DNA from: Rikenellaceae bacterium
GTDB lineage: Bacteria > Bacteroidota > Bacteroidia > Bacteroidales > Rikenellaceae
Direction of reading: 5' to 3'
Assembly (NCBI GenBank): GCA_031262465.1
Contig: JAISHQ010000091.1
Span: forward strand, 3,064 to 67,063
DNA: 64,000 bases
Below are positions 1 through 64,000 of this stretch, piece by piece. Position numbers and translations under genes: made by a program. The notes beneath the pieces were generated by a model. The model saw only the letters and a program-made list of their open reading frames with translations, was not told the origin of the DNA and searched no databases. Positions within the stretch are counted from its first letter, which is position 1; every line of letters starts with the position of its first letter.

Positions 1-717
1 GGCGAGAACCGGGGCTATGCTCATACTTACGGGCAACTTATTGCTGATCGTGCCGTACATCGACAGTGTGTTCTGAGCATTGGGGGTACCTTTCGGATCG
101 AGGTTGTCGGCGAGCATATCCACCACTTCGCTGTCGATGCTGAAAGCCTCGATGTCGTACTCTATACCATCCATTTCGATCGTGGTTAAAAAGCTGTGCC
201 CCAGCGACATGATTTCATCAGCGAGAAGCTCGCGCAGAGTCGCGTTGTTTTGATACTCGTTCTTAAACATCTCCACGAATGTCTGCTCGGTAACTCCGGG
301 CAACAGGGTCATGAACTTATTTATGTAATCGTCGGAAGCAAGCAGTGTGGCCACGCTGTGGAGTTTGGCCTCGTCGGTCATCATCTGCGACAACGTCGCA
401 TCGAGCAACGCTTCGACATAGGCGATATCGCTCTGCATCTTTTCGATATCCACATATCCCCCTTTTGCATCGCTATTGGGCAGATCGGCCGGGAGCCAGA
501 TATCGGCCTCCTCGAATATCGTCTGAATGGATTCATCTCCTTGGCTGATTTCATCCAAAGATACGTGAACCGTTACCATCGGAATTTTGAATTCCGATCC
601 ATCGCCGCCGATCGTGGTGTTGTCGGTGTCGATGCTCTCAAGATCATAGTCCTCATTCACACACGCGGCAAATACGACCAGCGTGGCGGAGAGGAACATA
701 AGGAGACTTTTTTTCAT
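1..717 (-). CDS. Lipoprotein of unknown function (C-terminus runs off the window edge)
   Basis: Absent from the ORF track because it has no stop in the window. The reverse complement of 717..1 reads ATG AAA AAA AGT... = MKKSLLMFLSATLVVFAACVNEDYDLESIDTDN... and stays open for all 239 codons to position 1. It has a signal peptide with a lipobox-like VFAAC. The + ORF 196..738 is its antisense shadow. Confidence 0.6.
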   Translation of the reverse strand, partial: MKKSLLMFLSATLVVFAACVNEDYDLESIDTDNTTIGGDGSEFKIPMVTVHVSLDEISQGDESIQTIFEEADIWLPADLPNSDAKGGYVDIEKMQSDIAYVEALLDATLSQMMTDEAKLHSVATLLASDDYINKFMTLLPGVTEQTFVEMFKNEYQNNATLRELLADEIMSLGHSFLTTIEMDGIEYDIEAFSIDSEVVDMLADNLDPKGTPNAQNTLSMYGTISNKLPVSMSIAPVLA

Positions 718-1025
718 AAGCAGGGGAAATTTAGATAGTTTAAGAGCTTTTTGGAATTTCCCATTCTCGCTCTTTTTTGCTCTTTTTGGTTTGTTTTTTA
801 CCTGCAACTCGTTACAATGCCACCACATTGCACCTTGTTTCAGGCCAAAAACAACCTCAAAAATAGCTAAAAAATAGCTTCGGTGGAAAAATCCAAACAA
901 ACTCTACAAAATTGTACAAAATAAACAAAAGATTTTTAGACCGCCAAGCATATTAGATGCGATTTGTGTTTTAAGACAGTTTTTTTGCATTAAAAAATTG
1001 TATAGTGCGATCTATTCGTAACGTT

Positions 1026-2033
1026 TTATCGGTACGGTGATATTTTCCTGCCGGTGAAGTACCGCCAGACGATACTGCCGGGGTAGATGCCCGAGGGGCG
1101 GGCGATGCGGGTTTGCTTAACGGCTATTCGTTTGATTTTGAGTACCTTTCGCTGGCGGAAAAAATCGCGATGGGCGTGCCAGACGGCCCGCAGGAGCTGG
1201 GGCTTGCCCTGCAACAGGAACATCAGGGCAGAGGCTCCGTCTAACAGCAAGCGCAGAGCGAGCACCGGATGCAATGACCTTTGGGAGAGGTTTTTATAGA
1301 GCATAAAGAGGTTGTTCCGGAAATTGAGGTAGGTTTTGCGGGGGTTGTCCGCTGAGAGCGTGCCCCCGCCGACGTGATAGACCACCGAGGCCGGTTCGAC
1401 CCAAACGGTGTGCCCGGCCAGTTTCCACCGCCAACAGAGGTCGATCTCCTCCTGATGGGCAAAAAACGAGGCGTCGAACCCGCCCTGCGCCCGGAAAAGC
1501 GAGGCTCGCACCAGCATACACGCCCCGCTGGCCCAAAACACCTCCTCGGCGCGGTCGTACTGCCCCCGGTCGTACTCCACGGCCTGAAGCACCCGCCCGC
1601 GACAAAAGGGATAGCCCAAAAAGTCGATAAATCCGCCCGCCGCCCCGGCGTATTCAAACCGCCCCGGCTCGGTGTAAGAGCAGATTTTTGGCATCACGGC
1701 GGCGGCGTTCGGCGTACTGTCCAAGCGTTGCTCCAGCGGGTCGATCCACCCCTCTGTCACCTCCACATCGGAATTGAGCAAGAGGTAATAGTCGGCTTTT
1801 ATCTCGCTCAGCGCGCGGTTATACCCCTCGGCAAAGCCGTAATTTTGCCCCAAAACCACCTGCCGAACCTCCGGGTGATTCTCTGCCAACCACGCCAACG
1901 AACCATCGGTCGAGCCGTTGTCGGCGACCACCACCTGCCGACCCTCGCCCGCCGAATAACGACACACGCCGGGGATGAATCTCTTCAGAAAATCCTCCCC
2001 GTTCCAATTGAGTATGACGACAGCGGTTTTCAT
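1026..2033 (-). CDS. Glycosyltransferase family 2
   Basis: ORF 1026..2072. VVILNWNGEDFLKRF...VVVADNGSTDGS is a GT2/GT-A N-terminal signature. I moved the start to MKTAVVILNWNG (ATG 2033..2031), which makes an ATGA overlap with the stop of the upstream gene. Confidence 0.85.
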   Translation of the reverse strand: MKTAVVILNWNGEDFLKRFIPGVCRYSAGEGRQVVVADNGSTDGSLAWLAENHPEVRQVVLGQNYGFAEGYNRALSEIKADYYLLLNSDVEVTEGWIDPLEQRLDSTPNAAAVMPKICSYTEPGRFEYAGAAGGFIDFLGYPFCRGRVLQAVEYDRGQYDRAEEVFWASGACMLVRASLFRAQGGFDASFFAHQEEIDLCWRWKLAGHTVWVEPASVVYHVGGGTLSADNPRKTYLNFRNNLFMLYKNLSQRSLHPVLALRLLLDGASALMFLLQGKPQLLRAVWHAHRDFFRQRKVLKIKRIAVKQTRIARPSGIYPGSIVWRYFTGRKISPYR

Positions 2034-2917
2034 CGCGGTTTGTGTTTCCAGCGTTTGTGCGACCAGAGCCACAGTTCGGGGTGTTGGTGGATGGCCTGTT
2101 CGAGGCGGGCGGCATAGCGGGCGGTGATCTCATATTCGGCGACGGGTTCCGTTCCGTCGTATAGCTCCTCAAAACGGGCGGTATAATAGCCTGGCTTGAT
2201 TTTTTCGACGTGGAGGAAGTAGACCGGCAGGCCGAATTTCAGTGCGAGTTTTTCGGTGCCCATAAAAAAGGCGGTGGGTTGGTTCAGGAAGTCGAACCAG
2301 TGGCGGATGGTGAACCACAGCGGGGTCTGATCGGCGATCAGTGCCAGCGCAATGGGCTGAAGGCCTTCGTTTTGGGTACGAATCATCTCCCGGGCGACGT
2401 GATCCATCGCCAGAGGAGTTGCCCCGAAACGGGAACGAACGTGTGCATAAAAACGGTCGAAAACCTCGCTGTGCAAGGGGCGATAGACGGCCCCCACGCG
2501 GTGGTCGGTAAACAGGGGGTAGTTGATCGTGTACTCCCACGAGCCGTAGTGCGCCATGGCGCAAATCCATGATTTTCCGACGGTTCGCTCTTGCTGTTCT
2601 TCGGCGTTGAGGTAACGGAAACGGCGGCGAATCTCTTTTTCCGAGATAGCGGTCAGCGCAAGGGTGTCGACAAAAAGTTCGGCTAATTGCTGGTAGAATT
2701 TTTGTTCGATCGCCAACCGCTGGGTATCAGTCTTTTCGGGGAACGATTTGCGCAGGTTTTCGCGTGTCACGGTGCGACGGTAACGACCGACGCGGTAGAG
2801 GAAAAAGTAGATCACGGGTGCTAATACCCTGTATAGGAAGCCATAAGGAAGCGCGCCGATAGCCTTACAAACGCCCAACAGCAGGTAATATCCGAGGCTG
2901 TTCAATCCCTTTTTCAT
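2030..2917 (-). CDS. Lipid A biosynthesis acyltransferase family protein (LpxL/HtrB-like)
   Basis: 295 aa with an N-terminal hydrophobic helix. The H-x4-E type motif AHYGSWEY and the overall length fit the lauroyl/myristoyl acyltransferase family. Confidence 0.8.
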   Translation of the reverse strand: MKKGLNSLGYYLLLGVCKAIGALPYGFLYRVLAPVIYFFLYRVGRYRRTVTRENLRKSFPEKTDTQRLAIEQKFYQQLAELFVDTLALTAISEKEIRRRFRYLNAEEQQERTVGKSWICAMAHYGSWEYTINYPLFTDHRVGAVYRPLHSEVFDRFYAHVRSRFGATPLAMDHVAREMIRTQNEGLQPIALALIADQTPLWFTIRHWFDFLNQPTAFFMGTEKLALKFGLPVYFLHVEKIKPGYYTARFEELYDGTEPVAEYEITARYAARLEQAIHQHPELWLWSHKRWKHKPR

Positions 2918-2935
2918 CCTCTATTTCTTTTTGTC

Positions 2936-3730
2936 CTATCGAACCACCCGGTTCATGTAATCGGCATAGACCCACGGGTTTGAGGCGATGATCTGCCGCC
3001 CGAAGAGGTAGTCGTCGCCGCTCGAAAAGTCGGTCACCCGCGCTCCGGCACGCTCGGCAATGAGTGCTCCGGCGGCCACGTCCCACGGCGAGAGGTTTTT
3101 CTGGATAAATCCGTCGACCCGCCCGCAGGCCACGTAGCAGAGGTCGATGGCCGCCGATCCGATCCGGCGGATGCCGCTGGTCTCTTGCAGGAGGATGCCC
3201 ATCGAGTAGAGCAGGTCGGTGATGGTGTCTTTCGACGAGTGGGATAGCCCCACGGCTGTGAGCGTGTGATCGAAGTCGGAGATGGTCGAAACGCGGATCA
3301 CCCGGCCGTTCCGATAGGCTTTCGACCCCTTCCAAGCGTAGAAACACTCGCCGCTGAAGGCCTCACAGACCACGCCGACCACCACCCGATCGCCCTCGGC
3401 CAGCGCGATGCTCACGCAATAGGGCGGCAGGCCGTGGATGAAATTGGTCGTGCCGTCGAGCGGGTCGATGATCCAGCGCAGACGCTCCCCGCTGGCCTGA
3501 GCGGTCGTCCCCTCTTCGGTGATGAATCCCGCCTCGGGGAGGATTTGTTTGAGCCGGGCGACGATCATTTTTTCCGCCTCCTTGTCGACATACGAGACCA
3601 GATCGTGGCGGCCTTTCTCTTCGACCCGATCGTAAGTAAATGTTTTGCGCTGTTCGGCAATGAATTGGGCCGCCTGCCGAGCGACAGCGCGCACCTGCCG
3701 ACAAATTTCCCGATAATCTATGCTTTCCAT
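2936..3730 (-). CDS. Inositol monophosphatase family protein (SuhB-like)
   Basis: 264 aa. Carries the IMPase motifs DLVSYVDKEAE and WIIDPLDGTTNFIHG. Confidence 0.85.
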   Translation of the reverse strand: MESIDYREICRQVRAVARQAAQFIAEQRKTFTYDRVEEKGRHDLVSYVDKEAEKMIVARLKQILPEAGFITEEGTTAQASGERLRWIIDPLDGTTNFIHGLPPYCVSIALAEGDRVVVGVVCEAFSGECFYAWKGSKAYRNGRVIRVSTISDFDHTLTAVGLSHSSKDTITDLLYSMGILLQETSGIRRIGSAAIDLCYVACGRVDGFIQKNLSPWDVAAGALIAERAGARVTDFSSGDDYLFGRQIIASNPWVYADYMNRVVR

Positions 3731-3814
3731 GCTTGGATAGTTTTCTTCAAACTGTTTGGCAAAGATAACAAAAGATATGGGTGGTCGATACCCGAACTAT
3801 GGATAAGTGACCCC

Positions 3815-4043
3815 ATCACGTCCAACGCATTTAAATTTGGGTCAATATAAAAGTAGGTGAAACGCTCTGTGAAAATAGAAATTCAGGCTAAAAGCCTGTA
3901 AAAACCTACCACCCCGCCCTTGCAGGGCACCCCTCCTTCGGAGAAGGAGGGGACTTTCTCCGTCGAAGTTTATGAAGGAAAGTATCTCCTCCTTCCCCGA
4001 AGGAGGAGTACCCGAGCCTTTGGGCGAGGGGGAGGTGGTAGGT
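3815..4043 (+). repeat. Copy A of a structured MITE-like intergenic repeat (degenerate; right terminal repeat not recognisable)
   Basis: 3904..4043 (ACCTACCACCCCGCCC...GGGCGAGGGGGAGGTGGTAGGT) closely matches the reverse complement of 61198..61332. The upstream arm 3815..3903 (ATCACGTCCAACGCATTTAAAT...AAAAGCCTGTAAAA) matches the reverse complement of 61333..61402. The core contains two 9-bp hairpins, CCCCTCCTT/AAGGAGGGG and CTCCTCCTT/AAGGAGGAG, enclosed by a terminal stem. Confidence 0.65.
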
Positions 4044-4147
4044 TATTATTGCGCCATTATAGGGCATTTCTCTCTGAAAACCTGAATCGCATTCGATTTT
4101 CCCTAAAAATAGTTACCTTTGGGAAAATCTTTAAAGAACTTTGGATT

Positions 4148-4432
4148 ATGGCAAGCAGAAGATACCTGAAAAAGGAGATTGATTACCTGGTAAGCGAGGT
4201 GGTCGGCGACGCGCAATTGTGCCTCTATTTTAGCCCCGAGGGCAAACGCGAGGAGATCATCGGCGTGATGGAAGAGGCGGTCGAAATGCGCAACGACCTG
4301 TTTGCGCGCATCAAGCCTGCCGAAAAAAATAACCGGACGCTGGTGCGCAAACATTACGCCGCCCTGCGCAACGACCTGATGTTGCGCATCGACGCGATGT
4401 TTGAAAAATTGAGCGGTATCTGTAAGGGGTAA
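4148..4432 (+). CDS. Small hypothetical protein (94 aa)
   Basis: Internal Met of ORF 3920..4432 (MASRRYLKKEIDYLVSE...). The upstream part of that ORF only translates the repeat element, so I trimmed it. No recognisable motif. Confidence 0.5.
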   Translation: MASRRYLKKEIDYLVSEVVGDAQLCLYFSPEGKREEIIGVMEEAVEMRNDLFARIKPAEKNNRTLVRKHYAALRNDLMLRIDAMFEKLSGICKG

Positions 4433-4456
4433 TCTAACGCCCTCCCACTTTTTAGC

Positions 4457-4507
4457 AAGGTCTTTTCTATGGAGATTTTCAATGAAAATCTCCATAGAAA
4501 AGACCTT
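4457..4507 (+). terminator. Perfect 24-bp inverted repeat (hairpin) downstream of the small ORF
   Basis: AAGGTCTTTTCTATGGAGATTTTC-AAT-GAAAATCTCCATAGAAAAGACCTT, read directly. It begins 25 nt after the stop at 4432. The trailing T-run is weak (GTTGTTTGGG). Confidence 0.5.
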
Positions 4508-4618
4508 GTTGTTTGGGTACTGCTCTCTATTTTATCCCCCGGCGGAGGGGGATTCGGATTATTTTGTGTAAATTTGTTTTTTGTCTATTGCTTTGAAACC
4601 GATTAAAACCGAAAAACC

Positions 4619-5074
4619 ATGTTGAAACGTTATCCGATCCGTGTCTTGAAATATTTTCTTTTTTTGGTCGCCCTGTTTATTGTGCTGTTCGGGCTGATGG
4701 TGTTGTTTCACTGGAGTTCGTGGAACACCTTCCTGAGCGTTTGGCAGACCGATCGCCTGTGGGTGTTGCTCTTTGTTTTTGTCGGCATTCCGTTGCTCTA
4801 CCCGCTGTTTAGCTATACGGCACGCGATGTGCGGGGCAATCTGGGTGACCGCCGGGAGATTGTCGAGCGGGTACTGACCATGTCGGGCTATACGCTGACC
4901 GAGGCCACGCCCGAAAAGATTATCGCCCACGCCAAGGGGATCAAAAAAGTGGCTCTATTGTTTGAGGATCGGATCGAAATCACGCCCGAGGGCAACCATT
5001 TCATCCGCATCGAGGGGACAAAAAAGGAGGTGCTAAAGATCGAGTCGCGCCTGCGGGCACTTGGAGGGTTGTAA
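4619..5074 (+). CDS. Hypothetical membrane protein (151 aa)
   Basis: Has two N-terminal hydrophobic helices (YFLFLVALFIVLFGLMVLF, LWVLLFVFVGIPLLYPLF) and a soluble C-terminal half. Coding-like composition. Confidence 0.6.
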   Translation: MLKRYPIRVLKYFLFLVALFIVLFGLMVLFHWSSWNTFLSVWQTDRLWVLLFVFVGIPLLYPLFSYTARDVRGNLGDRREIVERVLTMSGYTLTEATPEKIIAHAKGIKKVALLFEDRIEITPEGNHFIRIEGTKKEVLKIESRLRALGGL

Positions 5075-5093
5075 AAACCTGTTTTGAATTTGT

Positions 5094-6764
5094 ATGAGAA
5101 ATTTTTGGAAGAAAAAATATGGCCTCTGGGCCGCCGCCGCGATTTTGGCCTGCGGCCTCTTGGTTTCGGCCGGGAAGTCGGATTTCGACGTGGCCAAAAA
5201 CATGGAGGTGCTCTTCAACCTGATTCGCGAGGTAAGCCTGAACTATGTCGACGAGACCGACCCGGACGAGCTGATGAAAAAGGGGGCGAACGGGATGCTT
5301 GCAGAGCTTGACCCCTACACCACGTTCCTCTCGGAAAAGGAGATGGAGGGTTTTGAGGTGATGACCACCGGCAAGTACGGCGGAATTGGCGCGCTCATCC
5401 GCAAAAAAGGGGAGTGGGTCGAGATTGCCCAGCCTTACCGGGGGTTTGCCGCCGACAAGGCGGGGCTGAAAATCGGGGATAAAATTCGACGGGTCGACGA
5501 CTTCGATGCCCGCAATGCCTCGACCGAGGAGGTGAGCAACCGCATGAAGGGCGATCCAGGGACGACGTTCACGATGGAAGTGGAACGATTTGCCGACGGC
5601 TCGATTGAGGAGCTGACCATCCAGCGCGAGCGGATCGTCCTTTCGGGCATCACCTATGCCGGGATGCTGAACGACAGCGTGGGCTATGTCTCCCATGCCG
5701 ATTTTACCGAGGGTTGCAGCGACGACCTGCGCGATGCGATCATGGAGCTGAAAAAGCAGGGAATGAAGGCCTTAGTCTACGACCTGCGCGACAACGGGGG
5801 CGGCATCCTGCAAGAGGCGGTCAAAATCGTAGGAATGTTCGTGCCGCGCGCGAGCAGTGTGGTCGAAACCCGAGGGCGCGGCGAGCAGGGAGTGGTTTAC
5901 AAAACACCCTCCGCGCCGATCGACCCCGAGATGCCGCTGGTCGTGTTGGTCGACCGCAATTCGGCCTCGGCCTCGGAAATCGTGGCCGGAGCCTTGCAGG
6001 ATTACGATCGGGCGGTGATCGTCGGCCAGCGCAGTTTCGGTAAAGGGCTGGTTCAGAGCACCCGCCCCGTGGGTTACAACAACTATGTGAAAATGACCAC
6101 CGCCAAATATTACATCCCCAGCGGGCGTTGCATTCAGGCCATCGACTATTCGCACCGCGATGCCGAGGGGCGGGTGACCCATGTGCCCGATTCGCTGATT
6201 GGCGAGTTCCGAACCGCCGGAGGTCGCCGGGTGTATGACGGCGGGGGCATCATGCCCGATGTGGTCACGCCCGAGGACAAGTACGACATTTTTACTGCCG
6301 CCCTCTACGGGTACAACTATTTGGAGGACTATGCGATGGAGTACATCCGCCGAACCGGCTTTCAGCCCGTCGACGCGGATCATTTCCGGCTGAGCGACGG
6401 CGACTATGCCGATTTCATCGCCTTTATGGCCGACAAGCCGGTCGACTATGAATCGCAGACCAAAGCGGCTTTGGAGGTGCTGAAAAAAACGGCCGAGCAG
6501 GAACATTTTGCCGACCGGATCGTCCCCGAATTGGAGGTGCTCACCGAAAAAATCGCCAAAAACAAAACCGAAGAGTTGGAGCGGCTGAAACCGGAGATTT
6601 CGCGGCTGATCGAGAGCAACATCGTGCTCTATTACGACTATGCCCAAGGGGTGGTGCGCCATCGCCTTTCGGACGACACGACGCTCGATGCCGCCCTGAG
6701 CCTGTTGGCCGACCCGGCGGAGGTTCATCGGATTCTTTCGTCGCAGGATACGCAGAAAAATTAA
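5094..6764 (+). CDS. S41 family carboxyl-terminal processing peptidase (with PDZ domain)
   Basis: 556 aa with a signal peptide. PDZ-like GGIGALIRKKGEWVEIAQPYRGFAADKAGLKIGDKI. S41 catalytic region DLRDNGGGIL ... NSASASEIVAGALQDYDRAVIVGQRSFGKGLVQ. Confidence 0.9.
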   Translation: MRNFWKKKYGLWAAAAILACGLLVSAGKSDFDVAKNMEVLFNLIREVSLNYVDETDPDELMKKGANGMLAELDPYTTFLSEKEMEGFEVMTTGKYGGIGALIRKKGEWVEIAQPYRGFAADKAGLKIGDKIRRVDDFDARNASTEEVSNRMKGDPGTTFTMEVERFADGSIEELTIQRERIVLSGITYAGMLNDSVGYVSHADFTEGCSDDLRDAIMELKKQGMKALVYDLRDNGGGILQEAVKIVGMFVPRASSVVETRGRGEQGVVYKTPSAPIDPEMPLVVLVDRNSASASEIVAGALQDYDRAVIVGQRSFGKGLVQSTRPVGYNNYVKMTTAKYYIPSGRCIQAIDYSHRDAEGRVTHVPDSLIGEFRTAGGRRVYDGGGIMPDVVTPEDKYDIFTAALYGYNYLEDYAMEYIRRTGFQPVDADHFRLSDGDYADFIAFMADKPVDYESQTKAALEVLKKTAEQEHFADRIVPELEVLTEKIAKNKTEELERLKPEISRLIESNIVLYYDYAQGVVRHRLSDDTTLDAALSLLADPAEVHRILSSQDTQKN

Positions 6765-6767
6765 ACC

Positions 6768-7976
6768 ATGAAACGCCTAAAGTTCAGCTATAAAGGCAAA
6801 TGGATTTTTATCGCTGTCGGCCTGCTGATCGGGATCGTCTCGCTCTTCTTTACCTCCCAGCTGGCGCACCGGTTGCGATTGACCGAGCAGAATCAGGTCG
6901 AAATTTGGTCGTTTGCCATGCAGAACATCGGCGCGTTCGACACCAACGAGCCGCTGTACCGCTACATCACCAACTCGAACAACACGATCCCTTTCATTTC
7001 GGTCGATGAAAACTTGCGGCTGCACAGCGCGAACCGCATCCCCCGATCCATCCTCGAAAACCCGAAGGCCTTGCGCCGAAAGTTGGAGCAATTGGCCCAG
7101 GTCAACCCTCCCCTGACCGTCCGCACGGCGACCCATACGTTTTACATCTTCTACGGACAATCCAACATCCTCAAGTCGCTCTATTACTTCCCGATCATCC
7201 AAATCGGCATCATCGCGGTCTTTATCATCTTCGCTTTCATCGCCTTCAGTTCGACCAAGCAGGACGAGACCAACCGGATATGGATCGGCATGGCCAAAGA
7301 GACTGCTCATCAATTGGGTACGCCGACCTCGTCGCTGTTGGGGTGGATCGAATACCTGCGCTCGCAACCCGTCGATCCGCTGGCGGTCGAGGAGATGGAC
7401 AAAGACCTGATGCGGTTGTTGAAGGTGGTCGACCGCTTCTCCAAAATCGGGGCCGAGACCTCTTTTGCCTCGCGCGACATCGGGCAGGTGGTTCAGGGAA
7501 CAGTCACCTATTTCCGCACCCGCGTCCCCCGGAATGTCGAATTGCTTTATCGTCAGCCCGAGGCTCCCGAATATGCCCTGATTAACGACGCGCTCTTTGA
7601 ATGGGTGATCGAAAACCTGCTCAAAAACGCCTTAGATGCCCTGCAAGGGCGGGGGACGATCACCGTCTCGGTCTACGAAGAGGAAAAATGGCTCAATATC
7701 GACGTGACCGACACCGGAAAGGGGATGACCAAAGCCAATTTCAAACGGGTTTTTGAGCCGGGCTTCACCACCAAAACCCGGGGCTGGGGCTTAGGACTAT
7801 CGCTGAGCGCGCGGATCATCGAACGATACCACAAAGGGAAGATTTACGTCGTCGATTCGGAGTTGGGTCGCGGCACCACCATGCGCGTCTCCCTGCTCCG
7901 GGGTGGCGCACAGCAACAGCGCGCCCGGTCGCGATTCCGGCGACTTTTTAATTGGAAATCCGAAAAAACAGCATGA
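6768..7976 (+). CDS. Sensor histidine kinase
   Basis: 402 aa with two TM segments flanking a periplasmic region. H-box AHQLGTPTSSLLGWIEYL, N-box ENLLKNALDA, G-boxes DTGKGM and GWGLGLSL. Confidence 0.85.
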   Translation: MKRLKFSYKGKWIFIAVGLLIGIVSLFFTSQLAHRLRLTEQNQVEIWSFAMQNIGAFDTNEPLYRYITNSNNTIPFISVDENLRLHSANRIPRSILENPKALRRKLEQLAQVNPPLTVRTATHTFYIFYGQSNILKSLYYFPIIQIGIIAVFIIFAFIAFSSTKQDETNRIWIGMAKETAHQLGTPTSSLLGWIEYLRSQPVDPLAVEEMDKDLMRLLKVVDRFSKIGAETSFASRDIGQVVQGTVTYFRTRVPRNVELLYRQPEAPEYALINDALFEWVIENLLKNALDALQGRGTITVSVYEEEKWLNIDVTDTGKGMTKANFKRVFEPGFTTKTRGWGLGLSLSARIIERYHKGKIYVVDSELGRGTTMRVSLLRGGAQQQRARSRFRRLFNWKSEKTA

Positions 7977-9163
7977 AACCGTTACGACAGCTTTTTTTGC
8001 AACACGTGGGGCAGACCTCGGCCAATCCGTTGGGCATCGAGATCGAGCGGGCCGAGGGCATCTACCTCTACGCCCCCGACGGCAAGCGATACACCGACCT
8101 GATTTCGGGCGTTTCGGTCAGCAACGTCGGCCACGGCAACCCGCAGGTGGTCGAGGCCGTCTGTCGGCAGGCGCAAAGCTATATGCACCTGATGGTCTAC
8201 GGCGAACTAATCGAGACTCCGCAAGTGCTTTACGCCCAGCGCATCGCCACGCACCTGCCGCCCTCGTTGCAATCGGTCTATTTTGTCAACTCCGGCAGTG
8301 AGGCGGTCGAAGGGGCACTCAAGCTGGCCAAGCGGGTCACCGGGCGCACCCAGCTGATCGGCTTTCAGAACGCCTACCACGGCAGTTCGCACGGCGCGCT
8401 GAGCGTCATGGGCGGGGAGTTTTTCCGCGCCGCGTTCCGGCCCCTGTTGCCCGACGTAGATCACCTGCGTTTCAACAACTTAGACGACCTCTCCCGCATC
8501 ACCCGCCGGACAGCCGGGGTGATCGTCGAGCCGATGCAGGGCGAGGCGGGTATCGTCACCGCCGATCCGGCTTTCCTCTCCGCCCTGCGGGCGCGGTGTA
8601 CGGAGGTCGGGGCGATCCTGATTTTCGACGAGATACAGAGCGGTTTTGGCCGCACGGGCGACTGGTTTGCCTTTCAGCGGTTGGGCGTCGTGCCCGATGT
8701 GCTGGTCTTGGCCAAATCGTTGGGCGGAGGGATGCCGTTGGGGGCCTTTATTGCCTCTAACGAGCTGATGAACAAGCTACAAACCGATCCGCCGTTGGGG
8801 CATATCACCACCTTCGGCGGTCATCCGGTCTGCTGTGCCGCCGGGCTGGCGGCCCTCGAATTTCTCGAAACCTCGGGGCTGATCCCGCAGGTCGAGGCCA
8901 AAGGAGCACTGTTCGAGAGCCTGCTCCAGGATCACCCACAAATCGCCGAAATTCGCCGCCTCGGGCTGATGTTGGGGGTCGAGATCGGCCCACCCGAGCG
9001 GGTACAACGGCTCATGGCCGATTTTGTTGCCAACGGCCTGTTGCCCGACACATTCCTGTGGCGCGAAACCGCCTTCCGCATCGCCCCGCCACTGATTATC
9101 ACCGACGAGCAAATCCGCCAAACCGCCCAAACCATCCGCCAATGCCTCGACCGGCTGGAGTAA
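7973..9163 (+). CDS. Class-III (acetylornithine/GABA-type) pyridoxal-phosphate aminotransferase
   Basis: ORF 7952..9163. I chose the start at MKPLRQLF (ATG 7973), which forms an ATGA overlap with the kinase stop. Motifs: VNSGSEAVEGALKLAK, IFDEIQSGFGRTG, LAKSLGGGMPLGAF. Confidence 0.85.
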   Translation: MKPLRQLFLQHVGQTSANPLGIEIERAEGIYLYAPDGKRYTDLISGVSVSNVGHGNPQVVEAVCRQAQSYMHLMVYGELIETPQVLYAQRIATHLPPSLQSVYFVNSGSEAVEGALKLAKRVTGRTQLIGFQNAYHGSSHGALSVMGGEFFRAAFRPLLPDVDHLRFNNLDDLSRITRRTAGVIVEPMQGEAGIVTADPAFLSALRARCTEVGAILIFDEIQSGFGRTGDWFAFQRLGVVPDVLVLAKSLGGGMPLGAFIASNELMNKLQTDPPLGHITTFGGHPVCCAAGLAALEFLETSGLIPQVEAKGALFESLLQDHPQIAEIRRLGLMLGVEIGPPERVQRLMADFVANGLLPDTFLWRETAFRIAPPLIITDEQIRQTAQTIRQCLDRLE

Positions 9164-9210
9164 AATCCGATAGACTCTTTTCAAACTCGTTGTTCCACTA
9201 ATCTCATAGC

Positions 9211-9249
9211 AAAAGCCCCCGACAAACTACAAGTTTGTCGGGGGCTTTT
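9211..9249. terminator. Bidirectional intrinsic terminator between convergent genes
   Basis: AAAAGCCCCCGACAAAC-TACAA-GTTTGTCGGGGGCTTTT. The 17-bp perfect stem has A/T runs on both sides and lies between the + gene ending at 9163 and the - gene ending at 9309. Confidence 0.7.
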
Positions 9250-9308
9250 GGCTGTATCCCATCCGTCCGGTGTTTTATACCGAATTTCGGAGGTTAGAGT
9301 ATGGATTG

Positions 9309-10442
9309 TTATCTATCCTTGTACATCGCCTCGTAATAACGTTCGTATTCGCCGCTGGTGATGTTGTCCATCCACGCCTGATTGTCGAGATACCAGCGCA
9401 CCGTGCGCTCGATGCCCTCCTCGAATTGCAGGCTCGGCTCCCAACCCAGTTCGGTTTTGAGCTTCGTGGAGTCAATCGCATAGCGCATATCGTGTCCTGC
9501 GCGGTCGGTCACATAAGTGATCAGCTGGTCGCTTGTGCCCTCAGGGTTGCCAAGCAATCGGTCTACCGTTTTGATTATAACCCTTATCAGGTCTATGTTC
9601 TTCCACTCGTTGAACCCGCCGATGTTGTACGTGTCGGCCACTCGGCCCTTGTGGAAAATGAGGTCGATGGCCCGCGCATGGTCTTCGACATAGAGCCAAT
9701 CGCGCACATTTTCGCCCTTACCGTACACGGGCAGGGGTTTGGAGTGACGGATGTTATTGATAAACAGCGGTATCAATTTTTCGGGGAATTGATAAGGGCC
9801 ATAGTTGTTGGAGCAGTTGGTCACCATGGTCGGCAGTCCATAAGTGTCGTGAAAGGCGCGTACAAAGTGGTCGCTGGCCGCTTTTGATGCACTGTACGGG
9901 CTGTGTGGGTCGTATTTGGTGGTTTCGGTGAAAAAAGCATCGCCGAAGGGGCCACCGCCCGGTTCATCGCCACCGGCGAGGTTGGTCAGTTCCAATGCGC
10001 CATAGACTTCGTCGGTCGAGATGTGGTAGAAGCGACAACGCTCGGCATTCTCTGCGGCTTTGTCCAATCCCTCCATTCTGCCCGTTTCAGTCCAATAGGC
10101 TTTGGCCGCCTGCAACATGGAGAGTGTGCCGATCACATTGGTTTGGGCAAAGGTAAACGGGTCTTTGATGCTCCGATCGACGTGGCTTTCGGCGGCAAGA
10201 TGAATCACCCCGTCGATGTCGTACTTGCGGAAAATCGCTAACACTTGTTCAAAGTCGCAGATGTCACACCGTTCGAAGTTATAGTTGGGCTTGTCCTCAA
10301 TATCTGTTAAATTGGCAAGATTACCGGCGTAAGTGAGTTTGTCGAGGTTGACAACGGTATAATCAGGATATTTATTCACAAAAAGGCGCACAACATGGCT
10401 CCCGATAAAGCCTGCACCGCCGGTGATAAGGATGGTTTTCAT
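9309..10442 (-). CDS. rfbB: dTDP-glucose 4,6-dehydratase
   Basis: MKTILITGGAGFIGSH..., YSASKAASDH catalytic motif, typical length. The start at ATG 10442 gives an ATGA overlap with the rfbD stop. Confidence 0.95.
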   Translation of the reverse strand: MKTILITGGAGFIGSHVVRLFVNKYPDYTVVNLDKLTYAGNLANLTDIEDKPNYNFERCDICDFEQVLAIFRKYDIDGVIHLAAESHVDRSIKDPFTFAQTNVIGTLSMLQAAKAYWTETGRMEGLDKAAENAERCRFYHISTDEVYGALELTNLAGGDEPGGGPFGDAFFTETTKYDPHSPYSASKAASDHFVRAFHDTYGLPTMVTNCSNNYGPYQFPEKLIPLFINNIRHSKPLPVYGKGENVRDWLYVEDHARAIDLIFHKGRVADTYNIGGFNEWKNIDLIRVIIKTVDRLLGNPEGTSDQLITYVTDRAGHDMRYAIDSTKLKTELGWEPSLQFEEGIERTVRWYLDNQAWMDNITSGEYERYYEAMYKDR

Positions 10443-11305
10443 AGTAAAGACGAAAGACATTTAGTTAAAGAATCTTCCCAATAAGGAATAGTTATTCCAA
10501 ACGTCTGTTTAATTTTGGTTTTGTCAAGTACCGAATAGGCCGGACGAGTGACCTTGCTCGGAAACTCACTGCTTCGACAAGGCTGAATATCGCAGGCGGT
10601 GTGTCCAGCCCCGCGGGCTATCGCTTGTGCGAAATCGTACCACGAAATTGCCCCTTCGTTGGAATAGTGGTACGTGCCTAGGTTGTCCTCGTAAGAACGC
10701 TTCTCGATAAGGGTGAATATCACTTCGGCCAGATCGCCGGCATAGGTCGGTGTTCCGACTTGATCGACAACCACTTTGATCTGAGGACGGGTGGCTGTCA
10801 GGTTCAACATCGTCTTGACGAAGTTTGCCCCATATTTGGAGTAGAGCCACGCTGTGCGAATAACGATCGCCTTGCAACCGACCCTTTCGATAGCCTCCTC
10901 GCCGTGCAATTTGGTGCGACCATAAGCCCCCGAGGGATTCATCGGCTCGGTCTCGGCAATGGGCGTGTTGTTTTGTGTGCCACCGAAAACATAGTCGGTG
11001 GAGACGTGGAAGAGCACGGCATCGACGGCCTTCGCCGCTTCGGCAAGATGAGCAACTGCTGTGGCATTGAGCAGTTCGGCCAACGGTTCATCGTCTTCGG
11101 CCTTATCGACGTTAGTGTACGCCGCACAATTCACGATGGCCCCGATGTTGTTCGCCGTGACCGCCTGCATAACGGCCTCGCGGTCGGTGATGTCCAATTC
11201 GGCAACATCGGTAAAGATGTAACGGTCGGCACTCTCCGCACTCACGACACGCATCGCGTTGCCTAACTGGCCATTAGCACCGGTAACAAGTATATTCATT
11301 GTCAA
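10439..11305 (-). CDS. rfbD: dTDP-4-dehydrorhamnose reductase
   Basis: 288 aa. MNILVTGANGQLG..., YGRTKLHGE, and typical RmlD length and order within the rfb cluster. Confidence 0.9.
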   Translation of the reverse strand: MTMNILVTGANGQLGNAMRVVSAESADRYIFTDVAELDITDREAVMQAVTANNIGAIVNCAAYTNVDKAEDDEPLAELLNATAVAHLAEAAKAVDAVLFHVSTDYVFGGTQNNTPIAETEPMNPSGAYGRTKLHGEEAIERVGCKAIVIRTAWLYSKYGANFVKTMLNLTATRPQIKVVVDQVGTPTYAGDLAEVIFTLIEKRSYEDNLGTYHYSNEGAISWYDFAQAIARGAGHTACDIQPCRSSEFPSKVTRPAYSVLDKTKIKQTFGITIPYWEDSLTKCLSSLL

Positions 11306-11874
11306 TATAGCTTCGTGTTGTAATCAAACAATTGCGTGGCATCCCTTAGGCGAGCGTTGCGACGGTCTTTTTCGGAGAGGACGATGTCGGTCGAAGGGAT
11401 TTGCCAATCAATTCCCAACTCGGGATCGTCCCACGCCACAGCCCCTTCGGCCTCGGGGTGGTAGAGGTTGTCGCACTTGTATTGAAAAACGGCCTCCGCG
11501 CTCAACACCACAAAGCCGTGAGCCATACCGCGTGGCAGGAAGAATTGGCGGAGGTTCTCTTCGGTCAATTCGCAAGTCACGTACTTGCCGAAGGTCGGCG
11601 ACCCCCGGCGTATATCGACTGCCACGTCCAGAACTCGACCCGCAACAACCCTCACGAGTTTGGATTGAGCGAATGGAGGCAACTGAAAGTGCAAACCCCG
11701 CAGAACACCGTATTTCGACTTGCTCTCGTTGTCCTGAACAAAGTTTATATCGAGTCCCGTTGCTTTTGCAAACGCCTCTTTGTTGTAACTCTCAAAGAAG
11801 TAGCCCCGCTCGTCGCCAAAAACTCGTGGCTCGATAATCAGTACGCCCTCTATTTCGGTTTTGATGACGTTCAT
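11302..11874 (-). CDS. rfbC: dTDP-4-dehydrorhamnose 3,5-epimerase
   Basis: Start set at MNVIKTEIEGVLIIEPRVFGDERGYFFESYN (ATG 11874), the canonical RmlC N-terminus. The upstream 41 codons of ORF 11302..11997 overlap rfbA and were discarded. Confidence 0.9.
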   Translation of the reverse strand: MNVIKTEIEGVLIIEPRVFGDERGYFFESYNKEAFAKATGLDINFVQDNESKSKYGVLRGLHFQLPPFAQSKLVRVVAGRVLDVAVDIRRGSPTFGKYVTCELTEENLRQFFLPRGMAHGFVVLSAEAVFQYKCDNLYHPEAEGAVAWDDPELGIDWQIPSTDIVLSEKDRRNARLRDATQLFDYNTKLY

Positions 11875-11879
11875 TTCTA

Positions 11880-12752
11880 TTATTTTATCAAGTTCAAAAG
11901 ATATTGGCCGTATCCATTTTTTTGCATCGGTTCGGCTATTTTCTGCAACTGCTCCGAGTTTATCCAGCCTTTCCGATAACCGATCTCCTCCAAACAAGCC
12001 ACTTTCAGCCCCTGTCGTTTCTCGATCGCCTCGATGAATGTCGACGCTTCGGAGAGCGAATCGTGGGTGCCCGTATCAAGCCAAGCAAAGCCACGCCCCA
12101 AGGTTTGGAGTTTCAACTCGCCGTCAGCACGGAAACGGTCGTTTACCGTCGTGATTTCCAGCTCGCCACGCGCCGAGGGCTTGATATTCTTGGCCACTTC
12201 GACCACCTTGTTGGGGTAGAAATATAGGCCAACGACCGCATAGTTGCTTTTCGGTTCTTTGGGCTTTTCTTCGAGGCTTATCACATTGTTATTCTCATCA
12301 ACCTCCGCCACACCATAGCGCTCGGGGTCGGAAACCTGATAGCCGAAGATGGTCGCTTTTTGTTCCTGCTGGGCAGTTTCGACCGCCTTTTTCAACATTT
12401 CTGTAAAGCCTTGACCATAAAAAATATTGTCGCCCAAAACAAGGCAAGCACAATCGTTGCCGATAAACTCCTCGCCGATGATAAACGCTTGTGCTAGACC
12501 GTCGGGGGAGGGTTGTTCGGCATATTCAAAGCGCACACCGCAATCGGAACCGTCGCCCAACAGCCGTTTAAAACCGGGCAAGTCGTGAGGGGTGGAAATA
12601 ATCAATATCTCCCGTATTCCGGCCAGCATCAGCACCGAAATCGGGTAGTAAATCATCGGTTTGTCGTAAATGGGCAACAACTGCTTGCTTACCCCTTTGG
12701 TGATGGGATAGAGCCGCGTACCGCTTCCTCCCGCCAGAACTATGCCTTTCAT
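11880..12752 (-). CDS. rfbA: Glucose-1-phosphate thymidylyltransferase
   Basis: [37 protein letters not shown] is the canonical RmlA N-terminus. 290 aa. Confidence 0.95.
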
Positions 12753-12777
12753 ATCGTGTTAAAATTTTGATTTTTTA

Positions 12778-13170
12778 TCAACGCATCATGGTGTCTTCCG
12801 GCGCAATCGGAGTGTATGAGCCATCCTTGACCTCAAAAATCACCGCCGGTTCGCGGACTTCGAGTGTGTGCTATGTCCCTTTCGGAATGTGTACGCCGAA
12901 TTGGCCTTGGAGCGGATCGAGATAGATGCGTTCTATCTCTCTGCCCGTCTCGTCATAGAACATCACATCAAGCTGTCCACGAAGCAAGACATAAGTTTCT
13001 GCCGTATGAAGATGCCTGTGGATCGGCAGAACCGTACCCACTTCGAGCGCATTGAGCATTCGTTGAGCCTTGGCATCGAGCGATTCGTGGAAATTGTAAT
13101 TCATGCGCAGGCGCGGACTCGCTTTCGCCTGTTCTGCCACCTTGTTCAACAAGTTCTCGTCGATAACCAT
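12778..13170 (-). pseudogene. wbuC: WbuC-family cupin, interrupted by an in-frame TAG
   Basis: ORF 12871..13170 (99 aa, ...LPIHRHLHTAETYVLLRG...GVHIPKGT) stops at TAG (12873..12871). The same frame continues HTLEVREPAVIFEVKDGSYTPIAPEDTMMR to TGA at 12780..12778. The two pieces together make about 130 aa, which is full cupin/WbuC length. Confidence 0.6.
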
Positions 13171-13171
13171 G

Positions 13172-14149
13172 CTATTGTTTAGCCTTTAAATACGCTTCGT
13201 GCAAGTGATAGTTCCTTTTCATAAAAGCAAGGTATGCCGCACACAAAACCACCAACACGACAACCATATAGAGCCAATGGCTAACCGGCAACCAAATCAA
13301 GCCGAACGACACGACCAACTGCATCGCCATAAAAATCGAAGAAACCGTGATATGCGACATCCTCAGTTCGTTGGCCATCAGCTGATAGGCGTGTTTTCGG
13401 TGTGCCTGGCCAAGCGGTTCTTTCAGCATGATGCGGTGAATGATGGTCAAAATCGAATCGACCCCATAAATGGCTAAAAAAAGGATGTACGTAAAATCGC
13501 CTGTGGTAAGAATCAATCGACCCAGCAGGAAAATGAGGATAAAAGCGATGCTGATCGCTCCGACATCGCCCGCAAAGCATTTTGCCTGTTTGCGAAAATT
13601 GAAAAAACAGAATACCAACAGGCTCAAACCGACCACATAGAGCAGGCTCATCTCGATAAACGGCATCCGGCTATTGATGTAAATCAACGGAATGAGCACG
13701 GCCAACGAATAGCCTCCTGTAATGCCGTTGACACCATCCATGAAATTATAGGCATTGATGATGCCCACACCAACAACCAAGGCCACAAGGATGATCCACC
13801 AGCTTTCGATATTCAGGATGCCGAACTGATAGAACATCATAAACATCGCGGCAAACTGAACGACGAGCCGAGCAGAATTGGGCACGGAGCGCGCGTCGTC
13901 GATAAAGCTAATCACCGAAATCGCCGTCAATCCGGCCAAAAACCACGGGTAATGCACCCCGAAAAAGGCGGCCCAAAGCCATGCCCCGAGGAGAAATATA
14001 ACACCTCCGCCCCGCAGGGTGATATGCGAGTGCGAACTGCGCAAATTGGGCTTGTCTATAATATCAAACCGATCCGCAATCCGAAAATAGAGCAGCTCAA
14101 GCAAGACTAACAGAATGGTTATGAGGGCGTAAAGAAGGAAGATATTCAT
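13172..14149 (-). CDS. Glycosyltransferase family 4: undecaprenyl-phosphate HexNAc-1-phosphate transferase (WecA/WbpL/MraY family)
   Basis: 325 aa and polytopic. FRIADRFDIIDKPNLRSSHSHITLRGGGV and NAYNFMDGVNG are hallmark motifs of polyprenyl-phosphate N-acetylhexosamine-1-P transferases. Confidence 0.85.
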   Translation of the reverse strand: MNIFLLYALITILLVLLELLYFRIADRFDIIDKPNLRSSHSHITLRGGGVIFLLGAWLWAAFFGVHYPWFLAGLTAISVISFIDDARSVPNSARLVVQFAAMFMMFYQFGILNIESWWIILVALVVGVGIINAYNFMDGVNGITGGYSLAVLIPLIYINSRMPFIEMSLLYVVGLSLLVFCFFNFRKQAKCFAGDVGAISIAFILIFLLGRLILTTGDFTYILFLAIYGVDSILTIIHRIMLKEPLGQAHRKHAYQLMANELRMSHITVSSIFMAMQLVVSFGLIWLPVSHWLYMVVVLVVLCAAYLAFMKRNYHLHEAYLKAKQ

Positions 14150-14173
14150 CGTATATCGTTTAACAACGACTGT

Positions 14174-15130
14174 CTATTGGACTGTTTTGAAACTTCGGAT
14201 TGTTTTGGCAAGGCCGTCTTGTGCTCGGACAGGCATTCGATCTATGCCAAGAGCCTGTTTGATTTTCGCATTCGACACGACATAGTTTTCGGTCAGTTTA
14301 TCCAGCCTGAACGTGTTGAGAGGCAAATGCAATTTATCACCTATGCGTGCACAAGCAACAATAAACTTTTTCGACAAGTGCCAGATATGTGCCTTGCGAC
14401 CGAGTGCATGGCATATCACCTCAATCAATTCGTTGGTAGATGTTGCTTCGTCATCAGCCATGTTGTAGATTCCGCTTGGGATGGATTTGTCAAGCATACC
14501 ATCTATCACGAAACACAGATTGTCTATTGAGGTAAACGTGCGACGATTATCAAACTTGCCAAGTGGCCAAGGAATACCCTTACTCACAACGGCATAGAGC
14601 AGATTCAAATTGCCCTTATTGCCCGGCCCGTGAATCATACTTGGGCGAAGAATCGCCACTTGCCTATTCTCGTACAATTCGGGGTTAGCCGCCATTTGTG
14701 CTTGAATGTATTGCTCGGCTTTGAGCTTACTCTCACCATAAAGCCCTGCAGGGCAAGTTTCCGCATCTTCAGTCAGCATATTGCCTTTTACTTTATCAAC
14801 AGTAGCGCAGGTACTAAAAAAGATGAACTTCTTGATTTCGGAATGAGCTGAGAAATAGTCAAATATCTTTTGCGTCAAGCCCGTATTGATGTCGAAGTAT
14901 ATTTGTGATTCCGATTTTTTGCCCGTTTCGTGAACAATACCTGCCAAGTGGATGATTGCATCCACCGTCGGAATTTTGTTATCTTCTAAGTCTGCCCATG
15001 AAAAGGTCTTTTCTACACCATCTTTCTCAGGTGCAACAATGTCAATTCCGTATATTTTATGCTTAGGCGCAAGAGTACCCACTAAATTGCTCCCCACAAA
15101 ACCGTGAATACCAGTGATAAGTATATTCAT
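14174..15130 (-). CDS. NAD-dependent epimerase/dehydratase family protein (likely UDP-4-keto-6-deoxy-HexNAc 4-reductase or 4-epimerase)
   Basis: Start at MNILITGIHGFVGSNL (ATG 15130). Has a Rossmann GxxGxxG and the YGESKLKAE catalytic YxxxK. It is adjacent to the WbpL-like gene, as in WbpK/WbpV-type loci. Confidence 0.8.
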   Translation of the reverse strand: MNILITGIHGFVGSNLVGTLAPKHKIYGIDIVAPEKDGVEKTFSWADLEDNKIPTVDAIIHLAGIVHETGKKSESQIYFDINTGLTQKIFDYFSAHSEIKKFIFFSTCATVDKVKGNMLTEDAETCPAGLYGESKLKAEQYIQAQMAANPELYENRQVAILRPSMIHGPGNKGNLNLLYAVVSKGIPWPLGKFDNRRTFTSIDNLCFVIDGMLDKSIPSGIYNMADDEATSTNELIEVICHALGRKAHIWHLSKKFIVACARIGDKLHLPLNTFRLDKLTENYVVSNAKIKQALGIDRMPVRAQDGLAKTIRSFKTVQ

Positions 15131-15131
15131 A

Positions 15132-15971
15132 TTACACCTTGATAGTTTTAACATTCGACCAGTTGATCATTTTATCAGCGACCTCGATGTTTACAAACTC
15201 AAAGTCATCTATATATCTCAAAAATTTATTATATGCGCTCTTATGCCCAATACTATTCTTCCATCTGCGGATTCTTGGCAACCAGTCCATATCTGGATTC
15301 TCAGGATCGAAATCACTCGGATGGAAATAGGTCATCACATAATCAGACTGTTTCGTGAATTTTTTAATCAACCAATAGGGAAATAATCTAAAATATCCTC
15401 CTCCAGAATATACAACCTGTTTGTTCAAAAGTGGCATGGGAGAAATAGGATATTCTTTCAATCTATATCCGTTATGTTCTATGATAGACGGTTCTGCGGA
15501 GCCATACGATGGCATACCACCATAATCACGTGTTGTAGGAAATATCGAACAATCAGTTGTGAATCCCAGTTCGGCCAAAACATCTATACAAAACAAATTC
15601 GATTCGGTAATTGAAAACGAAGGTGCTCTGAATAGAGCAATTTGGTGACCAACCACATCTTCAATGGCATTTTTAGCACGAATCGTATCCTCACGAAATT
15701 GCGCTTCGGTAAAATAGGATGCCAATTCATGTTGATATGAATGACAGCCTATCTGATGACCTTGGCCGGCAATATCTCGAATAATTTGAGGATGTTTTTC
15801 TGCAACCCAACCCAAACAAAAAAATGTAGCTTTGAGGTGACGCTCATCAAGGGCTAAAAGTATCTTTTCTACCCCTTTATATATCCGAACCTCATAATCA
15901 TCCCAATTAAGATTTCGGCTAATAGTGTCATAACAATACCAATCCTCTATGTCAAATGTCAGAATGTTCAT
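15132..15971 (-). CDS. Polysaccharide deacetylase family protein
   Basis: Start at MNILTFDIEDWY (ATG 15971). TFDIEDW, ATFFCLGWVAEKHP and IGCHSYQH are NodB/CE4-like deacetylase motifs. Confidence 0.75.
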   Translation of the reverse strand: MNILTFDIEDWYCYDTISRNLNWDDYEVRIYKGVEKILLALDERHLKATFFCLGWVAEKHPQIIRDIAGQGHQIGCHSYQHELASYFTEAQFREDTIRAKNAIEDVVGHQIALFRAPSFSITESNLFCIDVLAELGFTTDCSIFPTTRDYGGMPSYGSAEPSIIEHNGYRLKEYPISPMPLLNKQVVYSGGGYFRLFPYWLIKKFTKQSDYVMTYFHPSDFDPENPDMDWLPRIRRWKNSIGHKSAYNKFLRYIDDFEFVNIEVADKMINWSNVKTIKV

Positions 15972-16551
15972 TATCTTGTTTTTGAGGAATATGTTTAACA
16001 ACTTTTGCAGGACGACCTGTGGCAATGGTCCACGCAGGAATATCTTTGGTTACCAACGAGCCTGCCCCAACAACGGCGCCTTCTCCCACTGTAACACCAG
16101 ACATCACAAGCGAACCTGTTCCAATAGCACAATTCTTACACAGATGAATTTTCCCATATTTATAAGGTTGCATTCCATATATGTCGCCTTTTGTATAATT
16201 AGATAAGTCTTTTTTATGACAAAGCAGACGCACATCACCCGCTATATGCACACCGTCTTCAATAATTAATAAGTCCGAGTGATTTAAATCAACGCGTACA
16301 TAATCACCAACAAACACACCTCGTCCAACTTTTGCACCTAATTTACGTAAAGTTGCAGGGCGTAGTTTCCTCGGATTAAATGGCTCTATGATAGACCAAT
16401 TCATTGAATTGATGAGCAACCGATGATACCAATTCATAAAGAATTGTTTGACGACCCTCCAAATAGAGATGTCTCCATAATCCTCAACAGGATAATTAAA
16501 CCCGAGAGCACGCAACAATTTGAATGTGGTACTTAACTTTTTCTGCTCCAC
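15952..16551 (-). CDS. Hexapeptide-repeat (left-handed beta-helix) O-acetyltransferase
   Basis: 199 aa. The C-terminal half has hexapeptide repeats (IHLCKNCAIGTGSLVMSGVTVGEGAVVGAGSLVTKDIP). Confidence 0.8.
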   Translation of the reverse strand: MEQKKLSTTFKLLRALGFNYPVEDYGDISIWRVVKQFFMNWYHRLLINSMNWSIIEPFNPRKLRPATLRKLGAKVGRGVFVGDYVRVDLNHSDLLIIEDGVHIAGDVRLLCHKKDLSNYTKGDIYGMQPYKYGKIHLCKNCAIGTGSLVMSGVTVGEGAVVGAGSLVTKDIPAWTIATGRPAKVVKHIPQKQDNEHSDI

Positions 16552-17376
16552 TTATTTAATAATATTCTCTGGATCAAAAATATGGCGATTCACCTTCTTT
16601 CTATAAGAATCGAAAAACCATCCCCATTTATTGAAATACCTAATACCGTTCACAATGCCTATTTTAAGTATTTTTTTATCTTTCTTATGCTCTCCATTGT
16701 ACTCATGGATAATTGAAACTTTGGGATAATAAACGTTCCATGCGACCTTGTGTATTCTTCGCAATAAGTCAAAATCCTCAAAATACATAAAATACCGTTC
16801 GTCGAATAACCCTACTTTTTTAAGTGTCTCAACCCGCATGAACATAAAACATCCTGATAGTATGGGTACGTTTCTAATCTCATCATCTTCGTTGATTGAT
16901 GACAAGTGGTATTTATCTGTTTTTTTCTTGGCAAATCGAGATTGTAAGAACCTTGACCCAAAAATATCCATAGGATAAGGTAGTCTTTTGCATATTGGTC
17001 TCAATTTACCATCTACCCCATATGTTCTTGGAATGACATATCCTGCATTAGGGTATTTATCCATAAATGCACGCAAAGAGTCTATAACGTTTGGTTCAAA
17101 CTTTATATCAGGATTTAATACAATATGATATTTCGCTTCATCCGCAATGGATTTACGGATGGCAATGTTGTGCCCCGCGCCATACCCGACATTACCTTGC
17201 CCGTATATGTACTCTATTTTTGAAGATGGATATTGTAGAACGAACGACTTTAGTTCATCAGTTGGCGAGTTGTCCACAATGAATGTCTTGTCTATAATAG
17301 AATTCAAGACGCAATCGAGAATGGTTTTTAACATATCTCGATCGGTTCTATACAGTACGATTGATGAGTATATCAT
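16552..17376 (-). CDS. Glycosyltransferase family 2
   Basis: 274 aa. SIVLYRTD...FIVDNSPTD, a DxD-like FEDFD, and GT2 fold length. Confidence 0.8.
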   Translation of the reverse strand: MIYSSIVLYRTDRDMLKTILDCVLNSIIDKTFIVDNSPTDELKSFVLQYPSSKIEYIYGQGNVGYGAGHNIAIRKSIADEAKYHIVLNPDIKFEPNVIDSLRAFMDKYPNAGYVIPRTYGVDGKLRPICKRLPYPMDIFGSRFLQSRFAKKKTDKYHLSSINEDDEIRNVPILSGCFMFMRVETLKKVGLFDERYFMYFEDFDLLRRIHKVAWNVYYPKVSIIHEYNGEHKKDKKILKIGIVNGIRYFNKWGWFFDSYRKKVNRHIFDPENIIK

Positions 17377-17412
17377 TTTTCAAAGTTTAAATACAGAAAC
17401 TATTAATTTGAT

Positions 17413-18522
17413 CTACTTTATGATTTTGGCATAAACCTCATTAAAGAAGTTTGAAACCTCGTCTTTGTACTTTTCATTCCAAAGTTTTTTGGCGTTTTGC
17501 CCTTTCTCTTTTATTGATTTATCATCAATAGAACGCAACAAGCGAGTTAGCTCTTCTATGTTTTCCTCGATTACCCACCCTATATTATTCTCTACAACCC
17601 TTTTTTCGGGTAGTGTGCCCTTTGTCGTTATGACTGGTTTACCTAAGAACATTGCTTCATAATGTTTATTAGGAGCGGCATGGATATGGTTAAGATTGTC
17701 TTTGCAATACATTGCGTAAATAATATCTGCACTGTTTGACATTTGTAATCCATCTTCCCTTGTTTTCATCCGCCCAAAATATCTAAAATTTGGAAGTTTA
17801 TTTAATTCTTGGCACAGAGCTTCCCTATCAGCCGATCCGCAACCTCCTACAAGCATATTAAACTTTTCGGTTCGTGCTAAATTGAATACTTCATCAAGAT
17901 ACCTGCTTTCAACAAGTCCACCAAAATAAACGAGTGTCGGCCAATCATTATCAAATTTATACTTGTCATTAGCTTCATTAATAATAAGGCTTTCGCTTTC
18001 ATTTATTTCTGGAATATTTCGAAGGACAAGTGGCTTTTGTTTTATTTTAAAAGATATTTGTTCTTCGCGTTCAGGTTCACAGATGATGATATTGTTTGCC
18101 CATTTACAAGTAAACTTTTCCATAACATGGGAAATTCGGCGAGCAAATCTCCTATGGGCAAAATTCGCACTAAACCAATCGCCTACGTCAAAAATCACAT
18201 TGAGATTCTTGTTGTGAATACGCTTATATAATGCTGCGGGAAAGGCAGTATTCAAGTCACATGCATGAATAGTAGTCGCGGCAGGATGAGCTTTGATGTA
18301 TTTATATACAAAAATCATCCAACGCGTATTATTTATTATTCCCTTTATACCGCCGACTGAAAAACCTGCTTTAAATCTAAAGTAATCATAATGCTCCTTT
18401 GGAGGTACCTCATCTTTTCTGTCCCATTCGATTATGGTATAATCAATATTGTTTCTTTGGTAAAAATTCACGTATTTAAGGACGCGGGAATCAAAAATAA
18501 TGGATCGAAATAGTAGAATCAT
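17413..18522 (-). CDS. Glycosyltransferase (GT-B fold, GT4/GT1-like)
   Basis: 369 aa. The C-terminal region (...NKHYEAMFLGKPVITTKGT...) resembles the EX7E region of retaining GT4 enzymes. Assignment is from general pattern only. Confidence 0.65.
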   Translation of the reverse strand: MILLFRSIIFDSRVLKYVNFYQRNNIDYTIIEWDRKDEVPPKEHYDYFRFKAGFSVGGIKGIINNTRWMIFVYKYIKAHPAATTIHACDLNTAFPAALYKRIHNKNLNVIFDVGDWFSANFAHRRFARRISHVMEKFTCKWANNIIICEPEREEQISFKIKQKPLVLRNIPEINESESLIINEANDKYKFDNDWPTLVYFGGLVESRYLDEVFNLARTEKFNMLVGGCGSADREALCQELNKLPNFRYFGRMKTREDGLQMSNSADIIYAMYCKDNLNHIHAAPNKHYEAMFLGKPVITTKGTLPEKRVVENNIGWVIEENIEELTRLLRSIDDKSIKEKGQNAKKLWNEKYKDEVSNFFNEVYAKIIK

Positions 18523-18631
18523 TGTTTTGTTGTTTTATTGTTTTACTGGTTTTTAGGCTCTATGAATGATAACATCCTCTTCACCCTTTCCTTTATGGTA
18601 AGTTCTTGAGCGAAAAAAGGTAAGGTCAATT

Positions 18632-19348
18632 TCAAACAAACAGAGAAGGTAGCTCCTGATTTGCTTTATGGAAATCTTCAGGGATGCCTATATCAATGAA
18701 GTATCCATCCTGCACTACACCAAATAGCTGATGGTGGTAACATTGTGGCTCGAGAACAGCCGTCTCAAATGAAAATTTATCTCCAAGTCCTTCAAAGATA
18801 TGAGGATCATTGTTGATGATATACACTCCACCATTAATTAATCCTTCCTCGCAATATTTCTTTTCATTGAAACTAAGAATCGTCCCAGCCTTAGCATCAT
18901 TGTCGATACACACTGTACCATAACGTTCAAACCGCGTCATTAATTTTAATGCCATGGTAATGTTTTTTTTGTTAGTATGGTGAGTAGTATACAACTCCAT
19001 CAAATCTACATCAAAAAAAGTATCACCGTTAAGTACAAAAACGTGTTCGTCATTCGCCTTATTCAAGGCAAGTTTTATGGCACCACCTGTCCCAAGAGGC
19101 TGTTCCTCTACCGCATAATCAAACTCGAAGGGGAATGTACCCTTGACTTGATCGATCCACTCAAAAATCACCTCTCGTAAATAACCAACAGAAAGGATCA
19201 CACGAGATATTTGATCGTATTTACTAAGATATTTCAACAAATACCACATAAATGGTTTTCCTGCAATAGGAGCCATACTTTTGGGTACATCTTTCACATC
19301 AGAGCGCAAGCGAGTTCCAAGACCACCTGCAAGTATTATCACTTCCAT
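18632..19348 (-). CDS. hddC: D-glycero-alpha-D-manno-heptose 1-phosphate guanylyltransferase (sugar-phosphate nucleotidyltransferase)
   Basis: MEVIILAGGLGTRLRS...VPKSMAPIAGKPF is the NTP-transferase signature. 238 aa, and the last gene of the gmhA/hddA/gmhB cassette. Confidence 0.75.
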   Translation of the reverse strand: MEVIILAGGLGTRLRSDVKDVPKSMAPIAGKPFMWYLLKYLSKYDQISRVILSVGYLREVIFEWIDQVKGTFPFEFDYAVEEQPLGTGGAIKLALNKANDEHVFVLNGDTFFDVDLMELYTTHHTNKKNITMALKLMTRFERYGTVCIDNDAKAGTILSFNEKKYCEEGLINGGVYIINNDPHIFEGLGDKFSFETAVLEPQCYHHQLFGVVQDGYFIDIGIPEDFHKANQELPSLFV

Positions 19349-19352
19349 AATA

Positions 19353-19865
19353 TTAATTATTAACCCAGTATTTTAACGAACCTTTGCGCTTTAATGAGTC
19401 AATACGAACGAAATCTATACCACAATTTTTTGCAAAATCCCTATCGACATCACTGTCACCAATCATAAGCGTTTTGCATGGTTCGACATCTGGATAATCG
19501 CGAAGAATATCGTCGAACATTCCTCGCCCGGGTTTTCTACGGACATCATCCTCTGTTAAAGAAGAGCAATAGTAAATCTTATCGATAAATCCTCCTGCTT
19601 TCTCTATTTTGGCAATCATGTGGGCATGGATATCCTCAAGATCCTTAATCGTGTATTTCCCTTTCTGGATTCCTCTCTGATTCGTGACAATAAAAATATG
19701 CTTTACCTGCGTGCTCCAAAAAACAATCGTATCGAGCGCATGAGGAATAAACTCAAAGTCGTTCCATTTGCGAACATAATCATCAATGATGTGAACATTA
19801 ATAGTTCCATCACGATCAAGTAACAGTGTGTCGTAGCCTGTTATGTCAATCTTATCAATTTTCAC
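19353..19865 (-). CDS. gmhB: D,D-heptose 1,7-bisphosphate phosphatase (HAD-IIIA)
   Basis: 170 aa. The LLDRDGTIN HAD motif I, VTNQRGI motif II and GDSDVDRDFAKNCG motif III/IV are typical of GmhB. Confidence 0.8.
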   Translation of the reverse strand: MKIDKIDITGYDTLLLDRDGTINVHIIDDYVRKWNDFEFIPHALDTIVFWSTQVKHIFIVTNQRGIQKGKYTIKDLEDIHAHMIAKIEKAGGFIDKIYYCSSLTEDDVRRKPGRGMFDDILRDYPDVEPCKTLMIGDSDVDRDFAKNCGIDFVRIDSLKRKGSLKYWVNN

Positions 19866-20515
19866 GAGCCAAAGAAATGATCTTCAAGCATCAAACAAAT
19901 ACAATGATATACAGGTGAATGAAGTTCCTGAATTTTGTAAGTCTCTATTTCCGGTACACGGATACATACATCGGCCAACTCGGACAGTTTACTCTCTTTT
20001 TGACCAGTAAGTCCCACTACCTTCAAACCTTTGGCTTTAGCAGTCACTGCGGCATAAAGTACGTTCATACTATTTCCCGATGTCGAGATACCCAAGAGAC
20101 AATCACCTTTTTTTCCATAACCATTAACCTGTTGTGCAAAAACAAATGCAGGTTCACTATCATTCATAAAAGCTGTAATAAGTGAAGATTGAGCAGTAAG
20201 TGTAATTGCAGGTAGAGCTCCTTGAAGATGATCAGAAAGTGTTGCTCCAAGTTCTGGATTAATGGATTGCAATGCTTTTGCTTGCTCAAGATGTATTTTC
20301 CGTTTCAGCTTGAACTCTTTCATCAACTCTCCCACAATATGTTCTGAATCAGAAGCGGATCCGCCATTGCCACATACGAGAAGTTTACAATCATTTGTAT
20401 ATGTCGCTTCAAGGCACTCGTAAGCCCTTATGATGTCAGTTTTACATGCTATCAGTACAGGATATCGTTCAACAAGTAAATCTATATGTTTGTTCAATCC
20501 ATTTTCCATACTCAT
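19862..20515 (-). CDS. gmhA: Phosphoheptose (sedoheptulose-7-phosphate) isomerase, SIS domain
   Basis: 217 aa. CGNGGSASDSEHIVGEL and GISTSGNS are the GmhA/SIS signature. 4-nt overlaps with both neighbours. Confidence 0.85.
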   Translation of the reverse strand: MSMENGLNKHIDLLVERYPVLIACKTDIIRAYECLEATYTNDCKLLVCGNGGSASDSEHIVGELMKEFKLKRKIHLEQAKALQSINPELGATLSDHLQGALPAITLTAQSSLITAFMNDSEPAFVFAQQVNGYGKKGDCLLGISTSGNSMNVLYAAVTAKAKGLKVVGLTGQKESKLSELADVCIRVPEIETYKIQELHSPVYHCICLMLEDHFFGS

Positions 20516-21522
20516 CTCGTTTCTTTACGTGGAGAATATGCTTGTGGTGCATAATATATCACATTTGTTCCATCATTTTCAAAATTGAATGGGACGACCA
20601 TCAATTTATTCAATGTGTTGATTAAATTTTTCTGCTTCTCTTTTTCACAATAAAAAAGCAAGAATCCTCCACCGCCAGCACCCAGTAGTTTGCCACCAAG
20701 TGCACCTGCCTTAATAGCAATATTATACAGTTCATCTATACTTCCATCGCTGACTTTTGCTCCAATTCCCCTCTTCAACTTCCACGTTAAATCAAGTAGT
20801 TTTCCAAACTCATTTAATGTTGTTTTATTGTTGGAAAGAATCTTCTCAGCTTCGTCTACCAATGCGAGCATATCAAGTAGTTGATTTTTCTTATCAATAG
20901 GCTTTGAAAATGTGTCTGCCTGAATATCCGACGAAAAACGTTGAAGACCTGTGTAGAAGAGAAGCAAATTTTCATTCAGTTCTTTTTTGCGGTCTTGATG
21001 GATAATGATGGGATGAACCGTAAAATCATTATCGTGAAAGTCGATGCGATTAAGACCTCCGTATGCAGCAGCAATTTGGTCCTGCCAACCGCCACATTCT
21101 TGAAGAATATTCCGTTCTATATGTATAGCCTCCTCAGCAAGAGACCTATCGCTCATCATCTTTCCTTTAAGAGCACAGAATGCATTAAGCATTCCCACAG
21201 CAAACGAGCTACTGGTTCCAAGTCCTGTACGAGCAGGAAGGTCGCCTTCGTAGGAAAGTCGAATTTCTTTTATATCGTGAAGACGCATACACTCACGAAT
21301 TAGCGGATGTTCGATTTCTTCAATATCGTTAATGCGTTCTATGTGATTATAAACCAACTCCGTCAAGTAAGGGTGGAAAGGTGGCATATGTCGTACAACG
21401 ACATAACAATATTTATCGAATGTCGTCGAGAGTACCGCCCCGCCATATTCATTAAAGAATGTAGGCATATCCGTTCCTCCACCAAAGAAGGACATACGGA
21501 ATGGGGTTTTAGTTATTATCAT
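20512..21522 (-). CDS. hddA: GHMP-family sugar kinase, D-glycero-alpha-D-manno-heptose 7-phosphate kinase type
   Basis: 336 aa. TPFRMSFFGGGTD N-terminus, GHMP motif II LPARTGLGTSSSFAV, and C-terminal GAGGGGFLLFY. Confidence 0.8.
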   Translation of the reverse strand: MIITKTPFRMSFFGGGTDMPTFFNEYGGAVLSTTFDKYCYVVVRHMPPFHPYLTELVYNHIERINDIEEIEHPLIRECMRLHDIKEIRLSYEGDLPARTGLGTSSSFAVGMLNAFCALKGKMMSDRSLAEEAIHIERNILQECGGWQDQIAAAYGGLNRIDFHDNDFTVHPIIIHQDRKKELNENLLLFYTGLQRFSSDIQADTFSKPIDKKNQLLDMLALVDEAEKILSNNKTTLNEFGKLLDLTWKLKRGIGAKVSDGSIDELYNIAIKAGALGGKLLGAGGGGFLLFYCEKEKQKNLINTLNKLMVVPFNFENDGTNVIYYAPQAYSPRKETR

Positions 21523-21550
21523 TATTTAACTAATCTATTAGAGGTGTGCC

Positions 21551-22642
21551 CTATAATTTAACGGTTGTATGGTTCGTAAAAAACTGTTCTGCCTCAATAA
21601 TCGTTTTTTGAGTATATGACTGAGAAACAAATAACTTTACATTGTTATGTATTTTCTGTATATATCTCCTTGCGAATAAGAAAACGATTAAAAAAAGTAA
21701 ATAAACAACATTTGTAGAATACTTGAATGATAACCGCCTTAATTGCCTGTTATGTGGTTTATATGCGACAGCATAAGCTAATGCATACTCTAAGTTTAAT
21801 TTTTCAAGTTTATTTGCCAATCCTACTTTTCTTAATGCTTTCATGCCTGAATTGGCCCAAGCATAATGACCACACCAAACAGGAGGTATCGTTTTCTCCC
21901 AATTAAGAATATCATCTTCATTAATAAATGGTACTTTGTCCAAAGGTAAAACACCTCCTTTTTGATCGACTCCACCACCAGCCATAGCGGAAATACCATT
22001 TATTATTACAGGTATTTTAATTTCATAATATTTATCAATAATAGAACTCAAAGCTATTGCTCCCGCGATGTCAGGGGGATTTCCTGGGAAGCAAGTCCCT
22101 ATTTTGTTCTGAAGTTCAATGAGTTTTGTTTTTAAAACGATGCCATGATAAATTAATGGCATGCGTGAATACCATAAGGATAAGCCATGCCTTAATAGTT
22201 TATCTAATTGAATGGTTGATTCATGTGTGCAAAAAGGTTTTCTGCTTTTAAAAAGCTTTGCCCGACCATTCCAATAATACCAAGCCGTATCATCGCTACA
22301 TGCCGCAGCAATCTGTCTCTCTTTCATATATCGAACAACATCTACTATATTTCTACAGACTCCGTCATCATCTCCAATATAACAAATGTATTCTCCTGTT
22401 GCATTGCTAATTGCTACATCAGCATTGCCGGACATGGTTAATGAATCAGTTCTATAATAGTATTTAATATTAGGATTATCAAAAGTGGACAGATATTCCA
22501 ATATTTCAGAGTTGTTATCTGAATTGTCCTGTACAACAAGTTCTAATTCATCCAAACGAAACGAATCAATTAGTTTTATTAGTTCCTTCAGATATTTGTA
22601 TCTGTTTTTTGTCGGAACCACAACACTTACAAGATATGACAT
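21551..22642 (-). CDS. Glycosyltransferase family 2
   Basis: 363 aa. VSVVVPTKNRYKYL...LVVQDNSDN and a DxD-like GDDDG. Confidence 0.75.
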   Translation of the reverse strand: MSYLVSVVVPTKNRYKYLKELIKLIDSFRLDELELVVQDNSDNNSEILEYLSTFDNPNIKYYYRTDSLTMSGNADVAISNATGEYICYIGDDDGVCRNIVDVVRYMKERQIAAACSDDTAWYYWNGRAKLFKSRKPFCTHESTIQLDKLLRHGLSLWYSRMPLIYHGIVLKTKLIELQNKIGTCFPGNPPDIAGAIALSSIIDKYYEIKIPVIINGISAMAGGGVDQKGGVLPLDKVPFINEDDILNWEKTIPPVWCGHYAWANSGMKALRKVGLANKLEKLNLEYALAYAVAYKPHNRQLRRLSFKYSTNVVYLLFLIVFLFARRYIQKIHNNVKLFVSQSYTQKTIIEAEQFFTNHTTVKL

Positions 22643-22652
22643 ATTTAAACTA

Positions 22653-23650
22653 ATGACTACCCTTATATTTTCCTAAAAATGATTTTTTTTTTGGTAGAAA
22701 ATTTATTGTTATGACGTTGATCGATTTTTTGCGGGAGTTTCCGGACGAGGAAAGTTGCAAGCGCAAGTTCAAGGAGTTCAGGGAGCAAGCCGGGGTGGTT
22801 TGTCCGAAATGTGGCGGAACCGACCATTATTGGAAGCGAGACAGGGAGCAGTGGGAGTGCAAATCGTGCCGCACGCGCATCACCCTGAAAAGCGGCACGG
22901 TGATGCACAAATCGAGACTGCCGTATCGTTACTGGTTCATAGCCATGCACTTACTTACGTCGACCAAGAAGAGTTTTTCGGCACTGGAGCTTCAGCGTCA
23001 GCTTGGCCACAAGCGTTATCACCCGATTTGGCACATGGTTCACAAGTTGCGAGCGGCGATGGGCAAGCGCGACGGGGAGTACGTTCTGGCGGGTCGTATT
23101 GAACTCGACGAGGGCTTCTTTTCGACCGTTACACCGCCCGATAAGCGCGACGAACCACTCAAACGTGGACGCGGTAGTCAGAAGAAAACCAAGGTGTTAG
23201 TCATGGCAGAGAGTGAACTGGTCGCCTCGCCCAAGAAGGGTGCCAAGCCACGCCGGGTGGGTTACCTGAAGATGAGAGTGATCGAAGACCTAACGAAAGA
23301 GACTATCAATGAGGTAGTTCGAGAGCTGGCAAGCGATGCCACAGAGGTTGCCACCGATGGATCAACCTCCTATGTCGACCTCAAGGAGTACATTCCGCGT
23401 CACGATGCACAGGTGATTTCAAAGGACAAGGTCGGCGAGGTGTTGCCGTGGGTTCACATCGCAATCAGCAATGCTAAACGACAGATAATCAACACCTATC
23501 ACGACATAAAACCCGAATTTCTGCAAAACTACCTCGACGAGTTCTGCTACAAATTCAACCGTAGATACGCCTCACAGACCCTATTCGCAAGACTGCTATT
23601 CGCTTGCGTAACCTACAAAAATGAGTTTAGGTATTTATACGGATAGTCAT
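22653..23650 (+). mobile_element. IS1595-family insertion sequence (about 1 kb) with a 9-bp target-site duplication
   Basis: Imperfect terminal inverted repeats: ATGACTACCCTTATAT (22653..22668) versus the reverse complement of 23635..23650, ATGACTATCCGTATAA (13/16 match). It is flanked by the direct repeat TTTAAACTA at 22644..22652 and 23651..23659, and encloses a single transposase ORF. Confidence 0.8.
22711..23646 (+). CDS. IS1595-family transposase
   Basis: 311 aa. N-terminal zinc ribbon CPKCGG...CKSCR, followed by LPYRYWFIAMHLLTSTKKSFSALELQRQLG and a DDE-type ISXO2-like C-terminal region. Its stop codon lies inside the right inverted repeat. Confidence 0.9.
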   Translation: MTLIDFLREFPDEESCKRKFKEFREQAGVVCPKCGGTDHYWKRDREQWECKSCRTRITLKSGTVMHKSRLPYRYWFIAMHLLTSTKKSFSALELQRQLGHKRYHPIWHMVHKLRAAMGKRDGEYVLAGRIELDEGFFSTVTPPDKRDEPLKRGRGSQKKTKVLVMAESELVASPKKGAKPRRVGYLKMRVIEDLTKETINEVVRELASDATEVATDGSTSYVDLKEYIPRHDAQVISKDKVGEVLPWVHIAISNAKRQIINTYHDIKPEFLQNYLDEFCYKFNRRYASQTLFARLLFACVTYKNEFRYLYG

Positions 23651-23686
23651 TTTAAACTATGAATGAATGAGACTATAAATAGATCG

Positions 23687-24856
23687 TTATCGTTTCAATG
23701 ATTTGTGGCGATTCTCCATTGATTTTCTCGAAGGGGTTTCCTTTTGAGTTATAGTTGATGTATATGGGAAATAGCGTTCATATATCTTATATGCGCCTGT
23801 TACATCGTATTCAAAGTAAGTATAATATTGCCCAACAATGATTAAGCATGATATTAATGCAGGTGTAATTATGCGAAAGCGCATATCTTTCCAAGACGAT
23901 AAAATTGTATTTGCAGTATATATCCAAAATGGAATTACGAAATAATTTTGAAAACGATCAAAGATAACATTATTAAATACATTAAAAGGTCCCATTGCAA
24001 CATATATAAAAACAAATGGAAATAAGATATTATTAACGTTGTTTTCTGTTTTTTTCCAATTCAAAAGTAGCATAAAAAATGGGAGAAAGAAATCGATCAT
24101 GATCCGTAGGATTGTCCCTCTTATATTGAATTCATATAGACCTGTTTTAATATAAGTATTAACCTTGTACTCCAATGAACTTATGAAATAAAAACTTTGA
24201 ATGTTTTGTTGAAAGAAGATCCACAATGCAGAGGAAAAAATACATATTAAAATCAAAATAATATATCCTCGCTTATTATTTTTTATGCCCATAAAGAGAG
24301 GCACTATAAAACATACAAGCGCCGAAGTATGAAATAATGCGGCAATGGTGCAGCCAATAAAATAGTATATATATTTTCTGTCTTGTAAGTATCGGATCGA
24401 TAATAAAAATGCACATACAGCTAAAGACTCTCGTAAAATCTCCGTATTGAAATACAAGAAACAACAAATAAAATACAGCAAAATAGCGAGATACAGGCTC
24501 TTTTGTGTTGTATATCGTTTAATAAAGAAAAAGATAATAGTATTTATAATGATCGCATGGACGAATTGCATGAAAAAATAACTGGATGAAATGGTTTTGC
24601 AAAGAGCGCAAAAAACCATCCATAAAGGCTCGTAATGCGAATAGTCTACATCTCCACTAAAAATTTGTTTAAATGTGGGAAGTTCATCGTAACTCAATAT
24701 GTATGAAATGGTGTCCGAACCGACCATATATCTCAGTCCTGCACATAAAATTAATAGTAGAAGAATAAGATTAAATAGATTACTCGTCTTGTATCTACCT
24801 TGTCCGTGGTTAAACTCCATTGCATATAGAATAACCAATAAAATGATTATATACAT
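23687..24856 (-). CDS. EpsG-family membrane protein, putative O-antigen/repeat-unit polymerase (Wzy-type)
   Basis: 389 aa, about 10 or more hydrophobic helices, very AT-rich. The N-terminal pattern ...LRYMVGSDTISY resembles the EpsG family. It sits next to wzx. Confidence 0.65.
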   Translation of the reverse strand: MYIIILLVILYAMEFNHGQGRYKTSNLFNLILLLLILCAGLRYMVGSDTISYILSYDELPTFKQIFSGDVDYSHYEPLWMVFCALCKTISSSYFFMQFVHAIIINTIIFFFIKRYTTQKSLYLAILLYFICCFLYFNTEILRESLAVCAFLLSIRYLQDRKYIYYFIGCTIAALFHTSALVCFIVPLFMGIKNNKRGYIILILICIFSSALWIFFQQNIQSFYFISSLEYKVNTYIKTGLYEFNIRGTILRIMIDFFLPFFMLLLNWKKTENNVNNILFPFVFIYVAMGPFNVFNNVIFDRFQNYFVIPFWIYTANTILSSWKDMRFRIITPALISCLIIVGQYYTYFEYDVTGAYKIYERYFPYTSTITQKETPSRKSMENRHKSLKR

Positions 24857-24913
24857 AATGATTAATTTTGAAGGTGACTAAATTACATCTACTATGTTAG
24901 CTGCAGACAGAAT

Positions 24914-26446
24914 TTACCGATTTCCGTGTAGGAGATTGCCAATAAGTCTTTTAAATGTTGATCGTTCTATCTTTGTCATTCCAATTAACCACACAAAAGA
25001 ACCGATAGTAATGATTGAGCTTAACGCAACCAACGTGAGACGTGGAATTTTGTCAGTCACACTATTGTGTACCCAATTGCATAATAAATAGGCAATGGCA
25101 GTTATTATAGCGGCAGGTAATACGAAAGAGATAAGGTATTCTCTCACACTAAATGGCTTGTAATATTTTTTCAGACAAATCAATCTAACAATGTGCGCTA
25201 AAAATGCTGAAACAATCATTGCAATAAATGTGGTGTATGCCGGATACCCTAACTTAAATAGTATGTATGTGGCTGGAACACATAACAATGTGAATATTTC
25301 AACCGGCACATGATAACCTTTCATATGGCCAGTCGCCTGAATAATAGTCGTAATGGGGTTATTTAGTGACATTATCAAAGTATATATTATGATCAATTTA
25401 GAAAATAGCACTGTTTGTTCTGTTGTGGTTTTTAGCCATAAATTCAAAACAGTATCCATTTCTAACATCATAGGGATGCATAGTACCAGCAAGCAATAGT
25501 AAATGAATTTGTTGCTTATATTAAACAGAGTATTTAAATACGTGTATGAATTTTGGGCATAGGATTTAATCATTGGTGGCTTCACGGCGAGAATAAAACT
25601 CGAACTAAATACAGTAAATGCTGAATTGAGTTGCAGTGCGATGGCTCTTGCTGTGTTGACTATTGGCCCAAAAAATATATTAACCAAAATGGTATTGACT
25701 TGTTGCATACCAACTCCCGCAACTGATCCAAAAAAAGACCAACCTGAGAACGATAGCATCTCTTTGTATAGTTTTTTGTCTGTTCGTTTATGATAATGGC
25801 ATTCTTCGTATCTACTATGCCCGATTATCATATACACAATTAATGTGAGCAAGTGAATAACGAATAACGTAAAACCATATATAATTAAGCGATCAAAGGG
25901 AATTATTAAAAGTAAAAGAGCTGAAAGAAGTTTGAGGATACATTCAACCGTCGTTACTATCGTGAAAACACCGATTTCTTCCTGTGCGATTACAGCTGCC
26001 GAATATGGGATCTGAATAATAGTCGAAATAAAAGAGAATATTGAGAATTGATATACCCAATTTGCCACAACCATCCTCTCTGCCGGAATTACTAATTGAG
26101 TGTTGATAAACCATAAACCGACAGTTTCTCCAAGCAGTATTATAATAATGGATAAGATAGCATATATGTTTATACTTGCGGAAAATATATCCTGTAACCT
26201 ATTTTTCCTATTCTCTCCTATGGCATGAGAATAATACCTTTGTGTTGCAGTTGCAAGAACACTACTAACGCTACCAAGCATCGTAATGACACCAGCCACT
26301 ACATTGTAAATACCATAATCTTCACTACCCAGAGCATTTAATACAATTCGTACTATATAAAGATTGATGATCATTACAACAACCAATCTCAAGTATAGCA
26401 ACATTGTATTTTGTGCAATGCGTTTTGAGCTACTTGCTGAACTCAT
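24914..26446 (-). CDS. wzx: Polysaccharide flippase (Wzx, MOP/MATE-like superfamily)
   Basis: 510 aa and polytopic. The N-terminus KRIAQNTMLLYLRLVVVMIINLYIVRIVLNALGSEDYGIYNVV is typical of Wzx-type lipopolysaccharide biosynthesis proteins. Confidence 0.8.
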   Translation of the reverse strand: MSSASSSKRIAQNTMLLYLRLVVVMIINLYIVRIVLNALGSEDYGIYNVVAGVITMLGSVSSVLATATQRYYSHAIGENRKNRLQDIFSASINIYAILSIIIILLGETVGLWFINTQLVIPAERMVVANWVYQFSIFSFISTIIQIPYSAAVIAQEEIGVFTIVTTVECILKLLSALLLLIIPFDRLIIYGFTLFVIHLLTLIVYMIIGHSRYEECHYHKRTDKKLYKEMLSFSGWSFFGSVAGVGMQQVNTILVNIFFGPIVNTARAIALQLNSAFTVFSSSFILAVKPPMIKSYAQNSYTYLNTLFNISNKFIYYCLLVLCIPMMLEMDTVLNLWLKTTTEQTVLFSKLIIIYTLIMSLNNPITTIIQATGHMKGYHVPVEIFTLLCVPATYILFKLGYPAYTTFIAMIVSAFLAHIVRLICLKKYYKPFSVREYLISFVLPAAIITAIAYLLCNWVHNSVTDKIPRLTLVALSSIITIGSFVWLIGMTKIERSTFKRLIGNLLHGNR

Positions 26447-26486
26447 GCTTGTTTATATTACTCTATAATTTCAATTTATTCATACT

Positions 26487-27341
26487 TTACAGGGCGTAAT
26501 GAAGATACATGTCTTTGTGCTTGATAACCCATGCCGCCAATTCTGAAATCATCTGGTCGTAATCGGGTATCCGGTAATCGAATTCGTATCTCGTTCGTTT
26601 TAATGACTTGTCGAGATTGATACCTTCTATGGGATTAATCTTTATTGAATCGTCGCGCAAATAATGGTTAAACAATCCTAAAAGGTCGTATTTATTAATC
26701 GAGTGGTCGGGTACGGTATTATATAATCCATGTGCCTTCTCTTTCGCGGCGGCTTCCATGGTTTTAGCAAGTTGCAGTGTAGTTTGGCCTGTCCACATCG
26801 CTTTGGTGAAACCATTGATCTCACCGTGCTGTTTCATGAACCAATTCATCAACCCTATTCCATTTGGATTGATGTCAGGTCCAACAATAGAGTTGCGGAG
26901 TGTGATATTCTTGTCGTCGTCCAATTCACCAAGTGCTTTTGAACGATCATAAAATGTTTCTCCGTCACGAAAATCATCTTCAGTATATTCGCCTTTTTTG
27001 CCTGAAAATACACAATCGGTACTCATGTGAATAACCTGCGTGTCGGTGTCTGCCGTTACTTCGGCCAAAAAATGCGGGAAAAACGAATTGAGGAAAGTGG
27101 CAAGCGATTTGTTTTGTTCGGCAAATTGATTGAGAATACCAATGCTGTTAATGACAGAATCATATTTACCCTCTTTGATAAGTGTTTTTATTGATTCTGT
27201 ATCACGCGCATCGCCGACAATACTCTTAATATATTTTGATGTAACACGGTCAAATCCGAAAACATCGTGTCCTTGCTCTTGAAGGTATAACGATATGGTA
27301 TGGCCGGCCATACCATTACAGCCTAATACTAAAAATTTCAT
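26487..27341 (-). CDS. SDR-family sugar-nucleotide 4-reductase (RmlD-like substrate-binding domain)
   Basis: 284 aa. MKFLVLGCNGMAGH Rossmann motif, YDRSKALGE catalytic YxxxK. It lies immediately downstream of the FnlA/CapE-like dehydratase. Confidence 0.7.
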   Translation of the reverse strand: MKFLVLGCNGMAGHTISLYLQEQGHDVFGFDRVTSKYIKSIVGDARDTESIKTLIKEGKYDSVINSIGILNQFAEQNKSLATFLNSFFPHFLAEVTADTDTQVIHMSTDCVFSGKKGEYTEDDFRDGETFYDRSKALGELDDDKNITLRNSIVGPDINPNGIGLMNWFMKQHGEINGFTKAMWTGQTTLQLAKTMEAAAKEKAHGLYNTVPDHSINKYDLLGLFNHYLRDDSIKINPIEGINLDKSLKRTRYEFDYRIPDYDQMISELAAWVIKHKDMYLHYAL

Positions 27342-27355
27342 GTTGTCTGTATGGA

Positions 27356-28450
27356 TTATTCGCTACGTATTTCCCGAGACTTGGTACGAGGTCGAAGCCC
27401 GAGGTCTTCACGTATAAAAGTTAATTTAAGAAGTAATTCTTTCATCTCTTCGACATCAAGACGTCGAGTATTATGACTATGGTATTCATCCATTTTTTCG
27501 ATGTCAGGATTCCCGCCCTCTACCTTATCGTAATTAAGGTCTCTGCCATCGCATGGGATACGGTAATAATCACCACAATCAATTGCTCTGGCCATCTCTT
27601 CGCGTGTTACGAGGGTTTCATATAGTTTTTCACCATGTCGAGTTCCAATAACCTTGATCTCAGTCTCTCCAAACTTTGGATTGATTGGGGCATACGTCTG
27701 TTTCAGAGCTTCAGCCAGCACGTCAAGTGTTGCCGACGGAGCCTTTTGCACGAAGAGATCTCCATTTTCACCATGTTCGAATGCATAAATTACGAGATCG
27801 ACAGCATCATTCAGTGTCATCATGAAACGTGTCATCTGGGGATCGGTCATGGTAATTGGCTTACCTATTTCCATTTGCTCCACCCAAAGAGGAATTACGG
27901 AGCCACGAGAAGCCATTACGTTACCATAACGAGTACAACAGATTACGGTCTTTGCGTCACTTCCAAGCTGACGCCCCTTTGCCGTGGCAACTTTCTCCAT
28001 CATGGCTTTTGAAATACCCATAGCATTGATCGGATAGGCCGCCTTATCGGTGGAGAGGACGACTATCTTTTTCACACCATGTTCAATCGCTGATTCCAGC
28101 ACATTATTCGTTCCATACACATTTGTCTCAACGGCCTGCATGGGGAAAAATTCACAAGAGGGAACTTGTTTAAGTGCTGCAGCAGAAAAGATATAGTCGA
28201 CCCCTCCTCTCATCGCAGTATCAACACTCTGACGGTCACGAACATCACCAATGTAAAATTTTACCTTACTTGAGACCGAAGCGGGGTATTGATCTTGAAG
28301 ATGATGACGCATATCGTCCTGTTTTTTCTCATCCCTACTGAAAATCCGAATCTCTTTGATGTCAGAATCCAAGAAACGTTTCAGAACCATATTTCCAAAA
28401 CTGCCGGTTCCTCCGGTGATTAAGAGAGTCTTGCCTGCAAAAATGCTCAT
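27356..28450 (-). CDS. UDP-N-acetylglucosamine 4,6-dehydratase/5-epimerase (FnlA/CapE/WbjB/WbvB type)
   Basis: 364 aa. GKTLLITGGTGSFGNMVLKRFLDSDIKEIRIFSRDEKKQDDMRHHL is nearly the textbook FnlA/CapE N-terminus. MGISKAMMEK carries the catalytic lysine motif. Confidence 0.85.
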   Translation of the reverse strand: MSIFAGKTLLITGGTGSFGNMVLKRFLDSDIKEIRIFSRDEKKQDDMRHHLQDQYPASVSSKVKFYIGDVRDRQSVDTAMRGGVDYIFSAAALKQVPSCEFFPMQAVETNVYGTNNVLESAIEHGVKKIVVLSTDKAAYPINAMGISKAMMEKVATAKGRQLGSDAKTVICCTRYGNVMASRGSVIPLWVEQMEIGKPITMTDPQMTRFMMTLNDAVDLVIYAFEHGENGDLFVQKAPSATLDVLAEALKQTYAPINPKFGETEIKVIGTRHGEKLYETLVTREEMARAIDCGDYYRIPCDGRDLNYDKVEGGNPDIEKMDEYHSHNTRRLDVEEMKELLLKLTFIREDLGLRPRTKSREIRSE

Positions 28451-28532
28451 CAGTTTAATTATTTTGTAAATTCAAATTATTTCACTAAATCTTATGTAGC
28501 CCGCCCGCCGCGCCGGTAACCAATACTTTCAT

Positions 28533-29843
28533 CTATCCGATTTTGTAGTAGGTAAAACCGTTATCGGCCATCTCGCGTTTATCGTATATGTTTCGCCCGT
28601 CGATAACTATAGGTTCTCTCATGGTCTTCTTCATCACGCTGTAACTCGGTACACGGAACTCCTTCCACTCGGTTACTAACATTAGGGCATCGGCATCAAG
28701 AACAGCTTCATACTTATCCGTGCAGTATATCATTTTATCTCCCACACGACGACGGCACTCGTCCATGGCTATCGGGTCGTACACTTTGACGGTTACTCCT
28801 TCCTGAATCAGTTTATCGATCAGCACGATTGCCGGAGCCTCTCGCATATCGTCGGTCTCGGGTTTGAAGGCCAAGCCCCAAACTGCCACCGTTTTGCCTT
28901 TGAGGTCACCGTTGTAGTGTTTCGACAGCTTTTCGAACAGGATGGATTTCTGTTTTTCATTGACTTCCTCTACGGCTTTGAGAACTTTCATCTCATAGCC
29001 ATTCTGATCGGCAGTCTTGATGAGTGCTTTGACATCTTTCGGGAAGCAACTGCCGCCATACCCACAACCCGGATAGAGAAACTTATTGCCGATGCGTGTA
29101 TCTGAACCGATGCCTTTTCTGACCATATTCACATCAGCACCCACCATCTCACACAAGTTAGCAATATCGTTCATGAACGATATGCGCGTGGCAAGCATGG
29201 AGTTGGCCGCGTATTTTATCATCTCGGCCGAGGGAATATCGGTTAATATGATTCGATCTCTATTCAACAGAAACGGCCGATATAGACGGGTCATTAGCTC
29301 CTTTGCTCGTTCGCTTTCGACACCCACCACAACCCTATCGGGCGACATAAAGTCACTAATGGCGGCACCCTCTTTCAAAAACTCAGGGTTCGAAGCGACA
29401 TCAAACTCAATCTTTTCACCTCTTTTGTCAAGCTCAGCCTGTATGGCAGCCTTGACCTTCTGCGAGGTACCCACCGGAACGGTCGATTTAGTCACCACCA
29501 ATACATAGTGTTTCATATTTCGGCCAATCGTGCGAGCCACCTCAAGGACATATTTAAGGTCGGCACTTCCATCCTCATCGGGCGGAGTACTCACGGTGTT
29601 AAATACAACCTCCACATCGTCCAATACATCCGCAAGCTCGGTCGTAAATCGGAGAGTGCCAGCCTTTTTGTTTTTGAGCACCATCTCTTCCAGCCCCGGC
29701 TCATATATCGGAATGATGCCGTTCTCCAATTTTTCTATCTTTGCCTTATCGACATCGACACAAGTGACTTCGATGCTCATATCGGCAAAACAAGTTCCGG
29801 ATACAAGGCCTACATAACCGGTTCCTACGATTGCTATTTTCAT
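28533..29843 (-). CDS. ugd: UDP-glucose 6-dehydrogenase
   Basis: 436 aa. MKIAIVGTGYVGLVSG and the catalytic-Cys motif GYGGSCFPKD. Confidence 0.9.
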   Translation of the reverse strand: MKIAIVGTGYVGLVSGTCFADMSIEVTCVDVDKAKIEKLENGIIPIYEPGLEEMVLKNKKAGTLRFTTELADVLDDVEVVFNTVSTPPDEDGSADLKYVLEVARTIGRNMKHYVLVVTKSTVPVGTSQKVKAAIQAELDKRGEKIEFDVASNPEFLKEGAAISDFMSPDRVVVGVESERAKELMTRLYRPFLLNRDRIILTDIPSAEMIKYAANSMLATRISFMNDIANLCEMVGADVNMVRKGIGSDTRIGNKFLYPGCGYGGSCFPKDVKALIKTADQNGYEMKVLKAVEEVNEKQKSILFEKLSKHYNGDLKGKTVAVWGLAFKPETDDMREAPAIVLIDKLIQEGVTVKVYDPIAMDECRRRVGDKMIYCTDKYEAVLDADALMLVTEWKEFRVPSYSVMKKTMREPIVIDGRNIYDKREMADNGFTYYKIG

Positions 29844-31792
29844 GCGATTACTGTCTGTTTTTTAGTTTTGTCGAACTGTTCGAAGACAGAGTTGTTGGAT
29901 TTGTATTCGGGGACGGTTGCTTTCATCAGGCGAACCATGTCGGTAATTTGGAACGTCTTGGCCAGCTCGCCCAGCCGATTCACCACTTCGTTGGCTTTCG
30001 CGTAATCGTATTCGCATACCGTGGCGATGCGGATGCGGTCGTGCGAGGTGGGCAATGTGTTTTCGACATCCGACAGCACCTCTTCGTAGAGTTTCTCGCC
30101 CGGACGCAAGCCCGTGTATTCAATCTGAATATCCTTGCCTGGAATGAACCCGGCCAAGCTAATCATCTTGGTTGCCAAGTCGGCAATTTTGACCGGTTCT
30201 CCCATGTCGAAGACCATGATCTGGTTGCCTTTACTAATCGTTGCGGCCTCCATAACCAGACGGCAGGCCTCGGGGATGGTCATAAAAAACCGGATGATGT
30301 CGGGGTGGGTGACCGTCACCGGGCCGCCCGAGGCGATCTGTTCCCGAAACAGCGGAATTACCGAGCCGTTGGAGCCGAGCACATTACCAAAACGGGTCGT
30401 GATGAATTTCGTGTTCCCCTTGATTTCACCGCGTGACAAGGCTATACCGAGCGACTGAACATAGATTTCGGCCAGCCGTTTGGTGCAACCCATGATGTTG
30501 GTCGGGTTGACCGCTTTGTCGGTCGAAATCATCACCATCTTCTCGACATTGTATTGCAGGCATTTGTTGGCCACGTTGCGCGAGCCGACCACATTCACCG
30601 CGACAGCTTCGCACGGATTCTCCTCCATCAGCGGCACGTGCTTATAGGCCGCCGCATGGAAAACAACCTCGGGACGGTAGGTTCGGAAGGCGACATCCAG
30701 CCGATCTTCCAAGCGCACATCGCCAATCATCGGGACGAAATTGAGCTTGGGGAATTTTTTCTCCAATTCCAGCCGCAACGTATGAATGGGCGTTTCGGCA
30801 TTATCGAACAGGATCAACTGTTTGACACCAAAGGTGGCAAGTTGACGGCACAATTCCGACCCGATCGACCCGGCGGCACCGGTGATCAAAACGCGCTTTC
30901 CGGACAAATTCTCTTTGATTTTGTCCATCGAGATATTGATCTCCTCGCGCCCCAACAGGTCTTCGATGCGCACTTCGCGGACTTTATTTTTACCCGATTC
31001 TGTGCCGACAAATTCGTCCACCTGCGGGGCGATGAGTGTACGGATCGGTCGCTTTCCACCTTTCTCGCAATAGTGTATCAGCCGTTTGCTCTCGGCTTGC
31101 ACATCTTTTGAGGTGGCAAACAATATGGCATCAATGTCGTTTTTTTCAATCACTTGCTCAAATTGACTCTCGTCGGAGAACGTAAAGTTTGGCAACTCCG
31201 AGATGCGGTACGAGTTTAACTTTTTACCGTAATTGATGAATCCGACAACCTTATAGTGCTCGCTCTTTTGCAGGCGTGTTTTGAGTGCCACGCTCTTGTC
31301 GCCGTTGCCGTATATGAGAATGCGTGTCTGGGTTTTGACAATTTTTTTCAATGCCCAGTCATACACGAGCAACATCGTAACCCTCACGCTTACCAGAAAA
31401 AGCATGGTAAGCAGAATGTCGAGTAACACACCTAACCAAAGTGCATTGATGGTAAGATTCACAATCGGCAAGAAATACAACGCCCCGAATAGCAATGCCT
31501 TACTTGAATATATCGCCAAACCGATTGTCCACAGACCTTTCAGCGATGAGTGTCGTATGATGTTATGGTGTGTGCGGTACAGGTAGAAGCAACCCAAACT
31601 AATAACAAAGGAGAGGAGTACGATCCGAAATAAATCGGTTGCTGAAATGGATGTCGGCATAAAATATTTGACCAACAAAAAGGCAAACAAGGTCGCCACA
31701 ACCGACAAACAGACATCAATAGCGAGGACAAACCAGTAACTGAGGTACCGGTTAAATAAAACGTTTTTTGTTATCTTGAGAGAATGACTCAT
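29840..31792 (-). CDS. Membrane-anchored polysaccharide biosynthesis protein CapD/WbpM/PglF type (UDP-GlcNAc 4,6-dehydratase)
   Basis: 650 aa. Four N-terminal TM helices, then a Rossmann domain KRVLITGAAGSIGSEL and MGCTKRLAE. Classic WbpM architecture. Confidence 0.85.
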   Translation of the reverse strand: MSHSLKITKNVLFNRYLSYWFVLAIDVCLSVVATLFAFLLVKYFMPTSISATDLFRIVLLSFVISLGCFYLYRTHHNIIRHSSLKGLWTIGLAIYSSKALLFGALYFLPIVNLTINALWLGVLLDILLTMLFLVSVRVTMLLVYDWALKKIVKTQTRILIYGNGDKSVALKTRLQKSEHYKVVGFINYGKKLNSYRISELPNFTFSDESQFEQVIEKNDIDAILFATSKDVQAESKRLIHYCEKGGKRPIRTLIAPQVDEFVGTESGKNKVREVRIEDLLGREEINISMDKIKENLSGKRVLITGAAGSIGSELCRQLATFGVKQLILFDNAETPIHTLRLELEKKFPKLNFVPMIGDVRLEDRLDVAFRTYRPEVVFHAAAYKHVPLMEENPCEAVAVNVVGSRNVANKCLQYNVEKMVMISTDKAVNPTNIMGCTKRLAEIYVQSLGIALSRGEIKGNTKFITTRFGNVLGSNGSVIPLFREQIASGGPVTVTHPDIIRFFMTIPEACRLVMEAATISKGNQIMVFDMGEPVKIADLATKMISLAGFIPGKDIQIEYTGLRPGEKLYEEVLSDVENTLPTSHDRIRIATVCEYDYAKANEVVNRLGELAKTFQITDMVRLMKATVPEYKSNNSVFEQFDKTKKQTVIA

Positions 31793-31812
31793 AATTCGTT
31801 ACAATCTCTTTA

Positions 31813-32535
31813 TCAAAGATTATTCGCTGATGCTATGTCTTGCAAAGCGTTTAAAGCCTCTTTTTTAATCTCTTTTCGGTTGAGATTTTCTTTCCAGAAT
31901 GAGAGATAGTGTGTGTCGCTGCCTGTCAGGTTGTACATCCCGTTTTCCAACAGCCGTTCCGCCTTTTTCTTTGTCTCGGAGCCATATACGCCAACCAACG
32001 AGAATAAGTTGAGTTGGAACTTCACGTTCATGGCTTTCAGTCGCCCGTAATCCGATTCGCCCATATAGACATACCGTTCGGGGTGAGCCAACACGGGATG
32101 ATAGCCTTTTGACCGGATGCGTTCCAGCGTACCGTACAAATCCATCGGCGGATTTAAAAAAGAAGTTTCTACCAACAAGCTGTCGCCCTTCTCGCCCAAC
32201 GGCAACAGGTCGTTTTGCGCCAAGCGCTCCTCAAAGAGGTTGTCGAGCATATTTTCGGCGGCCAAGTGAAGTTCCACTTTTCCGCCATAAGCCCCTTGCA
32301 ACTCGGCGAAACGTTCCCGCAATTCGGCGGTCGTGTTGGGTATATCCTCCATGATGTGCGGGGTGAGCCAAACGGTTTTTATGCCCAATGTTTCGTACAG
32401 GCTCAGTATCTTCAGCGACTCCTCCAAGGTCTCCACACCGTCGTCCACTCCCGGCAGGATGTGACAGTGCCACTCAGTAAACCCCTGAAATACACCGCTA
32501 TCTTTTAGTGAAGTACGTTTTTGAAATGGCCACAT
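31813..32535 (-). CDS. PHP-family protein-tyrosine phosphatase (CpsB/CapC type)
   Basis: Start set at MWPFQKR (ATG 32535). HCHILPGVDDG is the CpsB signature, followed by HLAAE, AHPERY and GSDTH metal-binding motifs. The Arg-rich 99-codon N-terminal extension of ORF 31813..32832 overlaps upxY and was rejected. Confidence 0.8.
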   Translation of the reverse strand: MWPFQKRTSLKDSGVFQGFTEWHCHILPGVDDGVETLEESLKILSLYETLGIKTVWLTPHIMEDIPNTTAELRERFAELQGAYGGKVELHLAAENMLDNLFEERLAQNDLLPLGEKGDSLLVETSFLNPPMDLYGTLERIRSKGYHPVLAHPERYVYMGESDYGRLKAMNVKFQLNLFSLVGVYGSETKKKAERLLENGMYNLTGSDTHYLSFWKENLNRKEIKKEALNALQDIASANNL

Positions 32536-32540
32536 GATTT

Positions 32541-33101
32541 TTACTTCAAAACCTCTATCAAATCGGGATGCACTTCTGCCGCGACCGCCATCACTCCTTC
32601 GAGCATCACGACCACCCGGCGGTTCCGTTTCCCTTTTACTTGCATGAACACACCCTCCACACCGTCGAACCGGCCGCCGTGGATACGCACGCGCGCACCC
32701 CGCTGGATGTCGATTTCTTCGGGCTTGTAATAAACCGTGGTTTCTTCTTCGTGCTGAGAGGCAATTCGGATAAAGCTGTCCATCTGCTGGTCGGGCACCG
32801 TGATGTATTCCAACCCTGTGCTTTTCTCCCACATGACGAACTGCAAAAAATTATACGATTGCTTAAATTCTGTAATCTGCTTTTGGGAGGCGTGTACAAA
32901 TATCAGGTTGGGAATAACCGGTACGAGCCGTCGGGATTTTACTCCGTGATAGACCCTCACCGCATAATGTTTCGGTATGAAATATTCCAAACCATCCTTG
33001 CCGCTGAGTTTTTCTTCCGCCTTCCGCTCGTTTTTATAGGCACTCATGACGAACCACTGGACTTTCTCGATCTCCTCCCGGCTGGTTATGATGGTACTCA
33101 T
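32541..33101 (-). CDS. UpxY-family (NusG/RfaH-like) transcription antiterminator
   Basis: 186 aa. WFVMSAYKNERKAEEKL...EYFIPK... has the NGN-domain pattern, with a C-terminal KOW-like GARVRIHGGRFDGVEGVF. It is the first gene of the polysaccharide locus, as in Bacteroidales capsule loci. Confidence 0.85.
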   Translation of the reverse strand: MSTIITSREEIEKVQWFVMSAYKNERKAEEKLSGKDGLEYFIPKHYAVRVYHGVKSRRLVPVIPNLIFVHASQKQITEFKQSYNFLQFVMWEKSTGLEYITVPDQQMDSFIRIASQHEEETTVYYKPEEIDIQRGARVRIHGGRFDGVEGVFMQVKGKRNRRVVVMLEGVMAVAAEVHPDLIEVLK

Positions 33102-33617
33102 TGAGGTCAGGTGTTTTCAGGCGATTTCTTTCAGTCAAAAAATACCCTTAGCTCATCCCAATCCGTGTATTGGGCTGTATCTTAGTGCTTTATGTTTTCT
33201 TGCGGCTGTAATCTCAATCATTCATGCCGTCTCAAAGAAAATCATTCACAATCCATCGAACAGCGGTCTGAAACCACCATTTTCAGGTGCCTGTCTTTTT
33301 TAGTCTGATTAACCGAAACCTCTCTACTTGCTTTAGTAAGTCGTTGTTGGGTCTGCCACGTCTGGCTTCACACCCAAGGCGATGTAAAGGTACAACAATT
33401 ATTCGAAAAACCGTATATAACAAACTCTAAGGGCATTTCTAACATGGGTGTTTCGAAGTTTAGAAATTTCGGACAAAGAAAACGAAAAAAAATCATTCCG
33501 CCAACTTCATTTCAGCATCTATTTGTGTTTAATGGCATATTTTATTTACCAAATAAGAGGTTGTATATTTTATGGGAGAAATAATGACCGGACTCGTCAT
33601 ATTGAAGACCGAATCCG

Positions 33618-35246
33618 TTATTCGTATAACAAATCTTTCTTTTTGCGGCGATAGGCGATGTAATAGAGGACGCAAAGGGCGAAGACAAGCAAGCAGATGC
33701 GCCCGGTCATGTCGCCGAAACGGACGTAGAAGGTGATCCGGTCGTTCCGATTGACGACCCCGCTCTGGGCAACGCGCTCGTCCCACCGGGAACGGTCGAT
33801 CACCCGGCCCCGTTGGTCGATGAAGCCGGAGATGCCGGTATTAGCACTGCGGGCGATCGAGCGACGGGTTTCGATGGCGCGCAGGCGGGAGAAGGCGAAG
33901 AGTTGGCGGTGCCCGGCGGTATTCCCCCACCAGGCGTCGTTGCTGATGACAAACAGCGCCTCGGCCCCTTTGTCGACAAAGCCGGTGGTGTACTCCCCGA
34001 AGACCGCCTCCCAGCATATCGGCACACCGACACGAACCCCTCGTTGGGAGGTGAAGATACTGCGCTCGGGGTCGGTGCCCAAGAGGCCACTGGCTCCACC
34101 CAAGTTGACAGAGAGCCGCAACAGCCACGGGAATTGCTGGGCATAAGGCACCATCTCCGCCCCAGCAACCAATTTCGATTTGTGGTATAGGGCAACGGGT
34201 TGATGGGTGTCGATTTGCAGAGCCGTATTATAAATGTCGTACCAAAGGGTCTCGGAGCCGTTTGGGCGGGCGGTCTCGGAAGCCTCCTGCGCCGAAGAAT
34301 AGGTGCGCAGGGTGGTCGCGCCGATGACCATTTCGGCCTCGGGGTATCGTTGGCTCAGGAAACGACGCATCAGGGTGATGTAACTATTGGTTTCGATCCC
34401 GCTTTCAAGCAGTTGCTCGTCGATAGCCGTTTCGGGAGCGACAAAATAGTCGACATCGGACGGGGCATTCATGGCCAAAGAGAGGATGATTCGGGTCTGC
34501 TCCTCGAAAGAGAGCGCCTCGAATTTTTGGTATGGGTCGAAATTGGGCTGAATGACCTCCACCCGCAAGGGGTTTTCTTGCTCCCGATAGCTCCAAAAGA
34601 GGAGCAACGAAAAGAGCAACGGAATGCCGATCCACCCGGCCGGGCGAATCCACAGGCGAAGCGATTTTTGGTGTTTCCACGCCCGAAGTGCCTCGTAAAC
34701 AGCGATGTTACACGCCCACACCCAGACCGACCCGCCCAGCGCGCCGGTGTATTCGTACCACTGCACCGCCTCAATGGAGTTGGCAAAGCCGTTCCCGAGG
34801 ATCAGCCACGGAAAGGTTATTTGGCCGTGCAGGAAGATAAATTCGTACCCGACCCACGCCGAGATCAACACGGCATAAGCCAACGACCGTGGGGCGCGCC
34901 TCCATATATAATGGTATGCCATAAACGGCAGAAAGATCACAAACGTGGTCACCGCCACACAGGCCACGACGATGAAAAAGGCCAGCCCTGCCCCACCGGC
35001 CACCGGCGAGAGCAACACCGAATTGCCGACCCACCACACCGAGAGCGCGCTCCACAACGCAAAGGTTATCAATATGTAGGGCCAAAGACGAACGGGTTTC
35101 CCCCGCCTGTTTTTTGCCGTCGCCAACTCCTGTTGCAGGCAAAAAAGCGGCACAAAGGCGACCAACAGCGTATAACCGGGCAATCCCAGCCACGGCAGGG
35201 ACAACAACACCAGCGAGAGCAGGCAGTATAGAATCCGTTTTTTCAT
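33618..35246 (-). CDS. lnt: Apolipoprotein N-acyltransferase
   Basis: 542 aa. The polytopic N-terminal half is followed by a CN-hydrolase domain (VEVIQPNFDPYQK..., PICWEAVFGEY with the catalytic Cys). Confidence 0.9.
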   Translation of the reverse strand: MKKRILYCLLSLVLLSLPWLGLPGYTLLVAFVPLFCLQQELATAKNRRGKPVRLWPYILITFALWSALSVWWVGNSVLLSPVAGGAGLAFFIVVACVAVTTFVIFLPFMAYHYIWRRAPRSLAYAVLISAWVGYEFIFLHGQITFPWLILGNGFANSIEAVQWYEYTGALGGSVWVWACNIAVYEALRAWKHQKSLRLWIRPAGWIGIPLLFSLLLFWSYREQENPLRVEVIQPNFDPYQKFEALSFEEQTRIILSLAMNAPSDVDYFVAPETAIDEQLLESGIETNSYITLMRRFLSQRYPEAEMVIGATTLRTYSSAQEASETARPNGSETLWYDIYNTALQIDTHQPVALYHKSKLVAGAEMVPYAQQFPWLLRLSVNLGGASGLLGTDPERSIFTSQRGVRVGVPICWEAVFGEYTTGFVDKGAEALFVISNDAWWGNTAGHRQLFAFSRLRAIETRRSIARSANTGISGFIDQRGRVIDRSRWDERVAQSGVVNRNDRITFYVRFGDMTGRICLLVFALCVLYYIAYRRKKKDLLYE

Positions 35247-35329
35247 AACCGTGAAATAATGCCTAAAGATAGGCGTTATTTTCCGAAAGCGGATTCTATT
35301 TTGTAACTTTGTGACCTATCTTTCGGATT

Positions 35330-35986
35330 ATGGAGTGGCTGACTTTTTTGGCAAAAGGCATACTGATTGGTTTTGTGGCGTCGATCCCGTTGGGGCCGGT
35401 GGGCATGGTCTGTATCCAGCGCACGCTCTGCCGAAGCCACCGGTCGGGCTTTCTGTCGGGGGTCGCGGCGGCCACGGCCGACACGATTTTTGCCACCATC
35501 GCCCTCTTTTTTTTGAGTGTGGTGCTGACTTTTGTCCAACGCCACATCGACATACTGAAAGTCTTGGGGGGCATCTGCGTCATCATCATGGGGGTTAATA
35601 TTTTCCTGAAAAACCCGGTGGTGCAGATCCGGAGAAATCGGGCAAACAAAGGGAGTCTCTGGAGCGATTACCTCTCGGTCTTCCTGATTACGCTGACCAA
35701 TCCGGCCTTTATCCTGATGTTTATTGCCCTGTTCGCCACCTTCGGGGTGAGCAGCGAGGGCGATGTACCCTATTTTATGGGAGCCGGGCTAATCGGCGGG
35801 GTGTTCGTTGGGGCATCGTTTTGGTGGCTGGCTCTGACTTCCGGGGTGAGCCTCTTTCGTCGCCGCTTTCGTCCCCGGCATATGCTCTATTTGAACCGCA
35901 TTTCCGGGGCGTTGATCGTTGTGCTCGGTGCCGCCGCCATCCTGAGTCTTTTTATCAACATCTCGGTCGACCAAATGATTCATTGA
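35330..35986 (+). CDS. LysE-family amino-acid exporter
   Basis: 218 aa with 5-6 TM helices. The N-terminal GILIGFVASIPLGPVGMVCIQRTL resembles the LysE/RhtB signature. Confidence 0.75.
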   Translation: MEWLTFLAKGILIGFVASIPLGPVGMVCIQRTLCRSHRSGFLSGVAAATADTIFATIALFFLSVVLTFVQRHIDILKVLGGICVIIMGVNIFLKNPVVQIRRNRANKGSLWSDYLSVFLITLTNPAFILMFIALFATFGVSSEGDVPYFMGAGLIGGVFVGASFWWLALTSGVSLFRRRFRPRHMLYLNRISGALIVVLGAAAILSLFINISVDQMIH

Positions 35987-35992
35987 CAGTTT

Positions 35993-36691
35993 ATGAAAAA
36001 AATAGTTATCGCGATCGACGGCACCTCGTCGAGTGGAAAAAGTTCGTTTGCCCGGCGCATCGCCGCCAAATTGGGCTATATTTTTATCGACACCGGGGCC
36101 ATGTACCGGGCGGTGACGCTCTATGCCATGCGCCGGGGGTGCATCGCGGTTGACGGGACGATCGACACGGAGTGTCTGATTGCCGGCCTGCCCGAAGTGA
36201 CCATTGAATTTCGCCCAAACCCCGTTAGTGGCAACAGCGACATCTACCTGAACGGTGAAAATGTCGAACAACCGATCCGAACCATCGAGGTGAGCGATCG
36301 GGTCAGCGCCGTCAGCCAAATTCCCGCCGTTCGGGAGCAATTGGTTGAGTTGCAACGGCTTATCGGAACAGAAAAAGGGGTGGTGATGGATGGCCGCGAC
36401 ATCGGCACGGTGGTCTTCCCCGATGCCGAACTGAAACTCTTCATGACCGCCGACCCGGAGGTACGGGCCATGCGCCGGTATCGCGAATTGACCGAGCGGG
36501 GCGAAAAAGTGTCGTTGGAGGAGATCATCGAAAACATCCGCAAACGCGATCAGGCCGATATGACCCGCGCCGTCAGCCCCCTGAAAAAGGCTCCCGATGC
36601 CCTGACGCTCGACAACAGCCGCATGAGCCAGGAGGAACAGATGGTTTGGGTCATGGAAAAGATCAACAAATTAACTCAAGGGAACTCCTAA
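35993..36691 (+). CDS. cmk: Cytidylate kinase
   Basis: IAIDGTSSSGKSSFARRIAAKLGYIFIDTGAMYRAVT P-loop and Cmk signature. 232 aa. Confidence 0.9.
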   Translation: MKKIVIAIDGTSSSGKSSFARRIAAKLGYIFIDTGAMYRAVTLYAMRRGCIAVDGTIDTECLIAGLPEVTIEFRPNPVSGNSDIYLNGENVEQPIRTIEVSDRVSAVSQIPAVREQLVELQRLIGTEKGVVMDGRDIGTVVFPDAELKLFMTADPEVRAMRRYRELTERGEKVSLEEIIENIRKRDQADMTRAVSPLKKAPDALTLDNSRMSQEEQMVWVMEKINKLTQGNS

Positions 36692-36711
36692 AATAGGGCG
36701 TTATACGTGCC

Positions 36712-37581
36712 ATGCAGGTCGAAATCGACAAACAATCCGGCTTCTGCTTCGGGGTGGTCACCGCCATCCACAAGGCCGAGGAGTCGCTGAGCGGCGGAAA
36801 GCCTGTCTTTTCGCTGGGCGACATCGTGCACAACCGGGTCGAAGTCTCGCGCTTGGAATCCGAGGGGCTGAAGACCGTCTCTCACGCCGATTTTCCGCGC
36901 CTGCGGGGCGAAACGGTGTTGATCCGCGCCCACGGCGAGCCGCCCTCGACCTATCGGCAGGCCGAGGAGCATGGGATTGTGTTGGTCGATGCCACCTGCC
37001 CGGTGGTCTCCAAATTGCAGGAACGGGTCAAAAAGGCCTTTGAGCAGATGCGCGCCGTGCAGGGGCAAGTGGTTATTTTGGGCAAAAAAGGACACGCCGA
37101 AGTGGTCGGTTTGGCCGGGCAGGCCGAAGGGCAGGCCATCATCATCGAAAACCCCGCCGATCTGGAGCAGATCGACTTCGCCCGCCCCGTCTATTTGCTT
37201 TCGCAGACGACCCAAAGCCTCGCTCTGTTCGAGGCCGTAAAAGCCGAAATTCTCCGCCGCGCGGCAGACCCGGTGCAGGTCGTGGTCAATGATACCATTT
37301 GCCGGCAGGTCTCGAACCGCGACCCGCACCTGCGGAATTTTTCCCGGCAGTACGACGTAATTATCTTCGTGAGTGGCAAAAAAAGCTCCAACGGCAAGGC
37401 CCTTTTTGCCGCCTGCATCGAGTCGAACGCTCGCAGTTACCCCGTCGAGGACGAGCAAGAACTTGACCCCGAATGGTTCACCGGCGCAGATTCGGTCGGT
37501 GTTTGCGGAGCCACCTCCACCCCCAAATGGCTGATGGAACGGGTTGCCGAACATATCCGGCAGATGATGGGCCGCACGTAA
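36712..37581 (+). CDS. ispH: 4-hydroxy-3-methylbut-2-enyl diphosphate reductase
   Basis: 289 aa. GFCFGV, ATCPVV and TICRQVSNR carry the three conserved Cys ligands of IspH/LytB. Confidence 0.95.
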   Translation: MQVEIDKQSGFCFGVVTAIHKAEESLSGGKPVFSLGDIVHNRVEVSRLESEGLKTVSHADFPRLRGETVLIRAHGEPPSTYRQAEEHGIVLVDATCPVVSKLQERVKKAFEQMRAVQGQVVILGKKGHAEVVGLAGQAEGQAIIIENPADLEQIDFARPVYLLSQTTQSLALFEAVKAEILRRAADPVQVVVNDTICRQVSNRDPHLRNFSRQYDVIIFVSGKKSSNGKALFAACIESNARSYPVEDEQELDPEWFTGADSVGVCGATSTPKWLMERVAEHIRQMMGRT

Positions 37582-37602
37582 ATTTCAATCCCCTGAAAAT
37601 AA

Positions 37603-37640
37603 AACCCGCAGGCAAACTGTTTGCCTGCGGGTTCTTTTTT
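37603..37640. terminator. Bidirectional intrinsic terminator
   Basis: AACCCGCAGGCAAA-CTG-TTTGCCTGCGGGTT followed by CTTTTTT and preceded by AAAATAAA. It lies between convergent ispH (+) and the polyferredoxin gene (-). Confidence 0.7.
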
Positions 37641-37663
37641 GTGATAATCTTGCCTCCTTCGGA

Positions 37664-39406
37664 TTAGAAGCCGAAGTCGATCGGGGCGGCTTCTGTCGCC
37701 GGGAGGGTGTCGGTCAGCGTGGAGGCCGTGGAGGCGGCTTCCGAGTCTTCGGCGGCGGAGGTTTCGTCACCGAATACGTTGTCGTAGAGGGAGTTCAAAT
37801 CGACCTCTCCGCCACCGGTCGGTGCATCCATCAGGGCCGCGTCGATGCTCCGTTGCACAGGCAACCCTTCGACAAAGATCGCCTTCGGGCGTACCGGGCA
37901 GATCGACTCGCAAGCCCCGCAACCCACGCAAATCGCCGGGTCGATGGCCGGAATCGTCAGCCCGTTGTGGTAAGGCACCATGTGCACGGCCAGCGTGGGG
38001 CAGTGTTCGGCACAAGCACCGCAGTCCTGATCGAACTTCTTGACCACACACTCGTTTTCCACAAAATGCACCTCGCCGATTTGGCGCAGGCGTTTCTCCT
38101 CCCGATCAAGGGGTAGGATTGCGCCGTTGGGGCAGAGCGACGAACAGCGTGTACACCCATAGTTGCAATAGGCGTGCGGATGAAAATAGAGCAGGGGTTG
38201 CATCATTGAGAGCACGCCGTGTTCCATAAAGGCCGGGCGCAACACCTGCATCGGGCATTGGCTCACACAGAGTTGACACCCCGTGCATTTCTCGTGGAAA
38301 TCGGGAGCGGCTCCCGGCGGAAGCGGGTAACGGCTCCGGGTTTCATACTTAGGCTCTTTGGATTTCCCTGCCGCCGCATAAGAGAGGAACGGCAACGTCG
38401 CCAGCGTCAGCGCAGAACCCTGCACAAACCGCCTGCGGGAGAGCTGAAAGGTGTTGAGTGTCTCGTTTCCGGCTTGCGATTGGCTTTTCACGTCGGTCGT
38501 CTTTTTCGCGCTCGCGACAGGTTTCGGCTCGGTTTTGTATTTTACCTTACACCAACCGTTTGGGCGGTAGTGAATTGCGTCTTGTTTGCACTTATCCAAA
38601 CAGTTGTAACAGGCCACACAGCGGCTCGCGTCGACCTTGAACTGCGTGTCGTCGATGCACCGCGATTTACAGTTGGAAGTGCAGTTTTTACAGTGGTTAC
38701 ACCGGTTCGCGTCGATCGAGACCTGAAAAAGCGAGAAGCGGGAGAGCAACCCCAAAAAAGTGCCGACCGGGCAGATCGTGTTGCACCAAATACGCTCCTT
38801 GCGCCAAACCAACACGACCAACAGCACCAACAGGGCGATGCCGAAAATGGCCAAAAAGGCGTTCAGGTTGAGGATTTCATAGTGATAGACCGAATAGTTC
38901 CCGAAGCGGGTCAACAGCGACGACAGGGCATTGTTGATCCCGATCACAACCGGTTTGAAGGCCGCCACGGCGATCCGTCCGAAGTTGGAATAGGGGTCGA
39001 GCCAAAGGATGAGAGCCGTCCAGCCGCTCACCACGCCCACCGCGCCCACGCCCAAGAGGGTGTAACGGACGATGTTGTGGGGCCGTTCGTATTTCGTGCG
39101 GAGCTTTTTCTTCTCTTTCCTTGCGCGATAAAACCACTTCTTGACCCGCAAAATAACGTCCTGCAAAATGCCCAAGGGGCAGATTACCGAGCAATAAATT
39201 CGCCCGAAGAGCAGGCTGGCCAAGAGCCACAACAAAACGATCCCGATCAGCCCGTTCAGGATGGCCGGGACCAACTGGATATTGGTCAGCCAGCGAAACG
39301 AGACGGGGAGGGTGTGGGTGAAATCGAGGAAGAAAAGCAAAAGCAACCCGCCGAACACTACGGCGAGCGTCCGGCGGATGTATTTTAAAAAGGTAGCTGT
39401 TTTCAT
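37664..39406 (-). CDS. Membrane polyferredoxin: NapH/MauN-like N-terminal domain fused to a NapG/MauM-like multi-[4Fe-4S] domain
   Basis: 580 aa. The TM region carries CSVICPLG and CNTICPVG (NapH-type). Six ferredoxin-type Cys clusters: CNHCKNCTSNC, CVACYNCLDKC, CTGCQLCVSQCP, CTRCSSLCP, CGACAEHCP, CVGCGACESICP. An internal twin-arginine-like SRRRFVQGSALTLATLPFLSYAAAG is also present. Confidence 0.8.
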   Translation of the reverse strand: MKTATFLKYIRRTLAVVFGGLLLLFFLDFTHTLPVSFRWLTNIQLVPAILNGLIGIVLLWLLASLLFGRIYCSVICPLGILQDVILRVKKWFYRARKEKKKLRTKYERPHNIVRYTLLGVGAVGVVSGWTALILWLDPYSNFGRIAVAAFKPVVIGINNALSSLLTRFGNYSVYHYEILNLNAFLAIFGIALLVLLVVLVWRKERIWCNTICPVGTFLGLLSRFSLFQVSIDANRCNHCKNCTSNCKSRCIDDTQFKVDASRCVACYNCLDKCKQDAIHYRPNGWCKVKYKTEPKPVASAKKTTDVKSQSQAGNETLNTFQLSRRRFVQGSALTLATLPFLSYAAAGKSKEPKYETRSRYPLPPGAAPDFHEKCTGCQLCVSQCPMQVLRPAFMEHGVLSMMQPLLYFHPHAYCNYGCTRCSSLCPNGAILPLDREEKRLRQIGEVHFVENECVVKKFDQDCGACAEHCPTLAVHMVPYHNGLTIPAIDPAICVGCGACESICPVRPKAIFVEGLPVQRSIDAALMDAPTGGGEVDLNSLYDNVFGDETSAAEDSEAASTASTLTDTLPATEAAPIDFGF

Positions 39407-39423
39407 GTCGCTTATACAGATTT

Positions 39424-40356
39424 TTACATCCGGATACGCTTCACATTCATCGCGTCGATGTCGGTGGTGCCCAATTTCAGCTCTTGGCCTTTACCGATGT
39501 GGCTCACTTCGTCTTCGGTCACGTTGCGCACCTGGGCAAAGAATTTCAGCGAAGCGCTGTCGGCGGCCACGATGTCCGGGGAGACGATCAGCGTTTTCAG
39601 CGTCACCGTGTCGGCGGCTGTGCGTCCCTGCGGGCCGTTGTCCTTGATGACCCGGTAAGCGTCGACGATGTTGAGCGCGGGCTGTTTGGCCAGCGTACAG
39701 GCATCGGCGATGCACTGTTGCAGGTCGTTCGAGTGGAACGCACCGCGATCCCAAACGATCCCCATCAGGTTTTTCATCGAGGCGGTCATCTTGGCACCGC
39801 CGTGGTGTTTGAGCACCGGCATATTGAACCACACGTCGCAGTTGGCGATCGCCTGATGAAGTTTGATCTTCTTCAGTCTCACCCCGTTGGGCAGGTTGTA
39901 GTCGACGTAATAATTTTCGGTGTTGGCGGGCAACATTTTGCCTCCGGCATCTTCGACCGCTTTTTTGATGCCGCTGTTGGCATAGGTTCTGATCCAGTCG
40001 TCGCAGGTGTGGTCAAAGACCTGCACCTCGCTCGCACCGGCATCCAAACACATTTTGACCATCGTGGCCATCAACAACGGGTTGGTGTTGGCTCCGCGAT
40101 CCGCCGGGCGATCCCAGCCGATGTTGGGTTTCAGCACCACGCGGTTGCCTCGCTTGACAAAGCGTTCGATCCCGCCCAGCTCGGCCATGGCACGGCGCAA
40201 CATCGCGTCCGGCTCTCCGCCCATGACGGCGACCAGATCGTCGGCCTTCGATACGCCGGTCTGCCCCTGCGCCAGCAGGCTCTTCAGCGGAGAAAAGTCG
40301 ATCAGCGTCGCCGCTCCGGTGACTGCGAGGGTCTTTAAAAATTTTCTTCTGTCCAT
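39424..40356 (-). CDS. DUF362-domain protein with a twin-arginine (Tat) signal peptide
   Basis: 310 aa. MDRRKFLKTLAVTGAATL is a Tat signal. The body (VVLKPNIGW..., VLKHHGGAKMTASMKNLMG) matches my recollection of DUF362. It ends 17 nt upstream of the polyferredoxin gene. Confidence 0.7.
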   Translation of the reverse strand: MDRRKFLKTLAVTGAATLIDFSPLKSLLAQGQTGVSKADDLVAVMGGEPDAMLRRAMAELGGIERFVKRGNRVVLKPNIGWDRPADRGANTNPLLMATMVKMCLDAGASEVQVFDHTCDDWIRTYANSGIKKAVEDAGGKMLPANTENYYVDYNLPNGVRLKKIKLHQAIANCDVWFNMPVLKHHGGAKMTASMKNLMGIVWDRGAFHSNDLQQCIADACTLAKQPALNIVDAYRVIKDNGPQGRTAADTVTLKTLIVSPDIVAADSASLKFFAQVRNVTEDEVSHIGKGQELKLGTTDIDAMNVKRIRM

Positions 40357-40508
40357 ATTGTTGTTGTTGTTTTTATTATTTAGCGGGGGGCTTCCAAAAA
40401 TTCAAAAGACAAGGCTTGCGACCGAAGAAAAAGCGCAGTGTACTAAAGGTACTCGAGCATTTTTCAGAGGGAGCGTAACGCAGTATTTTGGATTTTTCGA
40501 AGTCCCCT

Positions 40509-40904
40509 TTACAAAATCCAGGGGAATTTAAAACACATCTCGTTAAAGAGCGAATAATCGGCCGCGCCGTTGACCGCAAAGGTCTTGACATCAGCCGCTT
40601 GCTCTTCCAACAGTGCTTTGGCATAACGGAGCGTTGCTCCCGTTTTGACCCGGTCTTCGACCAGCAGGATGCGTTTGCCCGCATAGTCAAAGCCGATGGG
40701 TTGCACCAGCCGGGGGCTTTCGTACATCGGTCGCTGATCGGGGTCGCGCAGGCTGAGTTTAATCAACTCAAAGGGCAATCCCAACCGCTGGTTGAGCAGA
40801 GCCGCCGGAATAATACCCCCGTTGGCAATGGCGACCACCAAGTCGAACTCCCGATCGAAAACAAATTCCCGTATCCGCGCCTGAACCTCTTCGAACGAGT
40901 GCAT
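40509..40904 (-). CDS. Small type-I phosphoribosyltransferase (Gpt/xanthine-guanine PRTase-like)
   Basis: Start at MHSFEEV (ATG 40904), 4 nt after the upstream stop. PRPP-binding loop ILLVEDRVKTGATL. About 131 aa, organised like Gpt-type PRTases. Confidence 0.75.
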   Translation of the reverse strand: MHSFEEVQARIREFVFDREFDLVVAIANGGIIPAALLNQRLGLPFELIKLSLRDPDQRPMYESPRLVQPIGFDYAGKRILLVEDRVKTGATLRYAKALLEEQAADVKTFAVNGAADYSLFNEMCFKFPWIL

Positions 40905-40908
40905 CGGC

Positions 40909-41418
40909 TTATTTCCGATTCGGCAATTGAAGCAGGACAAGAATCGCAATCACCTGAATCGCCATGGCCGGCCAGCTGAGCAGAGCGGCACTCCACGCGG
41001 TGGCGAGCGTTCCGGTCGTTGCGGCCACGAGGGCGATGCCCACGATTTGATAAGCGGCGATCCCAGCCACACCGGCGGTCAAGGTCAGTTTGCCCGTTTT
41101 CTGAACGGCCAAGCCGATCACCAGAGCCAAAGCGACCGATTTTGCGACGGTCAGTGCCAACATCCCGGCATCCGGCATCCCGAACATCAGGTGGTTGACC
41201 AGCGGCGAAGCCACAGCGGTCACCAATCCGCAGACCACCCCATAGCGGGCGGCGGCGATCAGCGTAAAGAAAAGGATCGGCAAAAAGGCCTGTCCACCCA
41301 AGCCCACGGTGTGGCAAAGTTGGGGCAGGGCGATATTCCCGGCCACGAACAGAGCGGCCCAAAGGTAGGTTTTGTGCGAGGTCAGCGACAAAGGAAGTGC
41401 TTGCGTTTGTGTTCTCAT
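40909..41418 (-). CDS. ECF-transporter S-component-like membrane protein
   Basis: Start set at MRTQTQALPLSL (ATG 41418; the ORF extends to 41472). About 169 aa with 5-6 TM helices, Gly/Ala-rich (…LPILFFTLIAAARYGVVCGLVTAVASPLVNHLMFGMP…). Family assignment is by general resemblance only. Confidence 0.5.
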   Translation of the reverse strand: MRTQTQALPLSLTSHKTYLWAALFVAGNIALPQLCHTVGLGGQAFLPILFFTLIAAARYGVVCGLVTAVASPLVNHLMFGMPDAGMLALTVAKSVALALVIGLAVQKTGKLTLTAGVAGIAAYQIVGIALVAATTGTLATAWSAALLSWPAMAIQVIAILVLLQLPNRK

Positions 41419-41567
41419 CGTTGATATAATTTTTAGGTTTTGTAAATACTTATCCGTCATTAGGTTTTCCACCCGATACTACAAAAATAGGTTTTTTTAG
41501 CCAAATACCAACATTTTTTAAAAAGTCTGCCCATTTTTACGGTATCTACCTCGATCTATAAAATAGC

Positions 41568-41602
41568 AGAGCCGCTTCCCACCAACAACGGGAAACGGCT
41601 CT
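41568..41602 (-). terminator. Intrinsic terminator after the riboswitch-controlled lipoprotein gene
   Basis: The minus strand reads AGAGCCGTTTCCC-GTTGTTGGT-GGGAAGCGGCTCT followed by GCTATTTTAT. The 13-bp stem has one mismatch and starts 36 nt after the stop at 41638. Confidence 0.5.
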
Positions 41603-41637
41603 AAGACGTGATGACACGCCTTTCTAACCCCAGTATT

Positions 41638-42669
41638 TTATTTCTTGATTACCAAATCGTCAAAGCAAAAATAGGTCGGTGTGTTGACCCCGTAAAGGCC
41701 GGTATCCGAGCTTTCAAAGGAAAATTCGAGGCGGTTGACCTTCCCGAGCGAGGAGAGATTGACCTGCTTCCACCCCTCGACAACTCCCGGAGCGGTAGCA
41801 CTCCGGAAGTCGGCCAAGTAATAGTCGACTGTGCCCGTGGCGGTTCCGGCCGCATTGTAGCCGGTAATCACGAGCTTGAGCCAATCGGCATCTTCATAGG
41901 TAAATTGTTTGGCAAAAGCGTCGCCCTCGATCATCGAAAGGGCGGGATAGGTGGCGTTGGAGACCTGGAAACTTTCGATCAGTTCCTCCGTCTGCCCGCC
42001 GAAAGCGATCCGCGCATAGTCGCCGCCATAGTCGTTCAACATCCCGGTGGCCACGGCAAAGGTGAGCGACCCTCCGGCTCCGCCCTCGGCATAGACACTG
42101 CATTGGTTGCCGGTTCCGGTGGTCGACCGGTCGTTCCAGCGGGAGACGGCCACCCCGCCGTTCCAGAAATCGCGACTGCCAAAGGCTTCGTTGATCTCCC
42201 ACCCCAGCCCGGTGCGGGTGTCGCTGTAACCGGTATAGGGCGTGCCCTCAGTGTATGTGGAATAGAGATTTTCGCCATAAGCCGTGGGGCCTGCGAGGTA
42301 TTCGGCGGGCACCTCTTCGAAGGTCAGTGTGGCGAGGGTCGACAGAGAAGCCGTCCGGTCGTAAAGGATCGCCGTTCCCTGAAGGGCGGTCACGTTCAGA
42401 TCGCCGGTAAATTGAGCCGACAGATTGGCCTCGGGAGCGGTAATTTGCAGTTGGTTGTTTTCGGCTTTGGCCGCCCAACCTTCGGGGAAGGTGATGGCAA
42501 CGGTGTAGTCGCCACTCGCCGTGTAGTCGAAAGAGCGGGTTTCGCCCGCCTCGAAAGTGAGTTCTGCGGGGAGTTCAAGCTGAAATTCCGCCGGGGGAAC
42601 CAATTCGTCTTTTTTACACCCGGTCAACAGCGCGACCGAAAGCATAAACAGGATACATAATTTTTTCAT
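41638..42669 (-). CDS. Surface/periplasmic lipoprotein, DUF4465-like (candidate corrinoid-binding protein)
   Basis: Start at MKKLCILFMLSVALLTGCKKDE (ATG 42669; lipobox LLTGC). 343 aa. The C-terminal pattern ...VDYYLADFR...GWKQVNLSSLGKVNRLEFSFESSD...PTYFCFDDLV matches my recollection of DUF4465. It sits directly downstream of a cobalamin riboswitch. Confidence 0.7.
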   Translation of the reverse strand: MKKLCILFMLSVALLTGCKKDELVPPAEFQLELPAELTFEAGETRSFDYTASGDYTVAITFPEGWAAKAENNQLQITAPEANLSAQFTGDLNVTALQGTAILYDRTASLSTLATLTFEEVPAEYLAGPTAYGENLYSTYTEGTPYTGYSDTRTGLGWEINEAFGSRDFWNGGVAVSRWNDRSTTGTGNQCSVYAEGGAGGSLTFAVATGMLNDYGGDYARIAFGGQTEELIESFQVSNATYPALSMIEGDAFAKQFTYEDADWLKLVITGYNAAGTATGTVDYYLADFRSATAPGVVEGWKQVNLSSLGKVNRLEFSFESSDTGLYGVNTPTYFCFDDLVIKK

Positions 42670-42786
42670 CGTCAGATTAAATTTAGGTAAATAAAACATT
42701 CGCAATCTTCCCGTTGGCAATCACCTCGCAAACATTAGAGAAGAAAAACACCCAAACGACGACTGATTTTGATGGCTGAAATGGTG

Positions 42787-43020
42787 AAAAAGTCAGTGCC
42801 TTGCCGGTGTGCTCCTATTCTCCGCAGGAGGTAACGCTTATGCAAAGGCAGGTCTTCTGACTTGTTCCGGTTGGCGGCGCCTTCCCAGCTCCGAAGAGCC
42901 AGTGGCAAAGAGTGCCGAAACCTTGAGTGGAACTTACAGCAGCGGGAACTGTTGCCGACTTTCACGGCATTCCCATTTCATTCCTCCTCACGCACCCCAC
43001 CGGGCGGTGAATCGGAAACC
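42787..43020 (-). promoter_or_regulatory. Cobalamin (AdoCbl) riboswitch with a terminator-type expression platform
   Basis: The minus strand reads GGGAATGCCGTGAAAGTCGGCAACAGTTCCCGCTGCTGTAAG ... GCCACTGGCTCTTCGGAGCTGGGAAGGCG ... B12 box AAGTCAGAAGACCTGCC (reverse complement of 42847..42863). These are all hallmark conserved blocks of the cobalamin riboswitch (Rfam RF00174). Downstream, GGCAAGGCACTGACTTTTT can pair back onto the B12-box segment (AGTCAG/CTGACT, CCTGCC/GGCAAGG) and ends in T5. Confidence 0.8.
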
Positions 43021-43030
43021 GTTGCAGGGG

Positions 43031-43061
43031 CAAATGTACTTCTTTTTTTTATCTTTGCGAA
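43031..43061 (-). promoter_or_regulatory. Bacteroidetes-type promoter for the riboswitch leader
   Basis: The minus strand reads TTCG-19 nt-TACATTTG. The -7 box matches the Bacteroides TAnnTTTG consensus exactly (reverse complement of 43031..43038). The -33-like TTCG sits at the canonical spacing, about 10 nt upstream of the aptamer. Confidence 0.45.
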
Positions 43062-43077
43062 AATCTGTTTAAAAAGG

Positions 43078-44178
43078 ATGAGAATAACAATGTTTGTCAT
43101 GTTGGCCGTTGTCTTGGGAGCCAATGGTTATGTGCTTGGCCGGGTGTGGCAGATGATCCCCTCGGGCTACTTCTTGCGTCCGCTCTGGGCGGGGTTTGTG
43201 GTCGTGGCTTTGGCCGCGTTTTTCCTCGGGATGAGGTTCTCGGGCGAATTGCCTTCGGGCATCGCCTTGGTGCTCAACCGGGTGGGTACTTCGTGGGTTG
43301 TAATCCTGCTTTACCTGTTGATCGCCTTGCTCTTGGCCGATCTGTTGAGGCTAACCGGGCTGGTGCCTCCGCTCAAACAATATATGTCCGGAAGCTGGGT
43401 CGGAGTGGGCGTGCTATTCGGGGCGATGATCCTTATTTTTACCGCCGGGTACCTGACCTATCAACACAAAAAGCGGGTCGAACTGACCCTCGAAATCCCC
43501 GGAAACACGTTCGGCGCACCGCTGAAAATCGTCGCCGCCAGCGACCTCCATTTGGGCAATAACATCGGTCGGAAGGAGTTCGCCCGCTGGGTCGATCAAA
43601 TCAATGCCGAGGAGCCGGATGTAATTCTTTTTGTCGGCGACCTGATCGACAACTCCGTCCAACCGCTCTGGGAACAGGATATGGCCGAGGAGTTTCACCG
43701 GCTCAGGGCTAAATATGGGGTCTTCGCCGTGCCGGGCAACCACGAGTACATTTCCGGCCTGCCGGCCTCGCTCTCCTTCTTACAGGCCGCCGGGGTGACT
43801 GTCCTGCGCGATTCGGTCGTGACGATCGCCGACCGCCTCTCGATCGCCGGGCGCGACGACCGAAGCAACCGCCGCCGCAAGCCGATTGCCGCCTTGTTGG
43901 AGAGCCTCGACCGCGACAAGCCGGTTGTTCTGCTCGATCACCAGCCTTATCACTTGGAGGAGGCGCAGGCCAATGGGGTCACCCTGCAACTCTCGGGGCA
44001 TACCCATCGCGGGCAGATTTGGCCGATCTCCTGGATCACCGACCGGATGTACGAACTCTCTTATGGATACGCTCGAAAAGGCGACACCCATTTTTACGTC
44101 AGTTCGGGGCTGGGGCTTTGGGGCGGCAAATTCCGGATCGGCACCCGATCGGAGTATGTCGTTGTCTTTCTAATGTGA
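43078..44178 (+). CDS. Membrane-anchored metallophosphoesterase (calcineurin-like)
   Basis: Start at MRITMFVMLAVVLG (ATG 43078). The longer ORF from 42862 would read through the riboswitch on the opposite strand. There are several N-terminal TM helices, then the motifs SDLHLG, VGDLIDN, GNHEY and GHTHRGQ. Confidence 0.8.
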   Translation: MRITMFVMLAVVLGANGYVLGRVWQMIPSGYFLRPLWAGFVVVALAAFFLGMRFSGELPSGIALVLNRVGTSWVVILLYLLIALLLADLLRLTGLVPPLKQYMSGSWVGVGVLFGAMILIFTAGYLTYQHKKRVELTLEIPGNTFGAPLKIVAASDLHLGNNIGRKEFARWVDQINAEEPDVILFVGDLIDNSVQPLWEQDMAEEFHRLRAKYGVFAVPGNHEYISGLPASLSFLQAAGVTVLRDSVVTIADRLSIAGRDDRSNRRRKPIAALLESLDRDKPVVLLDHQPYHLEEAQANGVTLQLSGHTHRGQIWPISWITDRMYELSYGYARKGDTHFYVSSGLGLWGGKFRIGTRSEYVVVFLM

Positions 44179-44207
44179 TTTTTATCTGTTTTTCGCGAAA
44201 ATAACTC

Positions 44208-44215
44208 TATCTTTG
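44208..44215 (+). promoter_or_regulatory. Candidate -7 promoter box for the GH67-GH8-GH8-GH3 cluster
   Basis: TATCTTTG matches TAnnTTTG exactly, 62 nt upstream of the GH67 start. The -33 region (TCTGTTTTTCG) only loosely resembles TTTG. Confidence 0.35.
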
Positions 44216-44276
44216 AACCAAATGCACTCACAAAGGGAGTTCTTAGGAGTTCCCATTAACCCAAACTTTTAATCCC

Positions 44277-46517
44277 ATGAACAAAACGATCAGAAAAGCA
44301 GTTTTGCTCTGCCTCTCCCTCTGCTGTGGCGTGGCGCTGTCGGCCAACGACGGCTCTTCGCTGTGGTTGGACTATCAGCCCCTTTCGGCTCAAGAGAGCC
44401 AAAAAGCTGAATATACGGCACGGCTGACGGCCATTTCGTACCAAACCGACACCCCGACCATTCAGGCGGCCATCGAGGAGCTTCAATTGGCCTCAGAGGC
44501 CTTGCTTGCACACGCCCCGCAGGCCGTGCGGAGCAACCGGAGCCGTCCGGGCGAAGCGGTGCTGGCCTTCGGGCGCGACCGGGCGATCGGCCAACTGAAA
44601 GCCACCGAGACTCTGTCCGCGCTGGGCGAGGACGGTTACCTGATCCGTTCGGCTGACGACCGCACCTATATTTTGGCCAACAGCGACAAAGGGGTGCTCT
44701 ACGGGGCGTTTCACCTGATCCGCCTGATGCAGACCCGGCAGGACATCTCGGCACTCAACCTCGCCGAAAGTCCCGCTTACGATGCCCGCATCCTGAACCA
44801 TTGGGACAACCTCGACCGCAGTGTCGAACGGGGGTATGCCGGAGCTTCAATTTGGGAGTGGGAAGCGTTGCCGGGCACCGTTTCCGACCGCTATAAAATG
44901 TATGCCCGAGCCAATGCCGCTGTCGGCATCAACGGGAGCGTGTTGAACAACGTCAACGCCAACGCCAATTTCATCACCCCGGCCTATTTGGAAAAAATCA
45001 AGGTCTTAGCCGATATTTTTCGTCCTTACGGCATCCGGGTCTACCTCTCGATCAACTTCAACTCGCCGCAAAGCATCGGGGGCCTCGATACTTCCGACCC
45101 GTTAGATCCTCGTGTACGCGGGTGGTGGAAAGATAAAGCCAAAGAGATTTACGGCTACATCCCCGATTTCGGTGGCTTTTTGGTCAAAGCCAACTCCGAG
45201 GGGCAACCCGGCCCGCAGGATTACGGGCGCACCCACGTCGACGGAGCCAATATGTTGGCCGAGGCGCTGAAGCCTTACGGCGGCCTGATTATGTGGCGCG
45301 CATTTGTTTATACGGTCAATGCGACCGACCCGAGTTACGACCGCGCCATGCAGTCCTATTTGGAGTTTGTGCCGCTCGATGGTCAATTTGCTGATAATGT
45401 GATTGTGCAGGTCAAAAACGGGCCGATCGACTTCCAACCCCGCGAGCCGATCAACTCGCTCTTCGGCGCGATGAAAGAGACTCCGTTGATGATCGAGTTT
45501 CAGATTACGCAGGAGTACCTCGGCCACTCGATTCAGTTGGCTTATCTGGCCCCCATGTACAAGGAGACGCTCGATCAAGACACCTATTGCGCCGGGCCGG
45601 GTTCTACGGTGGCCAAGGTGACCGACGGCGGAGTCTATCCGATTCCTGTTTCGGCCATTGCGGGGGTCGCCAACACGGGAACCGACGCGAATTGGACGGG
45701 GCACATCTTTGCCCAATCCAATTGGTATGGCTTTGGCCGTCTAGCGTGGAACCCCGAGCTGACCAGCGACGCGATCGCCGACGAATGGATTCGGATGACC
45801 TTTACCAACGACCCCGAGTTTGTCGCTCCGGTCAAGGGAATCATGATGGCCTCGCACGAGGCGGCAGTCAACTATATGCAACCGCTTGGTTTACACCATA
45901 TTTTTGCCGGGAATCACCACTATGGCCCCGGGGTATGGGAGCGGCTGAGCCAAACGACGGATCGCCCCGACTGGGTGCCGGAGTGGTACCACCGGGCCGA
46001 TTCGCTGGCGATTGGTTTCGACCGGACAACGGGCGGCACCGGCTACGTTTCGCAATATTTCTCCCCGCTCAAGGAGCTGTATAACAACATCGAGACCTGC
46101 CCGGAGAACCTGTTGCTCTTTTTCCATCGCGTCTCGTGGGATTACCGGATGAAAAATGGCCGCACGCTGTGGGACGAAATGTGTTACAAATACACCGAAG
46201 GCCTCGATGCCGTGCGCGGATTTCAAAAGGATTGGGATCGCCTCGAAGGGAAGATCGACCCCGAACGCTTCCGCCACGTACAGTATAAATTGCGCGAGCA
46301 GACGCGCGATGCGATTTGGTGGCGCGACGGGGTGTTGCTCTATTTCCAATCGCTCAACCACAAGCCGATCCCTTATGAATTGGAACGGCCCATCAATACG
46401 CTGGAACTGCTGATGAGATACCGCATACCGGGTGGCAATTCGTCGGTTGCTCCGGGAGCGCGCCCGCTTGTGATGCCCACCTCGCCGATGGCTCCGGGAG
46501 TTCCCACAACCAACTGA
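44277..46517 (+). CDS. Alpha-glucuronidase, glycoside hydrolase family 67
   Basis: 746 aa with a signal peptide. NDGSSLWLDYQP N-terminal pattern and ARILNHWDNLDRSVERGYAGASIW, both characteristic of GH67 AguA-type enzymes. Confidence 0.9.
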   Translation: MNKTIRKAVLLCLSLCCGVALSANDGSSLWLDYQPLSAQESQKAEYTARLTAISYQTDTPTIQAAIEELQLASEALLAHAPQAVRSNRSRPGEAVLAFGRDRAIGQLKATETLSALGEDGYLIRSADDRTYILANSDKGVLYGAFHLIRLMQTRQDISALNLAESPAYDARILNHWDNLDRSVERGYAGASIWEWEALPGTVSDRYKMYARANAAVGINGSVLNNVNANANFITPAYLEKIKVLADIFRPYGIRVYLSINFNSPQSIGGLDTSDPLDPRVRGWWKDKAKEIYGYIPDFGGFLVKANSEGQPGPQDYGRTHVDGANMLAEALKPYGGLIMWRAFVYTVNATDPSYDRAMQSYLEFVPLDGQFADNVIVQVKNGPIDFQPREPINSLFGAMKETPLMIEFQITQEYLGHSIQLAYLAPMYKETLDQDTYCAGPGSTVAKVTDGGVYPIPVSAIAGVANTGTDANWTGHIFAQSNWYGFGRLAWNPELTSDAIADEWIRMTFTNDPEFVAPVKGIMMASHEAAVNYMQPLGLHHIFAGNHHYGPGVWERLSQTTDRPDWVPEWYHRADSLAIGFDRTTGGTGYVSQYFSPLKELYNNIETCPENLLLFFHRVSWDYRMKNGRTLWDEMCYKYTEGLDAVRGFQKDWDRLEGKIDPERFRHVQYKLREQTRDAIWWRDGVLLYFQSLNHKPIPYELERPINTLELLMRYRIPGGNSSVAPGARPLVMPTSPMAPGVPTTN

Positions 46518-46566
46518 TAAATAAAAACTAACGACATAAAAACAACCAACCCTAAGATTTTAACAG

Positions 46567-47994
46567 ATGAGACAACTTATTAAGACCGCACCCTTAATTC
46601 TTCTTCTTCTTACCACCATGTGTAAAAAACCGGCAGAACCCCCGACCCCGAACTCGGACGAGGAGGTTGTTGTCCCCACAGAACCCACAGAACCCACAGA
46701 ACCAACAGAGCCGACTGAACCGACGGAACCGACAGAGCCGTCAGAGCCGTCAGAACCAGCGGAACCGACTGAACCCACGCTGAAAACGGGCGACGATGCC
46801 TTAGAGCCGTGGACGAAAGGGGCGCGCGAAACGGGCGAGTACCGCAACCTGCTCAAGGAGGCGGGCTATACCGATGCCCAAATTCAGGCGAAATTCGACG
46901 AAATTTGGTACACGATCTTCGAGGGGCCGGATCGCGCTTACGAGGAGGTCGGCAGTGATATGGCCTACCTGTCCGACGTGAAGAACGGCGACGTTCGCAC
47001 CGAGGGGATGTCTTATGGGATGATGATCGCTGTGCAGTTCGACAAAAAGGATATGTTCGACCGCCTCTGGCGTTGGGCCGTGAAGTATATGCAGATCAAG
47101 GACGGGCCGTCGAAAGGCTATTTCTCTTGGCAAGTTCGGCCCGACGGATCGGCCATGGGCTGGTGGGGGCAACCTGCGGGGCCTGCCTCCGACGGAGAGC
47201 TTTACTATGTGACCGCCCTGCTCTTTGCCTCGAACCGCTGGGGCAACGACACGGGGATCGACTACAAAAAAGAGGCTAAATACATCCTCGATGCCATGTT
47301 CAGCAAGACGGGCGAAGGCGATATCCACAACATCTTCAACGAAGAACACCACCTGATTACCTTTGTCCCGAACGGCGAAGGCTCGCGGTACACCGACGTT
47401 TCGTACAACCTGCCCGCTTTCATGGAGATTTGGGCGGAGTTTGCCGATGATGGCCGGGAAGATTTTTGGAACACGGCGGCCACTGCCGCCCGCGAGTACC
47501 TGCACAAGGCGACCGACCCGGTGACGGGCATCAACCCCGACCTGACCGAATTTGACGGTCGGCAATACGGCGACCGCCTCTTCTTCTACGACTCGTGGCG
47601 GGTGCCGATGAACATCGCGATGGATTACAGCTGGTACAACAAAGACGCCACGTGGCAACAGGGCTATGCCAACCGTTTCCAAAAAACGCTTGCCGACCGC
47701 TATGGCGTGGCCAATTACCCGGATCAACTCGCACTCGACGGCAGTGAACCGAGCTGGCACTATGGGGCGGGCGGTTTCATGACCTTGCGCCACTCGATCG
47801 GCTTTACGGGGGCTATGGCCTCGGCCTCGCTGATGGCCACCCGACCCTTAGGTTGGGAATTTATCCACGATATGTTCGCCCAAAAGTTGGAACGCTATGA
47901 AGACGGTTACATCGACACCTATTATGATGGCCTGATCTACCTCTTTGCGCTGATGCACCTGAGCGGACGGTATCAAATTATTTTACCTGAATAA
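46567..47994 (+). CDS. Glycoside hydrolase family 8 (reducing-end xylose-releasing exo-oligoxylanase-like), lipoprotein form with a Pro-Thr-Glu linker
   Basis: 475 aa. SpII-type signal LLLLTTMC, then an 11-unit (P-T/S/A-E) linker, then a GH8 catalytic domain (DVRTEGMSYGMMIAVQFDKK, SDGELYYVTALLFASNRWG, FYDSWRVPMNIAMDYSW). Confidence 0.85.
   Translation: MRQLIKTAPLILLLLTTMCKKPAEPPTPNSDEEVVVPTEPTEPTEPTEPTEPTEPTEPSEPSEPAEPTEPTLKTGDDALEPWTKGARETGEYRNLLKEAGYTDAQIQAKFDEIWYTIFEGPDRAYEEVGSDMAYLSDVKNGDVRTEGMSYGMMIAVQFDKKDMFDRLWRWAVKYMQIKDGPSKGYFSWQVRPDGSAMGWWGQPAGPASDGELYYVTALLFASNRWGNDTGIDYKKEAKYILDAMFSKTGEGDIHNIFNEEHHLITFVPNGEGSRYTDVSYNLPAFMEIWAEFADDGREDFWNTAATAAREYLHKATDPVTGINPDLTEFDGRQYGDRLFFYDSWRVPMNIAMDYSWYNKDATWQQGYANRFQKTLADRYGVANYPDQLALDGSEPSWHYGAGGFMTLRHSIGFTGAMASASLMATRPLGWEFIHDMFAQKLERYEDGYIDTYYDGLIYLFALMHLSGRYQIILPE
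46675..46770 (+). repeat. 9-bp coding tandem repeat (about 11 units) encoding (Pro-Thr/Ser/Ala-Glu)n
   Basis: CCCACAGAA x3, then CCAACAGAG, CCGACTGAA, CCGACGGAA, CCGACAGAG, CCGTCAGAG, CCGTCAGAA, CCAGCGGAA, CCGACTGAA. Read directly. Confidence 0.9.
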
Positions 47995-48024
47995 AGAACA
48001 CTTCTTAAAATTCTATTTTGACCC

Positions 48025-49308
48025 ATGAAACAACTGATTACAACCCTCTCCTTGATCCTTTTGCTTTCTGCCACAGCGAGCAACCTCTCGGCACAACCCC
48101 TGAAAACAGCGGACGATGCACTGACCCCGTGGACGAAAGGGGCGCGCGAAACCGGCCGGTACCGCAACCTGCTCAAGGAGGCGGGCTATTCCGATGCCCA
48201 AATTCAGGCGAAGATCGACGAAATTTGGTACACGATCTACGAAGGGCCGGATCGCGCTTACGAGGAGGTCGGCGACAGCATGGCCTATTTGGCCGACGTG
48301 AAAAACAACGACGTTCGCACCGAGGGGATGTCCTACGGGATGATGATCGCTGTGCAGTTCGACAAAAAAGAGATGTTCGACCGCCTTTGGCGTTGGGCGG
48401 TGAAGTATATGCTGAACACCGAGGGGCCGTCGAAAGGCTATTTCGCTTGGCACGCTCGACCGGACGGATCGCAAGTCGGCCGGTTTAAGCCGGGGCCTGC
48501 CTCCGACGGGGAGCTTTACTATGTGACTGCTCTGCTCTTTGCCTCGAACCGTTGGGGCGACGATACGGGGATCAACTACAAAAAAGAGGCTCAAAACATC
48601 CTCAATGCCATGTTCAGCAAGACGGGCGAAGGGGGGATTCACAACATTTTCAACGAAGAGCACCACCTGATTACCTTCACTCCGGACGGCAACGGTTGGC
48701 AGTACACCGATGTTTCGTACAACCTGCCCGCCTTCATGGAAATTTGGGCGGAGTTTGCCGACGATGGCCGGGCCGATTTTTGGCGGCAGGCGGCCACCGC
48801 CGCCCGCGAGTACCTGCACAAGGCGACCGACCCGGTGACGGGTATCAACCCCGACCTGACCACCTTCGAGGGCGAGCCTTATGGCAACCGCCTCTTCTTC
48901 TACGACTCGTGGCGGGTGCCGATGAACATCGCGATGGATTACAGCTGGTATAACAAAGACGCCGAATGGCAACAGGGCTATGCCAATCGTTTCCAAAAGA
49001 CGCTCGCCGACCGCTATGGCGTGGCCAATTACCCCGATCAGCTCGCTCTGGACGGCAGTGAACCGAGCTGGTTCTTCGGCGCGGGCGGTTTCAATACCCT
49101 GCGCCACTCGATCGGCTTTACGGGCACCATGGCTTCGACCTCGCTGATGGCCACCCAACCGTTGGGCTGGGAATTTATCCACGATATGTTCGCCCAAAAG
49201 TTGGAACGCTATGAAGACGGTTACATCGACACCTATTACGATGGCCTGATCTACCTCTTCGCGCTGATGCACTTGAGCGGACGGTATCAAATCATACTGC
49301 CACAATAA
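48025..49308 (+). CDS. Glycoside hydrolase family 8, tandem paralogue with an SpI-type signal and no linker
   Basis: 427 aa. Collinear with 46567..47994 and identical at most positions from LKT(G/A)DDAL onward. Its signal peptide MKQLITTLSLILLLSATASNLSAQ has no lipobox Cys. Confidence 0.85.
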   Translation: MKQLITTLSLILLLSATASNLSAQPLKTADDALTPWTKGARETGRYRNLLKEAGYSDAQIQAKIDEIWYTIYEGPDRAYEEVGDSMAYLADVKNNDVRTEGMSYGMMIAVQFDKKEMFDRLWRWAVKYMLNTEGPSKGYFAWHARPDGSQVGRFKPGPASDGELYYVTALLFASNRWGDDTGINYKKEAQNILNAMFSKTGEGGIHNIFNEEHHLITFTPDGNGWQYTDVSYNLPAFMEIWAEFADDGRADFWRQAATAAREYLHKATDPVTGINPDLTTFEGEPYGNRLFFYDSWRVPMNIAMDYSWYNKDAEWQQGYANRFQKTLADRYGVANYPDQLALDGSEPSWFFGAGGFNTLRHSIGFTGTMASTSLMATQPLGWEFIHDMFAQKLERYEDGYIDTYYDGLIYLFALMHLSGRYQIILPQ

Positions 49309-49360
49309 ACTCACAATCACTCTTATATTACATTTTGTTGTTTTTAAACTATTTATCACG

Positions 49361-51991
49361 ATGAAAAAAATGTTACTCTTTGTGCTGTTGGCATCGGTGG
49401 TCGGCCTTTTTGGTCGATGCACGCAGACCCAGTACGAGTATCCGTTCCAAAATCCGAAGCTCTCGACCGAGGAACGGGTCGAAAACCTGCTCTCCCTGCT
49501 GACCTTAGAAGAAAAGGTAGGCATGATGATGGACGTTTCCAAACCCGTTGAACGGTTGGGTATCCCGGCCTACGACTGGTGGAACGAAGCGTTGCACGGC
49601 GTGGCTCGCGCCGGACTGGCCACGGTCTTTCCGCAGGCGATCGGGATGGCCGCCACGTGGAACGAGGCCGGACACCAACAGACGTTCGACATCATTTCGG
49701 ACGAGGCCCGCGCCAAATACAATCAGGCGCAACGCGAAGGAAATACCAGCCGCTATTACGGCCTTTCGTTCTGGACTCCGAACGTCAATATCTTCCGCGA
49801 CCCGCGTTGGGGACGGGGACAGGAGACCTATGGGGAAGACCCCTTCCTGACCTCCCGCTTAGGTGTTGCCGCCGTGTTGGGGCTTCAGGGCAACGACAAG
49901 AAATACTTTAAATCACACGCCTGTGCCAAGCACTATGCCGTTCACAGCGGGCCGGAGGGCAACCGCCACTCCTACAACGCCATCTCTTCGGGGCGCGACC
50001 TGTGGGAAACCTACCTGCCGGCTTTCGATGCGCTGATCCACGAGGCCAACGTGCAGGAAGTAATGTGTGCCTACAACGCCTTTGAAGGGCAACCCTGTTG
50101 CGGCAACGACATCCTGTTGACCGACATTCTCCGCGAAAAATGGGGGTACACGGCCATGGTTGTTTCGGACTGCTGGGCGATCAACGACTTCTTCCAAGTG
50201 GGTCACCACGAAACCCACGCCGATGCGGCCGAAGCCTCTGCCGACGCGGTACTTCACGGAACCGATGTGGAATGCGGCAGTGCCTATGAAGCGCTGATTC
50301 AAGCGGTTGCGGACGGTCAGATCACCGAAGAGCAGATCAACGTGTCGATGCGTCGCGTCCTGCGCGGTTGGTTTGAATTGGGTATGCTCGATCCGGAAGA
50401 CCTGACCCCGTGGGCCAAATTGCCCTATTCGATCGTGGCTTCCGAGAAACACCGCGCCAAAGCGTTGCAGGTGGCTCGCGAGTCGATGACCCTGCTCAAA
50501 AACAGCAACGGGGTACTCCCGCTGAGCAAAGAGATTAAGAAGATCGCCGTGATCGGAGCCAATGCCGACGACAGCACCATGCTCTGGGGTAACTACAACG
50601 GAACTCCGGCCTCGACGGTGACCATTCTCGAAGGCATTCAGGCCAAATTACCCAATGCCGAAGTGATCTACGAACGCGGTGCCGACTTAGTTGACCCGTG
50701 GGTGAGAACCTCGCTCTATGAAAACTTCCAGAGCGGAGAGGCCAAAGGGATGAAGGTCGATTTCTACAACACGACCGACTTCTCCGGCGCGCCGGTGACC
50801 GTCATCAACAGCGAAGGCATCAACTACAACAACGCCGGTGCCGCGTTGGCCGAAGGGGTGAACCGCGAAAATACCTCGACCCGCATCGCCGGAACGTTCA
50901 AGGCTCCTTACACGGGACAGGTTGTCTTCTCCGTGCGCGCTTCGGACGGTTATAAACTCAACATCAACGGTCGTCAGGCGTTGGCCTTGACCGGTCGTGC
51001 GGCCAGCACCCCGACCGAATACGCGCTCGACGTGGTTGCCGGTCAAAACTACAACGTCGTGCTCGATCACACCCAGACCGGTCGTCGGGTGAGCATCGAA
51101 ATGCAGGTCTACAAAAAGGAACCGATCGAGTTCTCCGCTTTGGTGGCCAAACTCACCGACGTGGACGCTATCGTTTACGTGGGCGGCCTTTCGCCCCGTT
51201 TGGAAGGGGAAGAGATGCCGGTGACGGCTGAAGGATTCCAGTCCGGCGACAAAATCTCGATCGACCTGCCGCGCGTACAACGCCAACTGTTGGCCGACCT
51301 CAAATCGACCGGCAAACCGGTGGTCTTTGTGCTCTGCACCGGCAGCTCGCTGGCGTTGGAACAGGACGAAATGAATTACGATGCCCTGCTTTGCGCCTGG
51401 TATGGTGGCGAAGCGGCCGGTACGGCGGTGGCCGACGTGCTCTTTGGCGATTACAACCCGGCGGGTCGTCTGCCGGTGACGTTCTACAAGACCCTCGCTC
51501 AATTGGACAATGCGTTGGCCAAAACCGACGATCCGGCGCGTCAGGGCTTTGAAAACTACGACATGACGGGCCGCACCTACCGTTACATGACCGAAGCTCC
51601 GCTCTATCCCTTCGGACACGGCTTGAGCTATTCGACCTTCGCTTATGGCGATGCGAAATTGGATGCCCAAACGATCTCGACCGGCAACGGAACCCACATC
51701 ACGATTCCGGTGACCAATAGCTCCGACATCGCTGGCGACGAAGTGGTTCAGGTCTATGTGAAACGGAACAACGATCCGACCGCTCCGGTCAAGAACCTGC
51801 GCGCGTTCAAACGGGTTCACATCGAACCGGGCAAGACGCAAGAGATTACCTTGCAGATCGACCCCGCTTCGTTCGAGTTCTACGACGCGGCGGCTGACGG
51901 CTTAGTTGCCAAACCCGGCTCATACACGATCCTCTACGGCGGCACCTCCGCCGACGCCGGCCAAAAAAGCCTGAGCCTCACCGTTCAATAG
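49361..51991 (+). CDS. Glycoside hydrolase family 3 beta-xylosidase/beta-glucosidase with an inserted PA14-like domain
   Basis: 876 aa. GH3 motifs FPQAIGMAATWN, KHYAVHSGPE, and VVSDCWAI (nucleophile Asp region). There is an extra beta-sandwich segment between the (alpha/beta)6 domain and the C-terminal Fn3-like domain. Confidence 0.9.
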   Translation: MKKMLLFVLLASVVGLFGRCTQTQYEYPFQNPKLSTEERVENLLSLLTLEEKVGMMMDVSKPVERLGIPAYDWWNEALHGVARAGLATVFPQAIGMAATWNEAGHQQTFDIISDEARAKYNQAQREGNTSRYYGLSFWTPNVNIFRDPRWGRGQETYGEDPFLTSRLGVAAVLGLQGNDKKYFKSHACAKHYAVHSGPEGNRHSYNAISSGRDLWETYLPAFDALIHEANVQEVMCAYNAFEGQPCCGNDILLTDILREKWGYTAMVVSDCWAINDFFQVGHHETHADAAEASADAVLHGTDVECGSAYEALIQAVADGQITEEQINVSMRRVLRGWFELGMLDPEDLTPWAKLPYSIVASEKHRAKALQVARESMTLLKNSNGVLPLSKEIKKIAVIGANADDSTMLWGNYNGTPASTVTILEGIQAKLPNAEVIYERGADLVDPWVRTSLYENFQSGEAKGMKVDFYNTTDFSGAPVTVINSEGINYNNAGAALAEGVNRENTSTRIAGTFKAPYTGQVVFSVRASDGYKLNINGRQALALTGRAASTPTEYALDVVAGQNYNVVLDHTQTGRRVSIEMQVYKKEPIEFSALVAKLTDVDAIVYVGGLSPRLEGEEMPVTAEGFQSGDKISIDLPRVQRQLLADLKSTGKPVVFVLCTGSSLALEQDEMNYDALLCAWYGGEAAGTAVADVLFGDYNPAGRLPVTFYKTLAQLDNALAKTDDPARQGFENYDMTGRTYRYMTEAPLYPFGHGLSYSTFAYGDAKLDAQTISTGNGTHITIPVTNSSDIAGDEVVQVYVKRNNDPTAPVKNLRAFKRVHIEPGKTQEITLQIDPASFEFYDAAADGLVAKPGSYTILYGGTSADAGQKSLSLTVQ

Positions 51992-52033
51992 CCTGCCTAA
52001 AAAACAAGGGGCGAATTTCAGCCCCTATTACCA

Positions 52034-52074
52034 ATAGCGGCTGTCTCAATTTTGAGACAGCCGCTATTTTTTTT
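52034..52074 (+). terminator. Intrinsic terminator of the GH cluster
   Basis: ATAGCGGCTGTCTCAA-TT-TTGAGACAGCCGCTAT followed by T8, 43 nt after the GH3 stop. Confidence 0.75.
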
Positions 52075-52105
52075 GCATTTTTTTGCATAAAATTTTGTTT
52101 TTCCG

Positions 52106-52119
52106 TTTTTTTTTTTTTT
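52106..52119 (+). repeat. T14 homopolymer tract
   Basis: 14 consecutive T residues counted directly (52106..52119), 85 nt upstream of the ATG at 52204. Confidence 0.9.
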
Positions 52120-52203
52120 GATTTACAAGATTATTTGTAAAGATATTCTTGAGAGAATGGAATCCATATTGTAAAAAGAACTAAAAAACAAACTTAAACC
52201 AAT

Positions 52204-55200
52204 ATGAAGAAAATTTTACTTTTTGTCGCGGCTATCGTCCTGACCGTGAGCGGATGTAGCGAAAAGTACGACGACACCTCTGTGTGGGATGCGATCGACC
52301 AACAAGATGAGCGCAACAACTCGCAGGACAGTCGGCTTTCTTCGCTCGAAGCATGGCAAAAACAGGTTAATACCGATATTGCTACCTTGAAGGCTTTGGT
52401 CGAGGCTTCACAAAATGGTGACCACATTGTGAAAGTCGAGACACATTCCTCCGGCAACGGCGGCCATATAATCACGTTGGCTTCGGGCAAAACGCTCACC
52501 ATCAACAACGGTGCCACAGGTGCCACGGGTGAAAAGGGTGAAACTGGTGCCGCAGGTGCTCAAGGTATCCAAGGCGAAACCGGTTCCGCAGGTGCCGCAG
52601 GCTACACACCGCTTGTTAGTGTAAAGCTGGACGAAGACGGCGCTTATTATTGGACTCTCGATGGCGAGTTTATCGTTGTCGATGGCCAAAAATTGCCCGT
52701 TACAGGAGCCAAAGGCGATAAAGGTGATAAAGGTGACAAGGGCGACAAAGGCGATCCCGGAGCAACCGGCCCTCAAGGTCAAACTGGTGCAACCGGCCAA
52801 GACGGTGCGATACCGGAGTTTTACATCATAGATGGCTATTGGTACGTTTCCTATGACGGAGGAAACACAAAGGAACAGATTGGTCAGGCAACTGGCGAAG
52901 CTGGTCCTACCGGTGCCACTGGAGCCACCGGTGCTCAGGGCGAAACCGGTCCTGCTGGTCCTACCGGAGCGACTGGCCCTAAAGGCGATTCGTTCTTCAA
53001 AAGTGTCACTCAGGACGACAACTCCGTCACCTTTACCCTTTCGGACAATACCGTTATCATCATTCCCAAGATCGCGCCGCTGAGCATTGCTTTCGACGAA
53101 GAAGACCTGTTGGTGGCCATGAACGCCTCTTCGACCCGAAGTGTCGGCTATACCGTATCCTCTGAAGCCAGCCCGATTGCGATCGAACTCTTTGCCTCGG
53201 ACGACATCACGGCCACCCTTACCCCCGCCGACGCGAGCGGGCTGACGGGCGAGATCGAGCTGACGACCTCCGCCACGATCACCGAGAAGAGCAAAGTCGT
53301 TGTCTTTGTCTCGAACGGCGAAAAGTTGATTATGCGCACGCTTCACTTCGAGCCGCAAGGGTTGCAAGTTGAGGAAGAGGTTGTCAAAGAGGCTACGCCC
53401 GAGGGCGGCGAGGTGGCGTTGGAATTTTTGTCGAACACGCCGTGTGAGGCCGTTATTCCCGCCGAGGCTCGGTCGTGGATCAGCGTCGCCCCCCAAACCC
53501 GCGCACTGGAAAAGCAGACCATCACGCTAATTCTCCAGCCCAATACCGGGTACGATCGCAGTGCAGTGGTCACAATTCAGTCCGAGGACGGCTCCCTGTT
53601 TGTCGAATACACCGTCGAACAGGAGGGCGATTTGGGTTCTTCCACCGATGTGCTGGCCATGATCCCCGACCCGGCGTTTTTGGCCGAATGTCAGCGGATG
53701 ATGCCAGAGTGGGATACCAACGGCGACGGCAAACTCTCTCCCGCAGAAGCGGCGGCAGTAAAGTATATGCGTGTTTATGAAATGGGGATTATATCCTTGT
53801 CGGGGATAGAGTATTTTACAGGCTTGACGGAACTAAACTGCAGCAACAATCAACTCACTTTACTGAATGTGTCGAACAATATTGCGTTGAGATCATTGTT
53901 TTGCAGTATGAATCAACTTACCGCACTCGATGTATCGAAGAATACGGCATTGACATCTTTGAACTGCCAGTACAATCAACTCACGGCACTCGATATATCA
54001 AATAATACTGCGTTGATCACTATTTTCTGCACAAACAATAAATTGACTTCGCTGGATGTATCAAATAATACCGCTTTGGAATACTTGTACTGCAACGGGA
54101 ATCAACTCACCACGTTGGATGTGTCGAAAAATACTGCATTGAGATATTTATACTGCTATTCCAATCAACTCACGGCATTGGATGTGTCAAAGAACACATC
54201 TCTAACAAACTTCCTTGGTGACTATAATCAACTTACCTCGCTCGACATCTCCAAAAACACCTCGCTGTCACAATTTTCTTGCGGAAATAACCCTGGCGAC
54301 GGTGTCTCGACATTTCCTGTGAAAGCATGGTTCGACAATAGTGCGATTCCCTTGGATTTTTTGAATCTGCGCTGGAAATGGTATGAGAATATGATCTCCC
54401 CCGTCTATTATACGGGCGACACCCCGCCCGAAGGAAATATACTGTATGAATCCACCGACTATTCCGAGGACGGCAAAGTTACCGTGTTGCAACGAGCCAC
54501 CGAGGGCGCGGGCATCGACATTGTGCTGATGGGCGACGGTTATTCCGACCGACAGATTGCCGCCGGAAATTATGCCGAGGTGATGCAATTTGCCGCCGAA
54601 GACTTCTTTACCGTAGAGCCTTACAAGTCATTCAAGCACTTATTCAATGTCTATGCCGTCACTGTTGTTTCGAAAAACGAAGGATACATGGGAGAAACTG
54701 CCTTGCAGTTCTCATATGATGTGAATAATTACGTGACTATCTTCGACTATGCGCTTAAAGCTATCAGTTCAGATCAGATGGACGAGGCATTGATAGTTCT
54801 CATAATGAATACCGACATAGTGGCAGCTGGACACTGCGCTATGTTTTTTCCAGAATCATCGAACGATTGGGGTTCGGGGATTTCGGTCGCTTATTTCCCC
54901 GCTGTATTGAATGACAAGCCGGGATTTTCCCATTTTCTCTATCATGAAGCCAACGGTCACGGCTTTGCCAAACTTGACGACGAGTATGGTCAGTCGTCAT
55001 CTTTCAGAGAGACTATGCCGGCTGAAAGCGTGGCAAGCGTGCGCGCGGCTCAAACCAATTATGGCTGGTGGAAAAATGTCGATTTCACCAGCGACCTCTC
55101 TACTATTCGCTGGAACTACTTCCTAAGCGACCCGCGCTATGCGAACGAGGGTTTGGGTGCTTATCAGGGTGGCAATGGCTATACGTACGGCGTGTGGCGA

Positions 55201-55518
55201 CCAAGCCTAATGAGTATTATGAACGACGGCGAGTTTAGGAATACCAAGTTCAACGCCCCGAGCCGTGAGGCGATCTATTACCGTATCCACAAGCTGGCTT
55301 ACGGCGCGAGCTGGCAGTACGATTATGAGACGTTTGTGGAGTGGGACTTGGCTCACCGCCCGACGAGTGCCGCCACCCGGTCAGCAAGTTCCCCTGCTCG
55401 GTCAGCCAGCTCCTCTGCTCGATCGGCCAACGTGGGCGAGGGCACGGTTCTCAAACCCGTGCCTCACACCCCGCCCGTCGTGCACCCCTATTCGTGGCGG
55501 GAAGCCGGAAAGAATTAA
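52204..55518 (+). CDS. Large multidomain lipoprotein: coiled-coil, collagen-like Gly-X-Y segments, BACON-like domain, leucine-rich repeats and M64-like metallopeptidase domain
   Basis: 1104 aa. Lipobox LTVSGC. Three Gly-X-Y runs at aa 103-133, 167-201 and 230-262 (for example GAKGDKGDKGDKGDKGDPGATGPQGQTGATGQDG). About seven 22-aa LRRs at aa ~527-697 (NQLTALDVSKNTALTSLNC...). The C-terminal region GIDIVLMGDGYSD...HEANGHGFAKLDDEY resembles IgA peptidase M64. The tail carries a 21-bp repeat (RSASSPA/RSASSSA). Confidence 0.85.
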   Translation: MKKILLFVAAIVLTVSGCSEKYDDTSVWDAIDQQDERNNSQDSRLSSLEAWQKQVNTDIATLKALVEASQNGDHIVKVETHSSGNGGHIITLASGKTLTINNGATGATGEKGETGAAGAQGIQGETGSAGAAGYTPLVSVKLDEDGAYYWTLDGEFIVVDGQKLPVTGAKGDKGDKGDKGDKGDPGATGPQGQTGATGQDGAIPEFYIIDGYWYVSYDGGNTKEQIGQATGEAGPTGATGATGAQGETGPAGPTGATGPKGDSFFKSVTQDDNSVTFTLSDNTVIIIPKIAPLSIAFDEEDLLVAMNASSTRSVGYTVSSEASPIAIELFASDDITATLTPADASGLTGEIELTTSATITEKSKVVVFVSNGEKLIMRTLHFEPQGLQVEEEVVKEATPEGGEVALEFLSNTPCEAVIPAEARSWISVAPQTRALEKQTITLILQPNTGYDRSAVVTIQSEDGSLFVEYTVEQEGDLGSSTDVLAMIPDPAFLAECQRMMPEWDTNGDGKLSPAEAAAVKYMRVYEMGIISLSGIEYFTGLTELNCSNNQLTLLNVSNNIALRSLFCSMNQLTALDVSKNTALTSLNCQYNQLTALDISNNTALITIFCTNNKLTSLDVSNNTALEYLYCNGNQLTTLDVSKNTALRYLYCYSNQLTALDVSKNTSLTNFLGDYNQLTSLDISKNTSLSQFSCGNNPGDGVSTFPVKAWFDNSAIPLDFLNLRWKWYENMISPVYYTGDTPPEGNILYESTDYSEDGKVTVLQRATEGAGIDIVLMGDGYSDRQIAAGNYAEVMQFAAEDFFTVEPYKSFKHLFNVYAVTVVSKNEGYMGETALQFSYDVNNYVTIFDYALKAISSDQMDEALIVLIMNTDIVAAGHCAMFFPESSNDWGSGISVAYFPAVLNDKPGFSHFLYHEANGHGFAKLDDEYGQSSSFRETMPAESVASVRAAQTNYGWWKNVDFTSDLSTIRWNYFLSDPRYANEGLGAYQGGNGYTYGVWRPSLMSIMNDGEFRNTKFNAPSREAIYYRIHKLAYGASWQYDYETFVEWDLAHRPTSAATRSASSPARSASSSARSANVGEGTVLKPVPHTPPVVHPYSWREAGKN

Positions 55519-55543
55519 AAAGCAACCGGCACATCTACACAAC

Positions 55544-55585
55544 AGCGGCTGTCTCCCCCTCGGAGACAGCCGCTTTGGGTTTTTG
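55544..55585 (+). terminator. Intrinsic terminator of the multidomain lipoprotein gene
   Basis: AGCGGCTGTCTCC-CCCTC-GGAGACAGCCGCT followed by TTGGGTTTTT, 26 nt after the stop. It could also serve the convergent kdsC gene. Confidence 0.7.
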
Positions 55586-55603
55586 GTTGATAAGCGCGCC
55601 CCT

Positions 55604-56137
55604 CTATGCCGAGGTGACCGTTGTTCCGAAGTCGTCGGAGAACCAGTCGCCGCGGGCGCGGAGGACTTGTTCGATGATGTCGCGGACACAGCCCTCGCCG
55701 CCGGCGAAGCCTGAGACATAGCGGGCGACCCGTTTCACGTCGACCGAAGCGTCTGCCGGGCAGACCGGTACGCCGACGGCTCGCATGGCCGGGATGTCGG
55801 GGATGTCGTCGCCCATGAAGAGCACCTCTTCGGGGCGCAGGCCGTATTTCTCCATAAAGGCTTTGAGGCGAGGCAGTTTGTCGAAGCAATCGAGGTGGAG
55901 GTCGCTCACCCCCAGCATCTCGAAGCGGCGCAGGAGCGCGATGCCTTTCCCCCCGGTGATGACGCAGACCGGATAGCCCTTTTCGACCACCGTTTTCAGT
56001 CCGAAGCCGTCTTTGGCGTTATAGGCGCGCACGAAATCGCCGTCGGGGGTGACCGTTATTTTGTTGTCGGTAAATACGCCGTCGACATCAAAGGCAAAGG
56101 CGCGCACGTGTTCAATATCTTCCTTAAAGTTTCCCAT
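55604..56137 (-). CDS. kdsC: 3-deoxy-D-manno-octulosonate 8-phosphate phosphatase (HAD-IIIA)
   Basis: 177 aa. FAFDVDGVFTD motif I, and the pattern VITGG...MGDDIPDIP typical of KdsC. Confidence 0.85.
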   Translation of the reverse strand: MGNFKEDIEHVRAFAFDVDGVFTDNKITVTPDGDFVRAYNAKDGFGLKTVVEKGYPVCVITGGKGIALLRRFEMLGVSDLHLDCFDKLPRLKAFMEKYGLRPEEVLFMGDDIPDIPAMRAVGVPVCPADASVDVKRVARYVSGFAGGEGCVRDIIEQVLRARGDWFSDDFGTTVTSA

Positions 56138-56945
56138 GGGTCTCGTTCATTTCGATGATGTGTTCGGTCAGCAGGTCGTAAATCGTTTTCAGGGCGGGTG
56201 CATCCTCCAACAGCTGGCGGTGCTTTTCGATCGTCGGCCAATCGCGGCGCACGGCAGGCCCTGTTTGTGCCTCCAACGGTGAACCGCCCGCCAATATCTT
56301 CCGCGTTGTTTCGGCGATCAGCGGCTTCAGCGCGGCGAAGTCCATGCCACAGGCCCGCATCCATTGCTCCCCTGCGGCATAGAGGTCGTTGACAAAGTTA
56401 GCAACAAAAACGGCTCCCACGTGCATTTTCTGCCGAAAAAGCGAATCGGCACGGTAGACCGAATCGGACAGCTCCTCGGCCAGCGCGGTCAGCGTGGCAT
56501 AATCGCCCTCGCTTTCGGCCTCGATGAAGAGGGGAACCGCCCGAAAATCGACCGCCCGCCCGGCGGTGAAGGTCTGCAACGGGTAGAAGACCCCGCGCCG
56601 GAGCGTGGGCGACAGCTGGCCGATGTCGACACTCCCGGCGGTGTGCGCCACGATGCCGTCGCCGAACGGGAGCTGGCGGGAAAGCTCGCCGATCGCCCGA
56701 TCCGAGACGGCCAACAGATAAAGATCGGCCTCGGCCAACGCCTGCGGATCGTCCGTCCACGGACACCCGGCCAACGCCGCCAACGCCTGCCCGCGTTCGG
56801 GGTTGCGGGCAAAGAGTTGCACGAGTTGTCCACGGCCTATCGCCGAAATGGCGCGACAGAGCGCCTCGGCCACGTTGCCGCTTCCAACGATAACAATGCG
56901 TTCAGGCTTTTTCACGTTCGATTTTGATTTCGGATAACAACACAT
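56124..56945 (-). CDS. Rossmann-fold protein with a DUF2520-like C-terminal domain
   Basis: 273 aa. RIVIVGSGNVAEAL dinucleotide-binding motif. The start is uncertain: ATG 56945 overlaps the upstream gene by 44 nt, and a GTG at 56915 is an alternative. Confidence 0.65.
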   Translation of the reverse strand: MCCYPKSKSNVKKPERIVIVGSGNVAEALCRAISAIGRGQLVQLFARNPERGQALAALAGCPWTDDPQALAEADLYLLAVSDRAIGELSRQLPFGDGIVAHTAGSVDIGQLSPTLRRGVFYPLQTFTAGRAVDFRAVPLFIEAESEGDYATLTALAEELSDSVYRADSLFRQKMHVGAVFVANFVNDLYAAGEQWMRACGMDFAALKPLIAETTRKILAGGSPLEAQTGPAVRRDWPTIEKHRQLLEDAPALKTIYDLLTEHIIEMNETHGKL

Positions 56946-58242
56946 TTTGGTCGGACTCGGCCAGTACCCGATTCAGTTTCAACAGCACCCGGCTGACGGA
57001 GCGGTATTCGGCATACTCTTTCATGTTGAGGCGCGACAGCCCCCGGGTTTCGACCGCTCGAATCACGTCATAGACCCGCAGGCCGCTGACTTCGTGCGCC
57101 GGATAATAGCGCGTTGTCTTCTTGTCGTCGTCCTCGGCCGAAATAATCAGCCCGGCCTCTTCCAACTCGAAAAGCGAATCGCGGACAATCCGAACAGGCA
57201 GGTTCAACGCCTCGGCCAGCTGATCCGAGTCCATCTGCTGTCCGCCGGCGGCGAAGTCAGTGGCAATGCGGTGCATGACCAACAGCATCACCTTGCGGCG
57301 GTAGTCGTAGCTGACGTGTTCGGCCTCGCGTTCGTATTGGTAATTCTTCACGTTTTGATAGCCGAACGAAAGTTCCGCCCCGAACATGACGATCTGCCAG
57401 CAGACATTCAACCAGATCAGGAACAACGGAAGCAGAGCCAACCCCCCGTAAACGATGTTGTAATTGCTGATCGACGACTGCCCATAAGCGTAAAACAGCT
57501 GAACAAAGACAAAGACAACGCCCACCACGGTGCCCGATTTGAGGGCGGACATAAATTGAACCTTGGTGTTGGGCATGACGAAATAGACCAGCGTAAAGAT
57601 CAGAATAGCAGAGATAAAGGGGATCACGGCGCGCACGACGATCAATAGCGGCGAGAGAAATGTCCCCCCGATCATCCCCTCCAGCGACGATTCGACCAGG
57701 TTGCGAGCCATCGAAAAGAGCATGATAACGATCGGCCCGAGGATCAGGATCGAGATGTAATCGGCAATGCGCCGGGTGATGTTGCGCTGTTTGCGCACCT
57801 CCCAAATGAAATTGAACGACTCCTCGGTGTTCATGAAGACCTTGATGACCGACCACAACAAGACCAACAGGCCGACGGAGGCGACCAAACCGCCCTGGGT
57901 GATGGCCGTGATGTTTTCGGCAAAACCGATCACCTGTTCAATCAGCTGGCGGTACCGGGGCAACGCGCCGAGGACATAGCCCTGCATATCGAAGCCCACG
58001 GCTTTGGCCACCCCGAAAACCACAGCGGCCAGCGGAACAATGGCCATCAGCGTGTAATAGGTCAGCCCGGCACAGCGGACAGTCATTTGGTTTTGGCCGT
58101 AACTCCGTATGGTGTAGATAAATACCTTGATATGCCCCGAAAGCCACCGCATGAATTTCGAGTGGTATTCGCGCTCGGCCTTTGTCCAAATTTCTTCGGT
58201 TAGGTAGCGGTAAATGGCTTTAATTCTCTCTATCATGACCAT
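56902..58242 (-). CDS. YihY/BrkB-family membrane protein with a C-terminal winged-helix-like extension
   Basis: 446 aa. The N-terminal pattern MTVRCAGLTYYTLMAIVPLAAVVFGV is typical of YihY (formerly called ribonuclease BN-like). 6 TM helices. Confidence 0.8.
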   Translation of the reverse strand: MVMIERIKAIYRYLTEEIWTKAEREYHSKFMRWLSGHIKVFIYTIRSYGQNQMTVRCAGLTYYTLMAIVPLAAVVFGVAKAVGFDMQGYVLGALPRYRQLIEQVIGFAENITAITQGGLVASVGLLVLLWSVIKVFMNTEESFNFIWEVRKQRNITRRIADYISILILGPIVIMLFSMARNLVESSLEGMIGGTFLSPLLIVVRAVIPFISAILIFTLVYFVMPNTKVQFMSALKSGTVVGVVFVFVQLFYAYGQSSISNYNIVYGGLALLPLFLIWLNVCWQIVMFGAELSFGYQNVKNYQYEREAEHVSYDYRRKVMLLVMHRIATDFAAGGQQMDSDQLAEALNLPVRIVRDSLFELEEAGLIISAEDDDKKTTRYYPAHEVSGLRVYDVIRAVETRGLSRLNMKEYAEYRSVSRVLLKLNRVLAESDQNVLLSEIKIEREKA

Positions 58243-58249
58243 GATTTGA

Positions 58250-59476
58250 TTATTCTATCGGCTCAATTTGCAGGCATTTCGGCTCTCCGGCGATCCGGGT
58301 AAAGGCGTACCACGCCGTGCCTCCCTCGCGCACGTTGAGCGCCTGTTTGATCTCTCGGCTGGAGGCCGGAAAATCGCGCCGCAGGAGGTTGATCCGGTCG
58401 ATTCCCTGTCTTGCAAACTCCTTGCGGAGCTTCGCCGGGCGGTAATCCGTCGCCCCGATCAGGCGATAGATGCGTCCGGGAAAGCCTTCGGGAAGTTCCT
58501 CCACAAAAGCGAAGCCATTTTGCGACGGCAACCGGAATTTTTGCTCGGGGAAATAGTTGTCCAACAGCGCCCTGACCACCCGCCCTTTGTAAAATGCCGC
58601 ATCGGGGACGACCAAAAAGCCTCCTTCGGGTGGCGGTTCGTCCCCGGCCTCGTCTCCTGCTTCATCTCCTGCCGCGCCGATTTGTTGCGGGGCGAACGAG
58701 TATTTTCGGCCTCCGTCCAACGAAACCACGACGGCGGCCTGTGTCGGAGGTTCCCGGCGCAGTTCGACCAACAGCTCCTTGACCTCCCCGCCAATGGAGA
58801 CGATCTCCAACCGCGACAGGTGCCCGGCAAAGACTTTCAGAGCCTCCTGCACATCGAAGAGCGGCGAGAGTTTGACCAGCGTCACACGCGCCTTTTGGAG
58901 CAACAGGGGCAAAAGTTCGATCACGTTGGGCGAACAGGCCTGTGGCAGGAAGATGCGCCCGCCGTCGCCGTCCCGCCGTGCTGGGTCGAGGTAAATCAGG
59001 TCGGCCTCGCCGTCGAACTCGGCCAAAAAGGCTTCGGCTGAGGCGGTTACCACCGTGATATGTTGCCCGCCCAACCGGGCGAAGTTGTACCGCGCCACCT
59101 CGGCCAAAGTGGGGTCTCGCTCGACCGTGATAACCCGATCGAACGAGCGGGAAAAATGCAGGCTGTCGACCCCCAAGCCACAAGTCAGGTCGATGCACAG
59201 CCCCCCGGAGTACGATTTCAGAGCCGCCGCCTCCTCGCTGCTGCATTGCTCATAAGAAATCGGAGGGATCACACACCGGGCGGCGTAATAGGAGGGGAGT
59301 TTCGTGCGCGCCCGTTGCAGGGTTTTCACCTGCCCACAGACGGCTCGCGCCCGTTCCCGCTCGCATTTCAACGTGAAAGCCAACCGCTCCGGGTCGTCGT
59401 GCAGGTGCCGCTCGACCAGCTCCGCGCCGAGCGGATCGGTCAATAGGCGCAGCGTGTCAGGCGAAAGGCTGGACAT
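58250..59476 (-). CDS. Class I SAM-dependent methyltransferase with a THUMP-like C-terminal domain
   Basis: 408 aa. SAM motif I LCIDLTCGLGVDSLHFS and post-I VITVERD. Confidence 0.7.
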   Translation of the reverse strand: MSSLSPDTLRLLTDPLGAELVERHLHDDPERLAFTLKCERERARAVCGQVKTLQRARTKLPSYYAARCVIPPISYEQCSSEEAAALKSYSGGLCIDLTCGLGVDSLHFSRSFDRVITVERDPTLAEVARYNFARLGGQHITVVTASAEAFLAEFDGEADLIYLDPARRDGDGGRIFLPQACSPNVIELLPLLLQKARVTLVKLSPLFDVQEALKVFAGHLSRLEIVSIGGEVKELLVELRREPPTQAAVVVSLDGGRKYSFAPQQIGAAGDEAGDEAGDEPPPEGGFLVVPDAAFYKGRVVRALLDNYFPEQKFRLPSQNGFAFVEELPEGFPGRIYRLIGATDYRPAKLRKEFARQGIDRINLLRRDFPASSREIKQALNVREGGTAWYAFTRIAGEPKCLQIEPIE

Positions 59477-61091
59477 CGGCAGGTTCGGGTTGATGTTCCC
59501 GCTCTTCGAGGTATTTGATCCCGGTCATCGCTCCCAACAGGGCAAAATAGATGAGGAAAAGCGCAGGCGTAGAGAGGGTTACGTTTTCAACAGAGGCTCC
59601 CGGCCAACCGGCAATCCACCGCACCCAAGCGTTCTGCCGTTCGAGCAACCAGTTGAGGATCACCCCGGCCAGCCACCCCAGCCCCGGCACGGAGGCCAAG
59701 AGCAGGTAACAGAGTCCTGCTACCATCAACCACGTGATAACCAACATGATAAACGGATTGGCCAAGATGCTCAACAGCGGAATGCGCCCAAATGCCCACC
59801 CGACCAGCGGAACCACCCCGATCTGAGCCGACAGGCCGATCAGGATCGCCCCAGTCATGAAGACAAAGAGGTTGCAGAGAAAGGCCGCCGGCAGACGCAC
59901 CAGCCCTTTTGTTCGGTTGCGTGTCCGGCGAAACCAAATCGTCGCTCGCTGAACGCCCGTCCAGCGATTGAAGCGGGGGTAGAAGAACAAGATCGACAGC
60001 AGAGCCAAATAGGACATCTGAAAGCTAATATCGTAAAGAAACATCGGCCGAATCAACAGCAGAACAAAAGCCGAGGCGAAAAGCGAGTTGTACGAGTTGT
60101 ATTGGCGCACCGAAAAGAGCGAAAACTGCATGATAGTCAGCATAAAGGCCGCCCGAAGCACCGAGGCCGACATCCCGGAGATAAAGGCAAAGCCCCACAG
60201 CGCAAAAACGACCAAAACCGTGCGCACGCTTCGTCCCCGGCGCAGGAAAATCAGGGGCGTAAAGAGGTAGTTCAACAGCAGAAAAAGGATGCCCAAGTGC
60301 AATCCGGAGATGGCCAAAATGTGGGAAACGCCCGCTTTGGAGTAATCTTCGCGAATTTCCGGGTCGAGCAGGGTGCGGTCACCGGCCAACAGCGCCATAG
60401 CCACCCCCAACTCTTGGTCGTCCATCTTGAACTCCTTCAAGCGTTGGACAATGGCGGCCTGCACCCGTTTCGAGGCCTGTATCACCGCGCTCCACGGCGA
60501 CGAGGGCTTGCCCGGCTCGTCCGAGAGCAACCGCCCGTCGATGATATAAGCGCGCCCCAACACCCCCCGGCTCTGCATCGTCCGGGCGTACCCCGAGGTG
60601 CCGCCCACCGTGTCGAGTGGGTTGATGTAGGCCACCGCGCTGAAGCGGTCGCCGATGCAGACGGTATAGGCCGTGTCGACATAGAGCGAAATAGTCTCCA
60701 GAGCGGGTTGCCACGCCGAAGTCGAATCGTCGTAAGAGCGAAAGGCGGTGATCTCGGCAGTCGTTCGGTGCCAACGGCCATACGTGTTGACGTTGTCGTA
60801 AATTGTCCCCGAAATGACTAACCGTTCGTTGCGGGGCATGACCTCTTTGGGATTCAGTACCTTGGCCGAAGAGACCCCGACCAACACCAGCATCGCCGCA
60901 ATCAGTCCCTGCCGAATCCGCTGACCCCGAAAGAGGAAATAACAGCCGATCGCCCCCAACAGCGCGCCCAACAGCCCGAGTGTCGGAACGGTCAGGTATT
61001 CGGCCACGACAATCCCCGCAATCAACGGCACAATCATCCGCAGAAAGGGAATTTGTTCGAGCTGTTCGGCTATGGTAAAACGTTTGGGCAT
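59457..61091 (-). CDS. comEC: ComEC/Rec2-family membrane protein
   Basis: 544 aa. The N-terminal TM region plus DUF4131-like OB part is followed by the competence domain (AGVSHILAISGLHLGILF). No C-terminal metallo-beta-lactamase domain is present. Confidence 0.8.
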   Translation of the reverse strand: MPKRFTIAEQLEQIPFLRMIVPLIAGIVVAEYLTVPTLGLLGALLGAIGCYFLFRGQRIRQGLIAAMLVLVGVSSAKVLNPKEVMPRNERLVISGTIYDNVNTYGRWHRTTAEITAFRSYDDSTSAWQPALETISLYVDTAYTVCIGDRFSAVAYINPLDTVGGTSGYARTMQSRGVLGRAYIIDGRLLSDEPGKPSSPWSAVIQASKRVQAAIVQRLKEFKMDDQELGVAMALLAGDRTLLDPEIREDYSKAGVSHILAISGLHLGILFLLLNYLFTPLIFLRRGRSVRTVLVVFALWGFAFISGMSASVLRAAFMLTIMQFSLFSVRQYNSYNSLFASAFVLLLIRPMFLYDISFQMSYLALLSILFFYPRFNRWTGVQRATIWFRRTRNRTKGLVRLPAAFLCNLFVFMTGAILIGLSAQIGVVPLVGWAFGRIPLLSILANPFIMLVITWLMVAGLCYLLLASVPGLGWLAGVILNWLLERQNAWVRWIAGWPGASVENVTLSTPALFLIYFALLGAMTGIKYLEEREHQPEPADVQPFA

Positions 61092-61156
61092 TCAATCAAC
61101 AATATCTAAACGAAGATAATAAAAAATAAAAAATTACAGAAATTCTAAACGTTCAA

Positions 61157-61402
61157 ATCACGTTCAACGCATTTAAATTTTATAAAGCAATAAAGAGCTA
61201 CCACCTCCCCCTTGCCTGTCGGCTCGGGTACTCCTCCTTCGGGGAAGGAGGAGATTTTCCTTAAGAAACTTTTACAGAACAAAGTCCCCTCCTTCGGGAA
61301 GGAGGGGTGCCCGTAAGGGCGGGGTGGTAGGTTTTTGCAGGCTTTTCTGTCATTTTTCAGTCTCATTCCACAGACTTTTGCATTAAATGCGTTGAACGTG
61401 AT
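61157..61402 (-). repeat. Copy B (complete) of the structured MITE-like repeat, with about 22-bp terminal inverted repeats
   Basis: ATCACGTTCAACGCATTTAAAT (61157..61178) is the reverse complement of ATTAAATGCGTTGAACGTGAT (61382..61402), with one indel. The core 61198..61332 is the inverted counterpart of 3904..4043. The right repeat overlaps the last 7 codons and the stop of nth. Confidence 0.7.
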
Positions 61403-62030
61403 CTTCATAATAGGCACACCACATTGTCAACCCACACTCCTCGCACCGGGGTTTGCGCGCCAGGCAGACGTATCGCCCGTGGAGGATCAGCCAATGGTGG
61501 GCAATCGGCAGGAGTTTCGAGGGGATGTGCCGCGAGAGTTGCCGTTCGGTTTGCAGGGGGGTCTTGGCACCGCGCGTCAGGCCGATGCGGGCCGAGACCC
61601 GGAAGACGTGGGTGTCGACCGGCATTACCTCTCGGTGAAAAAAAACAGCCTCGACCACATTAGCCGTCTTGCGCCCCACGCCGGGGAGGGTTTGCAGCAG
61701 CTCGCCATCGTCGGGCACCTGTCCGCCGAAATCCGAGAGCAGGCGTTGTGCCATCCCCTTCAGGTGGCGAGCCTTGTTGTTAGGATAAGTCACACTGCGG
61801 ATGTATGCGTAAATCTCCTCCACCTCGGCCTCGGCCAACGCCTGCGGGTCGGGGAAACGCTCGAACAGGGCCGGGGTCACCAAATTGACCCGCTTGTCGG
61901 TGCATTGCGCCGCCAACATAGTCGCCACCAACAACTGATAAGCACTGCCGTAATGCAACTCGCTCTCAGCCACCGGCATATTCTCGGCAAACCACGCTAA
62001 CACCCCCCGGTATCGTTCGTTCATTTTCAT
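61383..62030 (-). CDS. nth: Endonuclease III
   Basis: 215 aa. HhH-GPD region LPGVGRKTANVV and C-terminal [4Fe-4S] loop CLARKPRCEECGLTMWC. Confidence 0.95.
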   Translation of the reverse strand: MKMNERYRGVLAWFAENMPVAESELHYGSAYQLLVATMLAAQCTDKRVNLVTPALFERFPDPQALAEAEVEEIYAYIRSVTYPNNKARHLKGMAQRLLSDFGGQVPDDGELLQTLPGVGRKTANVVEAVFFHREVMPVDTHVFRVSARIGLTRGAKTPLQTERQLSRHIPSKLLPIAHHWLILHGRYVCLARKPRCEECGLTMWCAYYEDHVQRI

Positions 62031-63115
62031 GATTTACGTCTAAAAGTCAAGTGCGAAAAATGGCGGTTGATCCAGCGGGGGAAAACCACCGCGCCGACGA
62101 TCAGGTAGGGATAATAGGTAATCAGCCGCCAGGCGACAGCCACCAAGGTCCCGGCGGCCAGCTGAAGCTCAGGTGCCACGGGCATCCGGTCACCCAAAAA
62201 ATGGGTAAAAATATACTCGGCGAAGCCGCTCCCCCCCGGTGTCGGCATGACCAGCATCATGATCCACAGCACCAGTTGGCGAGCGAAGAGGATCAGCTGG
62301 TCGGTGTACCCAAAAAAGGCCATAATCAGCGCGTTGGCCACCAAATAGCGCGAACTCCACGAAACGAAGGTCGAAAAAAAGCCTTTCAGCCAAAAGCCCA
62401 CACCCTTGGTTTTGAGTTCGCGCGAGCTGAGGATAATATCGGTTCCGATGCGATTGATCGGGCGGTACCACCGGCGCAAAAGCCTCGTTTTGAACACTTT
62501 CAGCAACAACCACTTCAGCCCCCGGGGGTTGATGAAAAGCCCATAAGTAAGGATCAGCGTCCACGCCAATTTCAGCAAATAACCGATCAGCGCAACGGTT
62601 ATCAAGCTCATCGACAGTAGGTTGGTCGACAGGGCCGAGAGGTCGAACAACTGCGCCCGCCCCACGGCCAACACCACCAGCGGGAACATGAGCACAAAAT
62701 AAAGCTCGTCGAAAAAGGAGGTCAGCATGACCATCGCCGAACTTTTCCCGATGGAGATGCCCTCCTTGTGGACATAGAGAATCGCCACGCTTGTCCCGCC
62801 GACCGCCGAGGGGGTAATGGCCGAGGTAAACTCCCACAGCATAATCACCCGAAAGGCCTGTCCCCAAGAGAGTTGCCCGCCCGAAAAGACTTTGATCCGG
62901 ACAATGTAGCCCAAATCGCGCCCGAACATACAGGCGAAAGCCACGAAAATCCAGAACACGGTGTGCCACGAGACGATCACGTTGTCGAAAACCCGTGGGT
63001 CGAAGTCGCGGTAGAGCATCCACCCGACGACCGCCAGCCCAATCAGAATGGGGTAGACGGCGTTTCGGACACGGATTTTCCCGACCGGGTTGGCTTTTGG
63101 CGGTTGTTGCGGCAT
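62027..63115 (-). CDS. Flippase-like (lysylphosphatidylglycerol synthase transmembrane-region, UPF0104) membrane protein
   Basis: 362 aa, about 8 TM helices, with the conserved TPGGSGFAEY-type motif (PTPGGSGFAEYIF). Confidence 0.7.
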   Translation of the reverse strand: MPQQPPKANPVGKIRVRNAVYPILIGLAVVGWMLYRDFDPRVFDNVIVSWHTVFWIFVAFACMFGRDLGYIVRIKVFSGGQLSWGQAFRVIMLWEFTSAITPSAVGGTSVAILYVHKEGISIGKSSAMVMLTSFFDELYFVLMFPLVVLAVGRAQLFDLSALSTNLLSMSLITVALIGYLLKLAWTLILTYGLFINPRGLKWLLLKVFKTRLLRRWYRPINRIGTDIILSSRELKTKGVGFWLKGFFSTFVSWSSRYLVANALIMAFFGYTDQLILFARQLVLWIMMLVMPTPGGSGFAEYIFTHFLGDRMPVAPELQLAAGTLVAVAWRLITYYPYLIVGAVVFPRWINRHFSHLTFRRKS

Positions 63116-63219
63116 AAAGGCAAAAGTACGAATAAATCAAATACCGTTTTCACCGCGTTGTCATATCGAATAAAAACCGTTAATTTTACAGAATAAAGGG
63201 AACTTCAAACGGTTATTCG

Positions 63220-64000
63220 ATGGAAGAAAACTATACCCCCTCGCCCGAACGCTATTTGGGCGCGATGAAATACCGCCGGTGCGGACAGAGCGGCGTGATC
63301 CTGCCGGAAATCTCCCTCGGCCTGTGGCACAATTTCGGCGGGGCGGACGATCCGCAGGCGATCCGCCGGATGGTGTTCCATGCCTTCGATCGGGGCATCA
63401 CTCATTTCGATCTGGCCAACAATTACGGCCCTCCTCCCGGCTCGGCGGAGGAGAATTTCGGGCGAATCTTACGGGATTCTCTCGCTTCGCACCGCCACGA
63501 ACTGTTCATTTCGACCAAGGCCGGGCACGAGATGTGGCCGGGGCCTTACGGCGACGGTGGATCGCGTAAAAACCTGATGACCAGCCTCGATGAGAGCCTG
63601 TTCCGGATGAAACTCGATTACGTGGATCTATTTTACAGCCACCGTTACGACCCCGATACTCCGTTGCAGGAGACCATGCAGGCGTTGGTCGATATTGTCC
63701 GGCAGGGCAAGGCGCTCTACGTCGGCATCTCCAAATACCCCCCTCAGGCGGCGGCCTTTGCTTACGACTACCTGTGCGCGCGCGATGTTCCCTGCCTGAT
63801 CTATCAAGGCCGGTACAACCTGCTGGAACAAACCCCCGAAACCTCCGGACTTTTGTCGCTGACTCGTGAGGCGGGCGCGGGTTTTGCGGCCTTCTCGCCG
63901 TTGGCGCAAGGGCTGTTGAGCGGGCGTTACCTCGCCGGAGCGGTGCCTGCCGATTCCCGCATGGCGCGCGGCCATTTCCTGAAACAGGAGGCACTGACTC
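63220..64000 (+). CDS. Aldo/keto reductase, L-glyceraldehyde-3-phosphate reductase (YghZ/Gpr) type, 3' end outside the window
   Basis: Not in the ORF track because it has no stop. ATG 63220 gives MEENYTPSPERYLGAMKYRRCGQSGVILPEISLGLWHNFGG...GITHFDLANNYGPPPGSAEENFGRIL...STKAGHEMWPGPYGDGGSRKNL, collinear with E. coli YghZ as I recall it. Open to the window end. Confidence 0.85.
   Translation, partial: MEENYTPSPERYLGAMKYRRCGQSGVILPEISLGLWHNFGGADDPQAIRRMVFHAFDRGITHFDLANNYGPPPGSAEENFGRILRDSLASHRHELFISTKAGHEMWPGPYGDGGSRKNLMTSLDESLFRMKLDYVDLFYSHRYDPDTPLQETMQALVDIVRQGKALYVGISKYPPQAAAFAYDYLCARDVPCLIYQGRYNLLEQTPETSGLLSLTREAGAGFAAFSPLAQGLLSGRYLAGAVPADSRMARGHFLKQEALT

Follow-up and report, generated by a model that had tools for sequence, protein, structure and literature searches.

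A predicted lipoprotein combining collagen-like runs, BACON and leucine-rich-repeat domains and an M64-like peptidase domain in an uncultured Rikenellaceae bacterium

The DNA analyzed here, referred to as the window, is a stretch of 64,000 nucleotides from an uncultured, host-associated gut Rikenellaceae (Bacteroidales). The gene under study encodes a multidomain protein and is located downstream of a GH3 gene that ends at 51991. The features of the gene and its flanks are listed below by position in the window, strand and type of evidence.

52033..52068, + strand: upstream hairpin with a 16-bp stem followed by T8, a likely terminator of the GH3 gene (hairpin scan)
52069..52203, + strand: intergenic leader rich in A and T, presumed site of the promoter (sequence inspection)
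52204..55518, + strand: complete ORF with an ATG start, 1104 aa plus stop codon (ORF list)
52204..52257, + strand: SpII signal peptide and lipobox LTVSG-C18 (translation, Pfam LPAM_1, family alignment)
52258..52275, + strand: acidic post-Cys motif S-E-K-Y-D-D, resembling a lipoprotein export signal, LES (family alignment, LES as in PMC6222051)
52276..52509, + strand: N-terminal part of DUF4988, with a long helix spanning aa 25-70, then three beta-strands between aa 75 and 101 (Pfam, low-confidence full-length model)
52510..52608, + strand: Gly-X-Y run 1, aa 103-135, 11 triplets (Pfam, TRF, triplet count)
52609..52704, + strand: DUF4988 beta module 1, containing YYWTLDGEFIVVDG, with Y148-E155 invariant (Pfam, family alignment, model)
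52705..52812, + strand: Gly-X-Y run 2, aa 168-203, 12 triplets (TRF, triplet count)
52813..52893, + strand: DUF4988 beta module 2, FYIIDGYWYVSYDGG (Pfam, family alignment, model)
52894..52992, + strand: Gly-X-Y run 3, aa 231-263, 11 triplets (Pfam, triplet count)
52993..53397, + strand: post-collagen beta segment (end of DUF4988) and first Ig-like beta-sandwich, aa 296-398 (Pfam, relatives, model)
53398..53643, + strand: BACON domain, Pfam match at aa 419-474 (Pfam PF13004)
53644..54408, + strand: InlJ-class LRR domain with a helical N-cap (aa 481-540), seven units (aa 541-687) and a C-cap (Pfam, TRF, profile search, Cys spacing)
54409..55380, + strand: M64-like metallopeptidase domain, aa 736-1059 (Pfam, AlphaFold2, Foldseek, profile search)
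54943..54987, + strand: putative zinc/catalytic motif H914-E915-A-N-G918-H919-G-F-A-K923-L-D-D926-E927-Y928 (alignments)
55381..55464, + strand: low-complexity linker of Ser, Ala and Arg, modeled as disordered and partly encoded by a 21-bp repeat (TRF, AlphaFold2)
55465..55515, + strand: conserved C-terminal tail HTPPVV...SW.EA (family alignment, AlphaFold2)
55544..55574, + strand: downstream hairpin with a 13-bp stem and a T-rich run behind it, between the gene and a convergent KdsC-like gene (hairpin scan)

The two flanking hairpins share an identical stem core (AGCGGCTGTCTC/GAGACAGCCGCT) and were found in a scan that overall returned 7 sites, as compared to 5.1 +/- 2.7 in shuffled sequences, which is not an enrichment. 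No exact copy of the Bacteroidota motif TAnnTTTG was found in the leader. A reading of the sequence alone, without database searches (hereafter the sequence-only reading), had described the gene as monocistronic and placed between two terminators; both hairpins are present and the downstream gene is convergent, and a single-gene unit is plausible. No conserved gene neighborhood, and no hint of a pathway, emerged from a comparison of the neighborhoods of relatives.

The N-terminus of the protein reads MKKILLFVAAIVLTVSGC, and the SpII signal proposed from the sequence is present, with a weak LPAM_1 match (E=0.025) and a lipobox cysteine, C18, that is invariant in the family alignment. Three of the first seven residues after the cysteine are acidic; Y22, D23 and D24 do not vary in the family, and SKEYDD is the usual reading of relatives at this position. 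In B. thetaiotaomicron and C. canimorsus, lipoproteins are brought to the cell surface by the motifs CS(D/E)2 and K-(D/E)2 (PMC6222051); the SEKYDD segment is acidic and conserved, yet deviates from both. Neither Por_Secre_tail nor any other family of T9SS C-terminal sorting domains was found among the Pfam matches at E<=1.

The segment that follows was assigned to DUF4988 (PF16378; E=1.5e-26, 93.8 bits with the cutoff at 30), and the Gly-X-Y runs divide the match into three stretches. This domain, which the sequence-only reading did not name, covers both the helix and the beta-rich modules that had been noticed between the collagen-like runs. In the family consensus, the helix shows a heptad-like pattern, and the N-terminal part of DUF4988 is presumed to be a trimerization nucleus. 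All three Gly-X-Y runs consist of perfect triplets, with borders close to those first read by eye (aa 103-133, 167-201 and 230-262), and the Pfam Collagen match (E=3.5e-14, 52.8 bits) is above its cutoff of 27.2. A 9-bp tandem repeat at 52711-52755 encodes (KGD)n in run 2. The insertion points of the runs are conserved across relatives, while the number of triplets ranges from 7 to 88. From their sequence, we infer that the runs form a trimeric triple-helix stalk with a length of roughly 30-35 nm by standard rise values, although they are poor in proline and hold 11-12 triplets each, which makes the stability of the triple helix uncertain. The full-length model is a monomer of poor confidence (pLDDT 46), in which the Gly-X-Y runs are unstructured and from which only the secondary structure was used.

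Stalks of this type are found in the streptococcal proteins Scl1 and Scl2 (S. pyogenes) and in Lcl of Legionella, in which Gly-X-Y repeats likewise present a globular head, threonine and charged residues take the place of hydroxyproline, and the number of triplets varies between alleles; weak NCBIfam matches to SclB, SclA and Lcl were obtained. BclA of B. anthracis is a further bacterial collagen-like surface protein with a Gly-X-Y stalk and a globular head. Unlike in these proteins, the stalk considered here consists of three short runs with beta modules between them, the predicted anchor is an N-terminal lipid rather than an LPXTG motif or the exosporium, and the head consists of LRRs and a putative enzyme. 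The lipobox, the helix and a beta module are shared with other DUF4988 lipoproteins of the Bacteroidales, such as A6KZV4 of P. vulgatus and, in their N-termini, the BT3328-family surface hyaluronan lyases (NCBIfam BT_3328_fam, aa 1-104, E=7e-7). Elsewhere, the heads borne by the DUF4988 module are of the BNR, DUF2020, FGE-sulfatase, Glug/M26_N or DUF1566 type, whereas in the present protein long Gly-X-Y runs alternate with the module and its head consists of LRRs and a peptidase domain.

Of the two Ig-type domains that follow, the second is a BACON domain (33.6 bits against a cutoff of 25), as had been suggested from the sequence, and it is the best-conserved module between relatives, with 62-71% identity. 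The LRR domain has a GC content of 0.437, as compared to 0.56-0.57 in the adjoining modules, and contains a Pfam LRR_4 match above threshold. The estimate of about seven repeats was correct, but the period is 21 residues rather than 22, as seen from the TRF period of 63 bp (3 x 21 aa) and from the cysteines, with a Cys at unit position 6 and Cys residues at 546, 567, 588, 609, 630, 651 and 693, spaced by exactly 21 or 42 residues. The period, the cysteine ladder and the match to the InlJ structure 3bz5 (E=5e-73, as compared to only 1e-11 for InlA) speak against the BspA type to which the repeats had been likened. The NCBIfam internalin_J match (E=3e-37) is far below the equivalog cutoff; judged by sequence, the domain is thus of the InlJ repeat class and not an InlJ ortholog. 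Like Listeria InlJ (PDB 3BZ5), it has 21-residue units with a cysteine ladder; both the Listeria and the P. gingivalis InlJ are surface adhesins. It differs from InlJ in having only seven units, fewer than InlJ, in the lack of an LPXTG anchor and of the internalin-type Ig-like inter-repeat domain, and in its fusion to a peptidase domain.

The assignment of the C-terminal domain to M64 was upheld by both the profile search and the predicted fold. Peptidase_M64 (PF09471) was matched with E=6.9e-18 and 65.3 bits against a cutoff of 26, and a close relative carries the NCBI name “M64 family metallopeptidase”. The AlphaFold2 model of the domain has a pLDDT of 85.5 and a pTM of 0.86, and in a Foldseek search its top 17 matches were all M64 structures, with a probability of 1.0 and TM scores of 0.45-0.53; BF3526, BACOVA_00663 and the T. 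ramosa IgA protease were matched with a probability of 1.0, and no structure other than M64 was found among the high-probability matches. The last 45 residues of the protein are a disordered linker and a short tail in the model. As proposed, the linker is in part encoded by a 21-bp tandem repeat, which TRF placed at 55378-55429 (2.1-2.3 copies, 82-86% matches; 55378..55431 in the sequence-only reading). The tail, in which P1090, P1091, V1092 and W1098 are invariant, is modeled as a strand and a short helix that fold back against the peptidase domain.

The motif HEANGHGFAKLDDEY, singled out from the sequence, is indeed present at aa 914-928, but its departure from the M64 hallmark had been overlooked. 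HEANGH (HEXXGH) is one residue longer than HEXXH, and the M64 catalytic motif HEXXHXXXGXXD (PMC12402451) is replaced by H-E-A-N-G-H-G-F-A-K-L-D-D, with Lys for Gly and an unchanged distance between the Asp and the second His. The six-residue form was found in 119/120, 149/150 and 75/77 relatives in three sets. All numbered residues of the motif, including K923, are invariant in the clade, and H914, E915, G918, H919, D926, E927, Y928 and M1006 are so in alignments with a mean column identity of 38-50%. From its sequence, the domain is assumed to be a zinc peptidase. BF3526 from B. fragilis (PDB 4DF9, 9QDI) and BACOVA_00663 (PDB 3P1V), which belong to M64 cluster CL-I, are the best matches in both structure (Foldseek E=2e-14, TM ~0.5) and sequence profile (E=1e-14), and are likewise secreted Bacteroidales proteins. 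Save for the one-residue insertion, the residues in question align with H311, E312, H315, D322, E323 and Y324 of BF3526 (PMC12402451) and with a conserved downstream Met, such that the second His, the Asp ligand and the E-Y pair are in register. Yet the identity is only ~20%, BF3526 has HEFGH for HEANGH, and the Gly of its HEXXHXXXG is an invariant Lys in the clade studied here. Moreover, BF3526 is a single-head protein of roughly 400 aa with an N-terminal beta-sandwich that gates the active site and a second zinc site (Cys3-Glu), neither of which has a counterpart here: no M64_N beta-sandwich was found ahead of the peptidase domain, which is preceded by the LRRs instead.

We compared the domain architecture to those of relatives. 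The M64-like domain terminates more than 1000 protein clusters, with 1106 representatives at 50% identity scoring E<=1e-30, and of 151 proteins sampled, about 130 have LRRs upstream of it. Among the 75 best loci in species-representative MAGs, 27 ORFs have the order DUF4988, collagen, BACON, LRR and M64, and two of these (L001 and L002) have a Pfam architecture identical to that of the protein in the window; the same order recurred in 14 further representatives of 50%-identity clusters, out of 150 examined. All domains named in the sequence-only reading (Collagen, BACON, LRR_4 and Peptidase_M64) pass their Pfam thresholds in the order given, but its impression of a combination not previously recognized does not hold. 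The architecture is common, and no member has been named or studied. Of the two things that this reading had asked for as its refutation, a common architecture and an existing functional annotation, only the first applies. By sequence, the protein thus belongs to a widespread family with a recurrent architecture, in which every module is individually familiar, and the surprise is limited for these reasons. The LRR position is occupied by three unrelated LRR classes, with BspA-type LRR_5 repeats in most relatives. Since the stalk and the LRR position are variable and conservation is found in the BACON and peptidase modules, the protein would serve as a display scaffold for a targeting domain that can be exchanged and a catalytic head that stays constant.

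Would the insertion have killed the zinc site, the M64-like domain would be a binding or structural head of a non-catalytic adhesin. The failure to match HEXXHXXXGXXD fits such a pseudo-peptidase, as do the missing counterparts of the three Cys in the second zinc site of BF3526 (C878 is the only Cys in the domain) and the adhesin function of collagen-like and InlJ-type LRR proteins elsewhere, for example P. gingivalis InlJ (PMC5915736). We regard it as unlikely, however, given that the putative ligands and general base, together with the Gly, Asp, Glu, Tyr and Met residues, do not vary over hundreds of sequences with ~50% identity elsewhere, a pattern atypical of decay. Motifs of the same length are also catalytically competent in other families: TldD uses HEXXXH (PMC5810440), and M49 includes active enzymes with HEXXGH as well as with HEXXH (PMC5805324, PMC9820243). 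The HEXXGH motif of DPP III (M49) has the same spacing and the same Gly as that in the window, and a five-residue variant occurs in this clade too, in member P0225 (HECGH). The likeness to DPP III is in the motif only, as this enzyme is cytosolic, has an unrelated fold and takes its third ligand, a Glu, from a second motif.

An active enzyme could in principle be an IgA-specific protease for immune evasion that docks onto host IgA by its LRRs and collagen-like runs, as suggested by the match to a Pfam family named “IgA Peptidase M64”, by the resemblance of the modeled fold to the T. ramosa IgA protease and by the host-associated gut habitat of the organism; Bacteroidales M64 homologs are also routinely labeled IgA peptidases from homology alone (PMC4936053). 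This reading is highly improbable. IgA cleavage is not a family-wide trait of M64: the only member with IgA activity is the T. ramosa enzyme ThomasA of the Firmicutes cluster CL-V, BF3526 leaves intact IgA uncut and merely trims peptide N-termini, and the elements of ThomasA that recognize Fab are not conserved even in BF3526 (PMC12402451), so that the statement that M64 cleaves host IgA cannot be transferred to this protein. ThomasA (PDB 9QDH, 9I4Z, 9EKK, 9QA6) is likewise a large multidomain cell-surface enzyme of the M64 fold with a catalytic core mounted on accessory domains, but it is Gram-positive, has a canonical HEXXH and contains no collagen, LRR or BACON domains; it recognizes IgA by catalytic-domain elements unconserved outside CL-V, and its profile match to our domain covers only the N-terminal third and the motif; the identity between the two is 17-18%. 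Quite improbable, too, is a lipoprotein that faces the periplasm or the vesicle lumen and acts on envelope proteins. The departure of SEKYDD from the experimentally defined export signals and the lack of a T9SS domain among the Pfam matches agree with such a location, while the acidic residues after the cysteine with their invariant Y-D-D argue against it, as do a stalk of tens of nm, which would be too big for the periplasm, and BACON and LRR modules typical of extracellular Bacteroidales proteins. In addition, a DUF4988 protein of P. vulgatus is the antigen of monoclonal antibodies specific for this species (PMC12078515).

The reading that we prefer, and to which we give an even chance, is that of a surface lipoprotein in which a trimeric stalk of variable length displays LRR-guided metallopeptidase heads of the M64 fold. 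It retains from the sequence-only reading the stalked surface protein that pairs binding and protease modules, which fits the domains and signals, but not the link to IgA. The protein would be lipidated at Cys18 and sent to the cell surface by its LES-like acidic motif; the ~46-residue helix and the three Gly-X-Y segments alternating with DUF4988 beta modules would form the trimer, on which two Ig/BACON-type domains would be borne as spacers. The InlJ-class solenoid may then capture a protein ligand, to be cut by the C-terminal zinc metallopeptidase, which belongs to a large Bacteroidales clade with a putative zinc site of the form HEXXGH...D-E-Y, a six-residue motif known from M49 (DPP III).

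More tentatively, and with the balance tipped against it, the clade may represent an unrecognized but widespread class of Bacteroidales surface proteases that unite an M64-fold head with a DPP III-like HEXXGH motif and interchangeable LRR cassettes (InlJ-type, BspA-type or “typical”, sometimes with a thioredoxin-like or an Omp28 insert), one sub-lineage of which is trimeric and lifts the head through the capsule on a tunable collagen stalk. If so, it would amount to a modular system for displaying proteases, open to re-targeting, that acts on host, dietary or competitor proteins. Annotations and reviews refer to the M64 homologs of gut Bacteroidales as IgA peptidases, but the locus described here falls into a separate and very large clade that is almost always fused to LRRs and is new to study, and the motif of which departs from the HEXXH-type hallmark reported for nearly all M64 clusters in a family survey from 2025. 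Judging from the subgroup with collagen stalks, DUF4988 may act as a trimeric display scaffold. If active, these proteins would constitute a major group of cell-surface proteases in the Rikenellaceae, the Muribaculaceae and their relatives, with relevance to protein foraging, the turnover of mucus and immune proteins and inter-microbial interactions, and their zinc site would represent a second, independent transition from HEXXH to HEXXGH inside one fold.

The open reading frame at 52204-55518 (plus strand) was confirmed, with a product of 1104 aa. The sequence-only reading had described collagen-like runs, a BACON-like segment, leucine-rich repeats (LRRs) and an M64-like domain in this predicted lipoprotein, and its account of the ORF and its modules was correct to within a few residues. 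The short beta-rich modules and the coiled-coil-like stretch that it mentioned are also present, but jointly they represent a single Pfam family, DUF4988, which it did not name. Five Pfam families scored over their curated cut-offs, listed here from the N- to the C-terminus together with the repeats and hairpins of the locus; the Pfam match to a lipoprotein signal was weak.

DUF4988, in three stretches, Pfam E=1.5e-26
Collagen, Pfam E=3.5e-14
BACON, Pfam E=3.8e-8
LRR_4, Pfam E=1e-14
Peptidase_M64, Pfam E=6.9e-18
aa 103-135, 168-203 and 231-263, three perfect Gly-X-Y runs, with 9-bp repeats in their coding DNA
55378-55429, small 21-bp tandem repeat
52033-52068 and 55544-55574, strong hairpins with T-runs, flanking the gene on both sides

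The C-terminal domain (aa 735-1104) was modelled with AlphaFold2 from an alignment of 49 sequences. The model was confident (pLDDT 85.5, pTM 0.86) except at aa 1060-1087, an S/A/R-rich stretch coded by the 21-bp repeat, where the low confidence points to a disordered linker, while the conserved extreme C-terminus (PPVV...W) was folded back onto the domain. All 17 top Foldseek matches were M64 structures, with BF3526 from B. fragilis, BACOVA_00663 and four T. ramosa IgA-protease entries among them (probability 1.0, TM 0.45-0.53, identity 17-21%); ADAM and snake-venom metzincins ranked next (E ~1e-3). The domain is thereby predicted to have an M64 fold, yet one that is distant from all characterised members. 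A prediction of the full-length protein was poor (pLDDT 46, pTM 0.28) and uninformative on domain packing. No M64_N beta-sandwich was identified by Pfam upstream of the peptidase domain; the N-terminal domain of BF3526 gates the active site (PMC12402451), whereas its position is taken by the LRR domain in the window protein. With C878 as its only cysteine, the peptidase domain cannot build the second zinc site (Cys3-Glu) that BF3526 has.

The hallmark motif of M64 is HEXXHXXXGXXD, and the zinc ligands in BF3526 are H311, H315 and D322, with E312 as the base and Y324 close by (PMC12402451). When HEANGHGFAKLDDEY of the window protein was compared to BF3526 and BACOVA_00663, 'HEANGH' was aligned to 'HEF-GH', and a profile of 49 relatives contained the same one-residue insertion relative to both BF3526 and the T. 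ramosa IgA protease. The second His, the Asp, the Glu-Tyr pair and the downstream Met are in register with BF3526, whereas the first His and the Glu are shifted by one residue and the conserved Gly of the hallmark is replaced by an invariant Lys. The insertion is a clade-wide trait rather than a lesion in a single gene, since the six-residue form, HE-x-x-G-H-G-F-x-K-L-x-D-E-Y, is shared by the domain's closest relatives (119/120), by cluster representatives (149/150) and by ORFs of species-representative genomes (75/77). Residues H914, E915, G918, H919, K923, D926, E927, Y928 and M1006 were invariant in alignments with a mean column identity of 38-50%. The only clade member seen with a five-residue motif (HECGH) is P0225, a protein of 586 aa that is otherwise a typical HEXXGH-clade sequence, and it lends itself to a comparison of sites with and without the additional residue.

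The LRRs have a period of 21 residues, and not 22 as previously counted, with seven full units at aa 541-687, nearly all of which have a Cys as their sixth residue (546, 567, 588, 609, 630, 651 and 693). Comparison of the segment with solved structures gave E=5e-73 for Listeria InlJ versus only 1e-11 for InlA, and the best NCBIfam match was internalin J. InlJ represents the internalin class with 21-residue repeats (PMC5915736), and its cysteine ladder is credited by that paper to Bublitz et al. (2008). By sequence, the LRR domain is thus assigned to the InlJ class and not to the BspA type that was mentioned earlier. The GC content of the LRR-coding segment (53644-54408) is 0.437, as compared to 0.56-0.57 in the adjacent stalk and Ig/BACON segments, 0.57-0.58 in the flanks and 0.56-0.57 in the genome, which suggests that the cassette was gained by recombination and perhaps imported recently.

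A search with the whole protein recovered no sequence over about 50% identity, but a dozen unnamed metagenomic proteins (1111-1518 aa) with identical families in identical order. The C-terminal domain alone gave 930 word-index matches, carrying labels like 'M64 family metallopeptidase [Alistipes putredinis]'. When 1.84 billion cluster representatives were scanned exhaustively with HMMER, 2490 proteins matched the domain, 1106 of them with E<=1e-30; most are 700-1700 aa long and carry the M64-like domain at the extreme C-terminus. We scored 151 sequences for the window protein's own modules and for the LRR and thioredoxin-like segments of its relatives. LRRs were found upstream of the peptidase domain in about 130 and a DUF4988-type N-terminus in 26, and 15, the window protein included, have the complete series (N-terminal module, collagen, BACON, LRR, M64, in that order). 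Relatives are coded by 386 stretches of GTDB species-representative genomes, and the best 75 of these loci contain 27 full-architecture ORFs, of which 18 have BspA-type LRR_5 repeats, seven 'typical' LRRs with or without a thioredoxin-like insert, and two LRR_4. Pfam architectures identical to that of the window protein were found in an uncultured Alistipes sp. (L001) and in a Bacteroidales MAG from buffalo colon (L002). The domain combination is therefore recurrent and not unique; the earlier remark that it was not a described one holds in that no functional name or paper was found for any family member, and a full-text search for DUF4988 gave three incidental mentions. The related loci all come from MAGs (Alistipes, Tidjanibacter, other Rikenellaceae, Egerieisoma, Barnesiella, Prevotellaceae and Bacteroidaceae), for the most part of ruminant or bird hindgut origin. 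No relative was returned when 185,579 species genomes were scanned with a single protein, and JGI metagenomes gave no match to an exact 47-nt pattern or in a protein scan.

Several variants were observed among the relatives. The closest relative of the C-terminal domain (63% identity), P0241 of 1264 aa, has an Omp28 domain between its LRR_4 repeats and the M64-like domain, another variant at the insert position. About one third of the relatives (e.g., P0003, P0243, P0255 and loci L008, L021, L030) have a thioredoxin-like segment in that place, with a weak AhpC-TSA match (24 bits, just below cutoff). The zinc motif itself contains a Cys in most relatives (HEACGH), and another Cys, C878 of the window protein, is invariant in the clade and lies on a strand preceding the active-site helix; a redox link is conceivable. 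One Bacteroidales MAG (L074) contains two full-length paralogues in tandem (3361-7062 and 7183-10851), one with 'typical' LRRs and one with LRR_5, the first of which has no recognisable zinc motif in the ORF as called.

Identity to the nearest full-length relatives differed by module: 62-71% for BACON, 53-57% for the peptidase, 46-56% for the Ig-like domain, 43-47% for the stalk, 26-36% for the N-terminal helix, and 37-39% for the LRRs, the latter only where the LRR class matches. Three unrelated LRR classes occupy the LRR position across the relatives, and the Gly-X-Y runs, always inserted at the same three points, total between 7 and 88 triplets. This agrees with a constant, putatively catalytic head combined with a targeting domain that can be exchanged and a spacer whose length varies. 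Many other proteins combine the DUF4988 and collagen N-terminus with very different heads (BNR, DUF2020, FGE-sulfatase, Glug/Peptidase_M26_N, DUF1566, Big_2), which suggests that this module is a general display scaffold in Bacteroidales.

The surroundings of the gene are ordinary chromosome, with these two gene sets, among others, in the window:

44277-51991, plus strand, GH67 alpha-glucuronidase, two GH8, and GH3 with PA14 and Fn3-like domains, directly upstream of the target
14000-32800, minus strand, capsule/O-antigen-type polysaccharide locus, a low-GC island (0.33-0.41 versus 0.55-0.59 elsewhere)

The former is a cluster for the degradation of glucuronoxylan oligosaccharides. The gene next downstream of the target is convergent, in a series coding for KdsC-like, DUF2520, YihY/BrkB, THUMP-like methyltransferase and ComEC proteins, and more distant genes code for Cmk, IspH, Lnt and Nth. 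Nine window neighbours were looked for in the 75 related loci and none was present, nor was any neighbour family conserved across these loci (maximum recurrence 6/75). A connection with the neighbouring xylan-degrading cluster was therefore rejected; the target is a stand-alone unit. A phage origin of the stalk was likewise rejected, since no phage family matched the peptidase domain and the chromosomal surroundings are ordinary; PHROG tail-fibre matches fell mostly on the Gly-X-Y runs and chiefly reflect repeat composition. The flanking hairpins (52036-52065 and 55544-55574) share the same 12-nt stem, AGCGGCTGTCTC/GAGACAGCCGCT, with different loops. The four half-sites of the stem 11-mer in the 64 kb, against 0.95 expected by chance, all belong to these two hairpins, and the stem does not occur in the 75 related loci. 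Its confinement to the two flanks of the target gene argues against a repeated extragenic element; a terminator that was duplicated, or the edge of a cassette, could explain it. The Bacteroides O-glycosylation motif D(S/T)(A/I/L/M/T/V) was not found in the target, nor the TAnnTTTG promoter motif at its gene.

The polysaccharide locus, which was probably exchanged horizontally, codes for epimerases/dehydratases, two GT2 and one GT1 glycosyltransferases, a GHMP kinase, an EpsG-type polymerase, two Polysacc_synt_2 proteins, a UDP-glucose dehydrogenase and CpsB/CapC. IspH (36712-37581) is 100% identical to MDR0955026.1 from a Rikenellaceae MAG, followed by matches of 96-97% (unnamed JGI entries) and 78-79%, with Rikenella at ~67%; the organism therefore belongs to an uncultured Rikenellaceae lineage. 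The exact sequences of the target, GH3 and KdsC-like proteins are absent from the public collection that includes this IspH entry; either the source record calls the genes differently or the collection is incomplete there.

The protein would be lipidated at C18 and may be exposed at the surface, as the post-Cys S-E-K-Y-D-D resembles the CS(D/E)2 and K-(D/E)2 export signals, which drive surface exposure and vesicle packing (PMC6222051). The antigen of P. vulgatus-specific antibodies is a DUF4988 protein of that species (PMC12078515). The Y-D-D is invariant in the family, where relatives read SKEYDD; the signal is nevertheless non-canonical, and a periplasmic orientation, though less likely, is conceivable. 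Collagen repeats form three-chain helices, and the helix at aa 25-70 with the three Gly-X-Y segments would thus trimerise into a stalk of ~30-35 nm (~0.29 nm per residue for 102 collagen residues plus ~0.15 nm for each of 46 helical residues). The LRR solenoid would capture the ligand, and peptide bonds would be hydrolysed at the HEXXGH...D site.

This last step is disputed by a serious alternative, a pseudo-peptidase that acts as an adhesin, as the window protein departs from the M64 hallmark motif; every catalytic position is, however, strictly conserved. The clade-wide conservation indicates that the zinc site is probably functional, as does the same dimorphism in M49, where DPP III is usually HEXXGH with active HEXXH variants (PMC5805324, PMC9820243), and the HEXXXH motif of TldD (PMC5810440). 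The M64 resemblance brings to mind an IgA protease, but this is unlikely because IgA activity is confined to one Firmicutes cluster and IgA cleavage is absent from the Bacteroides enzyme closest in structure to the window domain. If active, the head may take larger substrates than BF3526, possibly as an endopeptidase, since it has no gating N-terminal domain and BF3526 fragments without theirs digest proteins non-specifically (PMC12402451).

Judged by sequence, the window protein is a member of a widespread, unstudied Bacteroidales family, notable for a clade-wide non-canonical zinc motif in a predicted M64 fold, LRR cassettes that can be exchanged and a collagen stalk whose length varies.
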